From a virus (Duplodnaviria > Heunggongvirae > Uroviricota > Caudoviricetes): a stretch of 64,000 nucleotides of DNA. A program made the position numbers and the translations under genes. The notes beneath the pieces are model-generated. The model was not told the DNA's origin and searched no databases. It saw only the letters and a program-made list of their open reading frames with translations. The stretch is from positions 32,877-96,876 of IMG/VR virus record IMGVR_UViG_3300047163_000032. One strand, 5' to 3'. Of the stretch, positions 1 to 64,000 are shown one piece after another. Numbering within the stretch: the first letter of the stretch is position 1; each line of letters begins with the position of its first letter.

Positions 1-16
1 ATAGGAGGAGATTCTA

Positions 17-334
17 GTGGAATCGTTTATCGACGAAATACCAAGCGTTCACTGCCCTCAGTGTAAGTCCTTGCTCCAACAGCTAACCGAATCCAGTAAA
101 TTGTCAAAGCGGCAACGGCAAGCCATGAGGAGCAGCGGGTACGATTGTCAGTCCACCCCGTCTCCTGAATCTTATGGGAAAGCGGCAATGAATCCTTCGT
201 CGGAAGCCGTTAACTTTCCAGAAATCTCGGTTGTAATATTCAACTGTGACAATCACTACTGCGGGGAGTACATGAAGTTCAAGATGGTCAAGCGGGCGCG
301 GAAGACCGTGCCGACTGTCGAGCTTGACGGATGA
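17..334 (+). CDS. hypothetical protein with Cys pairs (CPQC ... CDNHYC), possible zinc ribbon
   Basis: ORF track; CxxC pairs at both ends; no recognisable family. Confidence 0.3.
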   Translation: MESFIDEIPSVHCPQCKSLLQQLTESSKLSKRQRQAMRSSGYDCQSTPSPESYGKAAMNPSSEAVNFPEISVVIFNCDNHYCGEYMKFKMVKRARKTVPTVELDG

Positions 335-657
335 CCTACGGCGTGTACGTCTCAAGGAACAGGGGTCGCGGCCGATTGGTGTTCCGGTCTAAGTGGTTGA
401 GCGAGGCGATCAAGGCCGCGAAGAAGAAAGAGCAGTGGCCGTGGGTCTGGGTGAATGTGATATGAGAATCAAGGTCACTAGTAATTGCGCTACCCTGTTC
501 GACGGCGAAGGGTTATTACGAACCCCGCTCGTCCCTATCGTGGTGGTCGATAGCTTTGACGCACAAAACAGGCAAAAGCGTTCGTTCTTGTATCATCTCC
601 GGCCGGGCGAGTGTGCCCAGTTTAAGTACGGGGAGAATTCAGTAGAGGTCACCATTC

Positions 658-1038
658 ATGAGTAAAGTATGGCAGGGGCTGGCGTACACTTACAGCTGCT
701 TCCCGATCAAGACCCCGCAAGGTCAAGGCATTGTAATTATTGGTGTAGCAGGCGCAATCCGCGATGACAAGCAGTTTACCACTGGGATCGTACTGCCGTT
801 GATTTCCCCGGAAGACTACGACTGGAAAAAGGACGCCAAGGCCCGATTGGACACCTATCTGGAGTGCGAGTGTAACTCGTTCAGCAAGTGTCTGTTTCAC
901 TTCAGCGCGGAACCTGAGTGGCACAAGAATGACCAGATGACCAACAAGATCACGATGGAAATGATTCCAGACGGCATTAGAGGCATACTAGGGCCACCAA
1001 GGGATCAGGACGCACCAAGGATCATTCGACCGCACTAG
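658..1038 (+). CDS. hypothetical protein
   Basis: ORF track, 126 aa, overlaps upstream ORF stop; no motif recognised. Confidence 0.3.
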   Translation: MSKVWQGLAYTYSCFPIKTPQGQGIVIIGVAGAIRDDKQFTTGIVLPLISPEDYDWKKDAKARLDTYLECECNSFSKCLFHFSAEPEWHKNDQMTNKITMEMIPDGIRGILGPPRDQDAPRIIRPH

Positions 1039-1044
1039 GAGGCG

Positions 1045-1452
1045 TTGTGGGGCAGTGTGACGCGGTGTACGCAGAGAGGGAAAGAGCTAATGGGAATTAC
1101 GAAGTGGTGGATGGATTTTACGAATCCGGGATTGACGGTTAAACCAGTCCAACAGTTGGAAATTGTCAAGGCGTACTCCTACCCGTGCAACTGCGGGTAC
1201 AGTCTCATCTACCCTGTCCCGGAGATCGACTGTCCAGCGGTCATCAAGTGCGACAATTGCGGATCCGCGTACTCGATGACGTGGAAGGGCGACCACTTCC
1301 TGAGTCGTCCGGTTCACGAGGATGCGATTCCCGATGGGACTTGGCTGCGGTTTAAGGAAAAGTATGCCGAGCAGTTGAAGCCGAAAACTCCAGAGCAATT
1401 ACGAGAGTTCAGTGTAGGCGACGGCGGTTTTGGGAAACCTCCAGAACTATGA
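1045..1452 (+). CDS. hypothetical Cys-rich protein (CNCG ... CDNCG zinc-ribbon-like)
   Basis: ORF track; two CxxC pairs. Confidence 0.35.
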   Translation: MWGSVTRCTQRGKELMGITKWWMDFTNPGLTVKPVQQLEIVKAYSYPCNCGYSLIYPVPEIDCPAVIKCDNCGSAYSMTWKGDHFLSRPVHEDAIPDGTWLRFKEKYAEQLKPKTPEQLREFSVGDGGFGKPPEL

Positions 1453-1658
1453 CTGAAACACAAAGATCGCCAAGCGAAACGCTGATGGCCGCGCTTGAGA
1501 TAGTGGAAGACGCTCAGGAGTTGATGATCATTCAAGTCCACGCCAGCGGTGATATATCTTGGACTGCTACGTCGGACTCCGCGCATAAGCGACTTGGGAT
1601 GCTGGAGTTTGTCAAGCAGGCTTTAATTAAAAGTTATTTCGGCCCGGAAAGCGAATGA
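1449..1658 (+). CDS. hypothetical small protein
   Basis: ORF track; start overlaps upstream stop (ATGA), typical phage gene packing. Confidence 0.3.
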   Translation: MTETQRSPSETLMAALEIVEDAQELMIIQVHASGDISWTATSDSAHKRLGMLEFVKQALIKSYFGPESE

Positions 1659-2236
1659 TAGATATCCCGAAAGCATTGATCCCTGTTTGGTACTCCCGCG
1701 ACGAAACGCGCAAAGTATGTCGTCCGGTTGAGATGGACGACGTAGATCAGATCGAGCCTCTGGTTTGGAAGATGGTGAGGTATTGCCGAGACAACGATGG
1801 AGTCGGGTTGGCCGCGCCCCAAGTCGGCATATATGTCCGACTTGCGATTTCGTTAGCGATTCCGGGCTTAGTCAAAGTTCTCATTAACCCGTCCATCACC
1901 AGATTTTTAGGCAGGGAAATCAATGCTAGGGAGGGATGTTTGTCGATACCCCCAGCCACTAAAAACCGGGTTACAGTGGTTCGCGCCGAGACGATCCATT
2001 TGGAGTGTGGGACAATGGAAGCGCCGGACTCGAAGGTTGAGTCGGTGCATAGCGGAGACGAGGCAAGGGTCATTTCGCACGAGATCGATCATCTCAACGG
2101 AACGTTTATCATCGACCGCTGCTCATTTTTTGAGAGAAAGACGATGTTTACCAAGTTTTTTCGGGAGACCCGCATTATCCATGCGCGGGTGGATCAGTTT
2201 ATCGAGGATCACAAAATTCTTTCCGGGGTGAAGTAG
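1655..2236 (+). CDS. def: peptide deformylase
   Basis: Contains the three canonical PDF motifs: GVGLAAPQVG (GxGxAAxQ), EGCLS and HEIDHLNG (HExxH metal site); 193 aa. Confidence 0.85.
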   Translation: MIDIPKALIPVWYSRDETRKVCRPVEMDDVDQIEPLVWKMVRYCRDNDGVGLAAPQVGIYVRLAISLAIPGLVKVLINPSITRFLGREINAREGCLSIPPATKNRVTVVRAETIHLECGTMEAPDSKVESVHSGDEARVISHEIDHLNGTFIIDRCSFFERKTMFTKFFRETRIIHARVDQFIEDHKILSGVK

Positions 2237-2746
2237 ATGGCGGTCATTACGGCGAACCAAGCTGGCGGACAAGCAATTGTTGATTTTCTCGATATGGTGG
2301 CCTACTCGGAAGGAACAAGTGCGAGTCCGGTTACTAAAAATTCTGGATACGATGTGATTGTCACAGGAGTTGACGGCCCTTCGGTGTTCACCGACTACTC
2401 GCGGCATCCGTTTGATTTTGTTAGGCCGGGAGTCGTAGTGAGGCGTGATCCGCTGTTGATATCCACCGCTGCGGGAAGATACCAACTGCTTCACCGCTAT
2501 TGGACGGTTTACAGAGTTCAACTGAAGTTGAAAGATTTCAGCCCTATGTCTCAAGACTTGATTGCGATTCAGCAGATGAGGGAGCGCCACGCGGTCGAGA
2601 TGCTGCAAGCCGGAGACATCGCGGGAGCTATCAAAGCCTGCGATCCGATCTGGGCTTCGCTTCCCGGCAACGATTACGGACAGGGCGGACATACGCTGGA
2701 AGACCTTCTCGAAAAGTTCACCTCGTTTCAAACTCAAACCGCATAA
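2237..2746 (+). CDS. endolysin, lambda R-like lytic transglycosylase (GH104)
   Basis: Strong colinear similarity to phage lambda R: FLDM.AYSEGT, GYDVIV, FTDYS.HP, GRYQLL, LKDFSP.SQD, IWASLPG..YGQ segments all present. Confidence 0.85.
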   Translation: MAVITANQAGGQAIVDFLDMVAYSEGTSASPVTKNSGYDVIVTGVDGPSVFTDYSRHPFDFVRPGVVVRRDPLLISTAAGRYQLLHRYWTVYRVQLKLKDFSPMSQDLIAIQQMRERHAVEMLQAGDIAGAIKACDPIWASLPGNDYGQGGHTLEDLLEKFTSFQTQTA

Positions 2747-2761
2747 CCGAAAGGAAACACC

Positions 2762-3277
2762 ATGCCAAGCAAGGTTCCATCCATCAACCCCCTTTGGGCA
2801 CCCGACGCGATCTGCACCACCTGCGGCGAGGTGATGAGGAAATCCACCGACAAGAGTCCCACCGGACGGGTCTCCAAGGTCGTATACACCTGCGAGAACG
2901 AAAAGACCGGATGCTCGTACACCTGCGAGTCCGACGTGAAATTGCAGGGACAATCGAAGCCTTACACGAAGGTGGTCGCGAAAGCGGTGGCGATGTTACT
3001 GTTCGCCGTGTTCAGCATGACGGCGTTGTGTCAGAACTCCGACCCCGAACATCTGTACCCCACCGATGATGAGGCGGTGATTCTCTACAGGATTACACTC
3101 AAGCGACAGCACATCATTGAAGACGCCAACAGCAAGATCGTGGTCATCGACAAGGAACTTAAGGACGCCGCCGACAAAATTATCAAGGATCACGAGCTAG
3201 GCGGAAAGTTCATCTACAACGTGAACACCGGATCATTTGAGAATGTCGCCGACAAGCCGAAGACGGAGAAGAAGTAA
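2762..3277 (+). CDS. membrane protein with N-terminal Cys-rich (zinc-ribbon-like) domain; possible lysis accessory (spanin- or anti-sigma-like topology)
   Basis: ORF track; CTTCG ... YTCENEKTGCSYTCES then one hydrophobic TM stretch VVAKAVAMLLFAVFSMTALC; sits immediately after endolysin. Confidence 0.4.
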   Translation: MPSKVPSINPLWAPDAICTTCGEVMRKSTDKSPTGRVSKVVYTCENEKTGCSYTCESDVKLQGQSKPYTKVVAKAVAMLLFAVFSMTALCQNSDPEHLYPTDDEAVILYRITLKRQHIIEDANSKIVVIDKELKDAADKIIKDHELGGKFIYNVNTGSFENVADKPKTEKK

Positions 3278-3684
3278 TGCAGAGCCTCATTGGCACGGTC
3301 ACCGTTGGCGGGGAGTCTCCGGACACGAAGGAACTCCTTGAGGTCAATCAGAAGATTCTGGAGTCTCTGGAGTCTTCGCGCCAGATTCTTATTGGCATCG
3401 CGGCGGTCTTGGTAGGGGAAGGACGAGCATCTTCCCCGCCTGAATTTCCTTCGACTCCATCCGAGTCAGCATCCAGTCCGACTGTTGGACTGCCGCCCAG
3501 ACCGCCAACTCCTATCTACTCCGAAACTTACGCCAAGGAAGAGGAATCCGATGTGGTCACCCAAACCGACGAGGAACGGGTTAAGATCGACTTGGAACAG
3601 CAGCTTCGCGAGATGGGGATTGAAATCGACGACGACTCTGTACCTTTTCCACTTCCAAGCGAAGCGCTTCACGTAGACTTGTAA
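3277..3684 (+). CDS. hypothetical protein, Pro/Ser-rich linker, acidic C-terminus
   Basis: ORF track. Confidence 0.35.
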   Translation: MQSLIGTVTVGGESPDTKELLEVNQKILESLESSRQILIGIAAVLVGEGRASSPPEFPSTPSESASSPTVGLPPRPPTPIYSETYAKEEESDVVTQTDEERVKIDLEQQLREMGIEIDDDSVPFPLPSEALHVDL

Positions 3685-3687
3685 CCT

Positions 3688-4284
3688 ATGGCGTCAAACA
3701 TTCAACCCCGCAAAGAAAGCCCGATAGCGATTGCCGAGGCACGTCACTACCTTCGGTTTATCCGCTCCGAGCGCGGGGACAGCCTTGAGGACATTGCCAA
3801 AGAGGACGGCATCTCGGTCGCAATGGTCGAGAAATCCATACGCAAGGTTCAAATCCAGAAAGCCATATTTACCTCCGAAAACACCCAAGATACGATACGC
3901 AGGATGCTGGTTGAGAATTCCGGCAAGGCTTCAAAGGCGTTAGGGACGGCTTTGACCGCGAAAAAGTATGTCCGCAAGCAGGACAAGGAAGGCAAGACCA
4001 AGTACGTCCCTGTGGACGACATCGAAGTTCAGATGGAGGGTCTGAAGGCTTTCAAGGGTATTGCGGAGGTGGTGCAGCCAAAGGCCGGGGGGAGCGTAGT
4101 CAACGTCAAGCAGGTCAACCAGACGGCTGCGGTGACCAATATCCGGGGCAACGGATACGAGGAAAGAATGGATGAAATCCGAAGAAAAGCTGCGGATTTC
4201 AATAAACTGCCTCCAACGATTATTGCAAGCGTAACCGAAGAATCGGAGGATAACGACGAAGAATACGAAGGCGACGACGAGTAG
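3688..4284 (+). CDS. putative DNA-binding protein, candidate terminase small subunit
   Basis: N-terminal HTH-like segment (LEDIAKEDGISVAMVEKSIRK), acidic tail, lies two genes upstream of large terminase. Confidence 0.4.
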   Translation: MASNIQPRKESPIAIAEARHYLRFIRSERGDSLEDIAKEDGISVAMVEKSIRKVQIQKAIFTSENTQDTIRRMLVENSGKASKALGTALTAKKYVRKQDKEGKTKYVPVDDIEVQMEGLKAFKGIAEVVQPKAGGSVVNVKQVNQTAAVTNIRGNGYEERMDEIRRKAADFNKLPPTIIASVTEESEDNDEEYEGDDE

Positions 4285-4700
4285 TGGCGCTCAATCTGTC
4301 AAAAAGTGAAATGATCCGCATCAAAAAGATGAAGCCAACGATGCGTGAACTTCGGCTCGTAGACCTTCTTCGCGACTACAAGGTAATCCGGAATGCGTAT
4401 TTCGGCAATTCGATTCCGCCAGTTGACCGCATTAGCATTGCTCTACTCCCCTGCAAGTGCAAACAATTAGACGACACTCTGGAGGACTGCATGGGTTACG
4501 TGCAAATTACCGGGATGCCGATTTACCTCATCACCATAGGTGAAACGTTAGATGTCACTCAAACTCGGTTTACATTGATCCACGAAATGGCTCACCTAAA
4601 AGTGGATCTCAAGCACAACCGATCCATGCATCACGGGAAATATTGGCAAACTGAAATGAAAAGGTTAGCCAATATCGGAGCATTCGAACACTGGTGGTAG
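4284..4700 (+). CDS. putative HExxH zinc metallopeptidase (SprT/WLM-like)
   Basis: LIHEMAHL motif followed by conserved H/Y-rich segment (HHGKYW). Confidence 0.45.
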   Translation: MALNLSKSEMIRIKKMKPTMRELRLVDLLRDYKVIRNAYFGNSIPPVDRISIALLPCKCKQLDDTLEDCMGYVQITGMPIYLITIGETLDVTQTRFTLIHEMAHLKVDLKHNRSMHHGKYWQTEMKRLANIGAFEHWW

Positions 4701-4703
4701 CTT

Positions 4704-6839
4704 ATGCAGATTCAACGCGCGAACCCTTACTTGCAGGACATCATTGACGACCTTGACGACCACTACGCTCAATGCGGAAGCAATGTTGACAAAGCGTGGG
4801 ACAAACTTTCCAAGGCCAACAGTGAGTGGGTTAACGAAGAACTTTTGAAGGTCTACACCGACCCCAGATATTATCTGGAGAACTATCACGCCATTAAAAC
4901 CGAAGATCGAGGGATTACTACCCTTAGTCCGTTTTGGGAATCTCAGGACATTTTCTATGAAGAATTCAATCGTCTCCGGTTGAAAGGCGGCAAGGTTAAA
5001 ATAATTACATGTAAGGGCAGACAGTTGGGACTCTCTACGGAGTCGGATGGGCTGGTTTTTTGGAAGATCATCACTACCAAAGCGGCTAACGGTGCCATCA
5101 TCGCACAAGACGGAAGCCAGTCATCCTACCTGTTCGACATGGCGAGAAATGCGTATGATTTGTTGCCTTGGTTTATGAAACCGGAGAAACGCTACGAGCA
5201 GGCCGGTGCCCTCATGGCGTTCGACAGAATAGATGAAAATCTGAGGCAATTGAGACCCGGCCTAAAGTCGAACATCTACGTGGAAAACGCCGCAAAGTAT
5301 TCCGGTGCCCTGAGAGGAAAAAGCATAAGAGCCATCCATATCTCGGAAGTTTCGGCGTGGCAGGATACTACCCAACTTACCGAATCGGTATTCCCCACTC
5401 TTAACGCCGAGGACACCATTGCTATTATCGAATCCACGGCTCGAGGTCGAAGCGGGTTTTTCTATGAACACTGGAACAAAAGCGTGGAAGGTGAAACCGA
5501 CTGGCATCCTGTGTTTATTGAATTTTTCCGAGAACACAGAAAGTACTTCCTTCCAATTGCCAAAGACGAACAGTTTGAATTGACTGAAGAGGAACTGGAA
5601 ACTCGAGAGCGCATCGAAAAAACGACCAACTACCACATCAAAGACGAAACGTTTAAGTGGGTTCGCATGAAGAAGAAGGAATTTATTTCTTCCCATGGCG
5701 ACGATACGATGCTGTACCAAGAGTATCCGATGACGGCTGAAGAAAGTTTTCAGGCCAGCGGATCATGCGCGTTCGACCGCAAGAAGTTGTATCGGATGTT
5801 GAAGCACGCTGACAATCCCGGTTTTGTTGGAGAGATTGGATTCAACCGGGACACGAAGAAACCGATACTTTCCATGAAGACAATTCAGCCAAACAATCAT
5901 GTGGTCTCCCCTAAATGGAGTGACAGGCTGTTTGTATGGGAAAGACCCGAACAGTCAAGGTCGTATTACGTTGCCGCCGACGTGAGTCAAGGAAATGAGG
6001 GTGGAGACTTCTCATGTGTACAGGTTCTCAAGCTGGGCAGAGTGTCGGAGCCGGACGAGCAGGTTGCGGAGTGGCGCGGATGGATCAACGCCTATGACCT
6101 TGCCGACGTGGTTGCGGGGTTGGCGTACTGGTACAACCAGCCGGAAGTCTGCATCGAGGTAACCGGGGTGGGAATCGTCACCAACGGGGAATTGCAGAGG
6201 ATCATCGAGTACGAGGAAATCTATCGGTGGAAGCATATCGATAAGGTCAAGGGGGTGATGACCGACTACACCGGGTTTGTCACCAACGACAAAAGCCGGA
6301 AAGCTATTATCGCAAAACTGGCAAGGTCGGTTATTCAAGACACCCTTATTATCCGCAGCCGATGGCTATTGAACGAAATGATCGACTTTGCCCAAGACTA
6401 TGAAGGCGGAAAATTTGAGGCTCAGGAGGGCAACGATGATCGGGTAATGGCTATAGCGATCTGTCATTACTGCTCTCACGAGTCGGACTACGGCAGGGAT
6501 GCCATGTCACAACCGATGTCGGGAAACGTGAACAACGGAAAAGACACCTACTATGTGATGGACAAATTCAACCGCCAGATTCTTGCAACCCAAAACCGTG
6601 AAGAGGCGCTGAAACTTCAGAAACAAAGGCTCGGTTCCTCTATTATTAGACAGTTGTCAGACAGGGACTACCAGAATACCGCGTACAGTCCGGTTCACCA
6701 TAAAGAAGGGGTTGAGTCCCGAATGCACTACGATTCGGGGATCGACGCTGAAAAGATTACGCACGAATCCAAGGCTGAGTATGTGGCATTGGAAGAGGAA
6801 CCGGATGAAACAGACCCGGATGCCTGGATGTATTTTTGA
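4704..6839 (+). CDS. terminase large subunit
   Basis: 711 aa; Walker-A-like GRQLGLST (RQLGKT-type motif of T4-like TerL ATPase); size and position ahead of portal. Confidence 0.8.
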   Translation: MQIQRANPYLQDIIDDLDDHYAQCGSNVDKAWDKLSKANSEWVNEELLKVYTDPRYYLENYHAIKTEDRGITTLSPFWESQDIFYEEFNRLRLKGGKVKIITCKGRQLGLSTESDGLVFWKIITTKAANGAIIAQDGSQSSYLFDMARNAYDLLPWFMKPEKRYEQAGALMAFDRIDENLRQLRPGLKSNIYVENAAKYSGALRGKSIRAIHISEVSAWQDTTQLTESVFPTLNAEDTIAIIESTARGRSGFFYEHWNKSVEGETDWHPVFIEFFREHRKYFLPIAKDEQFELTEEELETRERIEKTTNYHIKDETFKWVRMKKKEFISSHGDDTMLYQEYPMTAEESFQASGSCAFDRKKLYRMLKHADNPGFVGEIGFNRDTKKPILSMKTIQPNNHVVSPKWSDRLFVWERPEQSRSYYVAADVSQGNEGGDFSCVQVLKLGRVSEPDEQVAEWRGWINAYDLADVVAGLAYWYNQPEVCIEVTGVGIVTNGELQRIIEYEEIYRWKHIDKVKGVMTDYTGFVTNDKSRKAIIAKLARSVIQDTLIIRSRWLLNEMIDFAQDYEGGKFEAQEGNDDRVMAIAICHYCSHESDYGRDAMSQPMSGNVNNGKDTYYVMDKFNRQILATQNREEALKLQKQRLGSSIIRQLSDRDYQNTAYSPVHHKEGVESRMHYDSGIDAEKITHESKAEYVALEEEPDETDPDAWMYF

Positions 6840-6863
6840 AGCAAGGAAAAGTGGGAGGAAACA

Positions 6864-7487
6864 ATGGCTAAAAGAGCTTGGATGTATTGCCCGATTTGCG
6901 ATATGGAGAAGGTGGATTCCCAGCTTCTCTCCGAGCCGATGAAGATATTCTGCGAGCGCAACCCGGTTGTGCATACGTGGAACGACATATCAAAGCTGAT
7001 GGCTCTCAACTACCGGTTGATGAAGAAACCGAAGGAGGCCGACAAGATTCAACCGAGCTACACCAAGTTGGAATTGATGGTTCCGGAAAGCCTCAAGAAA
7101 GATTTGGAGGCGAAGTTTCCTGAGAACCTTTCGGCCAGCGTTCGTTCGGTGTTGCAGGCTTGCGCACAACCGATGATGATGATTCTCTCCACCTTTGACA
7201 TCAAGAAGGTGCATGATATGACCGGACAGTTGCCGAAAACATCGGGTCAATTGTGCGGGATAATCTTCGCGTTCAAGGAAGAAGTCAAGGAAATGAAGAA
7301 CGAAATCGTCGGACTGAAGAAGCGGTTGACGATCCAGATGCGAGGCAACGAGGCAGGGGTGATTGTTGATTTGGGAGAGATGCTCCCGAAAGCGGTAGCC
7401 AAAGCGGATGCGGCTGGGGTATCTTTGGAACAACTGTTGAGCAACCATCTGCAAACCGCTCTCGGAAACGACTGGCTCGAAGGGTAA
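6864..7487 (+). CDS. hypothetical protein (CPICD motif)
   Basis: ORF track, between terminase and portal. Confidence 0.4.
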   Translation: MAKRAWMYCPICDMEKVDSQLLSEPMKIFCERNPVVHTWNDISKLMALNYRLMKKPKEADKIQPSYTKLELMVPESLKKDLEAKFPENLSASVRSVLQACAQPMMMILSTFDIKKVHDMTGQLPKTSGQLCGIIFAFKEEVKEMKNEIVGLKKRLTIQMRGNEAGVIVDLGEMLPKAVAKADAAGVSLEQLLSNHLQTALGNDWLEG

Positions 7488-7493
7488 GACAAC

Positions 7494-9329
7494 GTGGGAG
7501 ATTTCTTTCCGGCAATGGTCGCGGTTGGCGGCGATGAGAATTCGCCAGCCGGGTTGCCGAACAGCCCTTACAACCAGCAAATTCGCTATTGGACAAGGGC
7601 GGCCTATGAAGAGGGTCGCAAGTACACCGAGGAGACTTCCGAGGTGCGCGGGATGGACGACGCTCTCGACTATCTTGCCGGACTCCAGTGGAAGGGGCCG
7701 CAACCCGCCCACCGCGCCAAACCTGTATCTAATCGCGTCCTATCGCTCTTCTGGGAGACGATTGGGTTGTTGACGGACATCCGCCCCGTTTGGGAGGTGA
7801 GGGCCGCTCAGACGGGCGTGGAAACCGAAACCCAGAGCTACTCTAAAGCGCAGGACATCCTCAACCGGCTGACGAAGGCATGGGCGCTTAAGAACGACTT
7901 TGATTTGAAGATGGCGTTCTGGATCATGTTCTCCATGATGGGAACAGGGTACGCCAAAGTGTGGTGGGACCCCTACGCCAACGGCAACGATCCAAAGACG
8001 GACGGGGACATCGCAATGGACATCATCCCAATCAACGGGGTGTTTTGTCTCGGCGGCTATGGAGACTTGCAGAAGTCGGAGTGCGTGATCTACCGCAAGG
8101 TCAGGACTCTGGCTTGGATCAAGAGGTATTACCCTTTGACGGGCCATGCGGTTAGACCGGACGTATCGGCATCAAAATACGAGTTGAACGTCTCTTCCCC
8201 CCCGCATATTTCTCCGCAACTGTTTATGAGTTTGAGTCCCGGCATGAAGCGAAAACTTGGTCAGGGCAAGGAGTTGATGGAGTCGGTTTATCCGGAAGCC
8301 GAGGTTCGGGAATTCTGGATGAAAGACGATGCGGTGAACGAGTCCCGCAAGCCGATGCTGATGGGCCGCCAAGGCACGAATTGGTGCTACATGGTTCAAC
8401 CGGGAGAGCCGTTGTATCCAAGAGGCCGTGTCATTGTTACGGCAAACGAAGTGATCCTTGACGACCAGCCGAACCCGAATTGGGACAGGCGAGTTCCGAT
8501 TTCCAAGCTGAGGATTCAAGCTGTGCCGTGGCAGGAAAATGGTTTCAGCTTTCTCAAACCGCTTCAGCAAAATCAAGACATTCTGAATCAGATTCTTGGC
8601 GGTTTGCTCAACATGGTAAAGAAGGCGTTGAGTCCGCAGTTGATGGCTCCGAAGAACGCTTTTTCTGCGGATGCGTGGAAAAACATCGACACCAGCAGAC
8701 CGAACGAAAAGCTATTGTTTTCGGCCAACACCCCGCACATGCCGAAGTACTCCGACCCTCCTAACGTTCCGTCTTATGTGCTTCAGCTTGAGGGGATCAT
8801 CGAGCGCGAGATGAATCGGTTTTCAGGTGTTTCCGCCATCGACTCAGCGATGCAGAAGAAGCAGGTGCCAAGCGGAGATTCGCTGGAGCAAATCGCCAAT
8901 GCGAAGAACACCCCGATACGCTTGATGAGCCGCAACATCGAGGGCGCGGTTGGGGATGTGGGTCAGATGTTCGTATCCCGCGCATTGCAGTTCTATACGG
9001 CGGAAAAGCGTATGGAGATGCTGGGGACGTATGGGTTGATGCCGCAGGACTACGACACCAAGCCGGGTACGCTTGTGCCGGACACCATGAGCCCTGAATC
9101 CTACGTCAAGAAATTCCATTTCAATATCGAGCGCGGATCTCTGTTGAAAGTGCAGCATATGGAACGCGTCACCTACGCCTTCAAGATGCGGCAGATGATG
9201 CTTATATCAAGGAAGCAATTTTTCAAGATGATTGACCTCAATATCAACGAGACCGAAAATACGGAAGAGTTGATTGCCGAAGCCAAGACGCTTCAGGCTC
9301 TCGCGCCACCTCCAAAGGGGAAGAAGTAA
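7494..9329 (+). CDS. putative portal protein
   Basis: 611 aa ORF immediately downstream of terminase large subunit, GTG start; call rests on size and synteny. Confidence 0.6.
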   Translation: MGDFFPAMVAVGGDENSPAGLPNSPYNQQIRYWTRAAYEEGRKYTEETSEVRGMDDALDYLAGLQWKGPQPAHRAKPVSNRVLSLFWETIGLLTDIRPVWEVRAAQTGVETETQSYSKAQDILNRLTKAWALKNDFDLKMAFWIMFSMMGTGYAKVWWDPYANGNDPKTDGDIAMDIIPINGVFCLGGYGDLQKSECVIYRKVRTLAWIKRYYPLTGHAVRPDVSASKYELNVSSPPHISPQLFMSLSPGMKRKLGQGKELMESVYPEAEVREFWMKDDAVNESRKPMLMGRQGTNWCYMVQPGEPLYPRGRVIVTANEVILDDQPNPNWDRRVPISKLRIQAVPWQENGFSFLKPLQQNQDILNQILGGLLNMVKKALSPQLMAPKNAFSADAWKNIDTSRPNEKLLFSANTPHMPKYSDPPNVPSYVLQLEGIIEREMNRFSGVSAIDSAMQKKQVPSGDSLEQIANAKNTPIRLMSRNIEGAVGDVGQMFVSRALQFYTAEKRMEMLGTYGLMPQDYDTKPGTLVPDTMSPESYVKKFHFNIERGSLLKVQHMERVTYAFKMRQMMLISRKQFFKMIDLNINETENTEELIAEAKTLQALAPPPKGKK

Positions 9330-9611
9330 ATGGCTACTGGTTCACATTCCGACTACCTGACCCAAAAATTGCTAGAGTCTGAGGCGAAGATCATCAATAC
9401 TTTGCGGTCTCTGTGTGAAGGCGGCGAAAGCGGAAAAATCGAAATCAACATTGTTAGTGGAGGGGTGGCAGGGATATTCGCCACCATAACGAAGCGGGTG
9501 AAATAAATTTTACGATTTTTGTTGACAGATTTTTTTTAATCAACGAGTATGCATTCAGCAGCAAGGAAACGGGAAGCCGATAAGGTCACTCCCGTCAGGC
9601 TCGCACCCTTT

Positions 9612-9650
9612 ACGGGGTTGCGGGCTTTTTTGTTTGCTCCGGTGCAAATC
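9612..9650 (+). terminator. candidate rho-independent terminator
   Basis: GC stem (cgcaccc/gggttgcg) followed by ggcttttttgtttg. Confidence 0.4.
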
Positions 9651-9889
9651 GGTGATTCTTTCAGGGGTGGATGGCCCCGAGCACGCAGGATAAAGTCTTG
9701 CGCTACTCAGAAAAAACCAATGGCCTACAGGCCGGAAAGGATATCGACTATGTTCACGAGCGAGAAGTTCGTTGCCAACCGTGGCAAAAAGCGCGGCAAG
9801 AAGCGTCATGGTGGTCGTAAGTAGGCCGCTCCAAAACAATCGGGGCGGATGAAAGTTCGCCCCAATCACCTCCAATCGGGAGAAAAAAC

Positions 9890-10090
9890 ATGGGTTCGAC
9901 AAAACTCAAAGAGCAGCCTGGATACATGGGTCACGGTGATCCTTCGATGCCGCCTAGTATCCGCAAGGGAACCTTCGCCGCAATCGGCACATTTGTGGAT
10001 TCCGGAAATCTGGGTAAGATTTACCCCAAGGGTATCAGCCCCAACGTGAAGCAGGGAACGCCATCGGGTGAAGGCGAGGTCACTGGTTAA
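9890..10090 (+). CDS. hypothetical small protein
   Basis: ORF track; GGAGA RBS upstream. Confidence 0.3.
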   Translation: MGSTKLKEQPGYMGHGDPSMPPSIRKGTFAAIGTFVDSGNLGKIYPKGISPNVKQGTPSGEGEVTG

Positions 10091-10092
10091 TT

Positions 10093-10410
10093 ATGCCCCC
10101 TATGCAGGCGATGGAAAGACCGCCGCAGCCGCCCGGTGTTCAGGCGCAGCAGGGTGGGGAGTTCGCCGGAGCCGGGGCCAACATGGCAGACAAGGCCGGG
10201 GCCGGGAATCCGTTGACGGCTGGCATTCAAGCCGTTGAAAAAGTTTTGATGAACATGGCGAAAGCATCGCCCAAGCTCGGTCCTTACGTGGAAAGAGCAA
10301 TGGCGATATTGAAAGCCGGAGTTGAAGAAGCAGCAGGGAAGCAGGGCGGAAGTCCGGAACCGCAGGGTGGTCCGCCGTCGGGGCCACCGGCAGGACAGAT
10401 GCCAGCGTAG
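10093..10410 (+). CDS. hypothetical Gly/Ala/Pro-rich protein
   Basis: ORF track. Confidence 0.35.
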   Translation: MPPMQAMERPPQPPGVQAQQGGEFAGAGANMADKAGAGNPLTAGIQAVEKVLMNMAKASPKLGPYVERAMAILKAGVEEAAGKQGGSPEPQGGPPSGPPAGQMPA

Positions 10411-10473
10411 TAGAAACGTAAATCCGCAGCTTCACGCAGCCCGTAAGGGAAGTGAGGAAGGATAAGGAGAGCA

Positions 10474-11370
10474 ATGCCAATACCGGAAGAGTTGAAGCCG
10501 TTCCTTGAGGGGATTTCAGCGGCGGATGTAGCGGTCTTTGACAACCTACTGACAAAAACGCCCGGTCTGGGAACCCGGTTGAAAGAGGGTGTTCTTAGGC
10601 AATCGGACTACGACCGCAAGATGAACGAGAACAAGACCAAGTTGACCGCTGCCGAAGAAAGGGCAAAGGAACTTGATGAATGGTACGAGGTAAACAATAC
10701 GATCCACACGAATTTGTTGACTGAGTACGACAAACTGGAGAAGCAGTCCAGAGAACTTCAGGAAAAACTTGCAAGGGCCGAGGCCGCAAGAACGGCATCG
10801 GGGGGAGACGACAACGTGAACGCAGCGGAGTTGGAGGCGAGAGTCAAGGAAGAAGTTTCCAAACTTGGGTATGTATCGAAATCGGAGATGGACTCAATCA
10901 TCGCAACCCAAGCAAACAAACTGGCGACTGAAGCGGCCAACGCGGAGATTAAGAAGGCCACCGACCAGTTCTGGAAAGAGACTTTCCCGGCGGCGGCTTC
11001 AGCGCAGGCCGACATCGCCGAAATCTGTTACGACCACAAGGTTGAGTTCAATGAGAACATCGACCGGGCGGCTCTGGATGCGGTGATGAAAGAGCGCGGT
11101 TTGACTTCTTTCAAGAAGGGCTATGAAGCTCTGGTCGAACCCAAGCGCAAAGAGCGCGAGTTTACGAGGAAGGTGGATGACGAAGTGAAGACGCGGTTGT
11201 CCGGGATGACCGGAGGCGGATTTGCTGGAGGCTCACCGATTCTCGAAAAGGGCGCGGTACAGATGCGGATCGAACGCGAGGCGGCAAAGGCGGCGGCATC
11301 GGGAGTCAGCAGCAGCAAGTTGGCGGCGGTGGAAGCGGCGCAGGAACTTCGCAACGAAGGCAAGATGTAA
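10474..11370 (+). CDS. putative scaffolding protein
   Basis: 298 aa, long charged coiled-coil-like segments (ELDEWYEV..LEKQSRELQEKLARAEAART), located between portal and capsid genes. Confidence 0.5.
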   Translation: MPIPEELKPFLEGISAADVAVFDNLLTKTPGLGTRLKEGVLRQSDYDRKMNENKTKLTAAEERAKELDEWYEVNNTIHTNLLTEYDKLEKQSRELQEKLARAEAARTASGGDDNVNAAELEARVKEEVSKLGYVSKSEMDSIIATQANKLATEAANAEIKKATDQFWKETFPAAASAQADIAEICYDHKVEFNENIDRAALDAVMKERGLTSFKKGYEALVEPKRKEREFTRKVDDEVKTRLSGMTGGGFAGGSPILEKGAVQMRIEREAAKAAASGVSSSKLAAVEAAQELRNEGKM

Positions 11371-11529
11371 GTCGGTAGGTTTGAGGTAACGAGGAAGTCC
11401 GCCATTGGTGGTCGCAGCCTCTCATTAGGATTGCCGTACAAGGGAAGTCCAACTATCGGACGCAGCCCGAAGACGGAAGAGAAACGGTAAAAAATCTCTG
11501 TCCCTTGAGGACTGAAAGGCAATACCCCA

Positions 11530-12495
11530 ATGGCTCTTAGCTGGGACGACATTACCTCCAAAACGAACGGCAAGATTGTTCCGACCCTTGTGGACACGAT
11601 CTACAAGTCTTCTCCGGTTTTTACGCGGTTGAGCACCAAGAACCGTGAAGAATTCGAGGGCGGAACGACGATCCGCCAGCCGATCATGTACGCACAGTTG
11701 AAGGGCGGATTCTTTACTCGTGGCGGATCGTTTGATACAAGCTACGTCGAAACCGACACGTCGCTTGAATTTAACATCAAGTATGCGTACGTCAACGCGA
11801 CCCTTTACGGCACCGACAACGTATTGAATCGCGGCCCGGAAGCGGCCATGAGCTACGTTGAGTCGAAGATGGCAAACGCGGCTGGCGCAATGGCGCAGAT
11901 ATTGGCGACCAGCCTGTACCTTGACGGTCAGGGAACCATCAGTCCCCCGACGTCGTTTGACGGATTTGCGGCGGCGATTGACGACGGCACCAACTACACC
12001 CAGTACGGCGGCATCACTAGGTCGGACATTGCGATCGGGGCCAACCAAGGGATCAACGCCTACTACAATGGCGGCAACACCACCTTCGCTCTCCCCCAAC
12101 TTCAAACCGCATTCGGTTCCGCATGGAGTGGCGCGGAGCACGTCGATCTGATTACCACCACTCAGCCTTTGTGGGACTCGATCTGGGGCAAGATTCAGCC
12201 GCAGCAGAGATTCCTTGAGGAGTCGAGCGACGTGGCAAAGATCGGCTTCCATTCCCTCAAGTTCAACGGCGCTTCAGTGGTGGTCGATCAGTATGCCCCA
12301 GCCGGGAAAATTTGGGGCTTGAACACCAGTTACATCAAGTTTTACATGAGCACCCTTCCCCTCTGGCAATTCGGGTTTACCGGCTGGAAGGAAGCGCAGA
12401 ACTCGGTGGACGTTTCCGGTCAGTACTGCTACGCCGGGAACATCGTGGTGGATGCGTCGAGGCTGTTTTTCCAGTTATCCGGATATACCTCGTAG
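11530..12495 (+). CDS. putative major capsid protein
   Basis: 321 aa ORF after scaffold, strong RBS region, typical size and position; no motif-level proof. Confidence 0.55.
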   Translation: MALSWDDITSKTNGKIVPTLVDTIYKSSPVFTRLSTKNREEFEGGTTIRQPIMYAQLKGGFFTRGGSFDTSYVETDTSLEFNIKYAYVNATLYGTDNVLNRGPEAAMSYVESKMANAAGAMAQILATSLYLDGQGTISPPTSFDGFAAAIDDGTNYTQYGGITRSDIAIGANQGINAYYNGGNTTFALPQLQTAFGSAWSGAEHVDLITTTQPLWDSIWGKIQPQQRFLEESSDVAKIGFHSLKFNGASVVVDQYAPAGKIWGLNTSYIKFYMSTLPLWQFGFTGWKEAQNSVDVSGQYCYAGNIVVDASRLFFQLSGYTS

Positions 12496-12534
12496 CAAGT
12501 ATTTGAAAACAAATAGGTTACACGGAGACAAGAA

Positions 12535-13167
12535 ATGGCACAGTTCGGAGCATCAATTCAGACGGCGCAGGTCACAACCGGGAACTTCCGGACGGCGGTT
12601 GACCCGTACCAGTCCAATATTGCCAAATATACGGGTCTGCAAAACGGGGCTCGTAACCCGCTTGGAGCGGCCTACTACGACAACACCCCGCTGACGGGAA
12701 CCACCGCCAACGCTTCGTTCGCCAAGTACCGTTACGTCCAGTACGTTTCGGCTTCGGCACCCGCGTTGACCGGAGCGACCGGATGCTTTCCGGTCTACTG
12801 GCAGAACTCCACCTACACTGCGGTGACGCCGGTCTACACCGAAGGCTTTACCGGGGGCATCAACAACCTCGCCGGGTATGCTATGCCGAACCTCACGTCG
12901 CTAAGTTCCTATACCGGTGCGACCTTGGCAACGCTGCTAGCGAACGCCTTTATCTGGATTTGCGTTGGCGGATACTTGACGGGTGTTTCCACTGGCGTCA
13001 CTGGACAGGCGGCCAACTCAGCGGTCATCGGCTCAACCACCACTTTGCTGAATGGGTTTGTTGCCAACGGAACAGCGCCAACCAACCGTATCGGTGGATT
13101 TACCACGGCGGCGGCGGCGACCACGGGCAGCTTCCTGTTCAACATGCTGGTTACGCTGGAAAGCTAA
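12535..13167 (+). CDS. hypothetical structural protein (Gly/Thr/Ala-rich), possible head decoration or fibre
   Basis: ORF track; composition. Confidence 0.4.
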   Translation: MAQFGASIQTAQVTTGNFRTAVDPYQSNIAKYTGLQNGARNPLGAAYYDNTPLTGTTANASFAKYRYVQYVSASAPALTGATGCFPVYWQNSTYTAVTPVYTEGFTGGINNLAGYAMPNLTSLSSYTGATLATLLANAFIWICVGGYLTGVSTGVTGQAANSAVIGSTTTLLNGFVANGTAPTNRIGGFTTAAAATTGSFLFNMLVTLES

Positions 13168-13176
13168 GGAGCGGTC

Positions 13177-13506
13177 ATGGCATACCAATTTGCGGCGGCA
13201 ACGCCAAACGTGTTCTCTCTCAGTCCGTTCGCGGCGGAGTTCGTCACACTGACTCCAGCCGCTGCGGACTACGTTGCCGGAGGATACACCCCGACTCCCG
13301 GCACGGGAATCGCAATGGGAAAGATTCTCTTTGCTATTCCCGTCGGCGGTCAGGGTGGATGGATTCCGGTGTGGAACCCAACCACAGGCAAGATTCAGAT
13401 GTTCACGGCTTCCGCCACTCCCGGCCCGGCTGTTGCGCTGTCGGAGGTTACGGCGGGAACCGATCTTTCGGCCCAAGTGTTTGAGTTTCTTTTGATCGGA
13501 TACTAG
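13177..13506 (+). CDS. hypothetical structural protein
   Basis: ORF track. Confidence 0.4.
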   Translation: MAYQFAAATPNVFSLSPFAAEFVTLTPAAADYVAGGYTPTPGTGIAMGKILFAIPVGGQGGWIPVWNPTTGKIQMFTASATPGPAVALSEVTAGTDLSAQVFEFLLIGY

Positions 13507-13526
13507 CGGCGCGGTTTTTGCGAAGC

Positions 13527-13560
13527 GGGGTCAGGGCTTACGCTCCGACCCCTTTGTTTT
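13527..13560 (+). terminator. rho-independent terminator after head module
   Basis: ggggtcag...cgacccc stem followed by tttgttttt. Confidence 0.5.
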
Positions 13561-13687
13561 TAGGAGGGAGGATGCCATGAAGAAGAGCATGAAGAAAAAT
13601 ACGGGACGGGACGAAAAGCCGTTGGAACCAAAGATGCGCGGAAAGAAGAAGCGCGGCGGGAAAGCAAGAAAGTCTGGAAGGTAGTCA

Positions 13688-14674
13688 ATGCCAATCGTTC
13701 CACCCAACCCGGCCTATCCAGGCGAGTATGGACCGAACCCGGCTATTCAGCCAGTCACTACCCAACTCACGTTCCAGCAGGGGATTGGCGAAGTGTTGAT
13801 GTGGAACCCGGACATCGACCCGTACATGATTGGGAGGTGGTTGAACAACCACTACCGGCAGATTATTCAGATGCGGTACTGGTATGGATGCTTGGTGCAG
13901 GGACAGTTGTATTGTCCGCAGATGACCACAACCGGATCGGCCAGCGTTACACAGGGGTCGAACACGGTGACCGGAACAGGGACGGGGTGGACGCAATCAT
14001 TGATCGGCCAGCAGTTTCGGATTGGGTACATGAATCCGTGGCAGACCATTGTCAACGTCAATCCGGGGTCTCCAAACACTTTGACTTTGGATATGCCGTT
14101 CGGTGGAGTAAGTGTAACTTCGTCCGGCTACCAAATCTCGCAAGTGTACTTCACGCTTGGCGCGAATGTGACAAGGCTTCTTTACGCGAAAAACCAACAG
14201 CAGGGATGGCCGATGTATGTGAATGTTCCGCAGCAATCTTTAGACGCGGTGGATACATGGAGAGCTTCGGTTGGTTGGTCAAAGGTCATTGCGGCGATGA
14301 CGCCTACCCCGGACGGACAGACGAGAGTTGAGGTATGGCCGTCTCCGTTCTACCAGCAGGTGTTTCCTTATGCAGCTTACGTTCAGCCTTCCGATTGGAG
14401 CGATGCAAACTCTTTGGCACCCTTTATGCGGGCGGATATTTTGGTGAATCTGGCGATTTCCGATGCTCTGACTTTTAGAGGAAGACAGAACAAGTATTAC
14501 GACCCGCAGGAAGCCAGACGCAGGTACGATATGGCGATGAAGATGATCGAGGAGATGGAGAGGCAGGACGATTGTCAGTGGCCTCAAGACTCCAGTTGGT
14601 CATACGGTGCTGAACTTGGTTACGAATGGGGAGAAGGCTCGTTGTGGGCACAGAACCACCCGGCATTCACTTAG
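13688..14674 (+). CDS. hypothetical structural protein
   Basis: ORF track, 328 aa. Confidence 0.45.
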   Translation: MPIVPPNPAYPGEYGPNPAIQPVTTQLTFQQGIGEVLMWNPDIDPYMIGRWLNNHYRQIIQMRYWYGCLVQGQLYCPQMTTTGSASVTQGSNTVTGTGTGWTQSLIGQQFRIGYMNPWQTIVNVNPGSPNTLTLDMPFGGVSVTSSGYQISQVYFTLGANVTRLLYAKNQQQGWPMYVNVPQQSLDAVDTWRASVGWSKVIAAMTPTPDGQTRVEVWPSPFYQQVFPYAAYVQPSDWSDANSLAPFMRADILVNLAISDALTFRGRQNKYYDPQEARRRYDMAMKMIEEMERQDDCQWPQDSSWSYGAELGYEWGEGSLWAQNHPAFT

Positions 14675-14683
14675 GAGAAGACG

Positions 14684-15019
14684 ATGGAAGCAACATACTG
14701 CGCGAACGAAGAATGCAGGTTTCACGCCGAACGCAAGGGCGGTAGGTTCATCTATCGCGGCGGTCTGGCGTATTGCGAGGACTGCGCGAAGATCAGTTAC
14801 CAGATGAACGATGGAAAGAACCTGTACGAGTTCACCACCACGCACATGACCGATCCATCAAAGCCTATCGAGGTAACTTCAAAAGGGCATCTGCGGAGGC
14901 TGGAGAAGGACTTCGGCGTGATTCATGTGCAGGCGAACTTCAACGAAAGAAATTGGGAACCGCCGAAGACTGTGCGCGACCCCCAAAGTTTCAGACGGAG
15001 GGTGTATGCGGAAAGGTAA
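14684..15019 (+). CDS. hypothetical protein with CxxC...CxxC zinc-ribbon
   Basis: CANEEC ... CEDC. Confidence 0.35.
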   Translation: MEATYCANEECRFHAERKGGRFIYRGGLAYCEDCAKISYQMNDGKNLYEFTTTHMTDPSKPIEVTSKGHLRRLEKDFGVIHVQANFNERNWEPPKTVRDPQSFRRRVYAER

Positions 15020-15217
15020 GAAGGCGGAAGAGATTTTCACTACGGCCATGCGGTATCCAGCGGAGGGCAAAGGGCTGGATTATTCGACTGCCATGCCGAT
15101 GAGCCAGCAGACCGGGTTTGAACCGGCAATGATGCCAAAACCGGGCAAGCATATTTGCTGGGACGATAAAGAGACCATGCGCCACAGGAGCACCACCAAC
15201 GGTCAAGGAGCGAAATA

Positions 15218-15760
15218 ATGATTCGCACATTTGGAGTTCAGACGCTTGGTGCGACCGCTCAGCCGTGGTTCAAGGACACGATTACCGCAGCGATTGTCGC
15301 CCAGCCGAACAACCTCAGCAACTATCAAGGCACCACGATGGTTACAGTTACGGCGACAAGTAAGTACCGCGTGGGGGACTATCTGATTTTTGATCCCGGC
15401 CAAGTTGTTCAGGATGGCGGATCAATCACGCAGATTCTTTCTCCGACAACGATGTCGGTGGTGGGGTTGATCAATGCTCATGCGGCCAATTCGGTATTGG
15501 CGCTCAACATTCGATGCTTCAATGTGACGATCCAACTGTTGGACGGGGGAACCGGGGCGGCATATTTGGGAAGCGACAACACGGTGACCGCCGCTCCGGG
15601 AGGCAATGTCTTCTACGAAATTCAGAAAGTTGCGGCCAACAGTCAGCCGAACATCTGGAATTACACGCAAAGCGTCGGGTACGACGGCATTATGTCGGGA
15701 GACGGATGGATTGTCGGAACATCCGGAGACAAGTTTATTGCAGCGGCTTACGTGATATAA
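15218..15760 (+). CDS. hypothetical structural protein
   Basis: ORF track. Confidence 0.4.
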   Translation: MIRTFGVQTLGATAQPWFKDTITAAIVAQPNNLSNYQGTTMVTVTATSKYRVGDYLIFDPGQVVQDGGSITQILSPTTMSVVGLINAHAANSVLALNIRCFNVTIQLLDGGTGAAYLGSDNTVTAAPGGNVFYEIQKVAANSQPNIWNYTQSVGYDGIMSGDGWIVGTSGDKFIAAAYVI

Positions 15761-15769
15761 GGACGGCGC

Positions 15770-18700
15770 ATGAGAAGGTTGTTGTGGTTGGCGGTATTGT
15801 TGGTGTTCACTCCTCTGGCAAGGGGTCAAGGATTCTCTGTCTACGGTCAGGCTTACACGACTCAAGGGTATCCCGCTTCCAATGCTCCGGTCAGGGTATG
15901 CTCCATCACGTCAACCGGAATTCCTTGCACGCCGACCGTCAATATTTACTCGGACATCGGACTGACGAATCCTCCTATATCCAATCCGACGACCACGGAC
16001 GCGAACGGAAACTACAATTTTTTTGTGGCTGCGCCAAACAACTACACCCTGCAAATTACAGCGGGGGGTGGACAGACCTACATCTATACGGTCTCGGCTG
16101 GGGTTTCGAGCCTCAACACCGTCAACGTGAACAACTTCATCAACGTGATGGCAGCGCCGTACAACGCTGTCTGCGACGGAACCACCGACGATTCCGCAGC
16201 GATCCAATCCGCGATTAACGCATCGCAGGCGGCAGCGACTCCAAACGGTTTTCCGACAGTCATTATTCCTTCCGTTTGCGCCGCCCACGGTCTAAGGATG
16301 TCCGGATACCAGCAGTTGATCGGAAATGGGAGCACCACGTCCAAATTGATATTGAACGATGCCACGGCGAACCTGTTGACTGTGACCCCGATATACGATG
16401 CAAACTGGCTCAATCAGGGTCAGGGCGCGATCAAGAACATCACCTTGGCCGGGGGAGATTCGGCCACAACCGGAACGCTTCTGGAGATTGATGGCGTCCA
16501 GAATTTCTCTATTTGGGACGTGGACTTTTTCGACAACGGCGGAAGAGGATTGGTTCAAAACGGATCAACGGAGCGGTTCGAAGCGCACAACACCCTGTTT
16601 TCTTTGGTCAGATGGCCGATCATCTCTCAGGGAAACACGAACGAAAGCTACTACTTCAACACGAAAATCGTGTTTTCCGGATACACTTATTTCGCCGGAA
16701 CAACCAATCCGTACTGCTATTCCGAGCAATGCGTCAATGGAGTATTCCCTTCGTCCGGAACGCTCTTCCCCTCGCAGTACGCGCAGGTCTATATTTCCGG
16801 CCCGCAAAATGTTCTGTTCGAGGGCGGTTCGATCAAGCCCAACAAGTACATGCCCGCGCTCCAGTTGTACAACGGATATTTGACGGAGAACAACTTCTAC
16901 ATTGAGTCGGGAGGCCAAAATTCAGGCCAGTATGACGGAGGTATTGCAAGACAGTATTCGTTGACCGCCGCACTTTCTTCAGCATCGTTGGTTGGCACGG
17001 TGGCTTCGACACTTTGGGCACCGAGCTACTACGGAAGTCAATCCGATTTGACAGCTTACGGTTACGCCAACGTTGAAAAAGCCGTCATCCGTCCCAACGA
17101 TTACTGCAATGCGGGGACGAACGATTTGAACGGAAATCCATGTTCCACCACGTACTCGGATCTCGATCCCGGTCACAGTCTAGGCATATTCAAAGCTACC
17201 GTGGAGCAGGTAATCATTGCGGGATTCACCGGAACCAACACCATCAATTTTTCGGCCAGAGCGCAGAATGGAACCACGGCAGTCAACTGGCCGATTGTTG
17301 GAGGCAACCAGCCGATTGTCGAGGAAATACCTAACGGCGGAGCGCATTTATCAATTCACAATCTCCACGGGCACACGGCTGGAGGTCCACCACCGCCTAC
17401 CGGGTACACGTACTTTGCTGACGATTCGGGGATTTATTCAGCAGCGGAGATTGTCACCGGGTACGTACCGGACGGCCCCAACGGGTATGTAATTTATCCG
17501 GGCCAGCCAAACGCGGGGAGGAATGGAAAAGCATTACTCACTATTTACGACCCGGACATGGTGACCAACCTTCCCAACTACCCGCAGGCCGGGAAGATTC
17601 TTTGTCACTCAAGCTGCGAAGTTTCTTTGCTTGGATTGATAAACCTTTCTTCGGGTGATCCAAACCCAACCCCGAACATTTCGGACAACCACATTAACAC
17701 AGGAGGAAGTTTCTTAATCGCCGCAAGCTACCCCAATGGTCAGGTGGCAAGTCTCGACTGGACGGACGCGAATCATAAGGGATTGGGTTCAACCAACTCG
17801 CAAAACCCCATTTCAGAGTCCGCCGTCAGCATTCCTGCGGCTGTAGGAACCGGCAGCACGCTTCAGGTTCTGAATCAATACAATATCGCTGGCAGAGGGA
17901 CACAGTTCCCGATAAACGCGCCCACTTTTAGTGGCGGAGGTTCGCTTCCAGCAAACGCAAACATTAGTTTCCGTCAGGCGTATACATACAGCGCCCCGAT
18001 TTTTTCGCTGGTATCCGGAGGGCAGGACTACACTTTTACCGAGGTGACGGTATCCACATGTCCAAACGGAGTGGGGTTTGCTTCGGTCATCAACGGCGTT
18101 TTGGACGGCACCGTTTATTTCAACACCAACGGCGCATGTTCGACAGGAACGCCGGTCGTGACGCTGGTTAACACCAATGGCGGTACGGGATCAGGAGGTG
18201 TGCTATCGGCTGTAATGGGTCAGCAGATCGGCGCGGTCAGTCCAAGTTATGTGGTAACCACGACTTCGACAAATAATCAGTTCACCATCCCCGCTCCCGG
18301 AGCAGACCCGACGGCGGCTGCCAGCGGCTACTACACATGGGTCGGGTATGAAGGATATGAAATGCTTCCGGCAAGCCCCGTCCAAACCGGGGTCGCTTCG
18401 CCGTATGTGGTGTCGTCACTGGTTACCGGAGGCACTCTAGTTCCAAGTCCTGCGTGCCAGACAAACTGCTATCCGGTTGATACCTTTACGCTGATGTTCA
18501 CGCCGTCGAACGAGTCGGCAAGCGGAATGTACTTGTATCACACCAATCCGGTCACTGGCGTAACACTGCCTTACTTTGAGGACACTTACGGGTCAGGCTT
18601 ATATATTCGCGGAGCTAACGGGGCGGCGCTTGCGAATGGGTGTCTATTTGTTTTCAATAACATCGTTCAGTCCAATGGAACATACCCATGCACGAGCGGA

Positions 18701-21700
18701 GGAGGGGGCGGAGGAGCTACATTCCCATCGACTCCCGGCATTGTAAGGAGCACCTCCACCACGACTTCGGTGAATGCGACCGCAGCGGACATCGTTGGAC
18801 TTATCGGCACGACTCCAGTTCAAAATGCCACCAACGCAACGAACACGGTCGAAGTGAACGGCGCGATCATCCCAGCATCGAAGACGATTGTCGGCACGGA
18901 TTCCTCAAGTCATATCGTGGACGCATCTTCCGCCACACTTGCTAACAACACCACGGGCAATGCGGCTACATCGACGGCTTTGGCTGCGACTCCAACCATC
19001 TGCGGTTCAGGATTTGCTGCGGAAGGCGTGTTGGCAAACGGCAACGCTATAGGATGCACGGCAATCCCAGTCGGCAGTGGTTCGGTAACCAATGTCAGCG
19101 TATTGAACACCTTCCCCGGATTAACGGCATCAATTGCCAATCCGACGACGACCCCGGTTCTCACGCTTTCTCCAACCGGAGGTTTGGCCGCAAATCAGGT
19201 ACTGGCAACTCCCAACGGCACAACAGGCACGGTTGGATTGAGGGCTCTAGTCCCGCAGGACATCCCGACCGCAACCGTAAACGCCGATTCCTTTGTGCTT
19301 CCGTCCGACGCGGGCGATTATGGCTTGGCGATCAACCGCGCTGCGGCTTCGCAGGGCTTCTCGACCTACACCGGTGGGATCAACGTCGGATCGTCCGGCG
19401 TAAGCGGGCCTTTTTCAGGTGGAACTTACTCCGGGACGTGCGTATTGGGTTCGACGGCGCAGTGCTACTACCCCAACCCGTTTGTGGTTCAATGCTCTGC
19501 GGGATGGCACAACGTCGCCACGCCGATCATTGAACAGGGCGCAATGGTGCTTGAAAACTGCAGCCTGTATCCCGTTGCCAATTACGGCTCAACCGTCAAC
19601 GGTCAGCCCGGCGTTTGGGGCAAGCCGGAAATCACCACGCTAGCGACTTTTACCCAATCCGGCATAGGGTTTACCTATCAAAACCCCGTCTACGCCACCG
19701 TGACCACTCCGGGCGTCGGCATGACCCCTGCCACGTATGGTCAGCAGTCGTTCACCGGATGCGGAGTGACGGCAACGCTTCAGTACCGGGTGATTTCGGC
19801 GACTAGGTTAGATATCGTTGCCCTTCGTCCCGCAGTTTCAGGATTCACCGCCAACTGCTCCACGGTCGTAACCCTTAGTGGTACAGGCGGCTCTACGGCT
19901 CCGGTCGTTACCTTGGCGAATGACACCACTGCGGCGGGAACCATTCAGTCGGAAGATCGTATCGGTTCCGTGGGTTTGGGCGGGGCGCAGAAAATCTTTG
20001 CGGCACCGCTCAGCTCGGGAACTTCAACTCCCGTCCTGATGTCCACCGCGACCATTTCAGGCGGCGGCGTATCGGCTTTGACCACTGGCGCAACCGGTCT
20101 CCCCGCAGTCGCAACTCAATACTGGGCCGTGGCGGACTCTTCTTATTCGTTCTCCGGCACGACCGACGGCACAACCGGGGTCATCCTCACTTCCGCTACC
20201 GTTCCGTTTCATGTGGGGCAGCTTGTCTCGGGGCCCGGTATCCCCGTTTCGTCACTCATCACCGCGATCAGCGCGGGAACCTCGATCACCATTGGAAACA
20301 ACACGACTTTAGCGGCAACATCGAATCTGAATGCATCGAACGGCGGGACACCGGGATCGGAAGCGACCGCGCTCATCACCGTCAACTCTTCGGGTGTGGT
20401 CACTGCGGCATCGGTCATCTATGCCGGCAAAGGCTATCTTTCGGGGACGACTCCGCGATTCACCCTGTATCCGGGCATGTTGTCGATCATCCCGCATTTG
20501 AACTGGATGGGCACCATCACCGCCGGTTCCACGTCGATCTGCGGCGTTTCCTCGACCCAAGGCCTTGCAGTGGGGCAGGTCATCACCACGACCGCCGGGC
20601 AGACCCCTTCAACGGGTTACGGCGCATCGGCAAATTTTGCGGGGGGCACAACGATCACGTCGTTGACGAACCCATGCACCATCGGACAGGGGAACGGGTT
20701 TACGATTTCCGCGAACGCTCTAGCCTCGTCCGTCGGGCCTGTCGGGATGACCCTCGCCAACGGTCAGACGTGGACGTACACGGCGACGGATATGTCGGTT
20801 GCGGCAGTGATTCAGGCACCATCCAACCCCAACGCATACATGAACACGGAAGCAACAAACGTTCGGAAGGGTGTCCACAACGTGGTTGTTAGCGACCCCG
20901 GATTCTGGGCGCTCACAGGGGTTCAAGGGCTTCAGGTATCGTCGCAGGACAACTACAAGCTGGACGGATTCTCCGGAACGAACCTCTTTGGCTCCTGCAT
21001 CGTGACCGGCGGGCAGTATATGTACAACCCGCAGAACAATGGAACGGCGGTGTCCGGGGTCGTCCGCGATTCGCTGTTTTGGAAAGACCTTGAGTGCTAC
21101 TACTCCGGAGAGCACTTCAGCAATCAGGGAGAGTTTGAATATGTTACCGGCTACCAGTCCGCCGGAACCGCCGACGAGATGAACTTCATTGGCATCAACG
21201 GCGGCCATATCGACTTCGCGCAGGGCCGGGAGTTTGTCTCGAACTCGTACAATCCGCAGAACCAAACGGCATCTACGGGTGACGCGGGAGCGACGCGATA
21301 TTTTGAGTGCTCCAACTGCCAGATCGAGCCGGGCAGCAACGTGCGTCCGAACATCACCGTCGGCCATACGCGGAATTACAACATCGCCGCTTCCGATCCG
21401 ACGATTGAGATTCACGGCAACGTCAATGCTTTTACGAACTCTTTCTCGCTCGATCCGGGGCCGGGGAAGGGCGTGTATGAAATCTACTCAGGTGGACAAC
21501 TGGGCATCATGGGCGGCGTTCTCAAGGCGACGGGGAAGAATGTCTCAATCATTGGAACCTTTAGCACCGCCGCTTCCACTGTGGCGTTCGTTAGTTCGTC
21601 CGTAGGATATGGCTTTCCCAACGACGGAACGTGGGAAGGTATTCCGCTATGGGTCTCCGACTCAAGCGCTCCGGCTGGAAATCAATGCCTGGCAAGCGTG

Positions 21701-24391
21701 GGATGCTGGATTTATCTCACTCCCTCAGGGGCGGTTACGACCCCGAGCGGCGTGTCCACGTTGAACATGACCATCAACTACCCCGGCAGCAATGGCAACC
21801 ACACCATCACGGCGGGACTTGGCGGCTACTATCTGACCAACTTCTCGACGAACGCGGGAGCCGCCAATCTCGTGTTTGGCGACCCCATCGTCTACAACGA
21901 TGCGTTGAACATCGAGCTTGGCGCACAGGGCATGACCAACCAGTTTACGGGCACCACCGACGGCAGCACGGCGGTGATCCTGACATCTTCGACCTCGGCG
22001 CTCCGTATCGGTCAGACCGTTGCGGGAACAGGCATCCCCACCAACGCCACGATCACGGCTATTGTGAACGGCACCAGCATTACGATCTCGTCCAACACGA
22101 CGGTAGCGGGGACGAACCAACTCATCGCGTATCAGCCGAACTTTCAATTCGCACTCGGGACTGCGAAATACAAGCAGGACAACTACAACGGCATCTACAC
22201 GAACTCGCTCAACAGCATCTTGCCGCAGTCGTACCTCATCAAGGCATCGGGATCAAACCAGACGAATACCGATCTCTTTGGAGTCCAGCAGTTTACCGGG
22301 ACAATAGGAAACACAACCGGCATAGGCTTCGGGCCAACACCCCAATCGACGGGAAACTGGGGCGAAGTGACATGGGGTAAAGGTTCGGGATCGTCCGCCA
22401 CGAATTTCACCGGACTCAGGCAGTGGGGTACGCCAGTCGGAGCCAGCCCCTGCTATTCCAACGGTGTTTGCACCAATGACACAGGCGCACTGTTCACCTT
22501 TGGCGGATCGACCCTTGACGACCATCTCGGCAACCTGACCACCATCGGCTCCGCCACCGTTGGCACAAGTCTGACCGTTAACACCACCTCAACCTTGACG
22601 GGCAATGCCACCGTGGGCGGAACGTTGGGCGTGACCGGAAACACGACGCTGAGCGGAACGCTTGGAACCTCCGGGCTGGCGACGATGAATGGCGGAGAGC
22701 AGGTTAACGGCACTGAAACGATTGGTACCATCGTTTCGCAGCAGCCATCGGTCTTCAACGGTTCGGTGACGGTTTCCCCCACAGGAACCGCGACAAATGC
22801 GCCGTTAAACTATACCGGGAATTTTTTGAATCTTGGCTATTCCTATTACAACGGAACAGCCTCAGCCACGGCGAACTACCGCGTCAGCGCGGTGCCGTCC
22901 TCTACTTCGGTTGCAAATCCCGGCGGTATTCTCAAATTCGACGCTTCCGGCATCAGCGACACCGGAGCAAACGGTTTTGAATTCGATGGGAAACTGGGTG
23001 GAGGATTTTTATTCAGCACGGCAAGCGGCAGCTTAGCTACGCGCCAGCAAAACAGCGCGACCAATGTCGCCAGCGTCATCACCAATCAGCCATTCGTCGG
23101 ATGGTCGATGGGCGGACGCTATTGGGACGCGACGGCGGGCGGGGGAGCGGGGGCCTCAGCACTTGAGACCTGCACCCTTTCGGGAAATTTTGCGGCGGGA
23201 CTTGCCAATCCTTTGACCACCAACGTATTCAGTTGCGGAGGAACGGCGGGCGCGTCTGGCACAAGCGGCGGCAACATCTTCCAAATGAACATGCCGTTTC
23301 AAATCACCGGCGGAAGTTCCGCTTCCACATCAGCACTGTTGATTCCCTACGCGCCGTACAGCGCAGGCACAACGGCAACCAACCTGCCCAACATCCTGCA
23401 AATGCCATCGGGCACCGCAGCGACTTCGTGGAGCGCCAACGGCACCGTTTTCGGCATCGACAACAACGGCGGATTTACAGGCAACAATCTCGATTTCCAT
23501 AACAACGGCGGGGCTACCACGTTTGCGGTTGATTACGCGGGCAACGTGACAGGCCTCATCACCAATATGACCGGAACCTGCACCGCCTGCACCGCTTCGG
23601 CGGTGGGAGGAGCACTGACACTGAACAATTCCAATGCCGGTGCGGCATCCGGAACTTCTTACAACGGGTCTGCGGCGATAACGTTGAGCGCCAACACCAT
23701 AGGAGCCGGATCGCTGGCAAACGCCAACACCTGGTCTGCGGCAAACTTATTCAGCGCGGCAGGGGCAGCTTCAACACCGACGCTGAACATAACCGGAACA
23801 CCGTATGCAGGAACCAACGCCAATTCCTTCGGGGTGGTAAATATCGGATGGGGAATAGTACCGCCAACGACCAAACTGCAAACAGCAGGATCAGCAATCA
23901 CGGTTCAAGAACCGTCCGGGAGCACGGTTGATTTCTTCAATTTCCTGAACAACGGAACGCTTATGTTCCAAGCTACTGCGGCAGGAACCTTGTCAGTTTT
24001 CGGAAACGCAATCCAAAGTCCGACTTACCAAACGAAAAACTCGGGGAACATTGGATGGAGTGCCACATCGGCCATCAACGCCGCTTCAGACACAATATTG
24101 TGCCGGGGCGGAGCGGCCGGTTTGGTGACGGTAGAAAGCGCCGCGACATGCACAAACACGGTTGCGGGCGCGACAGGGCAGTTGGCGGTTGCATCGGTGC
24201 TTCCTGGAGTGCTTTACTCCGCGGCCGGGACAGCGCTTCCGACATGCGCTTCGGCTCTCAACGGAGAAACGGCAGTGGTGTCGGACGCAACTTCGCCGAC
24301 ATACATGGGCGCGTATGCGTCGGGAGGAGCTATTACGGCCGCAGTGATTTGCAGCTACAACGGAACATCCTACGGATGGAAGACGCATTAG
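15770..24391 (+). CDS. giant tail fibre / tailspike-like protein (2873 aa) with N-terminal signal peptide, Ig/CarboxypepD_reg-like segment and pectate-lyase-fold (right-handed beta-helix) domain
   Basis: MRRLLWLAVLLVFTPLARG signal-like N-terminus; AAPYNAVCDGTTDDSAAIQSAIN motif typical of pectate_lyase_3/tailspike beta-helix proteins; very long Gly/Thr/Ser-rich repetitive body. Confidence 0.7.
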   Translation: MRRLLWLAVLLVFTPLARGQGFSVYGQAYTTQGYPASNAPVRVCSITSTGIPCTPTVNIYSDIGLTNPPISNPTTTDANGNYNFFVAAPNNYTLQITAGGGQTYIYTVSAGVSSLNTVNVNNFINVMAAPYNAVCDGTTDDSAAIQSAINASQAAATPNGFPTVIIPSVCAAHGLRMSGYQQLIGNGSTTSKLILNDATANLLTVTPIYDANWLNQGQGAIKNITLAGGDSATTGTLLEIDGVQNFSIWDVDFFDNGGRGLVQNGSTERFEAHNTLFSLVRWPIISQGNTNESYYFNTKIVFSGYTYFAGTTNPYCYSEQCVNGVFPSSGTLFPSQYAQVYISGPQNVLFEGGSIKPNKYMPALQLYNGYLTENNFYIESGGQNSGQYDGGIARQYSLTAALSSASLVGTVASTLWAPSYYGSQSDLTAYGYANVEKAVIRPNDYCNAGTNDLNGNPCSTTYSDLDPGHSLGIFKATVEQVIIAGFTGTNTINFSARAQNGTTAVNWPIVGGNQPIVEEIPNGGAHLSIHNLHGHTAGGPPPPTGYTYFADDSGIYSAAEIVTGYVPDGPNGYVIYPGQPNAGRNGKALLTIYDPDMVTNLPNYPQAGKILCHSSCEVSLLGLINLSSGDPNPTPNISDNHINTGGSFLIAASYPNGQVASLDWTDANHKGLGSTNSQNPISESAVSIPAAVGTGSTLQVLNQYNIAGRGTQFPINAPTFSGGGSLPANANISFRQAYTYSAPIFSLVSGGQDYTFTEVTVSTCPNGVGFASVINGVLDGTVYFNTNGACSTGTPVVTLVNTNGGTGSGGVLSAVMGQQIGAVSPSYVVTTTSTNNQFTIPAPGADPTAAASGYYTWVGYEGYEMLPASPVQTGVASPYVVSSLVTGGTLVPSPACQTNCYPVDTFTLMFTPSNESASGMYLYHTNPVTGVTLPYFEDTYGSGLYIRGANGAALANGCLFVFNNIVQSNGTYPCTSGGGGGGATFPSTPGIVRSTSTTTSVNATAADIVGLIGTTPVQNATNATNTVEVNGAIIPASKTIVGTDSSSHIVDASSATLANNTTGNAATSTALAATPTICGSGFAAEGVLANGNAIGCTAIPVGSGSVTNVSVLNTFPGLTASIANPTTTPVLTLSPTGGLAANQVLATPNGTTGTVGLRALVPQDIPTATVNADSFVLPSDAGDYGLAINRAAASQGFSTYTGGINVGSSGVSGPFSGGTYSGTCVLGSTAQCYYPNPFVVQCSAGWHNVATPIIEQGAMVLENCSLYPVANYGSTVNGQPGVWGKPEITTLATFTQSGIGFTYQNPVYATVTTPGVGMTPATYGQQSFTGCGVTATLQYRVISATRLDIVALRPAVSGFTANCSTVVTLSGTGGSTAPVVTLANDTTAAGTIQSEDRIGSVGLGGAQKIFAAPLSSGTSTPVLMSTATISGGGVSALTTGATGLPAVATQYWAVADSSYSFSGTTDGTTGVILTSATVPFHVGQLVSGPGIPVSSLITAISAGTSITIGNNTTLAATSNLNASNGGTPGSEATALITVNSSGVVTAASVIYAGKGYLSGTTPRFTLYPGMLSIIPHLNWMGTITAGSTSICGVSSTQGLAVGQVITTTAGQTPSTGYGASANFAGGTTITSLTNPCTIGQGNGFTISANALASSVGPVGMTLANGQTWTYTATDMSVAAVIQAPSNPNAYMNTEATNVRKGVHNVVVSDPGFWALTGVQGLQVSSQDNYKLDGFSGTNLFGSCIVTGGQYMYNPQNNGTAVSGVVRDSLFWKDLECYYSGEHFSNQGEFEYVTGYQSAGTADEMNFIGINGGHIDFAQGREFVSNSYNPQNQTASTGDAGATRYFECSNCQIEPGSNVRPNITVGHTRNYNIAASDPTIEIHGNVNAFTNSFSLDPGPGKGVYEIYSGGQLGIMGGVLKATGKNVSIIGTFSTAASTVAFVSSSVGYGFPNDGTWEGIPLWVSDSSAPAGNQCLASVGCWIYLTPSGAVTTPSGVSTLNMTINYPGSNGNHTITAGLGGYYLTNFSTNAGAANLVFGDPIVYNDALNIELGAQGMTNQFTGTTDGSTAVILTSSTSALRIGQTVAGTGIPTNATITAIVNGTSITISSNTTVAGTNQLIAYQPNFQFALGTAKYKQDNYNGIYTNSLNSILPQSYLIKASGSNQTNTDLFGVQQFTGTIGNTTGIGFGPTPQSTGNWGEVTWGKGSGSSATNFTGLRQWGTPVGASPCYSNGVCTNDTGALFTFGGSTLDDHLGNLTTIGSATVGTSLTVNTTSTLTGNATVGGTLGVTGNTTLSGTLGTSGLATMNGGEQVNGTETIGTIVSQQPSVFNGSVTVSPTGTATNAPLNYTGNFLNLGYSYYNGTASATANYRVSAVPSSTSVANPGGILKFDASGISDTGANGFEFDGKLGGGFLFSTASGSLATRQQNSATNVASVITNQPFVGWSMGGRYWDATAGGGAGASALETCTLSGNFAAGLANPLTTNVFSCGGTAGASGTSGGNIFQMNMPFQITGGSSASTSALLIPYAPYSAGTTATNLPNILQMPSGTAATSWSANGTVFGIDNNGGFTGNNLDFHNNGGATTFAVDYAGNVTGLITNMTGTCTACTASAVGGALTLNNSNAGAASGTSYNGSAAITLSANTIGAGSLANANTWSAANLFSAAGAASTPTLNITGTPYAGTNANSFGVVNIGWGIVPPTTKLQTAGSAITVQEPSGSTVDFFNFLNNGTLMFQATAAGTLSVFGNAIQSPTYQTKNSGNIGWSATSAINAASDTILCRGGAAGLVTVESAATCTNTVAGATGQLAVASVLPGVLYSAAGTALPTCASALNGETAVVSDATSPTYMGAYASGGAITAAVICSYNGTSYGWKTH

Positions 24392-24475
24392 AACTTGGCG
24401 GTACAGCACAGACCTCGCGATGAGCGTAGTCATAAACCAGCGGAAGGGCAATGAGCCGCCACATGCGGAACGACC

Positions 24476-24862
24476 ATGCCACTAGATGAAAAAGATAAGT
24501 ACGAGGTAAAAGACATGATTCGTGCGGAAATGGACGTTTTCCATAGGCGAGAAGTCTTCCCCGTTCTTGCGAGAGTTGAAGAAAAAACGGACAAGAACGG
24601 CGAGGCGCTTCAGGAACTTCTGTGGCGCACCGACGAGCGCAAAAAAGCTCAGGACGAAGCCAAGCGCGATAATGAAAACCTCCGACAATCTCAGATTGAC
24701 GCGGAATTGGCTAAGACGGGAAAGCAAAACTGGATATTGGGATTGCTTGCTTTGGTCGTTGCCATCCTTACGTTGATCGTCGGCTACGCGGCTTATCGTG
24801 TGGCGGTCGATCCCCATTCTCCAGTGATCGGACACGACCCAAGCATAGGATTGACGCCATGA
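24476..24862 (+). CDS. hypothetical membrane-anchored coiled-coil protein (C-terminal TM)
   Basis: NWILGLLALVVAILTLIVGYAAY hydrophobic segment. Confidence 0.4.
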   Translation: MPLDEKDKYEVKDMIRAEMDVFHRREVFPVLARVEEKTDKNGEALQELLWRTDERKKAQDEAKRDNENLRQSQIDAELAKTGKQNWILGLLALVVAILTLIVGYAAYRVAVDPHSPVIGHDPSIGLTP

Positions 24863-25080
24863 GCGATCTGGTCACCATAGCCATCATTACCACGGTAGGG
24901 GTAATTGTCACCGCCGTGCTGAAAACCGGACAGGACAAAATCAGGCAAGGGCAGGAAAAAGCAGATGCCCATACAATCAATTTTATGTTGACTATCGACG
25001 GGAAAATGGAGCAATTGATTGATGCTAAGGTGCGAACGGCGCACCTCGAAGGAATGGAAGAGCAGAGAAAATTGGAGTAA
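24859..25080 (+). CDS. small membrane protein (N-terminal TM), holin-like
   Basis: LVTIAIITTVGVIVTAVL. Confidence 0.35.
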   Translation: MSDLVTIAIITTVGVIVTAVLKTGQDKIRQGQEKADAHTINFMLTIDGKMEQLIDAKVRTAHLEGMEEQRKLE

Positions 25081-25244
25081 GGAGACGACTATGACCGCCG
25101 AAACCGCACCGCCGAGACCGCGCAACCCAAAGTATCCGGCACCGCAGCCGAAACCAATTCCCTGCGATGAACCCGCTTACGAGTCTACCGATGACGAACT
25201 CGACGAGATTGAAATTGAATCCAAAAAATAGGAAGTGAAGAAAG

Positions 25245-25625
25245 ATGGATCAACTAGCATCACAATTCACGCTTGCCGCTATGGTTTCTTTTGCTCTCCA
25301 GTGGCTCAAGGCCCAACCGTGGTTTCCTTGGGTGACGGTGGAAACCCAAAAGATCAACCGGGCTACCTCAATCGCTTTAGCCGCGCTTTCAGGCGTTGGT
25401 ATCTTTGTGACGTGGAACCATGATGCCGGAACCTTGATGATCTCTGGGTTGAAGGCCGCTAATTTGTGGCACGTTGGCGTTAAAGTTGTTCAGCAGTTTG
25501 CGATGCAGCATGTGCTATACAAAGCTGTGATCGCTCCTCCAATACCGGGAGTGATGCAATCGGAGGGAAGCACACGGCTTGGGCTGGCAAAACCAGAGGT
25601 CGATATTTCGCCTGAAAAGAAGTAA
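25245..25625 (+). CDS. membrane protein with 2-3 TM segments, holin-like
   Basis: Hydrophobic stretches FTLAAMVSFALQWL and IALAALSGVGIFV. Confidence 0.35.
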   Translation: MDQLASQFTLAAMVSFALQWLKAQPWFPWVTVETQKINRATSIALAALSGVGIFVTWNHDAGTLMISGLKAANLWHVGVKVVQQFAMQHVLYKAVIAPPIPGVMQSEGSTRLGLAKPEVDISPEKK

Positions 25626-25637
25626 GGAAAGGTTCAA

Positions 25638-26330
25638 GTGGCAACGATCAACGATTTGGCAAGCAGAGTTCTCATGCGGTTGGAGGAAGACCCTTTGACC
25701 AATGGAGAATTTTGGAAGCGCCAACCGGAAATCTATCCGTTGATCGTCGAAGCCATGAATGAGGCGGCGCTAATAACCGGGTACGTTCAAACGGTAAGCC
25801 AGCAGTTCACCATCCCGGCCAGCACGAATTATGTCGCAATGCCGAAGGGTTGGATTTCAATACTTACCATCCGGGGGCCTCAGGCTGTCAGAAAAACCGA
25901 AATCTATGCGCTCGACAAGTTGATGCCGGGATGGGAGGGAGTTGGAGGCGCTTCGGCCTTACCCCCGGTGGCACAGATTCAGAGTTGGTTTCCTGTGGGC
26001 TTGACTGCTTTCGGGGTCTATCCGCAGCTTACCGTGCCCCAGCAGGTAATCATCACGGCTTTGGCGTACCCTGTGATCGTAGCGCCGCCGTACACCGGAA
26101 CCGAGATAGTGCCGTTCACGACAGAGTATCTGGACGGCATTGAGTCCTATGCGGCATCTTGCGCCAGATACAAAGAGGCCGGGTTGGAGATGGAAACAGC
26201 CAGTGCCGAATATCAGCAGTTCTTGACCACGATGAAAGAATTGAGCGGGTGGATGGACAGGCATGACACATTGGTGTTTAGCCGCTCGGTTGGATCGCCT
26301 GTCCGAATTAACCCCACGATGGTGAAGTAA
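25638..26330 (+). CDS. hypothetical structural protein
   Basis: ORF track, 230 aa. Confidence 0.45.
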   Translation: MATINDLASRVLMRLEEDPLTNGEFWKRQPEIYPLIVEAMNEAALITGYVQTVSQQFTIPASTNYVAMPKGWISILTIRGPQAVRKTEIYALDKLMPGWEGVGGASALPPVAQIQSWFPVGLTAFGVYPQLTVPQQVIITALAYPVIVAPPYTGTEIVPFTTEYLDGIESYAASCARYKEAGLEMETASAEYQQFLTTMKELSGWMDRHDTLVFSRSVGSPVRINPTMVK

Positions 26331-27208
26331 TGGCGACAACCGGGACTGGTTACCTTACGGCGAACAGCGTCTTGACGGACATTAGCTTCACCTTGGTCGA
26401 GCCGGTGGTGAACGCTCAATTCAGCGCTCCGGTAACTGTCGGTCAGGTAGTTGCCGTTCCCACCAGCATGACAGGGATATACCAAGGGGCAATGCTCGTT
26501 GTTGGAGCCGGAGCATCCCTTGAGATTGTGACGGTCGCGTTTGTTTCAGGGCTGACGTTTGGGGCCACTTTCACGAAAGCCCACGCGACGAGCGAACCGA
26601 TTGTTGGAGCGACATTTCCGACTTGCCAGACGCAGGATGAATTTTTTACTCAATCCGAGGCGTTGACGTATCTTGCGGAGGCCCAGAACGATTACTTGTC
26701 GAGGGTCAAATGCGTATTCAACACGGTGACGCAGAGCTTCAAGGGAACCCAGACCATCCAACCGTATCCTCTGGACTGCATCCAGTTGCAGCGGGTTGCG
26801 GTCAACAACGTGGCTCTCAGGGAACAACCGCAAAGTTCTCTTGACTTGATTCAGCCAAATTGGGCGCAGTCCGGTTTTGGCAATCCAAAAATCTGGTATG
26901 AGGATCGGACAGGTTATTTGAACTATGGTGTGTGGCCTTCGCCCGGCAACGCCTTCAATGCGGAGGTGCTGTACGCTCAGAGAGACACGGTGCCGCTTGG
27001 GTTGAACGACGGTTTTCTGTTGCCCGATCCATTCGTCACCAGTTATATCAAGTACGGGTGTCTTGCGAAGATGTTCGCGAAAGACGGACAACAGGCCGAT
27101 CCCTCAAGAACAAAATTTTTCACGCAACGGTTTGAGTCGGGAATCGAAGTTGGGGCGAAGTTTTTAGCGATGACGCAAGGGCCGACGCAGGATATCGAAA
27201 ATGGATAG
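26330..27208 (+). CDS. hypothetical structural protein
   Basis: ORF track, start overlaps upstream stop. Confidence 0.45.
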   Translation: MATTGTGYLTANSVLTDISFTLVEPVVNAQFSAPVTVGQVVAVPTSMTGIYQGAMLVVGAGASLEIVTVAFVSGLTFGATFTKAHATSEPIVGATFPTCQTQDEFFTQSEALTYLAEAQNDYLSRVKCVFNTVTQSFKGTQTIQPYPLDCIQLQRVAVNNVALREQPQSSLDLIQPNWAQSGFGNPKIWYEDRTGYLNYGVWPSPGNAFNAEVLYAQRDTVPLGLNDGFLLPDPFVTSYIKYGCLAKMFAKDGQQADPSRTKFFTQRFESGIEVGAKFLAMTQGPTQDIENG

Positions 27209-30200
27209 TGCCTATCAGCTATTTTCCACCAAACTCGAAAGCAAAGGAATCAACGCCCGCAATGTAAACGACTCGTTGCCTGCGGGTTTTTTCCTAAACC
27301 TAGACAATTGGACTGAACTTTCCGAGGATGCGCTATCGTCCCGTCTTGGTTCAATCATCGTGAACCGCACAGGAAGCACGATTAACGCGCTTCCAGCGCC
27401 CGTCCATTCGCTCGCCAAGCTATCAGGCTACCAACCCAGCGCGTGGAGGTACGCGGGGGCAGGAAACGTGCTTTACAGGCGAACAGGGACGAGTCAGGGG
27501 CCATACACGTCATTGGCTACCGGGATGAGCGGAAATCCGTGGTCATCTGCGGTCTACAGGCCGAATTTGTCGAGCTACCCATACATCTTCATCGCGGACT
27601 CCGCGAAGATGCTCAAAGACAATGGGACAACCGGAGCGCAGCAGTGGGGGATATTCCAGCCTCAGACTCCGGTTCAGGCTCAGGCTCAGGCTCCGATGAC
27701 GAATCAACTGGATGCGTTTACAGGAACGTCGTACACGACATCGAACGCTTCGATTGCTACCGCCGGACCAGGTTCCGACGGCAACATCAACACTGTCACG
27801 ACCTCTGCAATTGTGGCCGGGTTGAACACGGTAACGGTTGCGAACCCCAGTCAAAGGATTCAGATGTTTCAGCTTCTTTTGGTTGGATCGGAGACGGTGT
27901 TGGTGTGCGGTTTAACGCCTACAGGGTTTGTTGCCAACTTCGTTAACGTTCATGCAATTGGAACCAGCGTAACCTCCAAGTCTCTTGAGATCACGGTGAA
28001 TGCCAACGCAACGGGGACAGTTACAAAAACCGGAGCGTTAAACCTCAGCGTATTTTCAGGGGGAGAGCTCGTTCAGGAGGAAGACTACATCGGCATATAC
28101 TTCAACGCCGGGGTCAATCCGAACAGCATTTCCCAAATAGCGATCAGTTTCGACGTGTCGGACGGATCGTTCACGCAGAACTACTTCACCAAGATAATTG
28201 CGCCTTCGGTGCTTGAGCCGTCCATAGCGGGAACTTCCTCTGCAACCGATGCGATCACGCAATCTGTTTACGCAAGCACCATCGGCATCTACGGCGCGGC
28301 GAACGGTTCGGTTTATCCGTTGAATACGGCGGCCTCGTGGACAAACATTCTTTTGCAGATGACCGACTTCGAGGGGGTTGGACAGGCGGACTTCAACGAC
28401 CCCGTCTTCAATTGGTCAAACGTTAAGGCGTATCAAATCTCCATCACCACCAATTCCAATTCTTCGGTATCCATGTTTGCGGCAAGTCTGGTGCAATTTG
28501 GAGGGGCTGGGCCGGACAGTTTCGGTGGTGTTTCCTACGACTGGCTGTACACCTATTACAACGCGGTGACCGGGTGGGAATCGAATCCGTGCATGTTCAT
28601 GTCTAATGTCAATCCTCCGACGCAAACGACCTACATCACGCCCCGCCGCCAACCGGTGACACTAACGGTTGTTCCATCGACAGACCCGCAGGTCACCAAC
28701 ATTCGCATTTACCGAAGAGGCGGTTCCCTTGAAGACAATTTCCGAAGAGTGGATCAGATTGCGGCGGCATCCACAACCTACACGGACACGGCTTCAGACG
28801 CAGATATTCAAGGGTCGGCTTTTATTTCCTTCACCAACGATGTCCCGGTTACCTCAACGCTTCCGGTTCCCGTCGTCACAACGTTCACGACGGCGGTGAC
28901 TCCAACCGGAACCGGGCAGGTGTTGGCGGTTACCCCGACCAGCATGACCAACATCTCGGTAAACCAGCAGGTGACGCTGGGAAGCGATATCGACCCGAAT
29001 CAGGAAATTGTTGTTGTGCAATCCATTACAGGGACGACGTTCACGGCTTTCATTCAAAATGCTCATAAGGTTGGCGATCCAATTGAAGCTGAATCGGTCT
29101 ACGGCCAGCCGGTGAACGGATGCGTTGAGGCATTCAACCAGATTTGGCTGTGGGGCGATCCTAACAATCCGCACTATGTCTACTATTCCGGCAAGTCTTC
29201 CCCTGAAGGATTTAGTTCTGCGGCGTTCATTGAAATCGGAACTCCGGACAATGCGGTGACTGCGGTGGTCGAGTATGCGGGGACTCTTTTTGTTCGCACG
29301 CTGGAATATTGGCAGGCTGTGGCTCCGGGTTCTCAGGCGGGTCAAAGCCCAACCCCTTATCCAACACAGACGGCGCATGGCGGGCCGGGATTAAACGGTT
29401 TGGTCAAAACCGAAAAGGGGATATGGAACCAAGCGCTTGACGGTTTGAGGGTGTTCGACGGGTCATCGGCCAACTACGCCACGCTTGACGTGGAATTTCT
29501 CTTCCAGCCGCAGGAAAACGGGATCACCCCCATTGAGGAGGCCGACCCAACCCAGTTTGCTTTGACCGCTATGGCGTACTACAACAACGTCATCTACGCC
29601 GCGTACACCGGATTGGACGGAAACCGCTATCGATTGAACCACCATCAGATTTACAACCGCTTTAGAAATGACTCTGTGCCAGCGACCGTGATGCTGGTCG
29701 AGCAGGACACCAACACGCTGCTATGGGGCGATGCGAACGGGCTTATCCATCAGGATCAAATCGGGTTTTACGACGAGGCGAATCTTGCCGGGGCGCTCAT
29801 AACCGGGTCGATCCCGCTCAACATGCAAAGCGCCTACATGGACCAAGGAGCGCCGAGAAATCTTAAGCAGTACCAGAACCTCAATCTCGACATCAATACC
29901 GGGAACCAGACCCTTACGGTCACGCTGTTGTTCGACGACGGACAGGGAAACATCGTATCGGTTGCGAATGATTTCAGCACTCCAACCCGTCAGAAGATCA
30001 ACATTCCGATCAACGGGGAGTTTGGTCAGACCGGATACAGGGCATCGGTGCAGATCACCGGAAATGTCACCCAGCAGGTGGTGATTTACCAGATCGCCAT
30101 CGAGGGTTTGGTGCTGGCGGAGGCGCGAAGGGTTTGGGACACCTATTTCCAGACAGATGATATTCTCGATTCCAAGATCGCCAAGGATGCGTTTATCGAG

Positions 30201-30446
30201 TACACGGCCAGCCAGCCGATTGCCCTTTCGATCTATTACGATCAAGGGGAAGTCCCGGTTTTCAATATCACGCTTCCGGCTTCACGAAGGATTTCCACCC
30301 GTTTTCGGTTGCCAGCGGTGAAGTTTCGGCTTAGAAGAGTATTAGCGATAAGCGCGGCGGACTTCCAAGTCTGGCAGTCCGACATCCGGATCAAGCCGGT
30401 TTTGAGTACCAGCGGTTATCAGAAGAGACCGCTGTTGACCTCGTAG
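27201..30446 (+). CDS. large tail structural protein (1081 aa)
   Basis: ORF track; size, Thr/Ser/Gly-rich composition, position in tail module. Confidence 0.55.
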   Translation: MDSAYQLFSTKLESKGINARNVNDSLPAGFFLNLDNWTELSEDALSSRLGSIIVNRTGSTINALPAPVHSLAKLSGYQPSAWRYAGAGNVLYRRTGTSQGPYTSLATGMSGNPWSSAVYRPNLSSYPYIFIADSAKMLKDNGTTGAQQWGIFQPQTPVQAQAQAPMTNQLDAFTGTSYTTSNASIATAGPGSDGNINTVTTSAIVAGLNTVTVANPSQRIQMFQLLLVGSETVLVCGLTPTGFVANFVNVHAIGTSVTSKSLEITVNANATGTVTKTGALNLSVFSGGELVQEEDYIGIYFNAGVNPNSISQIAISFDVSDGSFTQNYFTKIIAPSVLEPSIAGTSSATDAITQSVYASTIGIYGAANGSVYPLNTAASWTNILLQMTDFEGVGQADFNDPVFNWSNVKAYQISITTNSNSSVSMFAASLVQFGGAGPDSFGGVSYDWLYTYYNAVTGWESNPCMFMSNVNPPTQTTYITPRRQPVTLTVVPSTDPQVTNIRIYRRGGSLEDNFRRVDQIAAASTTYTDTASDADIQGSAFISFTNDVPVTSTLPVPVVTTFTTAVTPTGTGQVLAVTPTSMTNISVNQQVTLGSDIDPNQEIVVVQSITGTTFTAFIQNAHKVGDPIEAESVYGQPVNGCVEAFNQIWLWGDPNNPHYVYYSGKSSPEGFSSAAFIEIGTPDNAVTAVVEYAGTLFVRTLEYWQAVAPGSQAGQSPTPYPTQTAHGGPGLNGLVKTEKGIWNQALDGLRVFDGSSANYATLDVEFLFQPQENGITPIEEADPTQFALTAMAYYNNVIYAAYTGLDGNRYRLNHHQIYNRFRNDSVPATVMLVEQDTNTLLWGDANGLIHQDQIGFYDEANLAGALITGSIPLNMQSAYMDQGAPRNLKQYQNLNLDINTGNQTLTVTLLFDDGQGNIVSVANDFSTPTRQKINIPINGEFGQTGYRASVQITGNVTQQVVIYQIAIEGLVLAEARRVWDTYFQTDDILDSKIAKDAFIEYTASQPIALSIYYDQGEVPVFNITLPASRRISTRFRLPAVKFRLRRVLAISAADFQVWQSDIRIKPVLSTSGYQKRPLLTS

Positions 30447-30496
30447 ATTAAGTAGGATAGGGGTGTCGAGCGTTCTAGCGGAAAGAGTGAGACCGA

Positions 30497-31423
30497 GTGG
30501 CCAAACAAAACATGCTGGCCCGGAGGACGTTCCCTGAACTCTCTCCGGAACTTAATCAATGGCTTTCGACCGTTACTGACAGTCTAAACAGTATCGCGGG
30601 CTACAACGGTCCAGCCTACGTCAACGATCATTTATCGATTGAGGGAAACCGACTGATGAATGTCGGAACCCCGGTTTCTTCGACCGACGCCATATCCAGC
30701 GGTCACGCCGAATCAAAATACTCTGCCAGCTCCCTTCAGCCGCAACTGGAGATTGGCGGTTCAGCCCCTCTCAACAGCTACCGCGTTCTTAATAGTCGAG
30801 CGCAGCAGGAGCAGTACAGCAGCCACTTGAACAGCCTTATGTCGGCGGTTGGCAACGCCAATACAATTGTGCCCACGGTTTCGACATCGGGCGGATCATC
30901 CACTATTACAATCCCAGCCAGCATTTTCCAATACTCGGACGGCAGCAAGAAGTATTTCCCCGGACGGAGCGACACGGTTTCCAACCCCGCCTCTTTCACC
31001 ATTTCCACTTGGTCGGTTACCGCAGGGGTGGCGACGGTCAACACGACCGCGACAAACACCGTGGCCTTGAACGGTTCGGTGACAATCACGGGATCGGGGG
31101 GAATCGATGGAACATGGCCGGTTGTGGGAGTGGCAAGCGGGACACAGTTTACTATCTCTGTGCCGTTTGGGAATAATACGGGATTAGGTGGAACGGTGGC
31201 TACGGGAAGCGTGTTCTACTACACCGCAATTAGAAATAACCCCATTCTCCAAATCAACTCGGTTCCATCCACGTCAGATACGCCTTACAATCGATTGCCG
31301 ATTTCCAACGACCAAAAGCAGTTGGTCTGCATCGTGACGTTGAACAGTTCAGGATCGGTTTCGGGCGGTTCTGCTGGCGGGGGAACGCCGACGAATGCCG
31401 CAAACGGTGGCTCTTTCTTCTAA
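30497..31423 (+). CDS. hypothetical tail fibre-like protein (Ser/Thr/Gly-rich)
   Basis: ORF track. Confidence 0.45.
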   Translation: MAKQNMLARRTFPELSPELNQWLSTVTDSLNSIAGYNGPAYVNDHLSIEGNRLMNVGTPVSSTDAISSGHAESKYSASSLQPQLEIGGSAPLNSYRVLNSRAQQEQYSSHLNSLMSAVGNANTIVPTVSTSGGSSTITIPASIFQYSDGSKKYFPGRSDTVSNPASFTISTWSVTAGVATVNTTATNTVALNGSVTITGSGGIDGTWPVVGVASGTQFTISVPFGNNTGLGGTVATGSVFYYTAIRNNPILQINSVPSTSDTPYNRLPISNDQKQLVCIVTLNSSGSVSGGSAGGGTPTNAANGGSFF

Positions 31424-31453
31424 TCAGTAGCGATACAATTTGCAAACGAGAGT

Positions 31454-31798
31454 TTGCTTGCTTGGATTAGAATGGCGTTTATGGGAGGAAGGACAATGGC
31501 AAAGATGTGGCGCGTGGTGTGGACTATTGAAGGGCTAGCTAGACGCAACCGCAAAGGAAAATTCTCAAAGACTTTTCCAAACGGCGGATGGATCGGTTTT
31601 TATACCCCATTTGGCGCTGTGGCTTTTTGTTTCAACTCGGAAAACGCAAAAATCCATTTAACGGAAACAGGGTTCACTTTGATGTGGGGCAAACACTCGC
31701 AGAAAGCAAGTGAGGATTACTATCCTCATTCCTCTGGAAGCCGTTTCACCATCGACCATCCAATGCTCTTTGCTCAATACGAGCAGGTTGTCTCGTAG
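31454..31798 (+). CDS. hypothetical protein
   Basis: ORF track. Confidence 0.35.
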   Translation: MLAWIRMAFMGGRTMAKMWRVVWTIEGLARRNRKGKFSKTFPNGGWIGFYTPFGAVAFCFNSENAKIHLTETGFTLMWGKHSQKASEDYYPHSSGSRFTIDHPMLFAQYEQVVS

Positions 31799-31809
31799 GT
31801 TTCTCGCTC

Positions 31810-32076
31810 ATGGACATCAAAGTGGTGGACACAAAAGATCACGGTTTGACAGGCTATTTGGAGATCACGATCCAAGCGGTCGAGACGACTGATACAGGAA
31901 CGCGGGAAGGGCCGCTGCGGACTTACGGCATCGCCTCCGAAATCATCCACTCCGGGTACGGCGGGAGCTTGGAGAACTGGTTGCAGGCGGTCAAAACCGA
32001 GCACCTGAAGCAGCACGGACTCCATACGTCGGTAGTCCAACAGTTGCACTCGATGAAAGGGAAGGTGATTGAGTAG
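31810..32076 (+). CDS. hypothetical protein
   Basis: ORF track. Confidence 0.3.
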   Translation: MDIKVVDTKDHGLTGYLEITIQAVETTDTGTREGPLRTYGIASEIIHSGYGGSLENWLQAVKTEHLKQHGLHTSVVQQLHSMKGKVIE

Positions 32077-32109
32077 TACAATCTGCGTACTGAGGATTGA
32101 GGAAATTCC

Positions 32110-32307
32110 ATGATGAACCCCAACGAGTACATCAAGCGGTTTGTGAGCGAAGAGGAAGTCCACCGACAGTTCGCCCTTATTCCAGCAACGCGGCGCTATA
32201 TTATGGAGGCCATTGATGTTGTTAACGTCTTGGATTACGAGACGGGCGTAGTGTATATCGACTGCAAATCGAAATTAAATCCCGTCTTAACGGACTTCAA
32301 TGTTTGA
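32110..32307 (+). CDS. hypothetical small protein
   Basis: ORF track. Confidence 0.3.
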   Translation: MMNPNEYIKRFVSEEEVHRQFALIPATRRYIMEAIDVVNVLDYETGVVYIDCKSKLNPVLTDFNV

Positions 32308-32974
32308 CAAGTGGCCCTACCAGACTGATAAAGTAGCTCTTCTTCCCTACGAGCGCAAAAACCTCGTCTTCCCGGACGATTTGCTCTACAAAGCCTACCT
32401 AAAGACCAAAGAGCAAAATCTGCTTGAGGTCGCCTTCCCTGGAATCCCCGACATCAACTTCGACAAGTTCATGGGTTGCATGTTGAGAAACGCGACTCAG
32501 GTGTACACCGTTAAGAATGGGGATGAACCGATTACGGCCGGTTTATGTTTCGTCTACAACGTGGATGGAGAGCCCGGAGCACGGATGGCCCACTTCGGTT
32601 TTTGGTTTTTCAGAGAGTGGCAGGCCAAGAGAGAGACGCGAGATTTGGTGTGGCTGTGTCTGGCGTACTGGTTTCTGGAGTTGAAGATCGACATCTTGTA
32701 CGGGGTGACTTTAGCCTCGAATCACCTTGCCAAGAACTTTTCCCGGAACTTTGGATTTATCAATCATGGGGTGATGCCTGAATTTCTTTGTCGCGGAGAT
32801 CATCGAGTTGATGCTAACGTTGTGTCATTGCGGAAATCGGACTTTGTACCACGGTTTGATGTCTGGCACAAAAAGAAATTGGCGGAGATGAACAATGGGC
32901 AGCACCAAGGGCGGAACGTCATCGACTCAAAAGAGCGAGAAGGGCATCGCTCAGGATTTGACGCAGAGTTTTAA
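32300..32974 (+). CDS. putative GNAT-family N-acetyltransferase
   Basis: C-terminal segment ILYGVTLASNHLAKNFSRNFGF resembles GNAT motif A/B (..N..A..F..K.GF). Confidence 0.45.
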   Translation: MFDKWPYQTDKVALLPYERKNLVFPDDLLYKAYLKTKEQNLLEVAFPGIPDINFDKFMGCMLRNATQVYTVKNGDEPITAGLCFVYNVDGEPGARMAHFGFWFFREWQAKRETRDLVWLCLAYWFLELKIDILYGVTLASNHLAKNFSRNFGFINHGVMPEFLCRGDHRVDANVVSLRKSDFVPRFDVWHKKKLAEMNNGQHQGRNVIDSKEREGHRSGFDAEF

Positions 32975-33470
32975 CACGCTCACGCAGGAAGGGCAGCAGG
33001 AGTTCAACCTCACTTTCCCCGGTTTGGAGACGGCGGAAAATTACGAATCGAAGTTGGCTTCGGGAGACCCCGGAGCGATTTCAAGGGCTGTCGCGCCAGC
33101 GGTTCAGCAAATCGACGCATCCTCGGAAGCCACTAAAAAGAGAATCGATCAGGACTCCGCAAGGGGTGGGGCAAAGAACCTTGCGTTGGCGGAGAACGAG
33201 ATCAACAAGGGCGCTCAAATCGGACAAGCGTCTTCAGGGGCGTACTTGAATTCATTCAACTCGCTTGCCGGGTTAGCGCAACAGGGTGAAGGCGCGGCAC
33301 AGGGGTTGTCGGGGGCTGCGATTGGGGCGGCTGAAGGGGCCGGTACTCAATATTCAAATGTTGCAAGCCAGCAAGCGGCGGCGAAGGCTTCTCAAATGGG
33401 CGCAGTTGGCGATCTGGTTGGAGCCGCAGGAACGGTCGGTGGAGCGGCAGCGGGGAACCCAAACAAGTAA
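32895..33470 (+). CDS. hypothetical Ala/Gly/Gln-rich protein (possible internal virion protein)
   Basis: ORF track; overlaps 3' end of previous ORF in another frame. Confidence 0.4.
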   Translation: MGSTKGGTSSTQKSEKGIAQDLTQSFNTLTQEGQQEFNLTFPGLETAENYESKLASGDPGAISRAVAPAVQQIDASSEATKKRIDQDSARGGAKNLALAENEINKGAQIGQASSGAYLNSFNSLAGLAQQGEGAAQGLSGAAIGAAEGAGTQYSNVASQQAAAKASQMGAVGDLVGAAGTVGGAAAGNPNK

Positions 33471-33491
33471 TCCGATAGTTGGACAAACATT

Positions 33492-35192
33492 ATGCCGATA
33501 GAGACTCCGCAGCTAAATTTCACGCCGTATAAGCCAGACCCGGCTAACGCGCCACAAGTGCCTCAAATCAACCCTCCGACTCAGCCGAACACAACAGAAG
33601 GGTTTATCCCTAAATCGGGAGCGGTTGCCCATGTGGTGACCGACGCGGTTCGAGGATGGATGCAGGGTAGAGAGATTGCCCAGCAAAACCAGCAAAAAAA
33701 GGCGCAGCAGCACATCCAGACCGCTGATTACGTCTACAACATCACCAAAGACAACTACAACGACCTATTGAGACAGGGCAAGGCAAAAGACTCACCCGAG
33801 GTACAGCAGGCATATCAAGCTGCGGTTGGCGCGTGGCAGGCCCGCAATCAGGTTTTGGGACAGTATGTGGCTCCCGATCAAGGCGAGAAGCCAAAGGGCG
33901 TTGGAGGAAAAGCGAAGGCTGCGGTCAAGGGCGTAGGGAAGGAGATGTTTGGTTCTCTGACTCCGCAGATGATTCCACAGGCGGCGATGGCTATTTTGAA
34001 GAACCAGCCTCCTCCCGGTTTGGGCATGACGGTTGACGACAATCTGAAGACCGAGGAACTGAAAGGAATCAAGACTCAGAACGAGTCGAGCGAGTTGAAA
34101 CTTCAACAAGAGAAGAAAGACGTTGAGGTCAAGAACGAGTGGACGACACTCTCGCAGATTCCGGTAGATAAGCAGAGCCCGGAGCAGAAGCAGAAATTGC
34201 GGATGCTCGACAGCATTATGACCGGGCCAGTGACTCCGGACAAACAACTGGAGTACGACACCGCCGCCGCGATTAGCGCGAACAAGCCGTTGACGGACGC
34301 GCAAAGACAGATTGCTTACGGCAAGGGATGGCTACAGGCTCCGCAGGTGCTTCAGACTCAGGACGGGTTGAACAACTACATTACGTCGATTGGGCCGGAC
34401 GGCAAGCAGTTGTGGAAGACGAAGGTGGGACGACAGTACCGCGAGGATCAGGCTGCGGCTGCGGGTCGGGTGATGCAGGCTCAGCAGGAAAATATGTTCC
34501 ACCTGTACCAAAAGGCCAACCCGGACATGTCGGACTCCGATCTGTGGAAGATGGTTTCGGGCGGTCTGGCAAAGAACAACGAATGGGTGAAGCACCTGCT
34601 TGGCGACGATCCAAAGAAAACAGAAGAGCAGAACGTTGCGCTCGACAAGGCCATGCACAAGGTTTGGGCCGATGCGCTGAAGGGGCCAAACGGCAAGGCG
34701 ATTACCGACTCTTGGACGAATTTAGTTAAACCCCCGCCAGACGGCAATATGGCAGGACAATTCGTGTTTGACGGGACGATAGCCCCCCCAACGGTGGAGA
34801 CGCATTGGTTTAGTCCAGATACGCAGAGTTACGCCGGAGGGTTGGATGCGGCAGGATTGAAGACAAACGCGGAAAGACTCAGGATATTGCTTGCCGGGGC
34901 GATGCGGGACGCCAACCCGAAGATGTCGGTGGACGAGATTCAGTCTGCGGTGGAAAGGGCCGTTCGTTTGCCGGAACCCAGTAATTCGGGGCCGCAATCA
35001 AGTGGGGATGGTGCGTCAAAACCAACTAACATGAGTCCCCCGCCCGGCATGAGGTCAACAGGCATAGGGTTTATGCCTAACGCAAACACGCCTCAACAGA
35101 TGAGTTCTTATCCCCAAGAGACGCGCACATACCAAGGGGCTACCTACGTCAAAGACGCATCGGGTCAATGGGTTCTTCAGGAAGACCGGTAA
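33492..35192 (+). CDS. hypothetical structural / internal virion protein (566 aa)
   Basis: ORF track. Confidence 0.45.
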   Translation: MPIETPQLNFTPYKPDPANAPQVPQINPPTQPNTTEGFIPKSGAVAHVVTDAVRGWMQGREIAQQNQQKKAQQHIQTADYVYNITKDNYNDLLRQGKAKDSPEVQQAYQAAVGAWQARNQVLGQYVAPDQGEKPKGVGGKAKAAVKGVGKEMFGSLTPQMIPQAAMAILKNQPPPGLGMTVDDNLKTEELKGIKTQNESSELKLQQEKKDVEVKNEWTTLSQIPVDKQSPEQKQKLRMLDSIMTGPVTPDKQLEYDTAAAISANKPLTDAQRQIAYGKGWLQAPQVLQTQDGLNNYITSIGPDGKQLWKTKVGRQYREDQAAAAGRVMQAQQENMFHLYQKANPDMSDSDLWKMVSGGLAKNNEWVKHLLGDDPKKTEEQNVALDKAMHKVWADALKGPNGKAITDSWTNLVKPPPDGNMAGQFVFDGTIAPPTVETHWFSPDTQSYAGGLDAAGLKTNAERLRILLAGAMRDANPKMSVDEIQSAVERAVRLPEPSNSGPQSSGDGASKPTNMSPPPGMRSTGIGFMPNANTPQQMSSYPQETRTYQGATYVKDASGQWVLQEDR

Positions 35193-35236
35193 GTTCGCGG
35201 TAGCGGCTTAGGGGTGTTTCGCGTTACCCTTCATTC

Positions 35237-38200
35237 GTGCCAGTCGATAACACAAATCCGCCGAAGACGCTACCCCCTGATTTTGATAATTGGGATAAAC
35301 CCTCTGGGAAACCACCGAAAACCCTTCCCGCCAATTTCTCGGGCTGGGACAAGCCTGCGCCTACGCGGTCTACAGGCATTGGGGAAATGCCTGCGCTACC
35401 TCAGCGTAAACTTGATCCGCTTGAGCGAGCGGGCCAGTACCTTTTTGGGAAGCCGCAGGAGATGCAGCCGCCGCCACAGAGCGCGTTCGATAAGAACAAA
35501 GCATGGGCGCAATCAGGCACGTACAAGACCGCGTTGGAGCCAGCGGAGGAACAGAGGTTTCAGGCGTGGGTTAAGCAGAACAACGTCCCGTGGCAGGACA
35601 CTCCAGACGCTGACTACGACATGCGCGGATATTGGAAGGCGCAGCAGTCCGGCGATAAGAACGCGAAACAGTCAAAGAACGCGAATGACGGGAAGATGCA
35701 CTTCCCTGACACGTACAAGACGCCGTACCACAAGTCGTTTTCGAACGAGAGCCAGTACGCGTTGCCCAACGCGCCGAAGTGGAACGATCAGGATCAGTTG
35801 GTCGATTCAACCGGAAAGGTTGTGTTCGACGAGCGGCACCCGATGCCAGAGGCTACGGGCAATCTTCAGTCATACGACGAGGGGGTTGTCGGGAAAACGC
35901 TGCGACGGATTGGAGAACTACCAACCGGAACAGGGGTAAACCTCAAGACCGCATGGGATCGGTTGTGGGGCGGCTCTGAAGGGGAAATTGACCGGAGACA
36001 GGCGCATCGCGAACGAATCAATGCGGAAAGTTCAGCCAATGCAGGATTATTGGAAGGCGTTCCACTTGAGATTCCGGGTATAGGGTATATCGACGCTGGA
36101 AAGACATTGAAGGCGGCAGCGGCCGTAACCGAGGGCGTTGGTGAAAACCTTTCAGACCAAATGATGAATCCCGGCAACCTTGCGCTGATGTTTGCAGGGC
36201 CAGCTAGAGGACTGGTTGCGGCAGAGAGCGAAGTTGCTCCGATTGCCGGAAAGGTCGAAAAGACTCTCGGGACTCTCGCTCATTACGGTTTTACCGCACA
36301 GATGACCTATGGAGCGGGACAGGCTGCGGTTGCGTCTGGACAAGCGTTTGCCAAAGGAGACTACGAATCCGGCTTGCGGCTTGCGGTTGACGGCTTAGTA
36401 TCCGGAACGATGGCGTTTGCTGGAGTCACCGATGCGATAGCCCAGAAGCGCGTCCACGATCAACTGAATACCGAAGCTCAGGCTCGCTACAAAGCACCAT
36501 TCGACAAGCTGGAGCCGCATGAGAAGGCGGATGTGGTCTATCAGGCGGCAATGAAGTCGCCGATGGGGATTGATCTTCAGAGGGCTCACCGTGAAGGTCT
36601 GCGCCCACCACCAAAGAGTGTGTCCGACGAATTGGCCCAAAGGGTTCAGGATGACTTGGAACAGCAGCGCCAGCGGTTAGGGGCACTTGCCAACCAAGAC
36701 GTTGATGAAGACACCCTAGAGGCCGACAGGCGCTACCGTGAGGGCATAGGGAAGGTCTCTGCTGATGGCAGAGAGGTTCCACCGGTCAAGCCGGAAGGCT
36801 ACGATGACCGGCAACGCGCTTTGCCAGCGTTCCCGACTATTTGGGAAGCGTCTGCGGATCGTAAAGCAAGAGAGCAGCGTGAATCGGAAGCTAAGGCTGA
36901 AAACGATAAGCGGATAGACGAACAGTACACCCAGCGTATCCGAGAACTGACCAGACCACGCGAACGGGTTGAACCGTACATCCTCGATGTCCCTGTACTC
37001 TCTGAAGCCGAACGCAAGATCATGCGGCAAGAAGAAGCAGAGCATCAGGCACGGTTGGCACTTGCGAGAGAGCAGGCTATTGAGGCCCAGCAAAAAGCCG
37101 ATGCGGAGAGACGGGCACAGGACGGGGAAAAGCCTCAGCCGTACTCGGTAATCGACCGCAGGGCTGTTCCTCTTGAGTCAATCCAGAACGAGGTAGCAAA
37201 GGCTCCCGACACCCCGGAAATTCTGGCGCACAAGAAGTACACGGATGACCTCGATTCAGCCGCAAGCAGTATCACCAATGGACGGTTTGGGGCGGAGACT
37301 CTTCACGAGCAGTTGACCAACCGGATTGCTTATGGCTACAAACCGACTCCGGAGGAACAGGACTTCCGTTCGATGTACGCAAGAAGAAGACACTTCGAGC
37401 GGTCTCCGGAGTTTGCCAAGTACGCAACGGAGGTAGTAGCGAAGATTGACCGGGATGCGGCACAGGACATTCTGAAGACCGCAGCAAGAGAGTCGGAACT
37501 TCGTGATGCGGAGAGAGCGTTTCGTGAGAAGGCATTGCAGGCTACCGATCCAGAAGAGATCGACCAGCACATGCAGGACGCGATGAAGGCTCGTGAGTAC
37601 GCGGAGAAAGCGCAGACCGAAAGAGAACACCGTCAGGCCGAACTAGCTGCGGCTCAGGAGCCCGAGCAGGTTATCCCCAATAGGGGAAATGTCAACGTGC
37701 TACTCGGAAGGAAGACCGAGATTATTTTGCCAGACGGTCGCAAAATTCCAGCTAGGTATGCTGGAGTGCGCGTAAGTCAAGTAATTCCTTCGCATGATCC
37801 GTTTAGCTTTGAATGGAACGAAAAGTTTGAGCCGCGAAAGATGCAGCCTCGCGACTACAAAACTAATTTGGAAGCGCAGGCATCATTGATGACGCGCTCT
37901 AAGCGGGAAAACTTCATTCTGTCCCTACTTGTTTCCGACGATCCTACTGGACAGCAAGGATTTCCCGTCATGCTTTCTGACGGTCGGCTGCCCGGAGGCA
38001 ACGGGCGTTTCATCGCTGAAGTAAGGGCGATGCAGGAAGACCCAACGCTTGCGAGACGCATCCATGCCGAGCTAGGAAAGTTCGACATCCCGACCGAAGA
38101 CACCTTTGACGATCAAGACCCTATTATCGGTGTCCGACTGTTGGACTACACCCCGGAGGACGTGAGCGATTTAATCAAGTTGGGAAGCGACCTAAACCGC

Positions 38201-41200
38201 GACTTCATGCTGGGCATGAGCCAGGACGAACAGGCGTCGATGAACGCCGAGCGGTTGACTCCGGAGAATGTAGAGAGAATCAGCGGTTGGCTGGAATCGA
38301 TGCCTGAAGGTTCGAGCCTGAAGGACATGTTCAAGAGGAGATCGAAGCAGGTTCTTGACCTGATGGTCGAGAGCGGCATTATTCCGGAGAACAAGCGTGT
38401 CGAGTGGATGAACTCTGACGGTACGGAGATGACCGAAAGAGCGACGACTACGTTCGAGAACATGATGTTGGGCAAGGCGGTTGGCGACCCTGCATTGCTG
38501 TCTCAGGCATCGGCTGACATCAGAAACAAACTGGCAAGATCGTTGACCGGATGGATCAAGATTCAGGGCGCTTCAGATGATTGGCAGATTCAGAGCAACT
38601 TGCAAGAGGCTTTGCGGATTTGGCACCAGATCGAAACGGTCAAGCCAGAGCTAAGCATGATCGGCAAAAGCTCCGACTCTATCGTGGACAAGTTCTTTCA
38701 CCCGGAAAAATACAAGATGGGAACCGGGTTTATGGACTTCGGAGACGACCAAGGAGTACGACCGCTACCTGATTCAACCACGCTGGCGATTGTGCAGATG
38801 TTGGATAGGATTCCGCTGCACGTCAAGCGGATGGTGGAAGATTACGCCGACGATGCTGAGGGCTTGCAGGCATCTCTGATGGAAAGACCGTCTCCGGTTG
38901 AGAGTTTTAACCGGGCCATAGGCGAGAAGGTTGGAGTAGAGGTTCACCCAGCTGAATGGAAGATGACCCGTCCCTTGGATGAGGGAACAAAGCGGTTGTG
39001 GGATCAGAACCAGCGTCCGGTCAAGGAAGCCCCTGAGAAGGCTCCAGAGGCCAAGAAGGAGCTTACTCCCCCGCCGACCAAAGAGAAGGGCTTAAAACCG
39101 CCTCCAGCAGCCAAGAAAGGGGAACTGGTTCCACCACCACAACCAATCTCTAAGGCTGTTCAGAAGAAGCTGGATCAGCTACCGGTCACAGGAGCCGTTA
39201 AGGGCGCTTCTCAGAGCTTGGCGCTGGGTAAGGTAGGCAACGACATAGGGAAGGTCACAGCGGCCATCCAGCAAGCGTGGCAGGGTATCCCAGAGCTTCA
39301 GGATGCCTACACTCAAGCGCGAGAGAATGCGATCAGGCAGCCTACCCCGGAGAACATTGCCAACGCGGAACAAGCGAAGGCGAACCTTTCGTGGAAGTTG
39401 GGTGATGTTCACGCTTTGGAGACACACAAGGCGTGGCTGGACAGTCTTCCGGCTGGGGCGCTTGACCCGGCTCCAGAGATTCTTCAAAGCGGCAAGACTC
39501 AGAGCGTTTCAAGCGAGGTGCTGGCGAATTACGCCAAGTTGAATAGCGGGGCGACGATCACCGGCAACGGCACGGTTAAGGCTGTTGAGGTGGACGGGCG
39601 GTTGTTCACGGTTGTCAGTGCTGGAAAAGACGGCTTGACGATGGTTCCGCTGTACACCCCGAAGGAGTGGGGAAACCGAATCAAAGGGAAAACCGTTTCT
39701 GCCGAGAATGGCTATCGCGGCTACAAGGTGAAGTTCAAGGGGAAGGACTACATCCTTGGCGGTCGTGAGTCGGAGTGGAAGTTGACTCGTGGTGAGTCCT
39801 CAGAAGAACAAGAGTTCAAAATCGGCACGGCTTTCAGAAAAGGCCAGCCTGTAAGCAGCGATCAACTCAGGACGTTCCTAGAGGATCATCCGAATACTTC
39901 GAAATATGCCGATGCGTTGATGCGGGTGTTGACCGAGGTAATGCCCCGCGCTACGGGGAAGACGTTGGATGAGTTCATTCGCGACCACGTGGACAATGTT
40001 GCTTTTTACAAAGAGCAGGATTTCCGCGACCAGTTCCCAGAGAGCCGGATGGCGAAGAGCGAGAATACTGTTCGCGGGATGATGGCCCCTGCGGTTGACC
40101 CTGCTAAGCGCGTAATCATGCTCTTTGAGAAGTCTCAGCCAGCCACGGTTTTGCATGAATTTTTTCATGTCATGCGTCCAAATTTGCTACCGGAATATCA
40201 GGCCGTTCTTGAAGACTTTGCTGGCGTTGAAAAGGTAAAAAATGCAAAAGGCGAACTGGTTCCAGATTGGACAATAGAAGCCGAAGAAAAAGTGGCACGG
40301 GCATGGGAGAAGTACCACTACGACGGCAAGGCTCCTACGTCGGCCCTGAAGGCGGTTTTCGACCACCTGAAGGAGCTATTCCACTCGGTCTACAAGATCG
40401 TCAAGAAGTCTGCGATTGATGTGAAGATTTCCCCGGCAGTCAGGGAAATGTTTGACCAGTGGTATGGCAAGGAGCCGCAAGAATTAAAGCCGCCACCGCC
40501 AAAACCTTATGACAGCAACGAATTAAATACACTAGCCGATTCATTGCGTAGCGCCTCGACCCAACCGCTCACTGTCCGAGTTGTCCGATGGGAAGTTCCA
40601 AGCAATGAAACAATTAGTGGCGGAACATGGGCGCTGATACACAACGATGCAGCCGATAGCAACAATCCGTACACCAAGTCTTTCGGTGAGTCCCGCGTTG
40701 AAAAAAAGACTACCGTAACTCTAAGGCGACCTCTTGCAGTAGAAATAGGAAACTTAGACGCAAACAACACGGAAAGTATAAGTAATTCCATCATCGAAAA
40801 ATTGGCCCCGTTCGCAAACGATGGCGTGACTAGCGTTCAAGACATGGAATCGCTGATTCAAGGAGACAACGATGAATTCGTTGAGGAGTCTTTAGGAATC
40901 CCAAAAGGAACAATTGAACGAGGCCGTAAAGCCCAAGATGCGTCTGGTGCTAACGACGCTATCGCAGTTGAATTGCTGAGAACGAACGGCTACGACGGAG
41001 CGGTGCAGATTCCGCAAGGAGGTGGCGTTAACGCGGAAGTTATCGTGCTTGATCGCTCCGCGTTTGACAACAAGCCAAAAACAAAGGGGATCAAGGCTCC
41101 ACCGCCGTCTTCACTGTCTACCGACATCACTCCACAGGAGAGAGAATCGGCTTCGATGGTTGCGGATGGTGGAGCGGATATCTCGACACGGTTGGGAGAG

Positions 41201-44200
41201 TCTCGCGCTAAAAGGTTCGACTCCAAAGCAGACGCGATCTCGTGGGCGGTTGAGAACAAGGATAACGTTCACGGACTGCAAATCTGGCAGACCCCGGACG
41301 GCAAAGCGTTTTCAATCTTTGTTCCCAAGTCTCCAGACACGCTCTTCCAGATGGAGCCGATGAACCGCGAGGATGCGGAGCGGAGAGTCGCCGAAATCCG
41401 TCGCAAGATGAATCTTCCAGAATTCGCATTGATGCGCGGTCGGATGAAGGACGACATCAAGCGGTTGGAGGACAAGTTCTACCTGAGTGGGCCAGCGCTT
41501 ATCAATGTCAAGCCGGGGGAACCAAAGCCCGGTATTCAACCGTTCACGACTATCCCTGAGTTTAGGGAGAAGCCAAAGCCAATCAACCTGTTCCCGGAGG
41601 AGGATAGCAATGCAAGGCAATCAAGCGGACTACTTGAAAGACCTGTTCGGGTTTCAGACGGTGGCCGAACTGGAGAAATGGATGAGCCAGCCGTCCGACC
41701 CGGAAGTGAACAAAAGGATGAAGCCGCCAGAGATGGAGATGGAGGACGAACTGGACAAGAGGATCGAAGAAGTCGAGAAGTTCGGCTATTAGACGTTCCC
41801 GATATCCAAGTCTCGCCCATCATTACCTTTCGAGACAGACCTGTTACCCAAGAGGAGCAAAAAAGTTGGGATGAGCGGAGCGAACGGTTCGGGCTTTCGG
41901 TTGGCTTGCCTGTGCCTGAAGTTTCCGTTGCTCCGCACATTGCGGCGCAACTGTCGATTGGCGGTCAAGTCGAAACGGTGAACACCCTTGCCACCGCCCT
42001 GAAACGAACAGATGGGGCAATTCTTGCTACGCCGACGGGCACTGGAAAGACTTACGTTTTGATGGCGCTACTGCGTCATTTGCACGACGAAGGCAAAGCG
42101 CGGAAGACTGTCACGATCACCAGCAGCAATGAAGTCATCAACCAAAAGCGCGGTTTTCTCGATGTGGCAAAGAATGTATTCGGCGTTCCGCTCAAGCAAC
42201 TTGATCCCAAGCTGAGAAACGTGCCAGACGGCCACTACGTGACGACGTGGGCCATGCTGCGGGAGAACCCTAATATCAAGTTGAACAATTGGGACTTGGT
42301 GATATTTGACGAAGCGCAAAACGCTCGCAATTGGACTGAGAGCCAACAGGGGTCGATAGCTAAGGATTTAGGCAAACTATCAAAGAAAATCGTTTGGTCG
42401 TCCGCAACTCCTTTTCATACCGGTTTGGAGCTGGGGTACATGGATGCGCTTGGGTTGTGGCGCGATAAGGGATTTCGCGAGTTTGCCAAGCAACTTGGAG
42501 TCGGTCAGAACAAGGAAGGGGGATGGTACGACAACAGCGATCCTAAGAAAATGCTGAAACTGAATCAGCAACTCGTGGAACGCGGTCAGATGGTTGGCAT
42601 CGACATGGACTACTCCGGCTACCATGCCAATTTCCTCCAGATTCCTTTAACCGCCGAGCATCAGCAGACGATCAGGAACGTCAATCAGGCGTTCGAGTTT
42701 GCCTATCGCTACTACAGCGTGAGGGAGGGAGGCGCGAACATAGTCAACAGCCTTAAAGCAGAGCAAGCAAACTTTGTTAAATCGCTAAACGACCGCATGA
42801 AACTTCCAGCGTTGATCGAGAGGATCAAAGAAGCGAACAAAGCTGGATATCGGACGGTAATTTTCTCCGACACCTACGCGGCAAAGACCGAAATGCCGAA
42901 TCGGTTGAAGGTGGTTGATGAGTTGATGGGCGGAAAACTGTCTGAGTTGTGGCCGAAAGAACTCCCCGGAGTGATGCAGGAATTGAAGAAGGGGCTTGGC
43001 GACAAGGTAGGGAACTTTAGCGGCGGAAACGAAGGAGGACTTGATGACCGAGGAAGGAGAGTTAGCTCCGACGCGCAATCGGTCAGAGACCTACGGGCAT
43101 GGCAAAACGGAGCATTAGACAACCTCTACAGCAGCTACGCCAAGGGCGGAACCGGCGTGAATATGAACGACACGGTTGGCGAAAAGCCTGTGATGGCTTT
43201 CTATCTGGGGTCTCCGTGGTCCGGAGTGGCGTTCCAGCAAGGCGTAGGGAGACCGTACCGCTACGGAACAAAGTCGGATGTTCAAGCCGTATTTTTGACC
43301 ACCAACGCCCGGTCTGAAGCGCGATTGATGTTGACCAAGGTTGCTCCGAGATTGGAAAAGCTGAAGGCCGGGGTTAACGGGGTTGAAAACGATCCAATGG
43401 TCGCGGCGATGCGAAAGTTGGATTCCGTAAGACACGATGTTGCGGCTTACGAAATAGGCCAAGAGCATAAATTCGAGGCCAATGACTTTGCTGTGACCGA
43501 AGAAATCCCTGTGATGAACCATAAGCAGTGGGTGATGCCTCATTCGCGGGAGATGATTGGCCCAGACAAGGGCATGAGGTATCCAGGCGGACAGGATTGG
43601 AAACCGGGCGTACTGCATCTGTTTCAGGCAGACGGCTCTCTGTATCAGGGAGGTTTTGATTCCATCGATTCGGACAAGGCAAAGCGGTTTACCGCCGACG
43701 TATCGAAAGACTTGGCCGAGGGAAACACTCTTCCGGGCGTAGGGGATCAGTTGTCGGATTTAGACCCCGGCGACAGGAGAGTGAAGGCGGATCAGATCGG
43801 CCCGGTTGTGACCGACATCGTGGAACGGATGGAGACGGACAACAAACAGGCTGCGGCTCGGATGGAGTACGAGAACGGGCTTCAGGAGTTGTTGGCGGCA
43901 AAGAAGGCCAACGAGATTCAGGCTACCCGCGAGGGATGGAAATGGACGCGCAACAAGGACGATGGTGGCGACAATAGCGACGGGGGAACCACAGGAGGAG
44001 CGCCGTCTTACAAACCAGCGCCGGACGACTCCGATCCCGACAACGTGAAAGTTCACCGGTTGCTTCTTTCCGGGCGGTTGAACCTTGAGAACATCGGTCG
44101 CCAATCCGGATCTTGGGAACAGGGCAAGCACCTCAAATGGATGAACGACCGCTACGAGACACGGAACGACAACTATCTGGGGACGCTCCAGACGATGATG

Positions 44201-46117
44201 TACGACGCGATCAAGGGGTTGAAGGACAAGGACGCAAGAGTTTTCTGGATGGTCAAAGAAGGCAAGATGGCGGCACCGGACGAGCGTATCGCCAAGGCTG
44301 TCGAAGCCTACACCAAGTACACGGATTATGTGCGCGAAGAAGGCGCTCGTCTTGGGGTAAAGACCTTCTTTGGAGCGAACGGGGAAATCTTGTGGAGCCA
44401 AATCGCCAACGACCCGAACTACATGCCGCACTACTTCGATTGGAACGAGAAGCACACGATGGTCAACCCGGACACCGGGGAAAAAGTAACCTTTACGTTG
44501 AACGACCTGCTTAAAGGGCAAACCCTTTCCGACATTGCTTATCAGAAAAACATCGAGACGTTAAGTAAAAACATCGGATGGGACAAGTCAAAGATCGAAG
44601 ATTGGCTGCAAAAGAAAAAGAAGTCCTACCGGGTCAAGGGCAATATCGAACGGGCGAGAGAAGCCGACCTTCCGCTCTATCGCATGGATTTCCATGCGCT
44701 TCACCAGTATGCTGCGGCTGCGGCTGAAGCGTTTGCCAGAACCGAAGTTTTCGGCCAGCAGCTTGAAAAACTGGATGCTCAAATCGCGCTGATTCCAAAC
44801 CCCAAGGGACGCGAGGTTATTAAGGGGTTGTTCGATGAACGGTTGAACCCGGAGCGGTGGGGGCCGAGGGACGGCAATTTCTACAAAGCGGTGACGACGG
44901 CGGAAATCGGTATGAAGATGGCGTTCTCGGCGGCCAAGCTGCCGGGTCACTTGGCGCATCAGGTTGTGGCCTCAGAGAACCTTGGGGCGCTCATTAAAGG
45001 CATTCTGAAGACTGCGGGCAGCCTAAAGGAAGCGGAACGCTCAGCAAGCCTGTCAGGGGCCATAGGAAGGCATTCCTACGCAATGGCTCAAGTCGAAGTT
45101 GCCAAAAGCATGAAGTTGAGCAACATTTTGCTAGGGAGCACCGGGTTCAACTGGGTGTACAAGCTGGATCGGATTATGAGTTCCGCCGCATCGCGAATCG
45201 ACATGGAGCAGCAATTGTTGCCGGAACTGAAAAGAGGAGGCAAGGACGAGGCCCACGCCAGAAGGATTCTTCACGACAACTACAAACTGTCGCATGAGGA
45301 AATCGATATGGCAAAGAATCTCGGCAGGTTCACCGATGAACAGATACGCATCGGACAGGCGGGGATGGCAAACACGGTTCTGTGGACTTCAAGCCCGATG
45401 GAATTGCCCCCGGACATGCGCGGCAAACCGGAGGGCATCCGCGAGGTTTTCCGTGTGATGACGGTGTTGAAGAGCTATATGTACAAGGAAATCATGTTCC
45501 AGAAGGAACAGATTTACGATCAGGCGCGTCAGGGAAACTGGGGACCGCTGAAATACGCGGCGCTCTTCTTCCCGATTGTTGGACAACTGATTCAGGCATC
45601 CACGGCGGCGTCGAAAGATGTGGCGTTTGTTCCGTACCGGGCCGCTAAAGGTACCCAGCAGGGAAGCAATACCAAGAAGTATTTGGACAAATGGGCGAAC
45701 CTGTACGCGGAAGTAACCGGGGACGATTCGATGGCGGAAAAGGCCGGGCATTTGATTAACTTCTACATTGATTCGTACACGGCGTTTTCAGCCCTTCGGT
45801 TGATCGGCGAGGTCTCGGACGTATTTTTGAACCCGAGCAAGAAAAAGAAGCAGCAGATGTATCGAATGAATGTGGCACTGCCTTCGGATTTTGCTGAAGA
45901 AATAGCTGGCATTGCATTCTCGGATATTGGCAGAACCTTGAAGACTTGGGTGATCGACGAGGCCGGACGCGGAACATGGCAGGACGGGGAAAAGCTGCAT
46001 AAAGCGAGGGTAAAGGCGGCCGAGAAATGGCTTGGCGACCTGATTCCTTGGATGCGTCCGGCGTTTGAGGCCCCGCCAAAGGATGCGGTCAATACAAGCG
46101 GTTGGGCAAAACGATAG
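35237..46117 (+). CDS. giant polyvalent protein (3626 aa) with SF2/SNF2-type helicase domain and HExxH zincin-like metallopeptidase motif; candidate injected anti-defence/ejection protein
   Basis: Helicase motif I ATPTGTGKTY (~nt 42037), motif II VIFDEAQN (~42304), SAT-like WSSATP, motif VI QQGVGRPYRYG (~43234); HExxH VLHEFFHVM (~nt 40153); N-terminal PPKTLP repeats. Confidence 0.7.
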   Translation: MPVDNTNPPKTLPPDFDNWDKPSGKPPKTLPANFSGWDKPAPTRSTGIGEMPALPQRKLDPLERAGQYLFGKPQEMQPPPQSAFDKNKAWAQSGTYKTALEPAEEQRFQAWVKQNNVPWQDTPDADYDMRGYWKAQQSGDKNAKQSKNANDGKMHFPDTYKTPYHKSFSNESQYALPNAPKWNDQDQLVDSTGKVVFDERHPMPEATGNLQSYDEGVVGKTLRRIGELPTGTGVNLKTAWDRLWGGSEGEIDRRQAHRERINAESSANAGLLEGVPLEIPGIGYIDAGKTLKAAAAVTEGVGENLSDQMMNPGNLALMFAGPARGLVAAESEVAPIAGKVEKTLGTLAHYGFTAQMTYGAGQAAVASGQAFAKGDYESGLRLAVDGLVSGTMAFAGVTDAIAQKRVHDQLNTEAQARYKAPFDKLEPHEKADVVYQAAMKSPMGIDLQRAHREGLRPPPKSVSDELAQRVQDDLEQQRQRLGALANQDVDEDTLEADRRYREGIGKVSADGREVPPVKPEGYDDRQRALPAFPTIWEASADRKAREQRESEAKAENDKRIDEQYTQRIRELTRPRERVEPYILDVPVLSEAERKIMRQEEAEHQARLALAREQAIEAQQKADAERRAQDGEKPQPYSVIDRRAVPLESIQNEVAKAPDTPEILAHKKYTDDLDSAASSITNGRFGAETLHEQLTNRIAYGYKPTPEEQDFRSMYARRRHFERSPEFAKYATEVVAKIDRDAAQDILKTAARESELRDAERAFREKALQATDPEEIDQHMQDAMKAREYAEKAQTEREHRQAELAAAQEPEQVIPNRGNVNVLLGRKTEIILPDGRKIPARYAGVRVSQVIPSHDPFSFEWNEKFEPRKMQPRDYKTNLEAQASLMTRSKRENFILSLLVSDDPTGQQGFPVMLSDGRLPGGNGRFIAEVRAMQEDPTLARRIHAELGKFDIPTEDTFDDQDPIIGVRLLDYTPEDVSDLIKLGSDLNRDFMLGMSQDEQASMNAERLTPENVERISGWLESMPEGSSLKDMFKRRSKQVLDLMVESGIIPENKRVEWMNSDGTEMTERATTTFENMMLGKAVGDPALLSQASADIRNKLARSLTGWIKIQGASDDWQIQSNLQEALRIWHQIETVKPELSMIGKSSDSIVDKFFHPEKYKMGTGFMDFGDDQGVRPLPDSTTLAIVQMLDRIPLHVKRMVEDYADDAEGLQASLMERPSPVESFNRAIGEKVGVEVHPAEWKMTRPLDEGTKRLWDQNQRPVKEAPEKAPEAKKELTPPPTKEKGLKPPPAAKKGELVPPPQPISKAVQKKLDQLPVTGAVKGASQSLALGKVGNDIGKVTAAIQQAWQGIPELQDAYTQARENAIRQPTPENIANAEQAKANLSWKLGDVHALETHKAWLDSLPAGALDPAPEILQSGKTQSVSSEVLANYAKLNSGATITGNGTVKAVEVDGRLFTVVSAGKDGLTMVPLYTPKEWGNRIKGKTVSAENGYRGYKVKFKGKDYILGGRESEWKLTRGESSEEQEFKIGTAFRKGQPVSSDQLRTFLEDHPNTSKYADALMRVLTEVMPRATGKTLDEFIRDHVDNVAFYKEQDFRDQFPESRMAKSENTVRGMMAPAVDPAKRVIMLFEKSQPATVLHEFFHVMRPNLLPEYQAVLEDFAGVEKVKNAKGELVPDWTIEAEEKVARAWEKYHYDGKAPTSALKAVFDHLKELFHSVYKIVKKSAIDVKISPAVREMFDQWYGKEPQELKPPPPKPYDSNELNTLADSLRSASTQPLTVRVVRWEVPSNETISGGTWALIHNDAADSNNPYTKSFGESRVEKKTTVTLRRPLAVEIGNLDANNTESISNSIIEKLAPFANDGVTSVQDMESLIQGDNDEFVEESLGIPKGTIERGRKAQDASGANDAIAVELLRTNGYDGAVQIPQGGGVNAEVIVLDRSAFDNKPKTKGIKAPPPSSLSTDITPQERESASMVADGGADISTRLGESRAKRFDSKADAISWAVENKDNVHGLQIWQTPDGKAFSIFVPKSPDTLFQMEPMNREDAERRVAEIRRKMNLPEFALMRGRMKDDIKRLEDKFYLSGPALINVKPGEPKPGIQPFTTIPEFREKPKPINLFPEEDSNARQSSGLLERPVRVSDGGRTGEMDEPAVRPGSEQKDEAARDGDGGRTGQEDRRSREVRLLDVPDIQVSPIITFRDRPVTQEEQKSWDERSERFGLSVGLPVPEVSVAPHIAAQLSIGGQVETVNTLATALKRTDGAILATPTGTGKTYVLMALLRHLHDEGKARKTVTITSSNEVINQKRGFLDVAKNVFGVPLKQLDPKLRNVPDGHYVTTWAMLRENPNIKLNNWDLVIFDEAQNARNWTESQQGSIAKDLGKLSKKIVWSSATPFHTGLELGYMDALGLWRDKGFREFAKQLGVGQNKEGGWYDNSDPKKMLKLNQQLVERGQMVGIDMDYSGYHANFLQIPLTAEHQQTIRNVNQAFEFAYRYYSVREGGANIVNSLKAEQANFVKSLNDRMKLPALIERIKEANKAGYRTVIFSDTYAAKTEMPNRLKVVDELMGGKLSELWPKELPGVMQELKKGLGDKVGNFSGGNEGGLDDRGRRVSSDAQSVRDLRAWQNGALDNLYSSYAKGGTGVNMNDTVGEKPVMAFYLGSPWSGVAFQQGVGRPYRYGTKSDVQAVFLTTNARSEARLMLTKVAPRLEKLKAGVNGVENDPMVAAMRKLDSVRHDVAAYEIGQEHKFEANDFAVTEEIPVMNHKQWVMPHSREMIGPDKGMRYPGGQDWKPGVLHLFQADGSLYQGGFDSIDSDKAKRFTADVSKDLAEGNTLPGVGDQLSDLDPGDRRVKADQIGPVVTDIVERMETDNKQAAARMEYENGLQELLAAKKANEIQATREGWKWTRNKDDGGDNSDGGTTGGAPSYKPAPDDSDPDNVKVHRLLLSGRLNLENIGRQSGSWEQGKHLKWMNDRYETRNDNYLGTLQTMMYDAIKGLKDKDARVFWMVKEGKMAAPDERIAKAVEAYTKYTDYVREEGARLGVKTFFGANGEILWSQIANDPNYMPHYFDWNEKHTMVNPDTGEKVTFTLNDLLKGQTLSDIAYQKNIETLSKNIGWDKSKIEDWLQKKKKSYRVKGNIERAREADLPLYRMDFHALHQYAAAAAEAFARTEVFGQQLEKLDAQIALIPNPKGREVIKGLFDERLNPERWGPRDGNFYKAVTTAEIGMKMAFSAAKLPGHLAHQVVASENLGALIKGILKTAGSLKEAERSASLSGAIGRHSYAMAQVEVAKSMKLSNILLGSTGFNWVYKLDRIMSSAASRIDMEQQLLPELKRGGKDEAHARRILHDNYKLSHEEIDMAKNLGRFTDEQIRIGQAGMANTVLWTSSPMELPPDMRGKPEGIREVFRVMTVLKSYMYKEIMFQKEQIYDQARQGNWGPLKYAALFFPIVGQLIQASTAASKDVAFVPYRAAKGTQQGSNTKKYLDKWANLYAEVTGDDSMAEKAGHLINFYIDSYTAFSALRLIGEVSDVFLNPSKKKKQQMYRMNVALPSDFAEEIAGIAFSDIGRTLKTWVIDEAGRGTWQDGEKLHKARVKAAEKWLGDLIPWMRPAFEAPPKDAVNTSGWAKR

Positions 46118-46142
46118 TAATTTAGGACAAAGGAGAAATTTA

Positions 46143-46457
46143 ATGGAATGGATCAAAGAGCAGGGTAACGAGACATGGCCGATTCGAGCGCGGATTGACC
46201 GGGTTTTCGATGATGGTAAAGTTAATCGGCTGTACGCATGGCAGCACAAAGACGGAGATTTCACGTTCATGGAATATTGGGCTGGAGATGGAATAGTCGC
46301 CAACCCATTCCCGCCAGCCGAACATGAGGTCGGCCCCGATACGTGCAGGACGTTCGACGAAGAACTAGCCGAATTGTTGGACTTCTACGTAACGCTCTGC
46401 TGCCCAGACCCCGCGCACCCGTCACACATGCAAACAGAGGCAGCTTATGCAGGGTAA
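46143..46457 (+). CDS. hypothetical protein
   Basis: ATG with AGGAG RBS; in frame with track ORF 46065..46457 whose upstream part overlaps the giant gene. Confidence 0.35.
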   Translation: MEWIKEQGNETWPIRARIDRVFDDGKVNRLYAWQHKDGDFTFMEYWAGDGIVANPFPPAEHEVGPDTCRTFDEELAELLDFYVTLCCPDPAHPSHMQTEAAYAG

Positions 46458-46728
46458 GTCCGACGGTTGGACGGATAAAGTATACTGCGCACATGACAAT
46501 GGAAAAACCGAAAGACTGGGAGTGCGTAGATTGTAAGAAGCATTTTGATTTGAAACAGGAGAGGCACTATCAATTCCCCAAGGACGTAATTCACGGGCCA
46601 ATGTGTGATGAGTGCAGCGGCGTGAAACTGTAGACGTAGAAATTGCTGGCCGATCCTTTTACGGAAGACCTGTCTAGGGTTGACATTCCCTGAGTCCAAC
46701 TGTTGGATTTTGAGCGTAGAAGTTTGCT

Positions 46729-46746
46729 GTAGACAAAACTGTCTAC
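46729..46746. promoter_or_regulatory. perfect inverted repeat GTAGACA-aaac-TGTCTAC (candidate operator)
   Basis: Seen directly; lies between a TTGACA hexamer (46680) and the start of the DNA-binding protein gene. Confidence 0.55.
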
Positions 46747-46766
46747 GCTCTGAAATAGTAGTCCTC

Positions 46767-47156
46767 ATGTCTCTTGCATACACCAAGCTGTTCAGTTCAA
46801 TCACTGAATCAACCGTATGGTGCGGAACCTCTCCCGCGCTGAAGATCGTTTGGATCACAATGCTCGCCAAGGCCGACAAGATTGGCCGGGTTCACATGAG
46901 CATTCCGGGGCTAGCAAAACTCGCAGAAGTCTCTATTCAAGAGGCTGAAGACGCAATCGAAAAACTTTTACAGCCGGACACGTATAGCCGAACCCACGAC
47001 TACGAAGGGCGCAGGGTAGAGACCATTGACGGTGGCTGGCGGCTGTTGAATTTCTCCAAATATCGAGACTTGATTAACGAAGAAGAGCGGAAGGCTTACA
47101 AGGCCGAACACGCTAGAAAATCGCGGGCTGCCGCGAAGGAATTAACGTTCGATTAA
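46767..47156 (+). CDS. putative winged-helix DNA-binding protein (replication-organiser/regulator-like)
   Basis: In-frame ATG inside track ORF 46680..47156; HTH-like segment SIPGLAKLAEVSIQEAEDAIEKL; flanked by GTAGACA repeats. Confidence 0.45.
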   Translation: MSLAYTKLFSSITESTVWCGTSPALKIVWITMLAKADKIGRVHMSIPGLAKLAEVSIQEAEDAIEKLLQPDTYSRTHDYEGRRVETIDGGWRLLNFSKYRDLINEEERKAYKAEHARKSRAAAKELTFD

Positions 47157-47160
47157 CTGG

Positions 47161-47200
47161 CGTAGACAAACGTAGACAAACGTAGACAAATATAGACACA
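47161..47200. repeat. three perfect 10-bp direct repeats CGTAGACAAA plus degenerate TATAGACACA (iteron/operator-like), followed by AGCAGAAGC repeats
   Basis: Seen directly, starts 5 nt after stop of the DNA-binding protein gene. Confidence 0.6.
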
Positions 47201-47315
47201 TAGCAGAAGCATAAAGCAGAGAGCAGAAGCAGAAAGAAAAGAAATGCTATCCCCTGAAAGCGGTTCGCAGAACCGTCTTTCAAATAGCGATGGTGGTAAG
47301 GAAACAGGAGGCTAA

Positions 47316-47585
47316 ATGTTCGAAGTGGAAGACCGAGTTCTAAGGATTCCTAGTGGAAAACCGGGAGTAGTGATGGGGATTCAAGAGAGGCCAGCACCAA
47401 TGATCGCTGTTAATTGGGACGACGGAACGGCCGAGCGCGTTCCCCCGGAGTTGTTGCGCTACCCGGACAAGATTGGATCGGCCCCACCTCCATTCGTCCC
47501 ACACTGGAAGCCGAAGCCAGTAACAGGAAAAGTGGTGGCAGCGTTCGAGAGAAATAAGGGGCGGATCACAAACGGGTTTAAGTAA
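47316..47585 (+). CDS. hypothetical protein
   Basis: ORF track; AGGAGG RBS. Confidence 0.35.
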   Translation: MFEVEDRVLRIPSGKPGVVMGIQERPAPMIAVNWDDGTAERVPPELLRYPDKIGSAPPPFVPHWKPKPVTGKVVAAFERNKGRITNGFK

Positions 47586-47805
47586 GACCCAAGAGCGGTA
47601 TGTAAGTGCGGGAAGAAAAAGGGTAAAGTTTTCGCCCAGTACTACGCCTGCGACAAGGCTGGAAAATTCAAGAAGATGGACAACCCTGCGTGGCAATACC
47701 CCGCCGAAAGCGAGCGGCTTGAGATGAAAAAACTCTATCAGGAAAAGTCTGGCGACTACTCGTATTAAAGTGTAAATTGCATACGACTACAAGGAGGAAA
47801 CAGGC

Positions 47806-48082
47806 TGTGATACAGCACAACAACGAGGTGTTCAATATCGTTGGTCTTCCAGAGAGAAAAAACTGTTGTGGAACATGCAATTACCGACCGCCGATTTTCG
47901 AGACTCCAGAAGAGTGGGCTAAGATGATGGACGGTCTCAGTTTTTCGGCTAAGGACAAGCCCCACCGTTGCCACCATAACGAAAACATGGTTTGCGCGGG
48001 GTCGTTGGCGGCAAGACGATCTGGTCTGTTGCAGTGGATACAAGCCCAAAAATTTTTAAGAATGAAGGTGTTAGGACTATGA
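47806..48082 (+). CDS. hypothetical Cys/His-rich protein
   Basis: GTG in frame of track ORF 47777..48082 after GGAGGAAACAGG RBS-like sequence; CCGTC ... HRCHHNENMVC. Confidence 0.3.
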
Positions 48083-48229
48083 AGCCCCTCTTGTTCCGGC
48101 GTGTTGAATAAATATGTTTGACATGTACAGGCTTAGGTGCGTGGTTTCAGAACTCCTACGTGTGGGCCATTTCTTTCCGGCGCATCGAAAGTTAAGATAT
48201 AATCTGCATACGGAGGCCACAGACTAAAC

Positions 48230-49132
48230 ATGGGCGATATTATTTCTTGGGCGGCAATAGCGATTGCGGGAGTATTTGCGGTCATCACGTTTTTTGGGTG
48301 CTTCTTTTCGGTCGGCCAAGCGGAAGCGGCGGTCGTTGAGACTTTTGGAAAGTTCACGCGGGTAGCGCGGTCAGGGCTCAACTTCAAGGCTCCGTGGATT
48401 ACTTCGGCGCACACGGTTGACCTGATGACCAACCAGCTTGACGGGAAAATCGAGACCAAGACGAAGGACAACGTCTTCGTGACGCTTCCTGTCACGATCC
48501 AGTATTGCGTGATCGCCACTGACGAGGGCATCCGCAACAGCTACTACAAGCTTTCCGATCCGGAGCAGCAGATCGAGAGCTACCTCTACAACATCCTTTT
48601 GGGGCACATCCCCGAGATGGACTTGGACGAAATCTTTGTTTCGCAGCCATCAATTGCGCTGAGAGCGACAAAAGAACTTCAGGCAGAGATGACCGAGTTT
48701 GGCTACCAGATCGTCAAGGTGCTCATCACGGACATCACCCCGGACCACAGCGTGAAGGCCGCGATGAACCAGATCAACGAGCAGACGCGGTTGAAGGTGG
48801 CAAACGAGGCCCGTGGCGAAGCCGAAAAGATTTTGGTGGTCAAGCAAGCCGAGGCCGACGCGGAAGCCAAAAGGTTGAACGGCCAAGGCATCGCGTGGGA
48901 GCGCGAAGAGATCGCCAAGGGTTGGCAGAAGTCAATCGAGACCGTCAAGCAGGGGACGGATTTGGACGACAAGGCCGCGACGTTCTTGCTGCTATTTACT
49001 AACTGGACGGACATGCTCAAGGATGTTGGGGAGTCGGACAACTCCACCATGATCTTCATCCCTTCTGGGCCGGAGGGGCTGGTGAACTTTCAGCAAACGA
49101 TGACCAACGCGCTGTTGGCTGGAAAGAAGTAG
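48230..49132 (+). CDS. SPFH/band-7 (stomatin/prohibitin/flotillin-like) membrane protein
   Basis: N-terminal TM (IAIAGVFAVITFFGCFF), then canonical SPFH core and long Ala/Glu/Lys coiled-coil (KVANEARGEAEKILVVKQAEADAEAKRLNGQGIA). Confidence 0.8.
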   Translation: MGDIISWAAIAIAGVFAVITFFGCFFSVGQAEAAVVETFGKFTRVARSGLNFKAPWITSAHTVDLMTNQLDGKIETKTKDNVFVTLPVTIQYCVIATDEGIRNSYYKLSDPEQQIESYLYNILLGHIPEMDLDEIFVSQPSIALRATKELQAEMTEFGYQIVKVLITDITPDHSVKAAMNQINEQTRLKVANEARGEAEKILVVKQAEADAEAKRLNGQGIAWEREEIAKGWQKSIETVKQGTDLDDKAATFLLLFTNWTDMLKDVGESDNSTMIFIPSGPEGLVNFQQTMTNALLAGKK

Positions 49133-49266
49133 TGAGACTGTCGCAAGCGTTCCTCTGTGACGATCTGGGCTGCCAGTGGATCAACGAGCAGCCCAACCAA
49201 TGCGAGAAGTGTGCTGGGAGCGCTTTAACGTCGATCCAAAAATTGCTTGAGGGGGCAGAAGGAAGA

Positions 49267-49633
49267 TATGTGGAGCGGGATCAAGAAGTTGTTCGGCAAG
49301 AAGTCTCAGTCGGCTGATCCGGTAAAAACCGATCAAGAACGGGCGATGGATTGGATCGCTAACGAGCGGTCTATCAACCCGGAATATTTCAAACCTGTAT
49401 CTCCAGCCGGAGACCGGTCAAGACGGATTCGCGCCATTTCATCCGTCCAAAAGTCGGACGACGACAACCCGTTTCTGACGGGCGTGGGGCTTTCGGAGGT
49501 ATACAACTCCGCCCTGAGCTATACCGGAGGCGTGGACAGCCCTCCCAGCGCCATTGCGGATACCTCTACGCCAACCGCAGACTTCACGGATGGTGGAACC
49601 AGTGGTGGAGGAGGTGCAAGTGGCGATTGGTAA
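49267..49633 (+). CDS. hypothetical protein downstream of SPFH gene
   Basis: ATG MWSGIKKLFGKK in frame of track ORF 49247..49633. Confidence 0.35.
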
Positions 49634-49841
49634 CACACTCTCAGTCATTTGCCCTAAGTGTCGAGCATCGGTTGGAGGAAGGTGTCTGGAGCCGATCAAG
49701 GATGGTAGCCAGTACATCGACACGGTTCACAAGGAGCGCGTAATCGAGGCTGAAGCCCCAACGTGCCACAAGTGCGGCAAGCGGTACGACTGGAACATCG
49801 AGATTGAACTTTATGAGCATGAGGACGATTGCGATGTCTGA
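49620..49841 (+). CDS. hypothetical zinc-ribbon protein (CPKC ... CHKCG)
   Basis: GTG after GGAGGAGG; in frame with track ORF 49554..49841. Confidence 0.3.
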   Translation: MAIGNTLSVICPKCRASVGGRCLEPIKDGSQYIDTVHKERVIEAEAPTCHKCGKRYDWNIEIELYEHEDDCDV

Positions 49842-50055
49842 GTTTGAGACGCAGTGGCGAGCATGTTCAAACAAGCTTGGAAAGCCAACCTACAAGATGA
49901 ACTGCCTTTTCTCTCCAAGCGGCCTGAAGGCTAAGGTTTGCAGAAAGTGTGAGGCGGACCGTAAGGGGTACAAGTCTGGCAGCCGACGGGTGATGAGTGG
50001 AAGTTTAAGCCATATTTGGCCTGAGAGAAAGCAGTTGCCGGCGAGGGAGAAATGA
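49837..50055 (+). CDS. hypothetical protein (CRKCE motif)
   Basis: ATG overlapping upstream stop (ATGTCTGA); frame of track ORF 49804..50055. Confidence 0.3.
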   Translation, partial: SEFETQWRACSNKLGKPTYKMNCLFSPSGLKAKVCRKCEADRKGYKSGSRRVMSGSLSHIWPERKQLPAREK

Positions 50056-50441
50056 ACAGAACAGCGACAGGCTACGAGCAGATGGGTCTCCAGTCGGATA
50101 GGCGCGTGCATGATTATCTCATCCGCATGGGAAAAGATTTTCTCAAGTGCGGTATTCGCGTGTCGGCTTACAGTCTAGGATTGCTGAGGTTTAAGGCAAG
50201 GTACGGTTTGGCCGACAACGAAGTGATGGTTGGGTACGCGCAGAACTGGCGAATAACCGATGGACGGCGGCTACTTCCGCCCTACACTATCGGTTTCCGT
50301 CTGTACGTATGCCCAAATTGCGGAGTGGTTTGGGACATGTTTTGCGGAGACAGCCCTCACGGGCCAGCAAAGTGTAACTGCTGGGACGGCTATCTCAAGG
50401 GGAGTTCGTGGCAACCGTCAAGGCTGGGCATCTACAGGTAG
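50052..50441 (+). CDS. hypothetical Cys-containing protein
   Basis: ORF track; CPNCG ... CNC. Confidence 0.35.
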   Translation: MNRTATGYEQMGLQSDRRVHDYLIRMGKDFLKCGIRVSAYSLGLLRFKARYGLADNEVMVGYAQNWRITDGRRLLPPYTIGFRLYVCPNCGVVWDMFCGDSPHGPAKCNCWDGYLKGSSWQPSRLGIYR

Positions 50442-50486
50442 ACGGCGGCTGCTGGGACGCGGTAGCCTCTAAGCGAGGAGACCGCT

Positions 50487-50669
50487 ATGCCTTTCAAGTC
50501 AAAATCTCAATCCAAGGCGTTTCATGCGATGGAGAACGACGGTCGCATGAAGAAGGGAACTGCACACAAATGGGCACACGAGACACCTGGCGGGGTCAGG
50601 AACCTGCCAGAGAGAGTCAAGAAGCGCGGGCGGAAGGGGCGAGCGAAGCATCGCAAGGGGCGGCGGTAA
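50487..50669 (+). CDS. small highly basic protein (60 aa, C-terminal KKRGRKGRAKHRKGRR)
   Basis: ORF track; GGAG RBS. Confidence 0.3.
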   Translation: MPFKSKSQSKAFHAMENDGRMKKGTAHKWAHETPGGVRNLPERVKKRGRKGRAKHRKGRR

Positions 50670-50948
50670 GATCATGCAACCGTCATAGCGATTGCCGTGC
50701 GGCCGAAGATGAAGTAATGGCCAGGCGGGGAATTCAACGTCACCAAATCAGCTACACCTTTCATTGCCACGACGACGAGTGCGAAGATTGTTTTGGATGT
50801 TGACAACCGTGTGAGGAAATGAGACTATCAAAACCGTGAAGACCTATTGCCTATCCTCGTATTGCTTATCATTGCTCAGTTCGCTGAGTAACGAGGGGGC
50901 TTTCGTTTAGGTCGAGTCGATACACCCAAACAGAGAGCAGTAGACGAA

Positions 50949-50987
50949 GCCCCCAGATCGCAACAAGGTCTGGGGGCTTTGAGTTTT
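50949..50987 (+). terminator. rho-independent terminator upstream of tRNA island
   Basis: 9-bp perfect stem gcccccaga/tctgggggc followed by tttgagtttt. Confidence 0.6.
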
Positions 50988-50989
50988 AA

Positions 50990-51065
50990 GCTCCACTAGC
51001 CCAGAGGCAGAGGCAGCCGATTTAAGATCGGCTCAGGCCCGGTTCGAATCCGGGGTGGAGTACCA
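50990..51065 (+). tRNA. tRNA, anticodon TAA (nominally Leu) but class I architecture (5-nt variable loop), CCA encoded
   Basis: Manual fold: acceptor gctccac/gtggagt, anticodon arm gccga-tttaaga-tcggc, T arm cccgg-ttcgaat-ccggg, A73. Confidence 0.6.
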
Positions 51066-51066
51066 A

Positions 51067-51141
51067 GCACGGCAAGGCAATTGGTTAGCCAGCAGACTGC
51101 AAATCTGCCATTGTCCGGTTCGATTCCGGAGTCGTGCTCCA
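51067..51141 (+). tRNA. tRNA-Cys (GCA)
   Basis: Manual fold: acceptor gcacggc/gtcgtgc, anticodon arm gcaga-ctgcaaa-tctgc, T arm tccgg-ttcgatt-ccgga, CCA encoded. Confidence 0.7.
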
Positions 51142-51178
51142 AAGTTTAGGTAGAACGGAAGATGCAATCTGGGTATAA

Positions 51179-51751
51179 TTGGGTATGAAAACCCCGATTC
51201 GCTATAGCGGCCCATATTTATACGCATCTGGCAAGTGTGTAGGCCGAAAATATATGACGGTTTACTACTCGGATGGCTCCAAGGGGACCACGCTCTATAG
51301 TCGCTACCTGATGCAACAACATGTTGGCAGGGAGTTACTGAAGTCTGAGACGGTAGATCATGTAAACGAGGACAAAACGGATGACCGCATCGACAATTTT
51401 CAGATATTGAGTCTTGCGGCGAACGCTTCGAAAACTTCGAGGAAGCGATTCAAAATAACGTGGCACTACTTCAATTGTCCTCAGTGTGGTAAGCATTCAA
51501 AGAAGAATGCTAGGCAGGTTAGACATAATCGGAAGCAAAACAAGTCCGGGCCGTTTTGCAGTAGGAGTTGTTCGAGGAGGCATCAGGCGGGTCAACAGGG
51601 GTGTCAGGAAGTTGTATGTGGAACCAATGCGATGTACGGGCGAGGGTGTCGCTGTAGGGAGTGCAAAGATGCACACAATGTAGTAGTTAACGAGTGGAAG
51701 ATAGTTCGTAAAGTGGGCGGTTACTCAAACTGGAAAAGAGAAATGCCTTAG
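51179..51751 (+). CDS. HNH homing endonuclease
   Basis: TTG start per ORF track; HNH motif VDHVNEDKTDDRIDNFQILSLAANASK plus C-terminal Cys-rich zinc-binding region; stop codon lies in anticodon loop of next tRNA. Confidence 0.75.
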   Translation: MGMKTPIRYSGPYLYASGKCVGRKYMTVYYSDGSKGTTLYSRYLMQQHVGRELLKSETVDHVNEDKTDDRIDNFQILSLAANASKTSRKRFKITWHYFNCPQCGKHSKKNARQVRHNRKQNKSGPFCSRSCSRRHQAGQQGCQEVVCGTNAMYGRGCRCRECKDAHNVVVNEWKIVRKVGGYSNWKREMP

Positions 51752-51791
51752 GAGCATTTATTTGGGGGTTCGAGTCCCTCACCGCCTACCA
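51715..51791 (+). tRNA. tRNA, anticodon TAG (nominally Leu) but class I architecture; overlaps 3' end of HNH gene
   Basis: Manual fold: acceptor gggcggt/accgcct, D stem ctc/gag, anticodon arm aatgc-cttagga-gcatt, T arm ggggg-ttcgagt-ccctc, A73, CCA. Confidence 0.55.
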
Positions 51792-51798
51792 AAGATTT

Positions 51799-51883
51799 GC
51801 CGGTCTGATGAAATGCAGCCATGCCGTCCTCAAAAGGCGGTGCCCAGTAGGGCGTGCGGGCTCGATCCCCGCGACCGGCACCA
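51799..51883 (+). tRNA. tRNA-Leu (CAA), class II with long variable arm
   Basis: Acceptor gccggtc/gaccggc, anticodon arm ccgtc-ctcaaaa-ggcgg, variable hairpin gccc-agta-gggc, T arm gcggg-ctcgatc-cccgc, A73 CCA. Confidence 0.65.
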
Positions 51884-51889
51884 AATTTT

Positions 51890-51984
51890 GATGAGTTGGG
51901 CGAGATGGATTATGCCACCTGATTGCTAATCAGGAGTTCCGGGTAAGACCGGAACCGCGAGTTCGAATCTCGCACTCATCGCCA
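51890..51984 (+). tRNA. tRNA-Ser (GCT), class II
   Basis: Acceptor gatgagt/actcatc, anticodon arm cctga-ttgctaa-tcagg, variable hairpin ttccgg-gtaaga-ccggaa, T arm gcgag-ttcgaat-ctcgc, G73 CCA. Confidence 0.7.
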
Positions 51985-51988
51985 AGAT

Positions 51989-52075
51989 GGAGAGTAGCGT
52001 CCGAGGGGGCACACGGTCTTGAAAACCGCGCCACGGTGATGAGCCGTGAGGGTTCGACTCCTTTACTCTCCGCCA
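51989..52075 (+). tRNA. tRNA-Ser (TGA), class II, irregular D arm
   Basis: Acceptor ggagagt/actctcc, anticodon loop cttgaaa, variable hairpin acgg-tgatgag-ccgt, weak T stem; G73 CCA. Confidence 0.5.
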
Positions 52076-52079
52076 ATTT

Positions 52080-52165
52080 GGGTCGTATGGTCGGGTGGAC
52101 GGCCACCGCTCTGTAAAAGCGGCGCTCAACGAGCAAGCTCAGTTCAAGCCTGAGACGACCCACCA
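52080..52165 (+). tRNA. tRNA-Tyr (GTA), class II
   Basis: Acceptor gggtcgt/acgaccc, anticodon arm ccgct-ctgtaaa-agcgg, variable hairpin gctc-aac-gagc, T arm ctcag-ttcaagc-ctgag, A73 CCA. Confidence 0.7.
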
Positions 52166-52350
52166 TACAAAATATCTTGCGTACCAAAACCGAGACGTGG
52201 TACTTTGTCTTTAGGTCTGGATGGCTTCGCATCCCGTTCAAGACGGACCTTATAAATGTCCACCATACGGGAGCCATTCTGCGATCTGGCTAAAAATCGC
52301 ATGACTTTGGTGGAGTCCTATTTCAACACGAAAATGGGCCAGAAAATTAT

Positions 52351-52420
52351 CGCGGGCAGCAAGGAGCCGATAGGTCTCATAAGCCTTCTCTTCGTGGTTC
52401 AATTCCACGGCCCGCATCCA
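52351..52420 (+). tRNA. tRNA-Met-like (CAT) with C1-A72 mismatch and truncated D arm; possible pseudogene or atypical initiator-like tRNA
   Basis: 3' half cgtgg-ttcaatt-ccacg gcccgca t cca is canonical; 5' strand cgcgggc; anticodon loop ctcataa; only ~13 nt available for D region. Confidence 0.3.
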
Positions 52421-52473
52421 AATACCAAGGAGGTCTCACCATGACAATCACTCATTAGTTCGGGAGGAACGTC

Positions 52474-53154
52474 ATGCGTGAAGACTTGGCAAAATGCACC
52501 ACAGAGAGACCGCGTTCGGGTGGCTCATGGGCAGCTTGTTATAAACTTAAATTTGGCGGGAAGGTGCGAGTATCGACCGACCCGGAGGACAGTTACGACG
52601 ATGAGTTTGGCGGATTCAAATCGTCGGCTCGGCGCAGGCACTTCGAGTACAAGCAGTTCACGGATCGACTGGGAGCGCTTCGCGGTAACATTCGCAAGGC
52701 AGTAGGGCGTCCTTGGAATGATGTGTTCAGCGAGTTCAGTCGGATTTTGGATCGGCGCTCAGTCAGTGGTCACCACATTTGGAGTCACATGATGTGGGAG
52801 GTTGAACCTCGAACATTCATGGTGGGCAGCGAAGTGTGGTGCCGCACCATGGATGGGAACGAGTGTCCGGTAAGTGGTTTCTATGTTCACCCTTTGACCG
52901 GAATCTTAGAAGAGGCTCCCGACCGCTACACTAAGGCGATTGGTCGGGCGCGATGGGCAAAGAAGAAGGAACTGGAGTTTCCGGTTCCTGACGAAGTAGG
53001 GTGGCACTACAAGCAGTTTGAAGGGCTGTGGTTTCGGTATAGGGTCGTTGAGCGGAAGACTCCAATCGGAACCCAGTACGACGTGTTAAAGCGCCAAGCC
53101 AACAAAAAAGAACTTGTTTGGATAAGGGCGCAAGTCTCAGCAGCAGTAAGCTGA
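52474..53154 (+). CDS. hypothetical protein (226 aa) inside tRNA island
   Basis: ORF track; no motif recognised. Confidence 0.4.
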   Translation: MREDLAKCTTERPRSGGSWAACYKLKFGGKVRVSTDPEDSYDDEFGGFKSSARRRHFEYKQFTDRLGALRGNIRKAVGRPWNDVFSEFSRILDRRSVSGHHIWSHMMWEVEPRTFMVGSEVWCRTMDGNECPVSGFYVHPLTGILEEAPDRYTKAIGRARWAKKKELEFPVPDEVGWHYKQFEGLWFRYRVVERKTPIGTQYDVLKRQANKKELVWIRAQVSAAVS

Positions 53155-53196
53155 GTGGAGGCCGGGGCGGTATCCGGGTCACTCGGGAGGGGCGAG

Positions 53197-53394
53197 ATGA
53201 AGCGCACAGCAATGGCTTCAGGGCTTTGCAACTCGCCCATTCTGGGTCATGAAATGCTGACTCATCTGCACGTACCAAAGGGCGCGATCTACATGGCCTA
53301 CCGGGGTGAGATTATCGGGGCCATCGTGAATATCGGTTTGGAGCCGGAGCCGAGCAAACCGGAGTTGAAGATCGGCGATTGGCCGTGGAAGTAA
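53197..53394 (+). CDS. hypothetical small protein
   Basis: ATG after GGGAGGGG; in frame with track ORF 53155..53394. Confidence 0.25.
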   Translation: MKRTAMASGLCNSPILGHEMLTHLHVPKGAIYMAYRGEIIGAIVNIGLEPEPSKPELKIGDWPWK

Positions 53395-53399
53395 AGTAC

Positions 53400-53474
53400 G
53401 GATCCATGATCTAAGGGCTATGATTCCCCGCTGTCTACGGGGCAGTACCGGTTCGAAGCCGGTTGGAGCCGCCA
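53400..53474 (+). tRNA. tRNA-Asp (GTC)
   Basis: Acceptor ggatcca/tggagcc (one A-G mismatch), D stem atc/gat, anticodon arm ccccg-ctgtcta-cgggg, T arm accgg-ttcgaag-ccggt, G73 CCA. Confidence 0.6.
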
Positions 53475-53494
53475 TAAAATTCTGGAAAAAGTTC

Positions 53495-53523
53495 TTGACA
53501 CTGAAATCGTAAGCAAGTACTCT
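53495..53523 (+). promoter_or_regulatory. sigma70-like promoter TTGACA-17-TACTCT
   Basis: Seen directly. Confidence 0.5.
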
Positions 53524-53654
53524 TCAACTCAACCGATTATGTTTCTGCATACCCAAACCCGATTCACCACACCAGCCGCGAATACGCAGCCGCGTCAGGG
53601 TAGCTATATGTGAACGCCGAGAGTTTTTCCCGAGCAACAACGATAAGGAAAAAA

Positions 53655-53684
53655 CCCCCGGCTCAGGTCGGGGGTTTTAGTTTG
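53655..53684 (+). terminator. rho-independent terminator
   Basis: cccccg-gctcaggt-cggggg followed by ttttagttt. Confidence 0.6.
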
Positions 53685-53703
53685 TAGCGATGTTTGAGAA
53701 TGT

Positions 53704-53794
53704 TGGTGAGTACCCGAGGGGAAGCAGGGAGCGCACTGTTAATGCGTTGGGGAGCAATCCCCCGTCGTGTGTTCGAATCACACCTCACCAGCCA
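53704..53794 (+). tRNA. tRNA with anticodon GTT (nominally Asn) but class II architecture (long variable hairpin), 91 nt with CCA, G73
   Basis: Acceptor tggtgag/ctcacca, anticodon arm gcgca-ctgttaa-tgcgt, variable hairpin gggga-gcaa-tcccc, T arm gtgtg-ttcgaat-cacac. Confidence 0.5.
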
Positions 53795-53827
53795 ATATGT
53801 TAATCGAACCATGATAAAATATGGTTC

Positions 53828-54595
53828 ATGCAAGGCAATAGAAACCGCCGAAGCCCCGTTTGGAAGATGAGTCCAGAAGAGTTTAAGGCGTTGGTTGCGA
53901 GAAGCCAAAGCATAAAGCAAATGCTCGAATTTTTCGGGCTGCCGACCGCTGGTAATAGCTACAAGACTCTCATAAAAAGAGCAAAAGCGGATGAAATAGA
54001 CTTGTCAACCCTACCATCTTTGCAGCCCGGTGGCAGGGTGAGGTTAATGCAAGTCGGGCAAAAGAGGGCAAGGCCGTTAGCCGAGCTACTTGTGGCGAAC
54101 AGCACTCGCGATAACACCTACCTAAAAAAGCGAATGGTGGCAGAAGGGATATTGGAAAACAGGTGCTCGATCTGTGGGCTTGGAACAGAATGGAACAGCA
54201 AACCGCTTAGCCTAAGGCTCGACCACGTAAACGGAGTAAATAACGACAACAGGAGATCGAACCTCAGAATGGTTTGCCCGAACTGCGACAGCCAGCTCGA
54301 CACATACTGCGGAAGGAACCGAGTAAAGAACAGGCGAACTATCAAGAACTGCATGGACTGCGGGAAAAGATTGAGCAAGCACGCCGGATTAAGGTGCAGA
54401 ACCTGCAACATTAGACAGCAGCCCAAAGCATTCAAGATCGAATGGCCTAGTGACGACGAACTTGTAGCGATGGTCTCAAAGAAGAACAATTCTCAGGTTT
54501 CCAAAGCGCTAGGAGTATCCGAGACGGCCATAAGGAAAAGGTTGAAAGGTTTAGGAATTACCCCGAGGCCGTATGCGAGGACACCTAGCCTTTGA
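53828..54595 (+). CDS. HNH homing endonuclease
   Basis: HNH motif LRLDHVNGVNNDNRRSNLRMVCPNCDSQ plus multiple CxxC zinc knuckles. Confidence 0.75.
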   Translation: MQGNRNRRSPVWKMSPEEFKALVARSQSIKQMLEFFGLPTAGNSYKTLIKRAKADEIDLSTLPSLQPGGRVRLMQVGQKRARPLAELLVANSTRDNTYLKKRMVAEGILENRCSICGLGTEWNSKPLSLRLDHVNGVNNDNRRSNLRMVCPNCDSQLDTYCGRNRVKNRRTIKNCMDCGKRLSKHAGLRCRTCNIRQQPKAFKIEWPSDDELVAMVSKKNNSQVSKALGVSETAIRKRLKGLGITPRPYARTPSL

Positions 54596-54705
54596 CTGCT
54601 GTACGCTGAAACCCAGACCCGACTGACGGAGGCAGGGGCCAGTTTAGTAGGGTGGCTTAGCGGCTACCCGAAGTCTGGATATAACGTATGGTGGTTCGCG
54701 ATTGT

Positions 54706-54779
54706 TGGGCCTTCGGTTAATGGCAAGCCTGCTGCCTCTGGAGCAGCCTATCGGAGTTCGAGTCTCTGAGGCCCAACCA
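54706..54779 (+). tRNA. tRNA-Gln (CTG)
   Basis: Acceptor tgggcct/aggccca, D stem ggtt/agcc, anticodon arm gctgc-ctctgga-gcagc, T arm cggag-ttcgagt-ctctg, A73 CCA. Confidence 0.7.
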
Positions 54780-54787
54780 AGTTTTGA

Positions 54788-54859
54788 TCCGGTGTCGTCT
54801 AGCTGGCAGGATGCAGGGTTTTGGCCCCTGAGACGTGGGATCGTAGCCTACCACCGGAA
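54788..54859 (+). tRNA. tRNA-Gln (TTG), CCA not encoded, atypical T loop (atcgtag)
   Basis: Perfect acceptor tccggtg/caccgga, anticodon arm caggg-ttttggc-ccctg, D loop agctggca. Confidence 0.5.
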
Positions 54860-54871
54860 CTAAAGTTTTTA

Positions 54872-54980
54872 GGCGGAAGTAGCTCAGCGGTAGAGCGCGA
54901 CCTTCAGCCGCAACCAAGACGCCGGGACGGATGTGGGAGGGGGAGCAGTAAAGTCCCGGAATGTGACCCTCCCAAATAAT
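54872..54980 (+). ncRNA. tRNA-like 5' module (acceptor + canonical D arm GTAGCTCAGCGGTAGAGC) fused to a GC-rich pseudoknot-like element; no T arm; unclassified structured RNA or tRNA remnant
   Basis: Interleaved complementary segments CCGGGA/TCCCGG and GGGAGGG/CCCTCCC seen directly. Confidence 0.3.
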
Positions 54981-55054
54981 GCGGGGTTGGTGTAGTAGCA
55001 ACACGTTGCCTTGCCGAGGCGAAATCGCGGATGCAACTTCCGCACCCCGCTCCA
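54981..55054 (+). tRNA. tRNA-Gly (GCC)
   Basis: Acceptor gcggggt/accccgc, D arm gtgt-agtagca-acac, anticodon arm ttgcc-ttgccga-ggcga, T arm gcgga-tgcaact-tccgc, CCA. Confidence 0.7.
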
Positions 55055-55074
55055 TTTTGAAACCGGAGGTCGTG

Positions 55075-55248
55075 ATGAAGAGCACAGAACGGAAGCACCA
55101 GCTAGTTTTGTTAGACACGCGGCTTCGGATTGTTCGCAAGCACGAACAGGCACTCGTGGCGCAAGCGGCGGCGCAGCGGATTCGTATCCCGCAGGATGAG
55201 GTTTCGAGTACCTCCGAGTGCTCCAGTTTGGATGGTGATGCAGCATGA
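55075..55248 (+). CDS. hypothetical small protein, overlaps start of downstream HNH gene (ATGA)
   Basis: ATG after GGAGG; in frame with track ORF 54979..55248. Confidence 0.3.
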   Translation: MKSTERKHQLVLLDTRLRIVRKHEQALVAQAAAQRIRIPQDEVSSTSECSSLDGDAA

Positions 55249-55802
55249 GCAGATTGATGATGAAGCCGGTCCTGATGCTGAATGCTGCATACGAAGCCGT
55301 TCGTATCGTTAGCGTCAAGAGGTCAATGACACTGCTAACGAAGGGAAAGGCCGTCGTGGAGGTGCCTACCGACCGGGAAATATATCCAGGCATCTTCATG
55401 CCATCGGTTATCAGGCTGACGGTCTACCGGAAGGTGCCGCACTGTATGCAGGTATTGAGTCGCAAGAACATCTATCTTCGCGATTCTCGGACCTGCCAGT
55501 ATTGCGGGTTGCCGTTCGGGGATAACCGGTTGACGTTGGATCACGTTATTCCGCAGGCGCAGGGTGGAAAGAGCACATGGGACAATCTCGTTTGTGCTTG
55601 CCAGTCATGCAACCATCGGAAGGCAGATCGGACGCCTGAGCAGTGGGTTGGGGATGGTGGCTGGCCGCTATTGAGGAAGCCGAAGCCCCTTACTGTATTC
55701 ACAAGCAGGGGCTTGGTCAGGACGATGGGGTTAGAGACTCCGGAGTGGAGAAAGTACCTCTACTACGAGAACGATACCCCGCAAGAGGTTGTGCTGGCGT
55801 AG
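55245..55802 (+). CDS. HNH endonuclease (McrA-like)
   Basis: CQYCG ... LTLDHVIPQAQGGKSTWDNLVCACQSCNHRKADR; stop codon TAG abuts next tRNA. Confidence 0.75.
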   Translation: MSRLMMKPVLMLNAAYEAVRIVSVKRSMTLLTKGKAVVEVPTDREIYPGIFMPSVIRLTVYRKVPHCMQVLSRKNIYLRDSRTCQYCGLPFGDNRLTLDHVIPQAQGGKSTWDNLVCACQSCNHRKADRTPEQWVGDGGWPLLRKPKPLTVFTSRGLVRTMGLETPEWRKYLYYENDTPQEVVLA

Positions 55803-55868
55803 CTCAGGTAGACAGAGCACTCCCTTGGTACGGGAGAGGTCGCGACTGCGATGTCGCCGCCAGCCCCA
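55793..55868 (+). tRNA. tRNA-Thr (GGT), T loop only 6 nt
   Basis: Acceptor gctggcg/cgccagc, D arm gctc-aggtagaca-gagc, anticodon arm ctccc-ttggtac-gggag, C73 CCA. Confidence 0.6.
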
Positions 55869-55875
55869 GTTTTAC

Positions 55876-55950
55876 GCATCGGAAGAATACGAGGAGATTT
55901 GACCGGCCTGTACCCGGTAGAAGCCAGTTCGAATCTGGCCCGATGCTCCA
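55876..55950 (+). tRNA. tRNA-Thr (TGT)
   Basis: Acceptor gcatcgg/ccgatgc, anticodon arm accgg-cctgtac-ccggt, T arm gccag-ttcgaat-ctggc, CCA. Confidence 0.65.
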
Positions 55951-55966
55951 CTGTAGATGTAAATGT

Positions 55967-56041
55967 GCGGCCGAACTCAAACGGTGCGAGGTGTGACTGT
56001 GGATCACATTTTAGGTTGTTCGACTCAACCCGGTCGCCCCA
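55967..56041 (+). tRNA. tRNA-His (GTG)
   Basis: Acceptor gcggccg/cggtcgc, anticodon arm tgtga-ctgtgga-tcaca, T arm ggttg-ttcgact-caacc, C73 CCA. Confidence 0.7.
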
Positions 56042-56058
56042 AAAAGTTTGGAGATGCG

Positions 56059-56211
56059 ATGGACGAGAGAATCGTAAGGCTGCTGAAGATGCACGAGGAG
56101 GCGATGGATCGGTTGCCGGTGGTCAAGGCCAAGATTCCGAACGCTTGTGAGGCTATTCAGTACAGCATCGCAAAGTATTATCCGGCGCTGGAGAAGTTGG
56201 CGTCGGAGTAG
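56059..56211 (+). CDS. hypothetical small protein (50 aa)
   Basis: ATG after GGAG; frame of track ORF 55963..56211 whose 5' part overlaps tRNA-His. Confidence 0.25.
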   Translation: MDERIVRLLKMHEEAMDRLPVVKAKIPNACEAIQYSIAKYYPALEKLASE

Positions 56212-56212
56212 T

Positions 56213-56292
56213 GGGTCGCAGGAATACATGGGGTGTTCGCCGCACTTGCAATGCGGATATTCAGCGGGGTTCGATTCCCCGGCGATCCACCA
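56213..56292 (+). tRNA. tRNA-Ala (TGC) with G3-U70 identity pair, 8-nt variable loop
   Basis: Acceptor gggtcgc/gcgatcc (G3.U70), anticodon arm ccgca-cttgcaa-tgcgg, T arm cgggg-ttcgatt-ccccg, A73 CCA. Confidence 0.7.
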
Positions 56293-56299
56293 AAGTTTT

Positions 56300-56375
56300 G
56301 GTCACCAAGCTAATCAGGTGAAAGCGCTGGTCTGAAAAGCCAGATAGCCCGGCCCGATACCGGGGGTGACCACCA
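56300..56375 (+). tRNA. tRNA-Phe (GAA)
   Basis: Perfect acceptor ggtcacc/ggtgacc, anticodon arm ctggt-ctgaaaa-gccag, T arm cccgg-cccgata-ccggg (atypical T loop), A73 CCA. Confidence 0.65.
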
Positions 56376-56381
56376 AGTTGT

Positions 56382-56460
56382 AAGGGTGTAGCGAAGCCTG
56401 GACGAACGCGCCGCATTTGGGATGCGGAGACCGGGGGTTCAAATCCCTCCACCCTTACCA
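56382..56460 (+). tRNA. tRNA-Pro (TGG)
   Basis: Acceptor aagggtg/caccctt, anticodon arm ccgca-tttggga-tgcgg, T arm ggggg-ttcaaat-ccctc, A73 CCA; long D loop. Confidence 0.65.
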
Positions 56461-56468
56461 TCAGTTGT

Positions 56469-56545
56469 GGGGCTATAGCTCAGCTGGACAGAGCGGTCGA
56501 TTACGAATCGACAGGTCGGGAGTTCGACTCTCTCTAGCCCCACCA
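56469..56545 (+). tRNA. tRNA-Arg (ACG)
   Basis: Acceptor ggggcta/tagcccc, D arm gctc-agctggaca-gagc, anticodon arm gtcga-ttacgaa-tcgac, T arm gggag-ttcgact-ctctc, A73 CCA. Confidence 0.8.
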
Positions 56546-56553
56546 TAATTTTC

Positions 56554-56582
56554 TTGACACGGGAAACCGAGATAGATACAGT
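56554..56582 (+). promoter_or_regulatory. sigma70-like promoter TTGACA-17-TACAGT
   Basis: Seen directly. Confidence 0.5.
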
Positions 56583-56730
56583 AGCGACATGTTGACGAGA
56601 GCCATAAGCGGGATGACCAAAGAATCCGGGATTAAGCGGGTCTGGGGAGTCGTGTCCGAGTAGGGGTCAGTCCGACAGTTGGATTTTTCCAATGACCCCT
56701 CGGCTAAGGCCGGGGGATTTTAGTTTTATG
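56583..56730 (+). ncRNA. candidate small non-coding transcript bounded by promoter and terminator, contains hairpin GGGGTCA...TGACCCC
   Basis: No ORF over 30 codons; terminator stem cccctcggc/gccggggg then attttagtttt at 56696-56730. Confidence 0.3.
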
Positions 56731-56760
56731 CTCTTTCTCAATTCGGGATGTAGATTACAC

Positions 56761-56835
56761 AGGGGCGTAAGCTAACTGGAAAACTGCTGGTCTCCAAAAC
56801 CAGACTTGCTTGTTCAAATCAAGTCGCCCCTGCCA
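56761..56835 (+). tRNA. tRNA-Trp (CCA)
   Basis: Acceptor aggggcg/cgcccct, anticodon arm ctggt-ctccaaa-accag, T arm gcttg-ttcaaat-caagt, G73 CCA. Confidence 0.65.
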
Positions 56836-56847
56836 TATAATTTAAGC

Positions 56848-57396
56848 ATGGACAGAAAGGCATACCTAAAAGAGTACGGAGTGAAATGGTACGCAGAGGT
56901 TGTCAAACCAAGGCGCGAAAAGTGGTTCGCCGAGAACGGCCCATGTAGAAAGTGTGGATCGTGGGATCGTCTAGAGTTGGATCATGTTGATCCGGCCACT
57001 AAAGTTCATCACGCGATCTGGAGTTGGAGCGAAAAAAGGCGCTCAGAAGAACTTAAAAAATGTCAGCCGCTTTGCCGTGTGTGCCATAAGAAAAAATCGG
57101 TGGCCTACTTCAAGGAATTTGACGTGAATGGATACAAAAGGATGGTTGGCCCAGCGGGAACCGGATGGTGTGCTAAATGCAAAACCTTTGTTGCGGTCGA
57201 TAAAATCAGTAAGAATAGAACAAACTGGAACGGCTTAGAGCACTACTGCAAGGCTTGCCGAAGTAAAAGGCGCTCTCCTAAGAAGTTTACGCGGTGTAGC
57301 TCAGGTGGCTTAGAGCGCGGGACTCATAACCCCGAGGTCGAGGATTCGAATGCCTCCACCGCGACCAAGTTTCTCTCGCTAAGGTTCCGACCATGA
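56848..57396 (+). CDS. HNH endonuclease; reading frame runs through downstream tRNA-Met with no stop until 57396
   Basis: ATG MDRKAYL in frame of track ORF 56806..57396; HNH motif LELDHVDPATK ... CQPLCRVCHKKK; the last ~35 codons are encoded by the tRNA gene itself. Confidence 0.6.
   Translation: MDRKAYLKEYGVKWYAEVVKPRREKWFAENGPCRKCGSWDRLELDHVDPATKVHHAIWSWSEKRRSEELKKCQPLCRVCHKKKSVAYFKEFDVNGYKRMVGPAGTGWCAKCKTFVAVDKISKNRTNWNGLEHYCKACRSKRRSPKKFTRCSSGGLERGTHNPEVEDSNASTATKFLSLRFRP
57290..57367 (+). tRNA. tRNA-Met (CAT), elongator-type (paired 1-72)
   Basis: Acceptor cgcggtg/caccgcg, D arm gctc-aggtggctta-gagc, anticodon loop ctcataa, T loop ttcgaat, A73 CCA. Confidence 0.7.
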
Positions 57397-57468
57397 CGAG
57401 CGCCTTGAACCTGAAAGGGATCCGCGAGGATGGCAGCAGCCGATGGAGAAGGGGGCGAGAGAATTCAA

Positions 57469-57561
57469 GCTCCCATAGTGTAACGGTTAGCACGGTGGCC
57501 TTATAGACCATTCGCACTAGATCAGTGCTCAGTCTCGGTTCGAATCCGAGTGGGAGTACCA
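57469..57561 (+). tRNA. tRNA with anticodon TAT (nominally Ile-AUA) but class II architecture (long variable hairpin), 93 nt, A73
   Basis: Acceptor gctccca/tgggagt, D arm gtgt-aacggtta-gcac, anticodon arm gtggc-cttatag-accat (4 bp + mismatch), variable hairpin gcact-agatc-agtgc, T arm ctcgg-ttcgaat-ccgag, CCA. Confidence 0.5.
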
Positions 57562-57574
57562 ATTTTTACGGACT

Positions 57575-57602
57575 GCGAGTTCGATTCTCGCCACGTCTAC
57601 CA
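57575..57602 (+). other. orphan tRNA 3' fragment (T arm gcgag-ttcgatt-ctcgc plus acceptor 3' strand cacgtct-a-cca) with no 5' half
   Basis: Only 13 nt separate it from the preceding tRNA, so no room for a 5' half. Confidence 0.4.
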
Positions 57603-57604
57603 AT

Positions 57605-57681
57605 GCAAGCGTCGTATAGCGGCTAATTATACTCGGTTCTTACCCGAGCTGACGGTGGTTCGAATCCACCCGCTTGCACCA
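57605..57681 (+). tRNA. tRNA-Lys (CTT)
   Basis: Perfect acceptor gcaagcg/cgcttgc, anticodon arm ctcgg-ttcttac-ccgag, T arm ggtgg-ttcgaat-ccacc, A73 CCA. Confidence 0.65.
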
Positions 57682-57704
57682 TAGTCTTAATGTAAAATAG
57701 AAGC

Positions 57705-58046
57705 ATGAAAGTTAAAGACAGGGCGGCATACAACGTCTACATGAGGCAGTACATGGCTGATCGCTTCAAGCGTCGCAAGGCTGAGTCGATAGCCGCGCTG
57801 GGCGGCAAGTGCAGCAAGTGCGGCTCAGTAGACGGTCTTCAATTCGATCACAAGGATCGTAGCGCGAAGACGTTTGAAATATCAAAGATATGGATGCACA
57901 GCAAGGAGAAGCTGACAGAAGAGTTAGCCAAGTGCCAACTGCTTTGCGGAGAGTGCCACTACGCCAAGACGTGCGAGGATCTTGGCTGGACGCCGCGGCC
58001 GAAGAGCGAGAGACGAAATTGGAAAAAAGTTAAAACGGGAGCGTAA
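57705..58046 (+). CDS. HNH endonuclease
   Basis: LQFDHKDRSAK ... CQLLCGECH; 3' end overlaps tRNA-Lys(TTT) by 10 nt. Confidence 0.7.
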   Translation: MKVKDRAAYNVYMRQYMADRFKRRKAESIAALGGKCSKCGSVDGLQFDHKDRSAKTFEISKIWMHSKEKLTEELAKCQLLCGECHYAKTCEDLGWTPRPKSERRNWKKVKTGA

Positions 58047-58112
58047 CTAAAGTGGCTAAGGACGCGCCTTTTAAGCGCGGGATTGGGGCTTCGAGTGCCT
58101 CCGCTCCCACCA
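58037..58112 (+). tRNA. tRNA-Lys (TTT)
   Basis: Acceptor gggagcg/cgctccc, anticodon arm cgcgc-cttttaa-gcgcg (perfect), T arm ggggc-ttcgagt-gcctc, weak D stem, A73 CCA. Confidence 0.6.
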
Positions 58113-58121
58113 CTTCAAATT

Positions 58122-58200
58122 GCAGCTATCGTCCAATGGGATAGGGCACCGACCTTCTAAGTCGAGGACAGGGGTTCGAATCCTCCCGTATGCGGCACCA
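58122..58200 (+). tRNA. tRNA-Arg (TCT)-like with defective acceptor pairing; probable pseudogene
   Basis: D arm gtcc-aatgggata-gggc, anticodon arm ccgac-cttctaa-gtcga, T loop ttcgaat present, but 5' gcagcta does not pair with any 3' strand before CCA. Confidence 0.35.
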
Positions 58201-58201
58201 T

Positions 58202-58277
58202 CGGCTTCTAGTGAAACCGGATATCACGGTGCTCTCCTAAAGCGCAAGTCTCAGTTCGATTCTGGGGAAGCCGACCA
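58202..58277 (+). tRNA. tRNA-Arg (CCT)
   Basis: Perfect acceptor cggcttc/gaagccg, D arm gtga-aaccggata-tcac, anticodon arm gtgct-ctcctaa-agcgc, T arm ctcag-ttcgatt-ctggg, A73 CCA. Confidence 0.7.
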
Positions 58278-58285
58278 CTTCAAAC

Positions 58286-58363
58286 GTCTCCGTGGCGCAG
58301 TTGGATTAGCGCACCTGATTCCGAATCAGGAGGTCATCAGTTCGAGTCTGATCGGGGACACCA
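58286..58363 (+). tRNA. tRNA-Arg (CCG)
   Basis: Acceptor gtctccg/cggggac, D arm gcgc-agttggatta-gcgc, anticodon arm cctga-ttccgaa-tcagg, T arm atcag-ttcgagt-ctgat, A73 CCA. Confidence 0.75.
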
Positions 58364-58366
58364 TAC

Positions 58367-58441
58367 GGGAGAGTAGATCAACGGAAGATCGGGTGTCTTA
58401 CAAGCACTTCGTTGTGGGTTCGACTCCTACCTCTCCCACCA
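58367..58441 (+). tRNA. tRNA-Val (TAC)
   Basis: Perfect acceptor gggagag/ctctccc, D arm gatc-aacggaa-gatc, anticodon loop cttacaa, T arm gtggg-ttcgact-cctac, A73 CCA. Confidence 0.7.
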
Positions 58442-58442
58442 T

Positions 58443-58517
58443 GTACCTGTCATCTAGTGGCTAGGATCGCCGCCCGATTAGCGGCAGACGAAGGTTCGAC
58501 TCCTTCCGGGTACACCA
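58443..58517 (+). tRNA. tRNA-Ile (GAT), unusual C33 and U37 in anticodon loop
   Basis: Acceptor gtacctg/cgggtac, D arm atct-agtggcta-ggat, anticodon arm gccgc-ccgatta-gcggc, T arm gaagg-ttcgact-ccttc, A73 CCA. Confidence 0.6.
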
Positions 58518-58525
58518 CTTTTAAC

Positions 58526-58599
58526 GCGGGCGTAGTGTAGTGGCAACACGCTGTCCTTCCAAGTCAGAATCGTCGGATCATGTCCGACCGCCCGCTCCA
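58526..58599 (+). tRNA. tRNA-Gly (TCC)
   Basis: Perfect acceptor gcgggcg/cgcccgc, D arm gtgt-agtggca-acac, anticodon loop cttccaa, T arm gtcgg-atcatgt-ccgac, U73 CCA; backbone closely resembles tRNA-Gly(GCC) at 54981. Confidence 0.65.
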
Positions 58600-58665
58600 T
58601 GTTCAAAATTGCTCAGTAACCGGTAAATCCAAAGGCGCATCCTAGAAGCCGTGAGGTGAAAACCG

Positions 58666-58842
58666 ATGCTGATTATCATTTTGATATTGCTTCTTTTGTT
58701 CGGTTTGGGCGGTGGAGCATGGGGCTACAATCGCTGGGGAACGGGTGGCGGGATGGGCATCGTTGGGTTGGTAATCCTCATCATCGTTCTGGTCTACCTG
58801 TTCGGTGGTATGTCCACGGCGGTTGGTTACCACAGATTTTAG
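58666..58842 (+). CDS. small hydrophobic membrane protein (58 aa, two TM segments)
   Basis: MLIIILILLLLFGLGGGAWGY...GIVGLVILIIVLVYLFGG; not in ORF track (under length cutoff). Confidence 0.35.
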   Translation: MLIIILILLLLFGLGGGAWGYNRWGTGGGMGIVGLVILIIVLVYLFGGMSTAVGYHRF

Positions 58843-58907
58843 GTGACCGAAAACCGCCAGCAGTATATACTTGGATCACAATTTCAGTTCTACCCGAGGA
58901 AACGACA

Positions 58908-59345
58908 ATGAGTGAAGAGACAGGGACAGACGTATCAGGAACGAGCACGGTCACGGTTGAGACTCCGACCGGAACGACAACCTCATCGACAACGACAGAC
59001 GAAGCAACGAAGATCGCAAACGAAGCGCAGGCGGCAGAATCGGCGGCGGTGAATGAGGCCGGAACGGTTTTGAATGCAACAGATCGGGCGGCGCTGGCGG
59101 TTGAGGCTGAGGCTCCAATCGTTGCGGCCAAGGTCGAGTCGTTGGCGAATACTGTGGACACCGAGGTCAAGAAGGCGGAAGAGAGCTTGAATACGATCAA
59201 GCAGAGTTCGGCGGCGACCACGGTGGGCACGTTCATCCACACGCATATCGTCCAGTTGGAGACGATCATCGCGAACCTGAAGGTGGCGCTGTTGTCACAC
59301 GTCAAGAGCAATCCGGTCACGCCGACCGTCCCACCCAAGAGCTAA
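58908..59345 (+). CDS. hypothetical Thr/Ala-rich protein
   Basis: ATG after GAGGAAACGACA; C-terminal part of track ORF 58656..59345. Confidence 0.4.
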   Translation: MSEETGTDVSGTSTVTVETPTGTTTSSTTTDEATKIANEAQAAESAAVNEAGTVLNATDRAALAVEAEAPIVAAKVESLANTVDTEVKKAEESLNTIKQSSAATTVGTFIHTHIVQLETIIANLKVALLSHVKSNPVTPTVPPKS

Positions 59346-59508
59346 CCCCTTTCCCAGATCGGCGACGAGGGCGGCTCTTTCGAGTCGCCCTTACTGTTTT
59401 GCAAAGATTTTGGAGAAATATTTAAGAAAGATATTGCAAACGGAGTCGCGTGGTAGTAGGATAGATTTCGTTGAAGAGATTGAAAGATCGCCTGATACTG
59501 ATTTGCAT

Positions 59509-59572
59509 ACACGAATAGCTCACTTGGTTAGAGCAATCGATTAATAATCGATAGGTTGTTGGTTCGATTCCA
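59509..59572 (+). ncRNA. tRNA-like element (canonical D arm gctc-acttggtta-gagc and T arm gttgg-ttcgatt-ccaac, anticodon-position loop ttaataa = AAT) with mismatched acceptor and no CCA; pseudo-tRNA or tRNA mimic
   Basis: Manual fold; acceptor acacgaa/ttcgaga has two mismatches. Confidence 0.3.
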
Positions 59573-59700
59573 ACTTCGAGAATACAAGCACATCGACTTT
59601 CAGGCGTATAACATTAAGCGGTACTGGCAAGGCTACATGTCTCCTTTTTCAATAAGGCGTGACAGCCAAAACCTCGCCGACTTCCGCTTGTATAAGATGT

Positions 59701-59813
59701 GGAGGGCTTGAAAAAGCTCTACACGCGACTTTCGGGCTGAACCGACACGGCGCGTAGATACATGGCAGATAGCCGCAAGGCTTGAGTGTGTTCGAATCAC
59801 ACGCCCTCCACCA
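59701..59813 (+). ncRNA. elongated tRNA-like element: 5' GGAGGGC and 3' GCCCTCC-A-CCA form a perfect acceptor stem with canonical T arm gtgtg-ttcgaat-cacac, but about 70 nt lie between; no standard D or anticodon arms
   Basis: Seen directly; internal direct repeat AGGCTTGA. Confidence 0.35.
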
Positions 59814-59999
59814 TAAGTTTAGGTGTCACTGAAATCGGATTACATGCCCGGTGCCAATTATGCACTAGTTTGACATCCCTGCGCGGTAGGGGGAACCGGG
59901 GTACTACCGCATACTCTTAGGAGTAGACCGAGCCAAGCGGTTGCGCCAATTCCGGATTCGACTTACACCTGATTAAGTTTGAGTGGCACTGAACAGCCT

Positions 60000-60132
60000 A
60001 CATGTCTAGGGGACACGAGTTGTTGGTTCGAATCCAGCATCCCCCACCAAGAAAACTAGACGGGGGATTAGCCTAATCGGTAAAGGCGCGTCAATAAAGC
60101 TGATCGACTTCCACTCAATTAGTTCTAGACCA
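60000..60132 (+). ncRNA. candidate Y RNA (YrlA-like): circularly permuted tRNA mimic immediately upstream of the Ro60-like gene
   Basis: Order T arm (gttgg-ttcgaat-ccagc) then acceptor 3' strand ATCCCCC then 16-nt loop then acceptor 5' strand GGGGGAT then canonical D arm (gcct-aatcggtaa-aggc); flanking GTCTAG / CTAGAC can form the terminal stem. Confidence 0.5.
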
Positions 60133-60328
60133 TAGAGGAATTGATATTTCCGGCTTAGCCCTGAAAGGGGTGATCTTCACGCGATGTAGCCGGGATGTCA
60201 GGTATCGGGCTCAGCTAATGACTGGAACGAGGCTTGACTCCGCTGTTTGCAGGGGGTGCGTTTGGGGTTCGTCGCACAGCGCAAGCCTCGCCATGATATC
60301 TGGCGACGTTTAGACCAAAGGAGGAAAT

Positions 60329-61801
60329 ATGGAAACTGGACTTTCGCGCAACCGTGTAATTTCTGAGCTATCGAAAAGTCCGCACGGCACTCTTTCCGAC
60401 TACATCCCGATTGGCAAGAAGGCGGTCGAGTCCGACCCTCAGTTCTTCGCGCACCTTACGGCTTGGAACGCTCAGAAGGGTCAAGTTCGTGACGCGAAGG
60501 TTGCACTGCCTGTCATCAACCTGATGGTTGGCGGTCTGGACGAGGAGTTCACCGACAACGCGCTGGCCCACCTTGCGATGCTAGGGCCACGTGAGCTACT
60601 TCGGGCGTTTCGGTTCGCAAAAGAGGCCAAACTTCAGGGCAACATGATGAAGTTGCGCCGGTTGATGGCGAGCTATCTTCGCGAGAAGGAACAGGATCGC
60701 GGCTGGGATCATTTGGCGGTGCAGCATCGGAAGACGCTCAAGGAAATGTACGGTCTCCTTCACGTCAAGCCGTCGAAACACGCGGATAACGTGTTGTTCA
60801 AGAGCCAGTACGCCAAGGGTTCGATCTTCGAGGCGGTGGCGAACCTGAAGAGCATGTCACCGGCTGAGGCAGCTTCGGAGATCACCACGCGCAAGATTCC
60901 GTTCCTGATCGCTTTTTGCGCTTTGGGCGAGAAGGCAAAGGAGCCGGACTTGGTGCTGGCGCTCATCAACCGGATGTCTCCGACCGAGTTGGTCACGAAC
61001 GCGAAGATGCTGGAGAAGTTGGGGATGAATACCAACCCGGCGCTGCGTGGAGCGTATGCCAACGGTTTGGAGAGGGTGGCGAAGTCGGGAGCGAACGTGC
61101 TCAAGACCAGCCGCGCTGCTGAGAACGTGAAGGACGAAGGGCTGCGCGAGAAGATTCGTGGGGCTCAGGACAAGCAGGTTGCCAGCATGGGGCCGGAAGG
61201 AGACTGGTTAGTTTTGGCCGACAAGAGCGGTTCCATGAGTGCGGCTATCGAGGTTGCACGGCATGTCGCCGGTACTCTTGCGGGCGTTTCGAAAGGCAAG
61301 GTGTACCTCACGTTCTTTGACGACCAGCCGCATACCGTGGATGTCACCGGCTTGCCGCTCGATGTAATCCAAAAGGCGACGAAGCATATTCGGGCCGATG
61401 GGGGAACGTCGATTGGTGTTGGCTTGAATCGGTTGTTGACAGAAAGGGTGGAGGTGGACGGAATCGTCATTGTTTCAGACGCAGCCGAAAATACGCCACC
61501 GTTCTTTGCGGATGTCTACAATCGGTATGTGGAGCAGTTCTCAAAGGACGTTCCGGTTTACCTTTATCGCGTTGGTGGAACTCGTGTCTCGTATTCAGAC
61601 CGAGACCTTGAAGTGTCCATGAAGTCCGGTGGTCACGAGATGCAGGTCTTCCATCTGGGCAGCACGGTAGATTACTACTCGTTGCCAAACACGATCCAAA
61701 CGCTCAGGGCATCGAGATACAGCCTTGTGGATGAAATCCTCGCCACGCCGCTGGTCGCGTTGAAGGATGTTTTGAAGCACGCCGATCTAGTGGCGGCGTA
61801 G
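60329..61801 (+). CDS. Ro60-like protein (TROVE-type N-terminal region plus C-terminal von Willebrand A domain)
   Basis: 490 aa; vWA MIDAS motif LVLADKSGSMS with downstream GGTSIG and VSDAAENT segments; size and architecture match bacterial/phage Rsr. Confidence 0.6.
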   Translation: METGLSRNRVISELSKSPHGTLSDYIPIGKKAVESDPQFFAHLTAWNAQKGQVRDAKVALPVINLMVGGLDEEFTDNALAHLAMLGPRELLRAFRFAKEAKLQGNMMKLRRLMASYLREKEQDRGWDHLAVQHRKTLKEMYGLLHVKPSKHADNVLFKSQYAKGSIFEAVANLKSMSPAEAASEITTRKIPFLIAFCALGEKAKEPDLVLALINRMSPTELVTNAKMLEKLGMNTNPALRGAYANGLERVAKSGANVLKTSRAAENVKDEGLREKIRGAQDKQVASMGPEGDWLVLADKSGSMSAAIEVARHVAGTLAGVSKGKVYLTFFDDQPHTVDVTGLPLDVIQKATKHIRADGGTSIGVGLNRLLTERVEVDGIVIVSDAAENTPPFFADVYNRYVEQFSKDVPVYLYRVGGTRVSYSDRDLEVSMKSGGHEMQVFHLGSTVDYYSLPNTIQTLRASRYSLVDEILATPLVALKDVLKHADLVAA

Positions 61802-61815
61802 AAAGAGGTTGTGCT

Positions 61816-62175
61816 ATGACGAAGACGGTAGTGCGGGCAGTGCCCAGAAGGGAGGTAAATATGTTGTCACAGTTCAAGGCATTTCAGGCCGACTCAAGCA
61901 GATTCGATCTGGATGAGTTGGTTGCACATGCGGCATTCGGCAAGCAGTTGAGGGCCGAATATGAAGCGCTTGCTCTTGAGGTTCCTGAGTTTGTGGACAC
62001 GCAGAACCGGGCAATCCGGCGCGAGATCACAGCTAGAACCGAAGAGAAGAAGGCGGCGCGTATCAAGGAAGTGAAGTTGCGGTTGGATTCGCTCAGAACA
62101 CCGGCAGAACGTCGTGCGGAGTTGGAAGCGGAGTTGAAGCGGTTGGCACCGGAAGAGCAGTTGGTCGGCGCATAA
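61816..62175 (+). CDS. hypothetical charged alpha-helical protein
   Basis: ORF track. Confidence 0.35.
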   Translation: MTKTVVRAVPRREVNMLSQFKAFQADSSRFDLDELVAHAAFGKQLRAEYEALALEVPEFVDTQNRAIRREITARTEEKKAARIKEVKLRLDSLRTPAERRAELEAELKRLAPEEQLVGA

Positions 62176-62202
62176 CTCTTCGAAGGCCCAAGAAGTAAGA
62201 CA

Positions 62203-62236
62203 AGCCCACAGCTTAGGTTGTGGGCTTTGTTGTTTT
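62203..62236. terminator. bidirectional rho-independent terminator between convergent genes
   Basis: agcccaca-gcttaggt-tgtgggct followed by ttgttgtttt. Confidence 0.6.
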
Positions 62237-62884
62237 CAGTATGTCGGCGACCTCTTTAGCGAGGCCGGACCGCGACAGGAATTCCTTGAGGGACTTGGTT
62301 CGTTCCGGCTCCTGGAGTTTCACGATCTTCCGCAGGAGACGCTCCATCTCGTTGTCTTTGGCGACTTCCGACTTGGACATTTTCTGGGATTGCTCGGATT
62401 CGTGCTGAGAGAGAAACCACTTCACCATTTGTCCGGTACGCGCTCTGCGATCCCTGCGCTCGGATTTCTCTCTCTTCCAGAGCAGGTCTCTTACCTGTTG
62501 CGCTGTGAAGAGTGACAGGTTGCCCACTCGGGTTGGGCGCAGTTTTCGCTTGTAGATCATTTGGCGTATGTTGTCCTGCCCGGTTTGCGTGATGGCTGCA
62601 ACTTCGGCGGTGGACAGCAGGGGGACGGTGGTGACATCAATCGAGTAGTTGCGGGAAAGAATCAGCGCTTGCACTTCAAGGGCGCGTGCGTACTTGGGTG
62701 TGGGATCAAGATATATCCAGCCGTCCTTGTAAGCTCCAGCCGGGCCGGAATGGTGGATGCCCACCAGTTTTCCCGATTTGATAAGTTTCAACACCTGTTT
62801 TTCGGTCAGGTTCAACCGCTGGCAGATTTGAGTAAAGGTGAGCCAGTGCTGTGCTACTTCTTGAGAGCTTTGCTTAGGGGCCAT
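62213..62884 (-). CDS. DNA-binding regulator with two HTH segments (AlpA/Xis-type HTH_17-like)
   Basis: LTEKQVLKLIKSGKL and STAEVAAITQTGQDNIRQMIYKRKLRPTRVGNLSLFTAQQVRDL; basic C-terminus. Confidence 0.5.
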   Translation of the reverse strand: MAPKQSSQEVAQHWLTFTQICQRLNLTEKQVLKLIKSGKLVGIHHSGPAGAYKDGWIYLDPTPKYARALEVQALILSRNYSIDVTTVPLLSTAEVAAITQTGQDNIRQMIYKRKLRPTRVGNLSLFTAQQVRDLLWKREKSERRDRRARTGQMVKWFLSQHESEQSQKMSKSEVAKDNEMERLLRKIVKLQEPERTKSLKEFLSRSGLAKEVADILKTTKPTT

Positions 62885-63144
62885 TTGTAGGTGTTGATCC
62901 TGCCGTATAAGGTGCTTTTGGAGATGCCGATCTGCTTTGCCCAGTCAGCGATCGATTGGGTTTTGTTCTTGTAGGTAATCATTTTAGTAGTCGGTCGTCT
63001 GCCGGAGTAGACCTTGCGTGGATGAGACTTGGCGGCGATGGCGGAGAAGTAGGAGGAATCGCGCTTGTCTTTGTTCTTGTCCCAAGAGGACCGCCCAAGA
63101 TTGGAAAAGTATTCAGGAGTTCGGGATGTTGTTTTTGTAGCCAT
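62854..63144 (-). CDS. small HTH DNA-binding protein (excisionase/regulator-like)
   Basis: SIADWAKQIGISKSTLYGRINTYKW segment; overlaps upstream gene start. Confidence 0.4.
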   Translation of the reverse strand: MATKTTSRTPEYFSNLGRSSWDKNKDKRDSSYFSAIAAKSHPRKVYSGRRPTTKMITYKNKTQSIADWAKQIGISKSTLYGRINTYKWPLSKALKK

Positions 63145-63225
63145 AGGTAGAGTTTAGACAGAAGCGCGAAAAGACCGCAACCGTAATAAAGTACGGACGG
63201 TCTAAAAAATAATTGTGCCAACGTA

Positions 63226-63255
63226 TTGACAAGGTGGCACCAACAAGACTATTGT
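63226..63255 (+). promoter_or_regulatory. candidate promoter TTGACA-18-TATTGT in divergent intergenic region; nearby inverted repeats CCGTA-n6-TACGG and TTTAGAC...GTCTAAA
   Basis: Seen directly; GGAGG RBS precedes ATG at 63304. Confidence 0.4.
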
Positions 63256-63303
63256 TTGAATTACCGGACATTAGACCAACCGGGATGGAGGAAAGATTAG
63301 AAC

Positions 63304-64000
63304 ATGGGAATAACCCCAATACATCAATGGACAAACGCGGACGGTGAAGTATTGGTCGTTCGGTTTTCGGATAAGGATGGAACATCGTCAAGCAAGCGCC
63401 TCGTTAACGGCAAGCAAGTATATGCTGAACCATTTCAACACCCAAATACTGTCGGAGAGACTGTCACCGCCCCCGATTGGAACGACCAAGCTGTTTGCGG
63501 CGGGGGAATTCACGGCTGGGCTTGGGCTATGCCGTTGGGTAAAGGCAAAGACCTTAATTGGTCTGCGCTTTGGCAGGTATACGGGGTTCGGCCAGCGGAC
63601 ATTGTTTTGATTGAAGGCAAAGTAAAGTTTCGCACTGGAGTTCTTCGCCACTTGGGAACGTGGGACAGTGCAACCAATTTTGTTTTATCTGGACAAATGG
63701 CATGGGTTCATCACGCGGCGAGTGGAGCCGCCAGCGCGACAGGGTGGAGAGGAGCCGCCAGCGCGACAGGGGAGAGTGGAGCCGCCAGCGCGACAGGGGA
63801 GAGTGGAGCCGCCAGCGCGACAGGGTGGAGTGGAGCCGCCAGCGCGACAGGGGAGAGTGGAGCCGCCAGCGCGACAGGGTGGAGTGGAGCCGCCAGCGCG
63901 ACAGGGTGGAGAGGAGCCGCCAGCGCGACAGGGTGGAGAGGAGCCGCCAGCGCGACAGGGGAGAGTGGAGCCGCCAGCGCGACAGGGGAGAGTGGAGCCG
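63304..64000 (+). CDS. hypothetical protein with N-terminal ~140-aa domain followed by tandem 9-aa repeats GAASATG[W/E][S/R]; 3' end beyond window
   Basis: Open frame from ATG 63304 with no stop to window end (not in ORF track because unterminated); translated manually. Confidence 0.5.
   Translation, partial: MGITPIHQWTNADGEVLVVRFSDKDGTSSSKRLVNGKQVYAEPFQHPNTVGETVTAPDWNDQAVCGGGIHGWAWAMPLGKGKDLNWSALWQVYGVRPADIVLIEGKVKFRTGVLRHLGTWDSATNFVLSGQMAWVHHAASGAASATGWRGAASATGESGAASATGESGAASATGWSGAASATGESGAASATGWSGAASATGWRGAASATGWRGAASATGESGAASATGESGA
63724..64000 (+). repeat. 27-bp tandem repeat array (at least 10 copies, two sequence variants) within coding frame
   Basis: ggagccgccagcgcgacagggtggaga / ggagccgccagcgcgacaggggagagt alternating, directly abutting. 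Confidence 0.8.

Follow-up and report, generated by a model that had tools for sequence, protein, structure and literature searches.

The DNA analyzed here (64,000 nucleotides of a Caudoviricetes virus record; hereafter the window) contains a tRNA island in which two genes specify tRNAs with a long extra arm on anticodons, GUU and UAU, that are normally found on class-I tRNAs. A preliminary description had recognized this combination and proposed that both are chimeras, a Ser-like and a Leu-like class-II tRNA. Charged by SerRS and LeuRS, they could insert serine at AAY and leucine at AUA codons; this would be deliberate or tolerated mistranslation. Do the extra arms signal such a change in identity? 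We assign a probability of about 0.7 to a different reading, in which both tRNAs are functional members of conserved extra-arm families, read AAY as Asn and AUA as Ile, and are not Ser/Leu chimeras.

Two Over-Long tRNAs in Conserved Families

53704..53794, plus strand: tRNA(GUU), a phiKZ-type long tRNA-Asn of 91 nt including CCA (ARAGORN, Rfam, identity to phiKZ, family covariation)
53738..53740, plus strand: its anticodon GTT (positions 34-36), with U33 before and A37 after (ARAGORN, Rfam)
53749..53762, plus strand: its extra (variable) arm, a 5-bp GGGGA/UCCCC stem with the GNRA tetraloop GCAA (folding, family alignment)
57469..57561, plus strand: tRNA(UAU), 93 nt including CCA, a class-I body with an inserted hairpin (ARAGORN, Rfam, family covariation)
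57502..57504, plus strand: its anticodon TAT (positions 34-36), in the loop C32 U33 U34 A35 U36 A37 G38 (ARAGORN, Rfam)
57514..57528, plus strand: hairpin B, resembling a second anticodon arm, with a 4-bp GCAC/GUGC stem and the 7-nt loop U-A-G-A-U-C-A (family alignment, covariation)
57529..57533, plus strand: UCAGU (positions 44-48), the class-I variable loop, retained after hairpin B and before the T stem (comparison with Amme-3 tRNA-Leu(UAG) and short relatives)

Both tRNAs were detected by ARAGORN and score well above the Rfam RF00005 gathering score of 29 bits (44.9 bits for the GUU and 51.6 bits for the UAU tRNA). Rfam assigns the additional 15 and 19 nt, respectively, to variable-region insertions, and unconstrained minimum-free-energy folding yields a five-arm cloverleaf for each; CCA is gene-encoded in both. 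ARAGORN, Rfam, and folding thus agree with the lengths, extra hairpins (GGGGA-GCAA-UCCCC and GCAC-UAGAUCA-GUGC), and discriminators (G73 and A73) initially reported, and no automated method moves either anticodon.

Homologues provide the covariation check that the preliminary description had called for. The long-Asn (GUU) family comprises 15 distinct sequences from viral and metagenome scans, with 100% of cells paired, double-sided changes in 17 of 22 pairs, and a covariation of 0.652 versus 0.174 in shuffles (0/500). For the UAU family, with at least 180 unique sequences from phages and bacterial tRNA arrays, the values are 0.657 versus 0.179 (0/500). Its matches lie in at least 120 viral contigs and 97 bacterial assemblies, with good cloverleaves in 117/123 and 73/97 cases, respectively, and A73 in nearly all; the family is enriched in Acidobacteriota, and some of its subfamilies have small, allo-like D arms. 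Neither is a chance match: each has a conserved family around it, in which compensatory changes affect all stems, extra arm included.

The same data bear on whether one or both genes serve translation at all, rather than being decaying pseudogenes, tRNA-like RNAs (in regulation or in toxin-antitoxin or transposon association), or a homing-endonuclease scar or immunity allele. The window UAU copy has a C31·A39 mismatch and G38, a UAU copy found at two other loci (L007/L009) has a degenerate T loop, and the long GTT tRNA of phiPsa374 is noted as 'tRNA-Pseudo-GTT'. Moreover, allo-tRNA(UAU) variants were inactive as E. coli suppressors (PMC5389517), and a nontranslational role of this kind has been suggested for acidobacterial allo-tRNA(UAU). 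However, 19% of the UAU family have a C·A at 31-39, so the mismatch is no lesion peculiar to the window copy. T loops, and in most members anticodon loops too, are canonical, and with 7/5 stems and A73 the family falls outside the definition of allo-tRNAs. ARAGORN found in the window no Asn tRNA other than 53704-53794 and no AUA decoder other than 57469-57561. With encoded CCA ends and compensatory changes in every stem, a nontranslational role appears highly improbable.

The endonuclease component of this alternative rests on the neighborhood of the GUU tRNA.

53828..54595, plus strand: HNH-like homing-endonuclease ORF of 255 aa, directly downstream of the long Asn tRNA (HNH-type Cys/His motif in the translation)

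This ORF has no Pfam match at E ≤ 0.01, but its C-terminal region matches a GIY-YIG ORF beside the long tRNA-Asn of a related locus (L002; E 6e-7) and the HNH protein gp296 beside that of phiKZ (E 2e-3). Such flanking ORFs with a common C-terminal domain, an endonuclease remnant in L020, and tRNA fragments in the island would fit this alternative, and the ORF is possibly co-mobile with the tRNA. On the other hand, no endonuclease gene adjoins the long Asn tRNA at two loci (L016 and L018).

The GUU tRNA: a Probably Tyr-Like Family Scaffold with Asn Identity Elements

In architecture the GUU tRNA is class II: its D stem has 3 bp (CCC/GGG) plus G13·A22, and one nucleotide (U) precedes and four (CGUC) follow its extra arm; the anticodon loop is CUGUUAA. 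Over its full length it is 81% identical to the annotated long tRNA-Asn of phiKZ and 17 related phages. A GNRA-capped hairpin fills the extra-arm position in most of the 15 sequences of the family, and the two outer pairs of the arm covary. The preliminary reading is correct with regard to class-II architecture, but the scaffold is not clearly Ser-like: the family points to tRNA-Tyr, and Ser elements are missing. The family aligns colinearly with E. coli tRNA-Tyr, and its member L018 matches tRNA-Tyr in 5426 of 5426 E. coli genomes and never tRNA-Ser or tRNA-Asn. The window copy, for which BLAST returned no match in E. coli genomes, is nearly tied between E. coli Tyr and Ser tRNAs (identities of 0.68 and 0.67, versus 0.58 for Asn). 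Judged by sequence, the family scaffold looks tRNA-Tyr-like and not clearly tRNA-Ser-like.

Identity sets were taken from PMC9976931. The window GUU tRNA has the complete Asn set (G34 U35 U36, A37, and G73, plus U1-A72 for GatCAB), and U1-A72 is invariant in the family (14/14 sequences). The bacterial tRNA-Ser elements G1-C72/C72, R4-Y69, and G30-C40 are missing, which argues against serine insertion. In its favor, G73, G2-C71, C11-G24, and the 5-bp extra arm make up about half of the bacterial Ser set and accompany a class-II D arm; some charging by SerRS is conceivable. G73 is common to Ser and Asn tRNAs, however, just as A73 is common to Leu and Ile tRNAs, and the discriminators on which the chimera proposal had relied consequently do not discriminate.

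These comparisons suggest that the D arm, anticodon stem, and extra arm derive from a bacterial class-II tRNA-Tyr, in which anticodon position 36 would have changed from A to U, and G73 and U1-A72, the hallmarks of tRNA-Asn, would have been acquired at the discriminator and first pair. With these hallmarks and U36, the tRNA should be accepted by AsnRS, or by a nondiscriminating AspRS followed by GatCAB, while G73 would repel TyrRS. Class-II synthetases such as AsnRS approach the tRNA on the variable-loop side, so the long arm could hinder AsnRS.

The UAU Family: a Hairpin Inserted into a Class-I Framework

Outside its extra hairpin, the UAU tRNA is built as a class-I molecule (U8 A9, 4-bp D stem, 8-nt D loop, and canonical T loop), with G1·U72 and A73. 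Its second hairpin lies between positions 43 and 44, 5' of an intact 5-nt class-I variable loop, an arrangement at odds with a Leu-like class-II tRNA. The loop UCAGU is identical to that of the 77-nt tRNA-Leu(UAG) of Pseudomonas phage Amme-3, as is the whole 3' segment of 33-34 nt, and short (72-73 nt) relatives in the family carry the class-I variable loop alone. Two further tRNAs in the island are relevant here.

50990..51065, plus strand: class-I-size tRNA-Leu(UAA) (acceptor comparison)
51715..51791, plus strand: class-I-size tRNA-Leu(UAG) (ARAGORN)

The first has in common with the UAU tRNA the acceptor signature GCUCC.../...GGAGU-A73 and G1·U72. Both had been counted as anticodon/scaffold mismatches, yet the short form is the norm, being the majority form of tRNA-Leu in phage and array loci.

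Leucine charging of the UAU tRNA would be consistent with A73 and with the 3' segment, all 31 database matches to which are tRNA-Leu; A73 and the D/T elbow may suffice for LeuRS, and the E. coli enzyme requires neither anticodon nor long arm (PMC9976931). The resemblance to short phage tRNA-Leu, in acceptor stem and T arm, is confined to the window copy, however, and no consistent similarity to tRNA-Leu was found in the UAU family overall. A15-U48 occurs in 10/28 island tRNAs of many isotypes, and A20a is absent.

Hairpin B instead carries an Ile-specific motif. In the window, its loop contains GAU at 57520-57522, and, counting from the loop, its third pair is a C-G that corresponds to C29-G41. 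AGAU is present in 154/154 UAU extra arms versus 0-5% of Ser, Tyr, and Leu arms, most UAU-family sequences having been collected by a pattern that demands AGAT. An unbiased sample was assembled by D arm and anticodon only, with no requirement on hairpin B; it contains 24 long members of one D-arm subfamily, and AGAU, within YAGAUNR, occurs in 24/24. An alignment of 22 sequences from this sample shows invariant AGAU, a 4-bp stem with double-sided changes in three pairs, and a 7-nt loop in 18/22. Numbered as an anticodon arm, 180 hairpin Bs have Y32 in 99%, A38 in 86%, C31-G39 in 77%, and C29-G41 in 83%; for comparison, 72% of real tRNA-Ile(GAU) but 12% of other isotypes from the same loci have C29-G41. 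When hairpin A was deleted in silico, ARAGORN called the remaining cloverleaf tRNA-Ile(gat) in 113/180 sequences. Hairpin B thus resembles the anticodon arm of an ordinary tRNA-Ile(GAU), which it appears to copy, but without U33 and R37. The true anticodon arm of the UAU tRNA, with its G38 and C31·A39 mismatch, lacks C29-G41, and U12-A23 and G16 are also absent.

Codon Usage and Gene Order Favor Asn and Ile

In protein alignments of this phage, positions encoded by AAY line up with Asn (the AAY columns hold 40% Asn and 6-7.5% Ser), and AUA codons behave as Ile-like, not Leu, with 19-20% Leu compared with 47-56% for Leu codons. The AUA test covers 34 columns, in which partial mistranslation would be invisible, Ile-to-Leu being conservative. 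Neither predicted substitution is therefore borne out, although low-level mischarging of either tRNA may occur. Ordinary proteomics is blind to the Ile-to-Leu substitution, the two residues having the same mass.

Gene order is in line with these assignments. Both long tRNAs stand where a syntenic, near-complete tRNA set has its Asn and Ile genes, the slot order Met-UAU-Lys is conserved among related phages, and in cultured phages the UAU gene is annotated as tRNA-Ile. Proteome-wide mistranslation is also hard to square with conservation in hundreds of phages and bacterial arrays. Leucine charging has a precedent in a nematode nev-tRNA(UAU) that carries Leu (PMC3333845). Overall, charging by SerRS and LeuRS is very unlikely.

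Possible Roles of the Extra Arms

Based on these data, a simple model for the UAU tRNA would assign separate tasks to its two hairpins. Inserted between the anticodon stem and the intact variable loop, hairpin B reproduces pyrimidine 32, G34 A35 U36, A38, C31-G39, and the IleRS determinant C29-G41 of the tRNA-Ile(GAU) arm, and it lacks U33 and purine 37, both needed by the ribosome. It may therefore act in cis as an identity handle that presents IleRS with its preferred G34-type anticodon arm, while the true UAU arm would read AUA on the ribosome. We infer this role, like the synthetase assignments of both tRNAs, from sequence. An arm emerging at 43/44 is not obviously where IleRS binds the anticodon, and a handle would need alternative coaxial stacking or a new contact. 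If the model holds, phages and mobile tRNA arrays would gain TilS-independent decoding of AUA.

Alternatively, with Asn and Ile identities normal, the extra arms could protect against host tRNA-targeting nucleases or tRNA-binding proteins through changes to the hinge and variable region, which such enzymes recognize, hairpin B being a shield or decoy. Retron-Eco7 and Septu PtuAB cut the tRNA-Tyr variable arm, whereas the tRNA-Tyr of phage T5 is spared because its variable loop differs (PMC11555353, PMC13096335). Short GNRA-capped extra arms occur sporadically across phage and array isotypes (including Asn, Lys, Thr, His, Met, Cys, Gln, and Trp), a pattern reminiscent of arms-race tinkering that recurs from lineage to lineage. 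Long and short tRNA-Asn alleles alternate at one island slot, most relatives having an ordinary 75-nt tRNA-Asn there. Yet a shield leaves unexplained the invariant AGAU and the Ile-specific C-G pair across very divergent phages and bacteria, and about 45 Pyrinomonadaceae species keep the UAU tRNA in arrays on their chromosomes. A nuclease that targets tRNA-Asn or tRNA-Ile(UAU) at the variable region was not found here. Protection is an unlikely explanation, and we favor functional Asn and Ile decoders from conserved families.

Comparison with Known Systems

The closest relative of the GUU tRNA is phiKZ tRNA-Asn PHIKZ_t02 (NC_004629, 269557-269645), with copies in phiKZ-like Pseudomonas jumbo phages. 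The two have in common the D arm UACCCGAG..AGCAGGGAG, U1-A72, G73, a GNRA-capped extra arm, and an HNH endonuclease gene downstream. The phiKZ extra-arm stem has 3 bp (GGC-GAAA-GCC) instead of 5, the acceptor and T stems differ by compensatory changes, and phiKZ carries a second, 78-nt tRNA-Asn of normal form, while the long gene is the only tRNA-Asn of the window. PHIKZ_t02 is annotated by anticodon only, and our literature search found no structural study of it. Free-standing homing endonucleases of the T4 SegB type, as outlined in PMC13096335 and its references, are likewise HNH/GIY-YIG genes among phage tRNA genes; in the window, phiKZ, and L002, the parallel is drawn from gene adjacency, which L016 and L018 lack.

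E. coli tRNA-Tyr (tyrT/tyrU) and the long-Asn family have the same 3-bp D stem, D arm (CCCGAG..GGGAG), and anticodon stem (CAGA/UCUG), and the L018 extra arm begins CC-GUC...GAC as in tRNA-Tyr. Their anticodons differ at position 36 only (U36 versus A36), and G73 and U1-A72 stand in place of A73 and G1-C72, Asn determinants thus supplanting the main Tyr ones. According to published work, G73 acts as an antideterminant for TyrRS (PMC9976931).

No published description of the UAU family or its second hairpin was found in the literature, and the family is apparently undescribed. Nematode nev-tRNAs (Hamashima et al. 2012, PMC3333845) also join an extra arm to a UAU (Ile) anticodon and embody the concept of anticodon/scaffold mismatch. 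They are eukaryotic, Leu-charged, and of class-II tRNA-Leu type, in contrast to the class-I body, retained variable loop, and 43/44 hairpin with an Ile(GAU)-like loop seen here. Bacterial and phage allo-tRNAs (Mukai et al. 2017, PMC5389517) similarly have long extra arms and non-Ser/Leu anticodons, of which UAU is the most abundant, as well as 'five-stem-junction' shapes and enrichment in Acidobacteria. Their definition requires 8/4 or 9/3 acceptor/T stems and G73 or U73, and their identity was presumed to be Ser; compared by description, the UAU family is set apart by 7/5 stems, A73 in nearly all members, and the AGAU loop, with partial overlap possible.

Finally, AUA is decoded by a UAU anticodon without TilS in the IleRS-charged tRNA-Ile(UAU) of Mycoplasma mobile (PMC3575796) and, according to the account in PMC9976931, of lactic acid bacteria. 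These natural bacterial tRNAs are ordinary class-I molecules whose cognate IleRS has adapted to U34; the UAU family instead adds a GAU-bearing hairpin to the tRNA.

The tRNA Island and Its Two Extra-Arm Genes

ARAGORN places 28 tRNA genes in the window, on the plus strand between 50990 and 59583, and two of these belong among the non-canonical tRNAs that bear an extra arm:

53704-53794, plus strand: tRNA(gtt), 91 nt (ARAGORN), here the GUU tRNA
57469-57561, plus strand: tRNA(tat), 93 nt (ARAGORN), here the UAU tRNA

A canonical tRNA was defined by an Rfam RF00005 score above 29 bits (the gathering threshold), a 7-nt anticodon loop with U33 and a purine at position 37, and a T loop matching TTCRANY. 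The GUU tRNA scores 44.9 bits and the UAU tRNA 51.6 bits, and both have U33, A37, a 7-nt anticodon loop, the T loop UUCGAAU, and an encoded CCA. Unconstrained folding yields a five-arm cloverleaf for each, and Rfam agrees with ARAGORN on the anticodons, assigning the extra 15 nt (GUU) and 19 nt (UAU) to insertions in the variable region. The preliminary description of the hairpins, of G73 in the GUU tRNA and A73 in the UAU tRNA, and of the encoded CCA ends is confirmed, as are its anticodons GTT and TAT, which none of the tools shifted.

The phage from which the window comes is about 97 kb long, and a 1081-aa protein of the window is encoded on a 96,876-nt contig. A syntenic tRNA island is present in nine related IMG/VR contigs, and the genes of these related phages include an SU10-type portal and adaptor. 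Used as queries for related loci, the SPFH/Band-7 protein of the window found no relatives and a 711-aa ORF found only four distant loci; a scan for promoters and terminators returned counts at chance level. The window also holds two giant ORFs, of 2873 aa (15770-24391) and 3626 aa (35237-46117). The former gave a single weak match in a homologue search and has almost no detectable homologues, and the counterpart of the latter in related phages, an ORF at the corresponding position, has DEAD, ResIII, and AAA_34 helicase domains.

HNH-type endonuclease ORFs are scattered among the tRNA genes of the window island, in which Rfam also reports three tRNA-like genes that ARAGORN missed:

55793-55865: 48.2 bits; by eye, a GGT (Thr) anticodon loop and an unusual T arm
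56300-56372: 47.5 bits; by eye, a GAA (Phe) anticodon loop and an unusual T arm
58122-58194: 29.8 bits

Two shorter stretches resemble tRNA fragments, a 5' half at 54868-54910 (GGCGGAAGTAGCTCAGCGGTAGAGCGCGACC...) and a T-arm/acceptor/CCA remnant at 57575-57604, between the UAU tRNA and tRNA-Lys (GCGAGTTCGATTCTCGCCACGTCTACCA); they hint that tRNA genes of the island are turned over by recombination or through endonuclease activity. The last gene, at 59508-59583, is a tRNA-Ile with anticodon AAT (ARAGORN; 58.6 bits in Rfam), and an A34 anticodon is unusual in bacterial-type tRNAs, tRNA-Arg(ACG) excepted.

Further RNA genes were seen at the compared loci. The related phages of loci L007 and L009 each have two tRNA(CUA) genes, labeled 'Pyl' by ARAGORN (2861-2934 and 14039-14114 in L007; 3818-3891 and 14996-15071 in L009), and these amber-suppressor-type genes may reflect TAG recoding in that branch; the window contains no tRNA(CUA). 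Related locus L008 encodes a permuted tmRNA at 2437-2729 (Rfam RF04321, 97.5 bits), which ARAGORN also calls a tmRNA, with the tag peptide AEDNALPMAA. An annotated tRNA-Tyr of 153 nt in E. coli TC24 (NZ_CP171637.1, 2868881-2869033; locus L287) has about 68 nt inserted in its T loop. Weak Rfam matches to YrlA (Y RNA-like), below the gathering score, lie within the tRNA islands of related phages, and in Streptomyces phage Alone3 an annotated Ro-like RNA-binding protein adjoins the tRNA cluster.

Weak YrlA matches (Rfam), by locus
L003: 8213-8294
L007: 8308-8437
L008: 8884-8962
L013: 3007-3034

The GUU tRNA Is a Member of the phiKZ-Type Long tRNA-Asn Group

Over its full length, the GUU tRNA is 81% identical to the annotated long tRNA-Asn of phiKZ and 17 phiKZ-like phages, and it is a new member of this group. 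These genes are annotated from the anticodon only, and no study of them was found in open-access text. Scans of viral and metagenome sequences brought the family to 15 distinct sequences; the viral pattern scan returned seven matches, four of them chance matches in a coding sequence. All cells of the family alignment are paired (100%), double-sided changes occur in 17 of 22 pairs, and the covariation score of 0.652 compares with 0.174 after shuffling, a value of 0.652 being reached in 0 of 500 shuffles. The extra arm has a stem of 3-5 bp, usually with a GNRA cap, and is followed by 4 nt. One member (L296, 1311-1398) bears an AGAU tetraloop on this arm (AGGC-AGAU-GCCU), which is probably a coincidence with the UAU-family motif described below.

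Most of the nine related contigs have an ordinary 75-nt tRNA-Asn in the same island slot. At this slot in related locus L002 lies an 87-nt tRNA-Asn whose acceptor stem and T arm are also those of the 75-nt allele in L007 and L009, and whose variable loop has a GNRA-capped hairpin in addition, which indicates that extra arms on Asn tRNAs arose more than once in this gene pool.

Endonuclease ORFs of differing nuclease domains (HNH, GIY-YIG) adjoin several long tRNA-Asn genes:

Endonuclease ORFs beside long tRNA-Asn genes
Window: 53828-54595
L002: about 1210-2090
L011 (phiKZ): 2747-3229, gp296
L020: HNH remnant

The C-terminal region of the window ORF matches that of L002 (E 6e-7) and, weakly, phiKZ gp296 (E 2e-3). 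Immunity to a homing endonuclease, or a scar left by one, is a minor rival explanation for how the extra arms arose, since endonuclease ORFs accompany the long tRNA-Asn genes only in part. Loci L016 and L018 have no such ORF.

Identity Elements of the GUU tRNA Favor Asparagine

The bacterial Asn, Ser, Tyr, and Ile identity sets used here are those of PMC9976931. The GUU tRNA has the complete Asn set (G34 U35 U36, A37, and G73; loop CUGUUAA), and G34 U35 U36 with A37 and G73 is found in all 15 family members. The amidation determinant of GatCAB, U1-A72, is present in the window copy and in 14 of 14 aligned family rows. P. aeruginosa makes its Asn-tRNA by the indirect ND-AspRS/GatCAB route, which would explain such strict conservation of U1-A72.

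The scaffold of the family resembles bacterial tRNA-Tyr in its 3-bp D stem, the sequences of its D arm and anticodon stem, and its extra arm. Class-II features of the GUU tRNA include a 3-bp D stem and the D-arm sequence. E. coli tRNA-Tyr is colinear with the family, differs in the anticodon at position 36 only, and has an identity of 0.63-0.74 to its members. One of these, L018, matches tRNA-Tyr in 5,426 of 5,426 E. coli genomes by BLAST and never tRNA-Asn or tRNA-Ser, and the window GUU tRNA has no match in these genomes. The window copy has nearly equal identities to Tyr (0.68) and Ser (0.67) and a lower one to Asn (0.58); it is the other members and the alignment, rather than this copy, that support a Tyr affinity for the family. 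The Tyr determinants A73, G1-C72, and a GUA anticodon are replaced in the GUU tRNA by G73, U1-A72, and U36, and G73 is a TyrRS antideterminant (PMC9976931).

Charging by SerRS, as the preliminary description had proposed, finds mixed correspondence in the window copy. SerRS reads the orientation of the variable arm. Features of the Ser set that are present comprise G73, G2-C71, C11-G24, and a 5-bp variable arm; those absent comprise C72/G1-C72, R4-Y69 (the tRNA has U4-A69), and G30-C40 (C30-G40). Both G1-C72 / C72 and G2-C71 are absolutely conserved in most bacterial tRNA-Ser (PMC9976931). Pair 2-71 is C-G in 8 of the 15 rows of the family alignment and G2-C71 in the window copy, and C2-G71 is a SerRS antideterminant (PMC9976931). 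Most economically, the GUU tRNA would be a phage tRNA-Tyr gene recruited to Asn, a step that would entail one anticodon change together with switched identity elements at the acceptor end.

The UAU tRNA Defines a Large Family with a Conserved Second Hairpin

In related phages, the slot between Met(cat) and Lys(ctt) is occupied, as in the window, by a UAU tRNA that has an extra arm; both ARAGORN and the Rfam scan missed these copies. A search pattern built on the shared features, which demanded AGAT in the extra arm, matches at least 120 viral contigs and 97 bacterial assemblies; good cloverleaves are formed by 117 of 123 viral and 73 of 97 bacterial matches, with A73 almost throughout. A second scan demanded only the window-type D arm and a TAT anticodon, with no requirement for AGAT. 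It returned 8 ordinary tRNAs of 72-73 nt and 24 long tRNAs, and the extra hairpin of every one of the 24 long members contains Y-A-G-A-U-N-R. Compared with the short form, the long form has an additional 2 nt and a hairpin, which lie after position 43 and before the 5-nt class-I variable loop, itself left intact. This second hairpin (57514-57528 in the window) is called hairpin B here, as opposed to the true UAU anticodon arm. Its stem is 4 bp long, with covariation at three pairs, and its loop has 7 nt in the unbiased alignment of 22 sequences, where 95.4% of cells pair against 72.1% after shuffling and covariation is 0.657 against 0.179 (0 of 500 shuffles reach 0.657). The extra arms of both tRNAs are real, selected structures.

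At least 180 unique sequences make up the UAU family, from phages and from tRNA arrays of Acidobacteriota, the Roseobacter group, Azoarcus, and Acidithiobacillus. The bacterial copies sit inside dense tRNA arrays, and a near-identical 96-nt UAU tRNA is common to about 45 Pyrinomonadaceae species. ARAGORN detects 150 of the 180 sequences, and copies of the relatives are lost to Rfam filters. A few cultured phages have a family gene, labeled tRNA-Ile or left unannotated, the latter in two cultured cyanophages. No description of either family, including the hairpin-B motif, was found in open-access text.

Sporadic hairpins of 3-5 bp, mostly GNRA-capped, also occur in the variable loops of phage and array Lys, Gly, Thr, His, Cys, Gln, Trp, and Met tRNAs (for example L008 13143-13230 and L007 14521-14604, and in loci L075, L142, L146, L261, and others). 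They form a generic extra-arm class that is distinct from the AGAU hairpin.

The UAU tRNA Is Not a Class-II tRNA-Leu

The preliminary description had taken the UAU tRNA for a class-II molecule of tRNA-Leu type that LeuRS could charge. The defining features of a class-II tRNA-Leu were a D stem of 3 bp and no more than 1-3 unpaired nt after the extra arm, and the genuine class-II tRNAs of the window have 1-3 nt at this place. The assignment fails on structure: the D stem of the UAU tRNA is 4 bp long, and its hairpin is followed by 5 nt that make up a full class-I variable loop. A73, the discriminator of tRNA-Leu, is found in the window copy and in 116 of the 117 viral members with good cloverleaves, and it is the Ile discriminator too (PMC9976931). 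Of the tRNA-Leu hinge elements, the window copy has A15-U48 and G18G19 and lacks A20a; A15-U48 was dropped as a Leu marker because it occurs in 10 of the 28 island tRNAs, of many isotypes.

Resemblance to tRNA-Leu is nevertheless evident in part of the window copy. Over its 3' 33-34 nt it cannot be told from a tRNA-Leu(UAG) of 77 nt in Pseudomonas phages, database matches to this 3' part are tRNA-Leu in every case, and the acceptor stem bears the GCUCC/GGAGU-A73 signature of a widespread phage family of short tRNA-Leu. This resemblance is confined to the window copy. Compared with the tRNA bodies of the loci, the UAU tRNA has no consistent affinity to tRNA-Leu or tRNA-Ile, only generic class-I similarity.

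Two class-I Leu tRNAs of the window (50990-51065 and 51715-51791) had been regarded as further oddities. Among 2,550 unique phage and array tRNAs from 303 loci, tRNA-Leu of class-I size (74-78 nt) predominates, and the two genes are therefore ordinary for this gene pool. In phage islands and bacterial arrays, the short form is found, for instance, in 59 of 64 genes for Leu(tag) and in 50 of 59 for Leu(caa), and one widespread short subfamily, with acceptor GCUCC/GGAGU, G1.U72, and A73, occurs in Pseudomonas phages, Streptomyces phages, and the window.

Hairpin B Resembles the Anticodon Arm of tRNA-Ile(GAU)

Several Ile elements are found at their canonical positions in the UAU tRNA, namely A73, C4-G69, A35, U36, and A37 (GCUC...GAGU-A, loop CUUAUAG). 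Others are absent, the true anticodon arm having U34, G29-C41, and G38, and the D arm having G12-C23 and C16; the Ile set includes G34 or lysidine-34, C29-G41, A38, U12-A23, and G16 (PMC9976931). Equivalents of G34, C29-G41, and A38 are supplied by hairpin B.

When hairpin B is numbered as an anticodon arm across the 180 unique sequences, position 32 is a pyrimidine in 99%, position 37 is variable, and position 38 is A in 86%. A33 and G34-A35-U36 are largely fixed by the AGAT search pattern in this set and are invariant in the unbiased sample. C31-G39 is present in 77% and C29-G41, a published IleRS determinant (PMC9976931), in 83%. At the same loci, C29-G41 occurs in 72% of tRNA-Ile(GAU) against 12% of other isotypes, and UAU tRNAs have it in only 35% of their true anticodon arms. 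All 154 UAU extra arms contain AGAU, compared with 0-5% of the arms of Ser, Tyr, and Leu tRNAs. With the UAU arm removed in silico, the remaining class-I cloverleaf is identified by ARAGORN as tRNA-Ile(gat) for 113 of the 180 sequences. The matching features at 32, 34-36, 38, 31-39, and 29-41 indicate that hairpin B is a copy of those parts of the tRNA-Ile(GAU) anticodon arm that matter to IleRS. Hairpin B has neither U33 nor a purine at 37.

Decoding requires U33 and a purine at 37, and IleRS reads G34 or lysidine-34 far better than U34. Based on the sequence comparisons, we infer that hairpin B may be an identity handle for IleRS. The ribosome would read the UAU arm and IleRS would read hairpin B, perhaps after alternative coaxial stacking in the five-way junction, with A33 and the variable position 37 making hairpin B unfit for decoding. 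Separating the identity arm from the decoding arm would allow AUA to be read as Ile by phages and mobile tRNA arrays in any host, without TilS/lysidine or a U34-adapted IleRS. The arm emerges between positions 43 and 44, and this geometry is a difficulty for the handle, which would need alternative junction stacking or a new contact. Taken as a whole, the UAU tRNA as a two-arm tRNA with hairpin B for IleRS, and the GUU tRNA as a parallel Tyr-to-Asn recruitment, is a tentative reading to which we give a probability of about 0.3.

An RNase E-like site (RN|WUU) in the AGAUU loop was also considered and rejected, since it leaves the conserved C-G pair unexplained. Separately, about one third of the tRNA-Ile(GAU) genes across loci have C33 in place of the near-universal U33 (loops UCGAUAA, CCGAUAA), and the window tRNA-Ile(gat) at 58443-58517 has the loop CCGAUUA, with C33 and U37.

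Codon Columns Are Asn-Like at AAY and Ile-Like at AUA

AUA makes up 10% of the Ile codons in window ORFs. For each codon class of the window, the residues at the corresponding positions of homologous proteins were tabulated in two sets, a 1081-aa ORF against 113 homologues and 23 ORFs against the related loci by tblastn.

Residues in homologous proteins at window codons
AUA: 1081-aa ORF (8 columns), Ile 36%, Val 18%, Leu 20%; 23 ORFs (26 columns), Ile 22%, Val 20%, Leu 19%
AUU/AUC: 1081-aa ORF, Ile 33%, Val 25%, Leu 15%; 23 ORFs, Ile 39%, Val 20%, Leu 15%
Leu codons: 1081-aa ORF, Leu 47%; 23 ORFs, Leu 56%
AAY: 1081-aa ORF (72 columns), Asn 40%, Ser 7.5%; 23 ORFs (288 columns), Asn 40%, Ser 6.4%
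Ser codons: 1081-aa ORF, Ser 33%, Asn 6%; 23 ORFs, Ser 32%, Asn 4%

The phage genes therefore use AAY as an Asn codon and AUA as an Ile-like codon, which rules out reassignment of either and is compatible with low-level mischarging. Ile and Leu are isobaric, which makes an Ile-to-Leu substitution invisible to ordinary proteomics, and Asn-to-Ser can be seen by it. Insertion of Ser at AAY and Leu at AUA by mischarged tRNAs, the preliminary proposal, is the least supported reading. The reading with the best support is that the two tRNAs belong to two conserved extra-arm families and decode Asn and Ile normally, and hairpin B as a surrogate Ile anticodon arm offers a novel, directly testable hypothesis.

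Implications and Comparison with Known Systems

It is important to note that an extra arm combined with an anticodon other than Ser, Leu, or Tyr is by itself no proof of recoding of the genetic code or of mistranslation. Cells otherwise solve the AUA/AUG problem by lysidine, agmatidine, or specialized IleRS enzymes. If hairpin B is a synthetase handle, it would represent a new solution to this old problem, a tRNA occurring in nature whose anticodon-arm identity signal lies physically apart from the anticodon that decodes, and a ready-made design for orthogonal tRNAs. The UAU family is large yet partly overlooked by annotation pipelines. The Asn case is a probable Tyr-to-Asn recruitment across both tRNA classes, in a well-studied model phage, phiKZ.

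In concept, the UAU family is like the nematode nev-tRNA(UAU), a eukaryotic tRNA with a class-II tRNA-Leu-type body that is charged with Leu (PMC3333845). In contrast, the UAU family is phage and bacterial, has a class-I body, and lacks consistent similarity to tRNA-Leu.

The acidobacterial allo-tRNA(UAU) shares the anticodon, an extra arm, and the habitat with the UAU family (PMC5389517). Variants of allo-tRNA(UAU) changed to CUA were inactive with a reporter that requires Ser insertion (PMC5389517), a result that would not contradict Ile identity. Allo-tRNAs are defined by 8/4 or 9/3 acceptor/T stems, G73 or U73, and presumed Ser identity (PMC5389517), a description that sets the window UAU tRNA apart, with its 7-bp acceptor and 5-bp T stem. 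More generally, 117 of 123 viral matches fit the 7/5 layout with six or more of the 7 acceptor pairs and four or more of the 5 T-stem pairs formed, and nearly all members of the UAU family have A73 as the discriminator rather than the G73 or U73 of allo-tRNAs.
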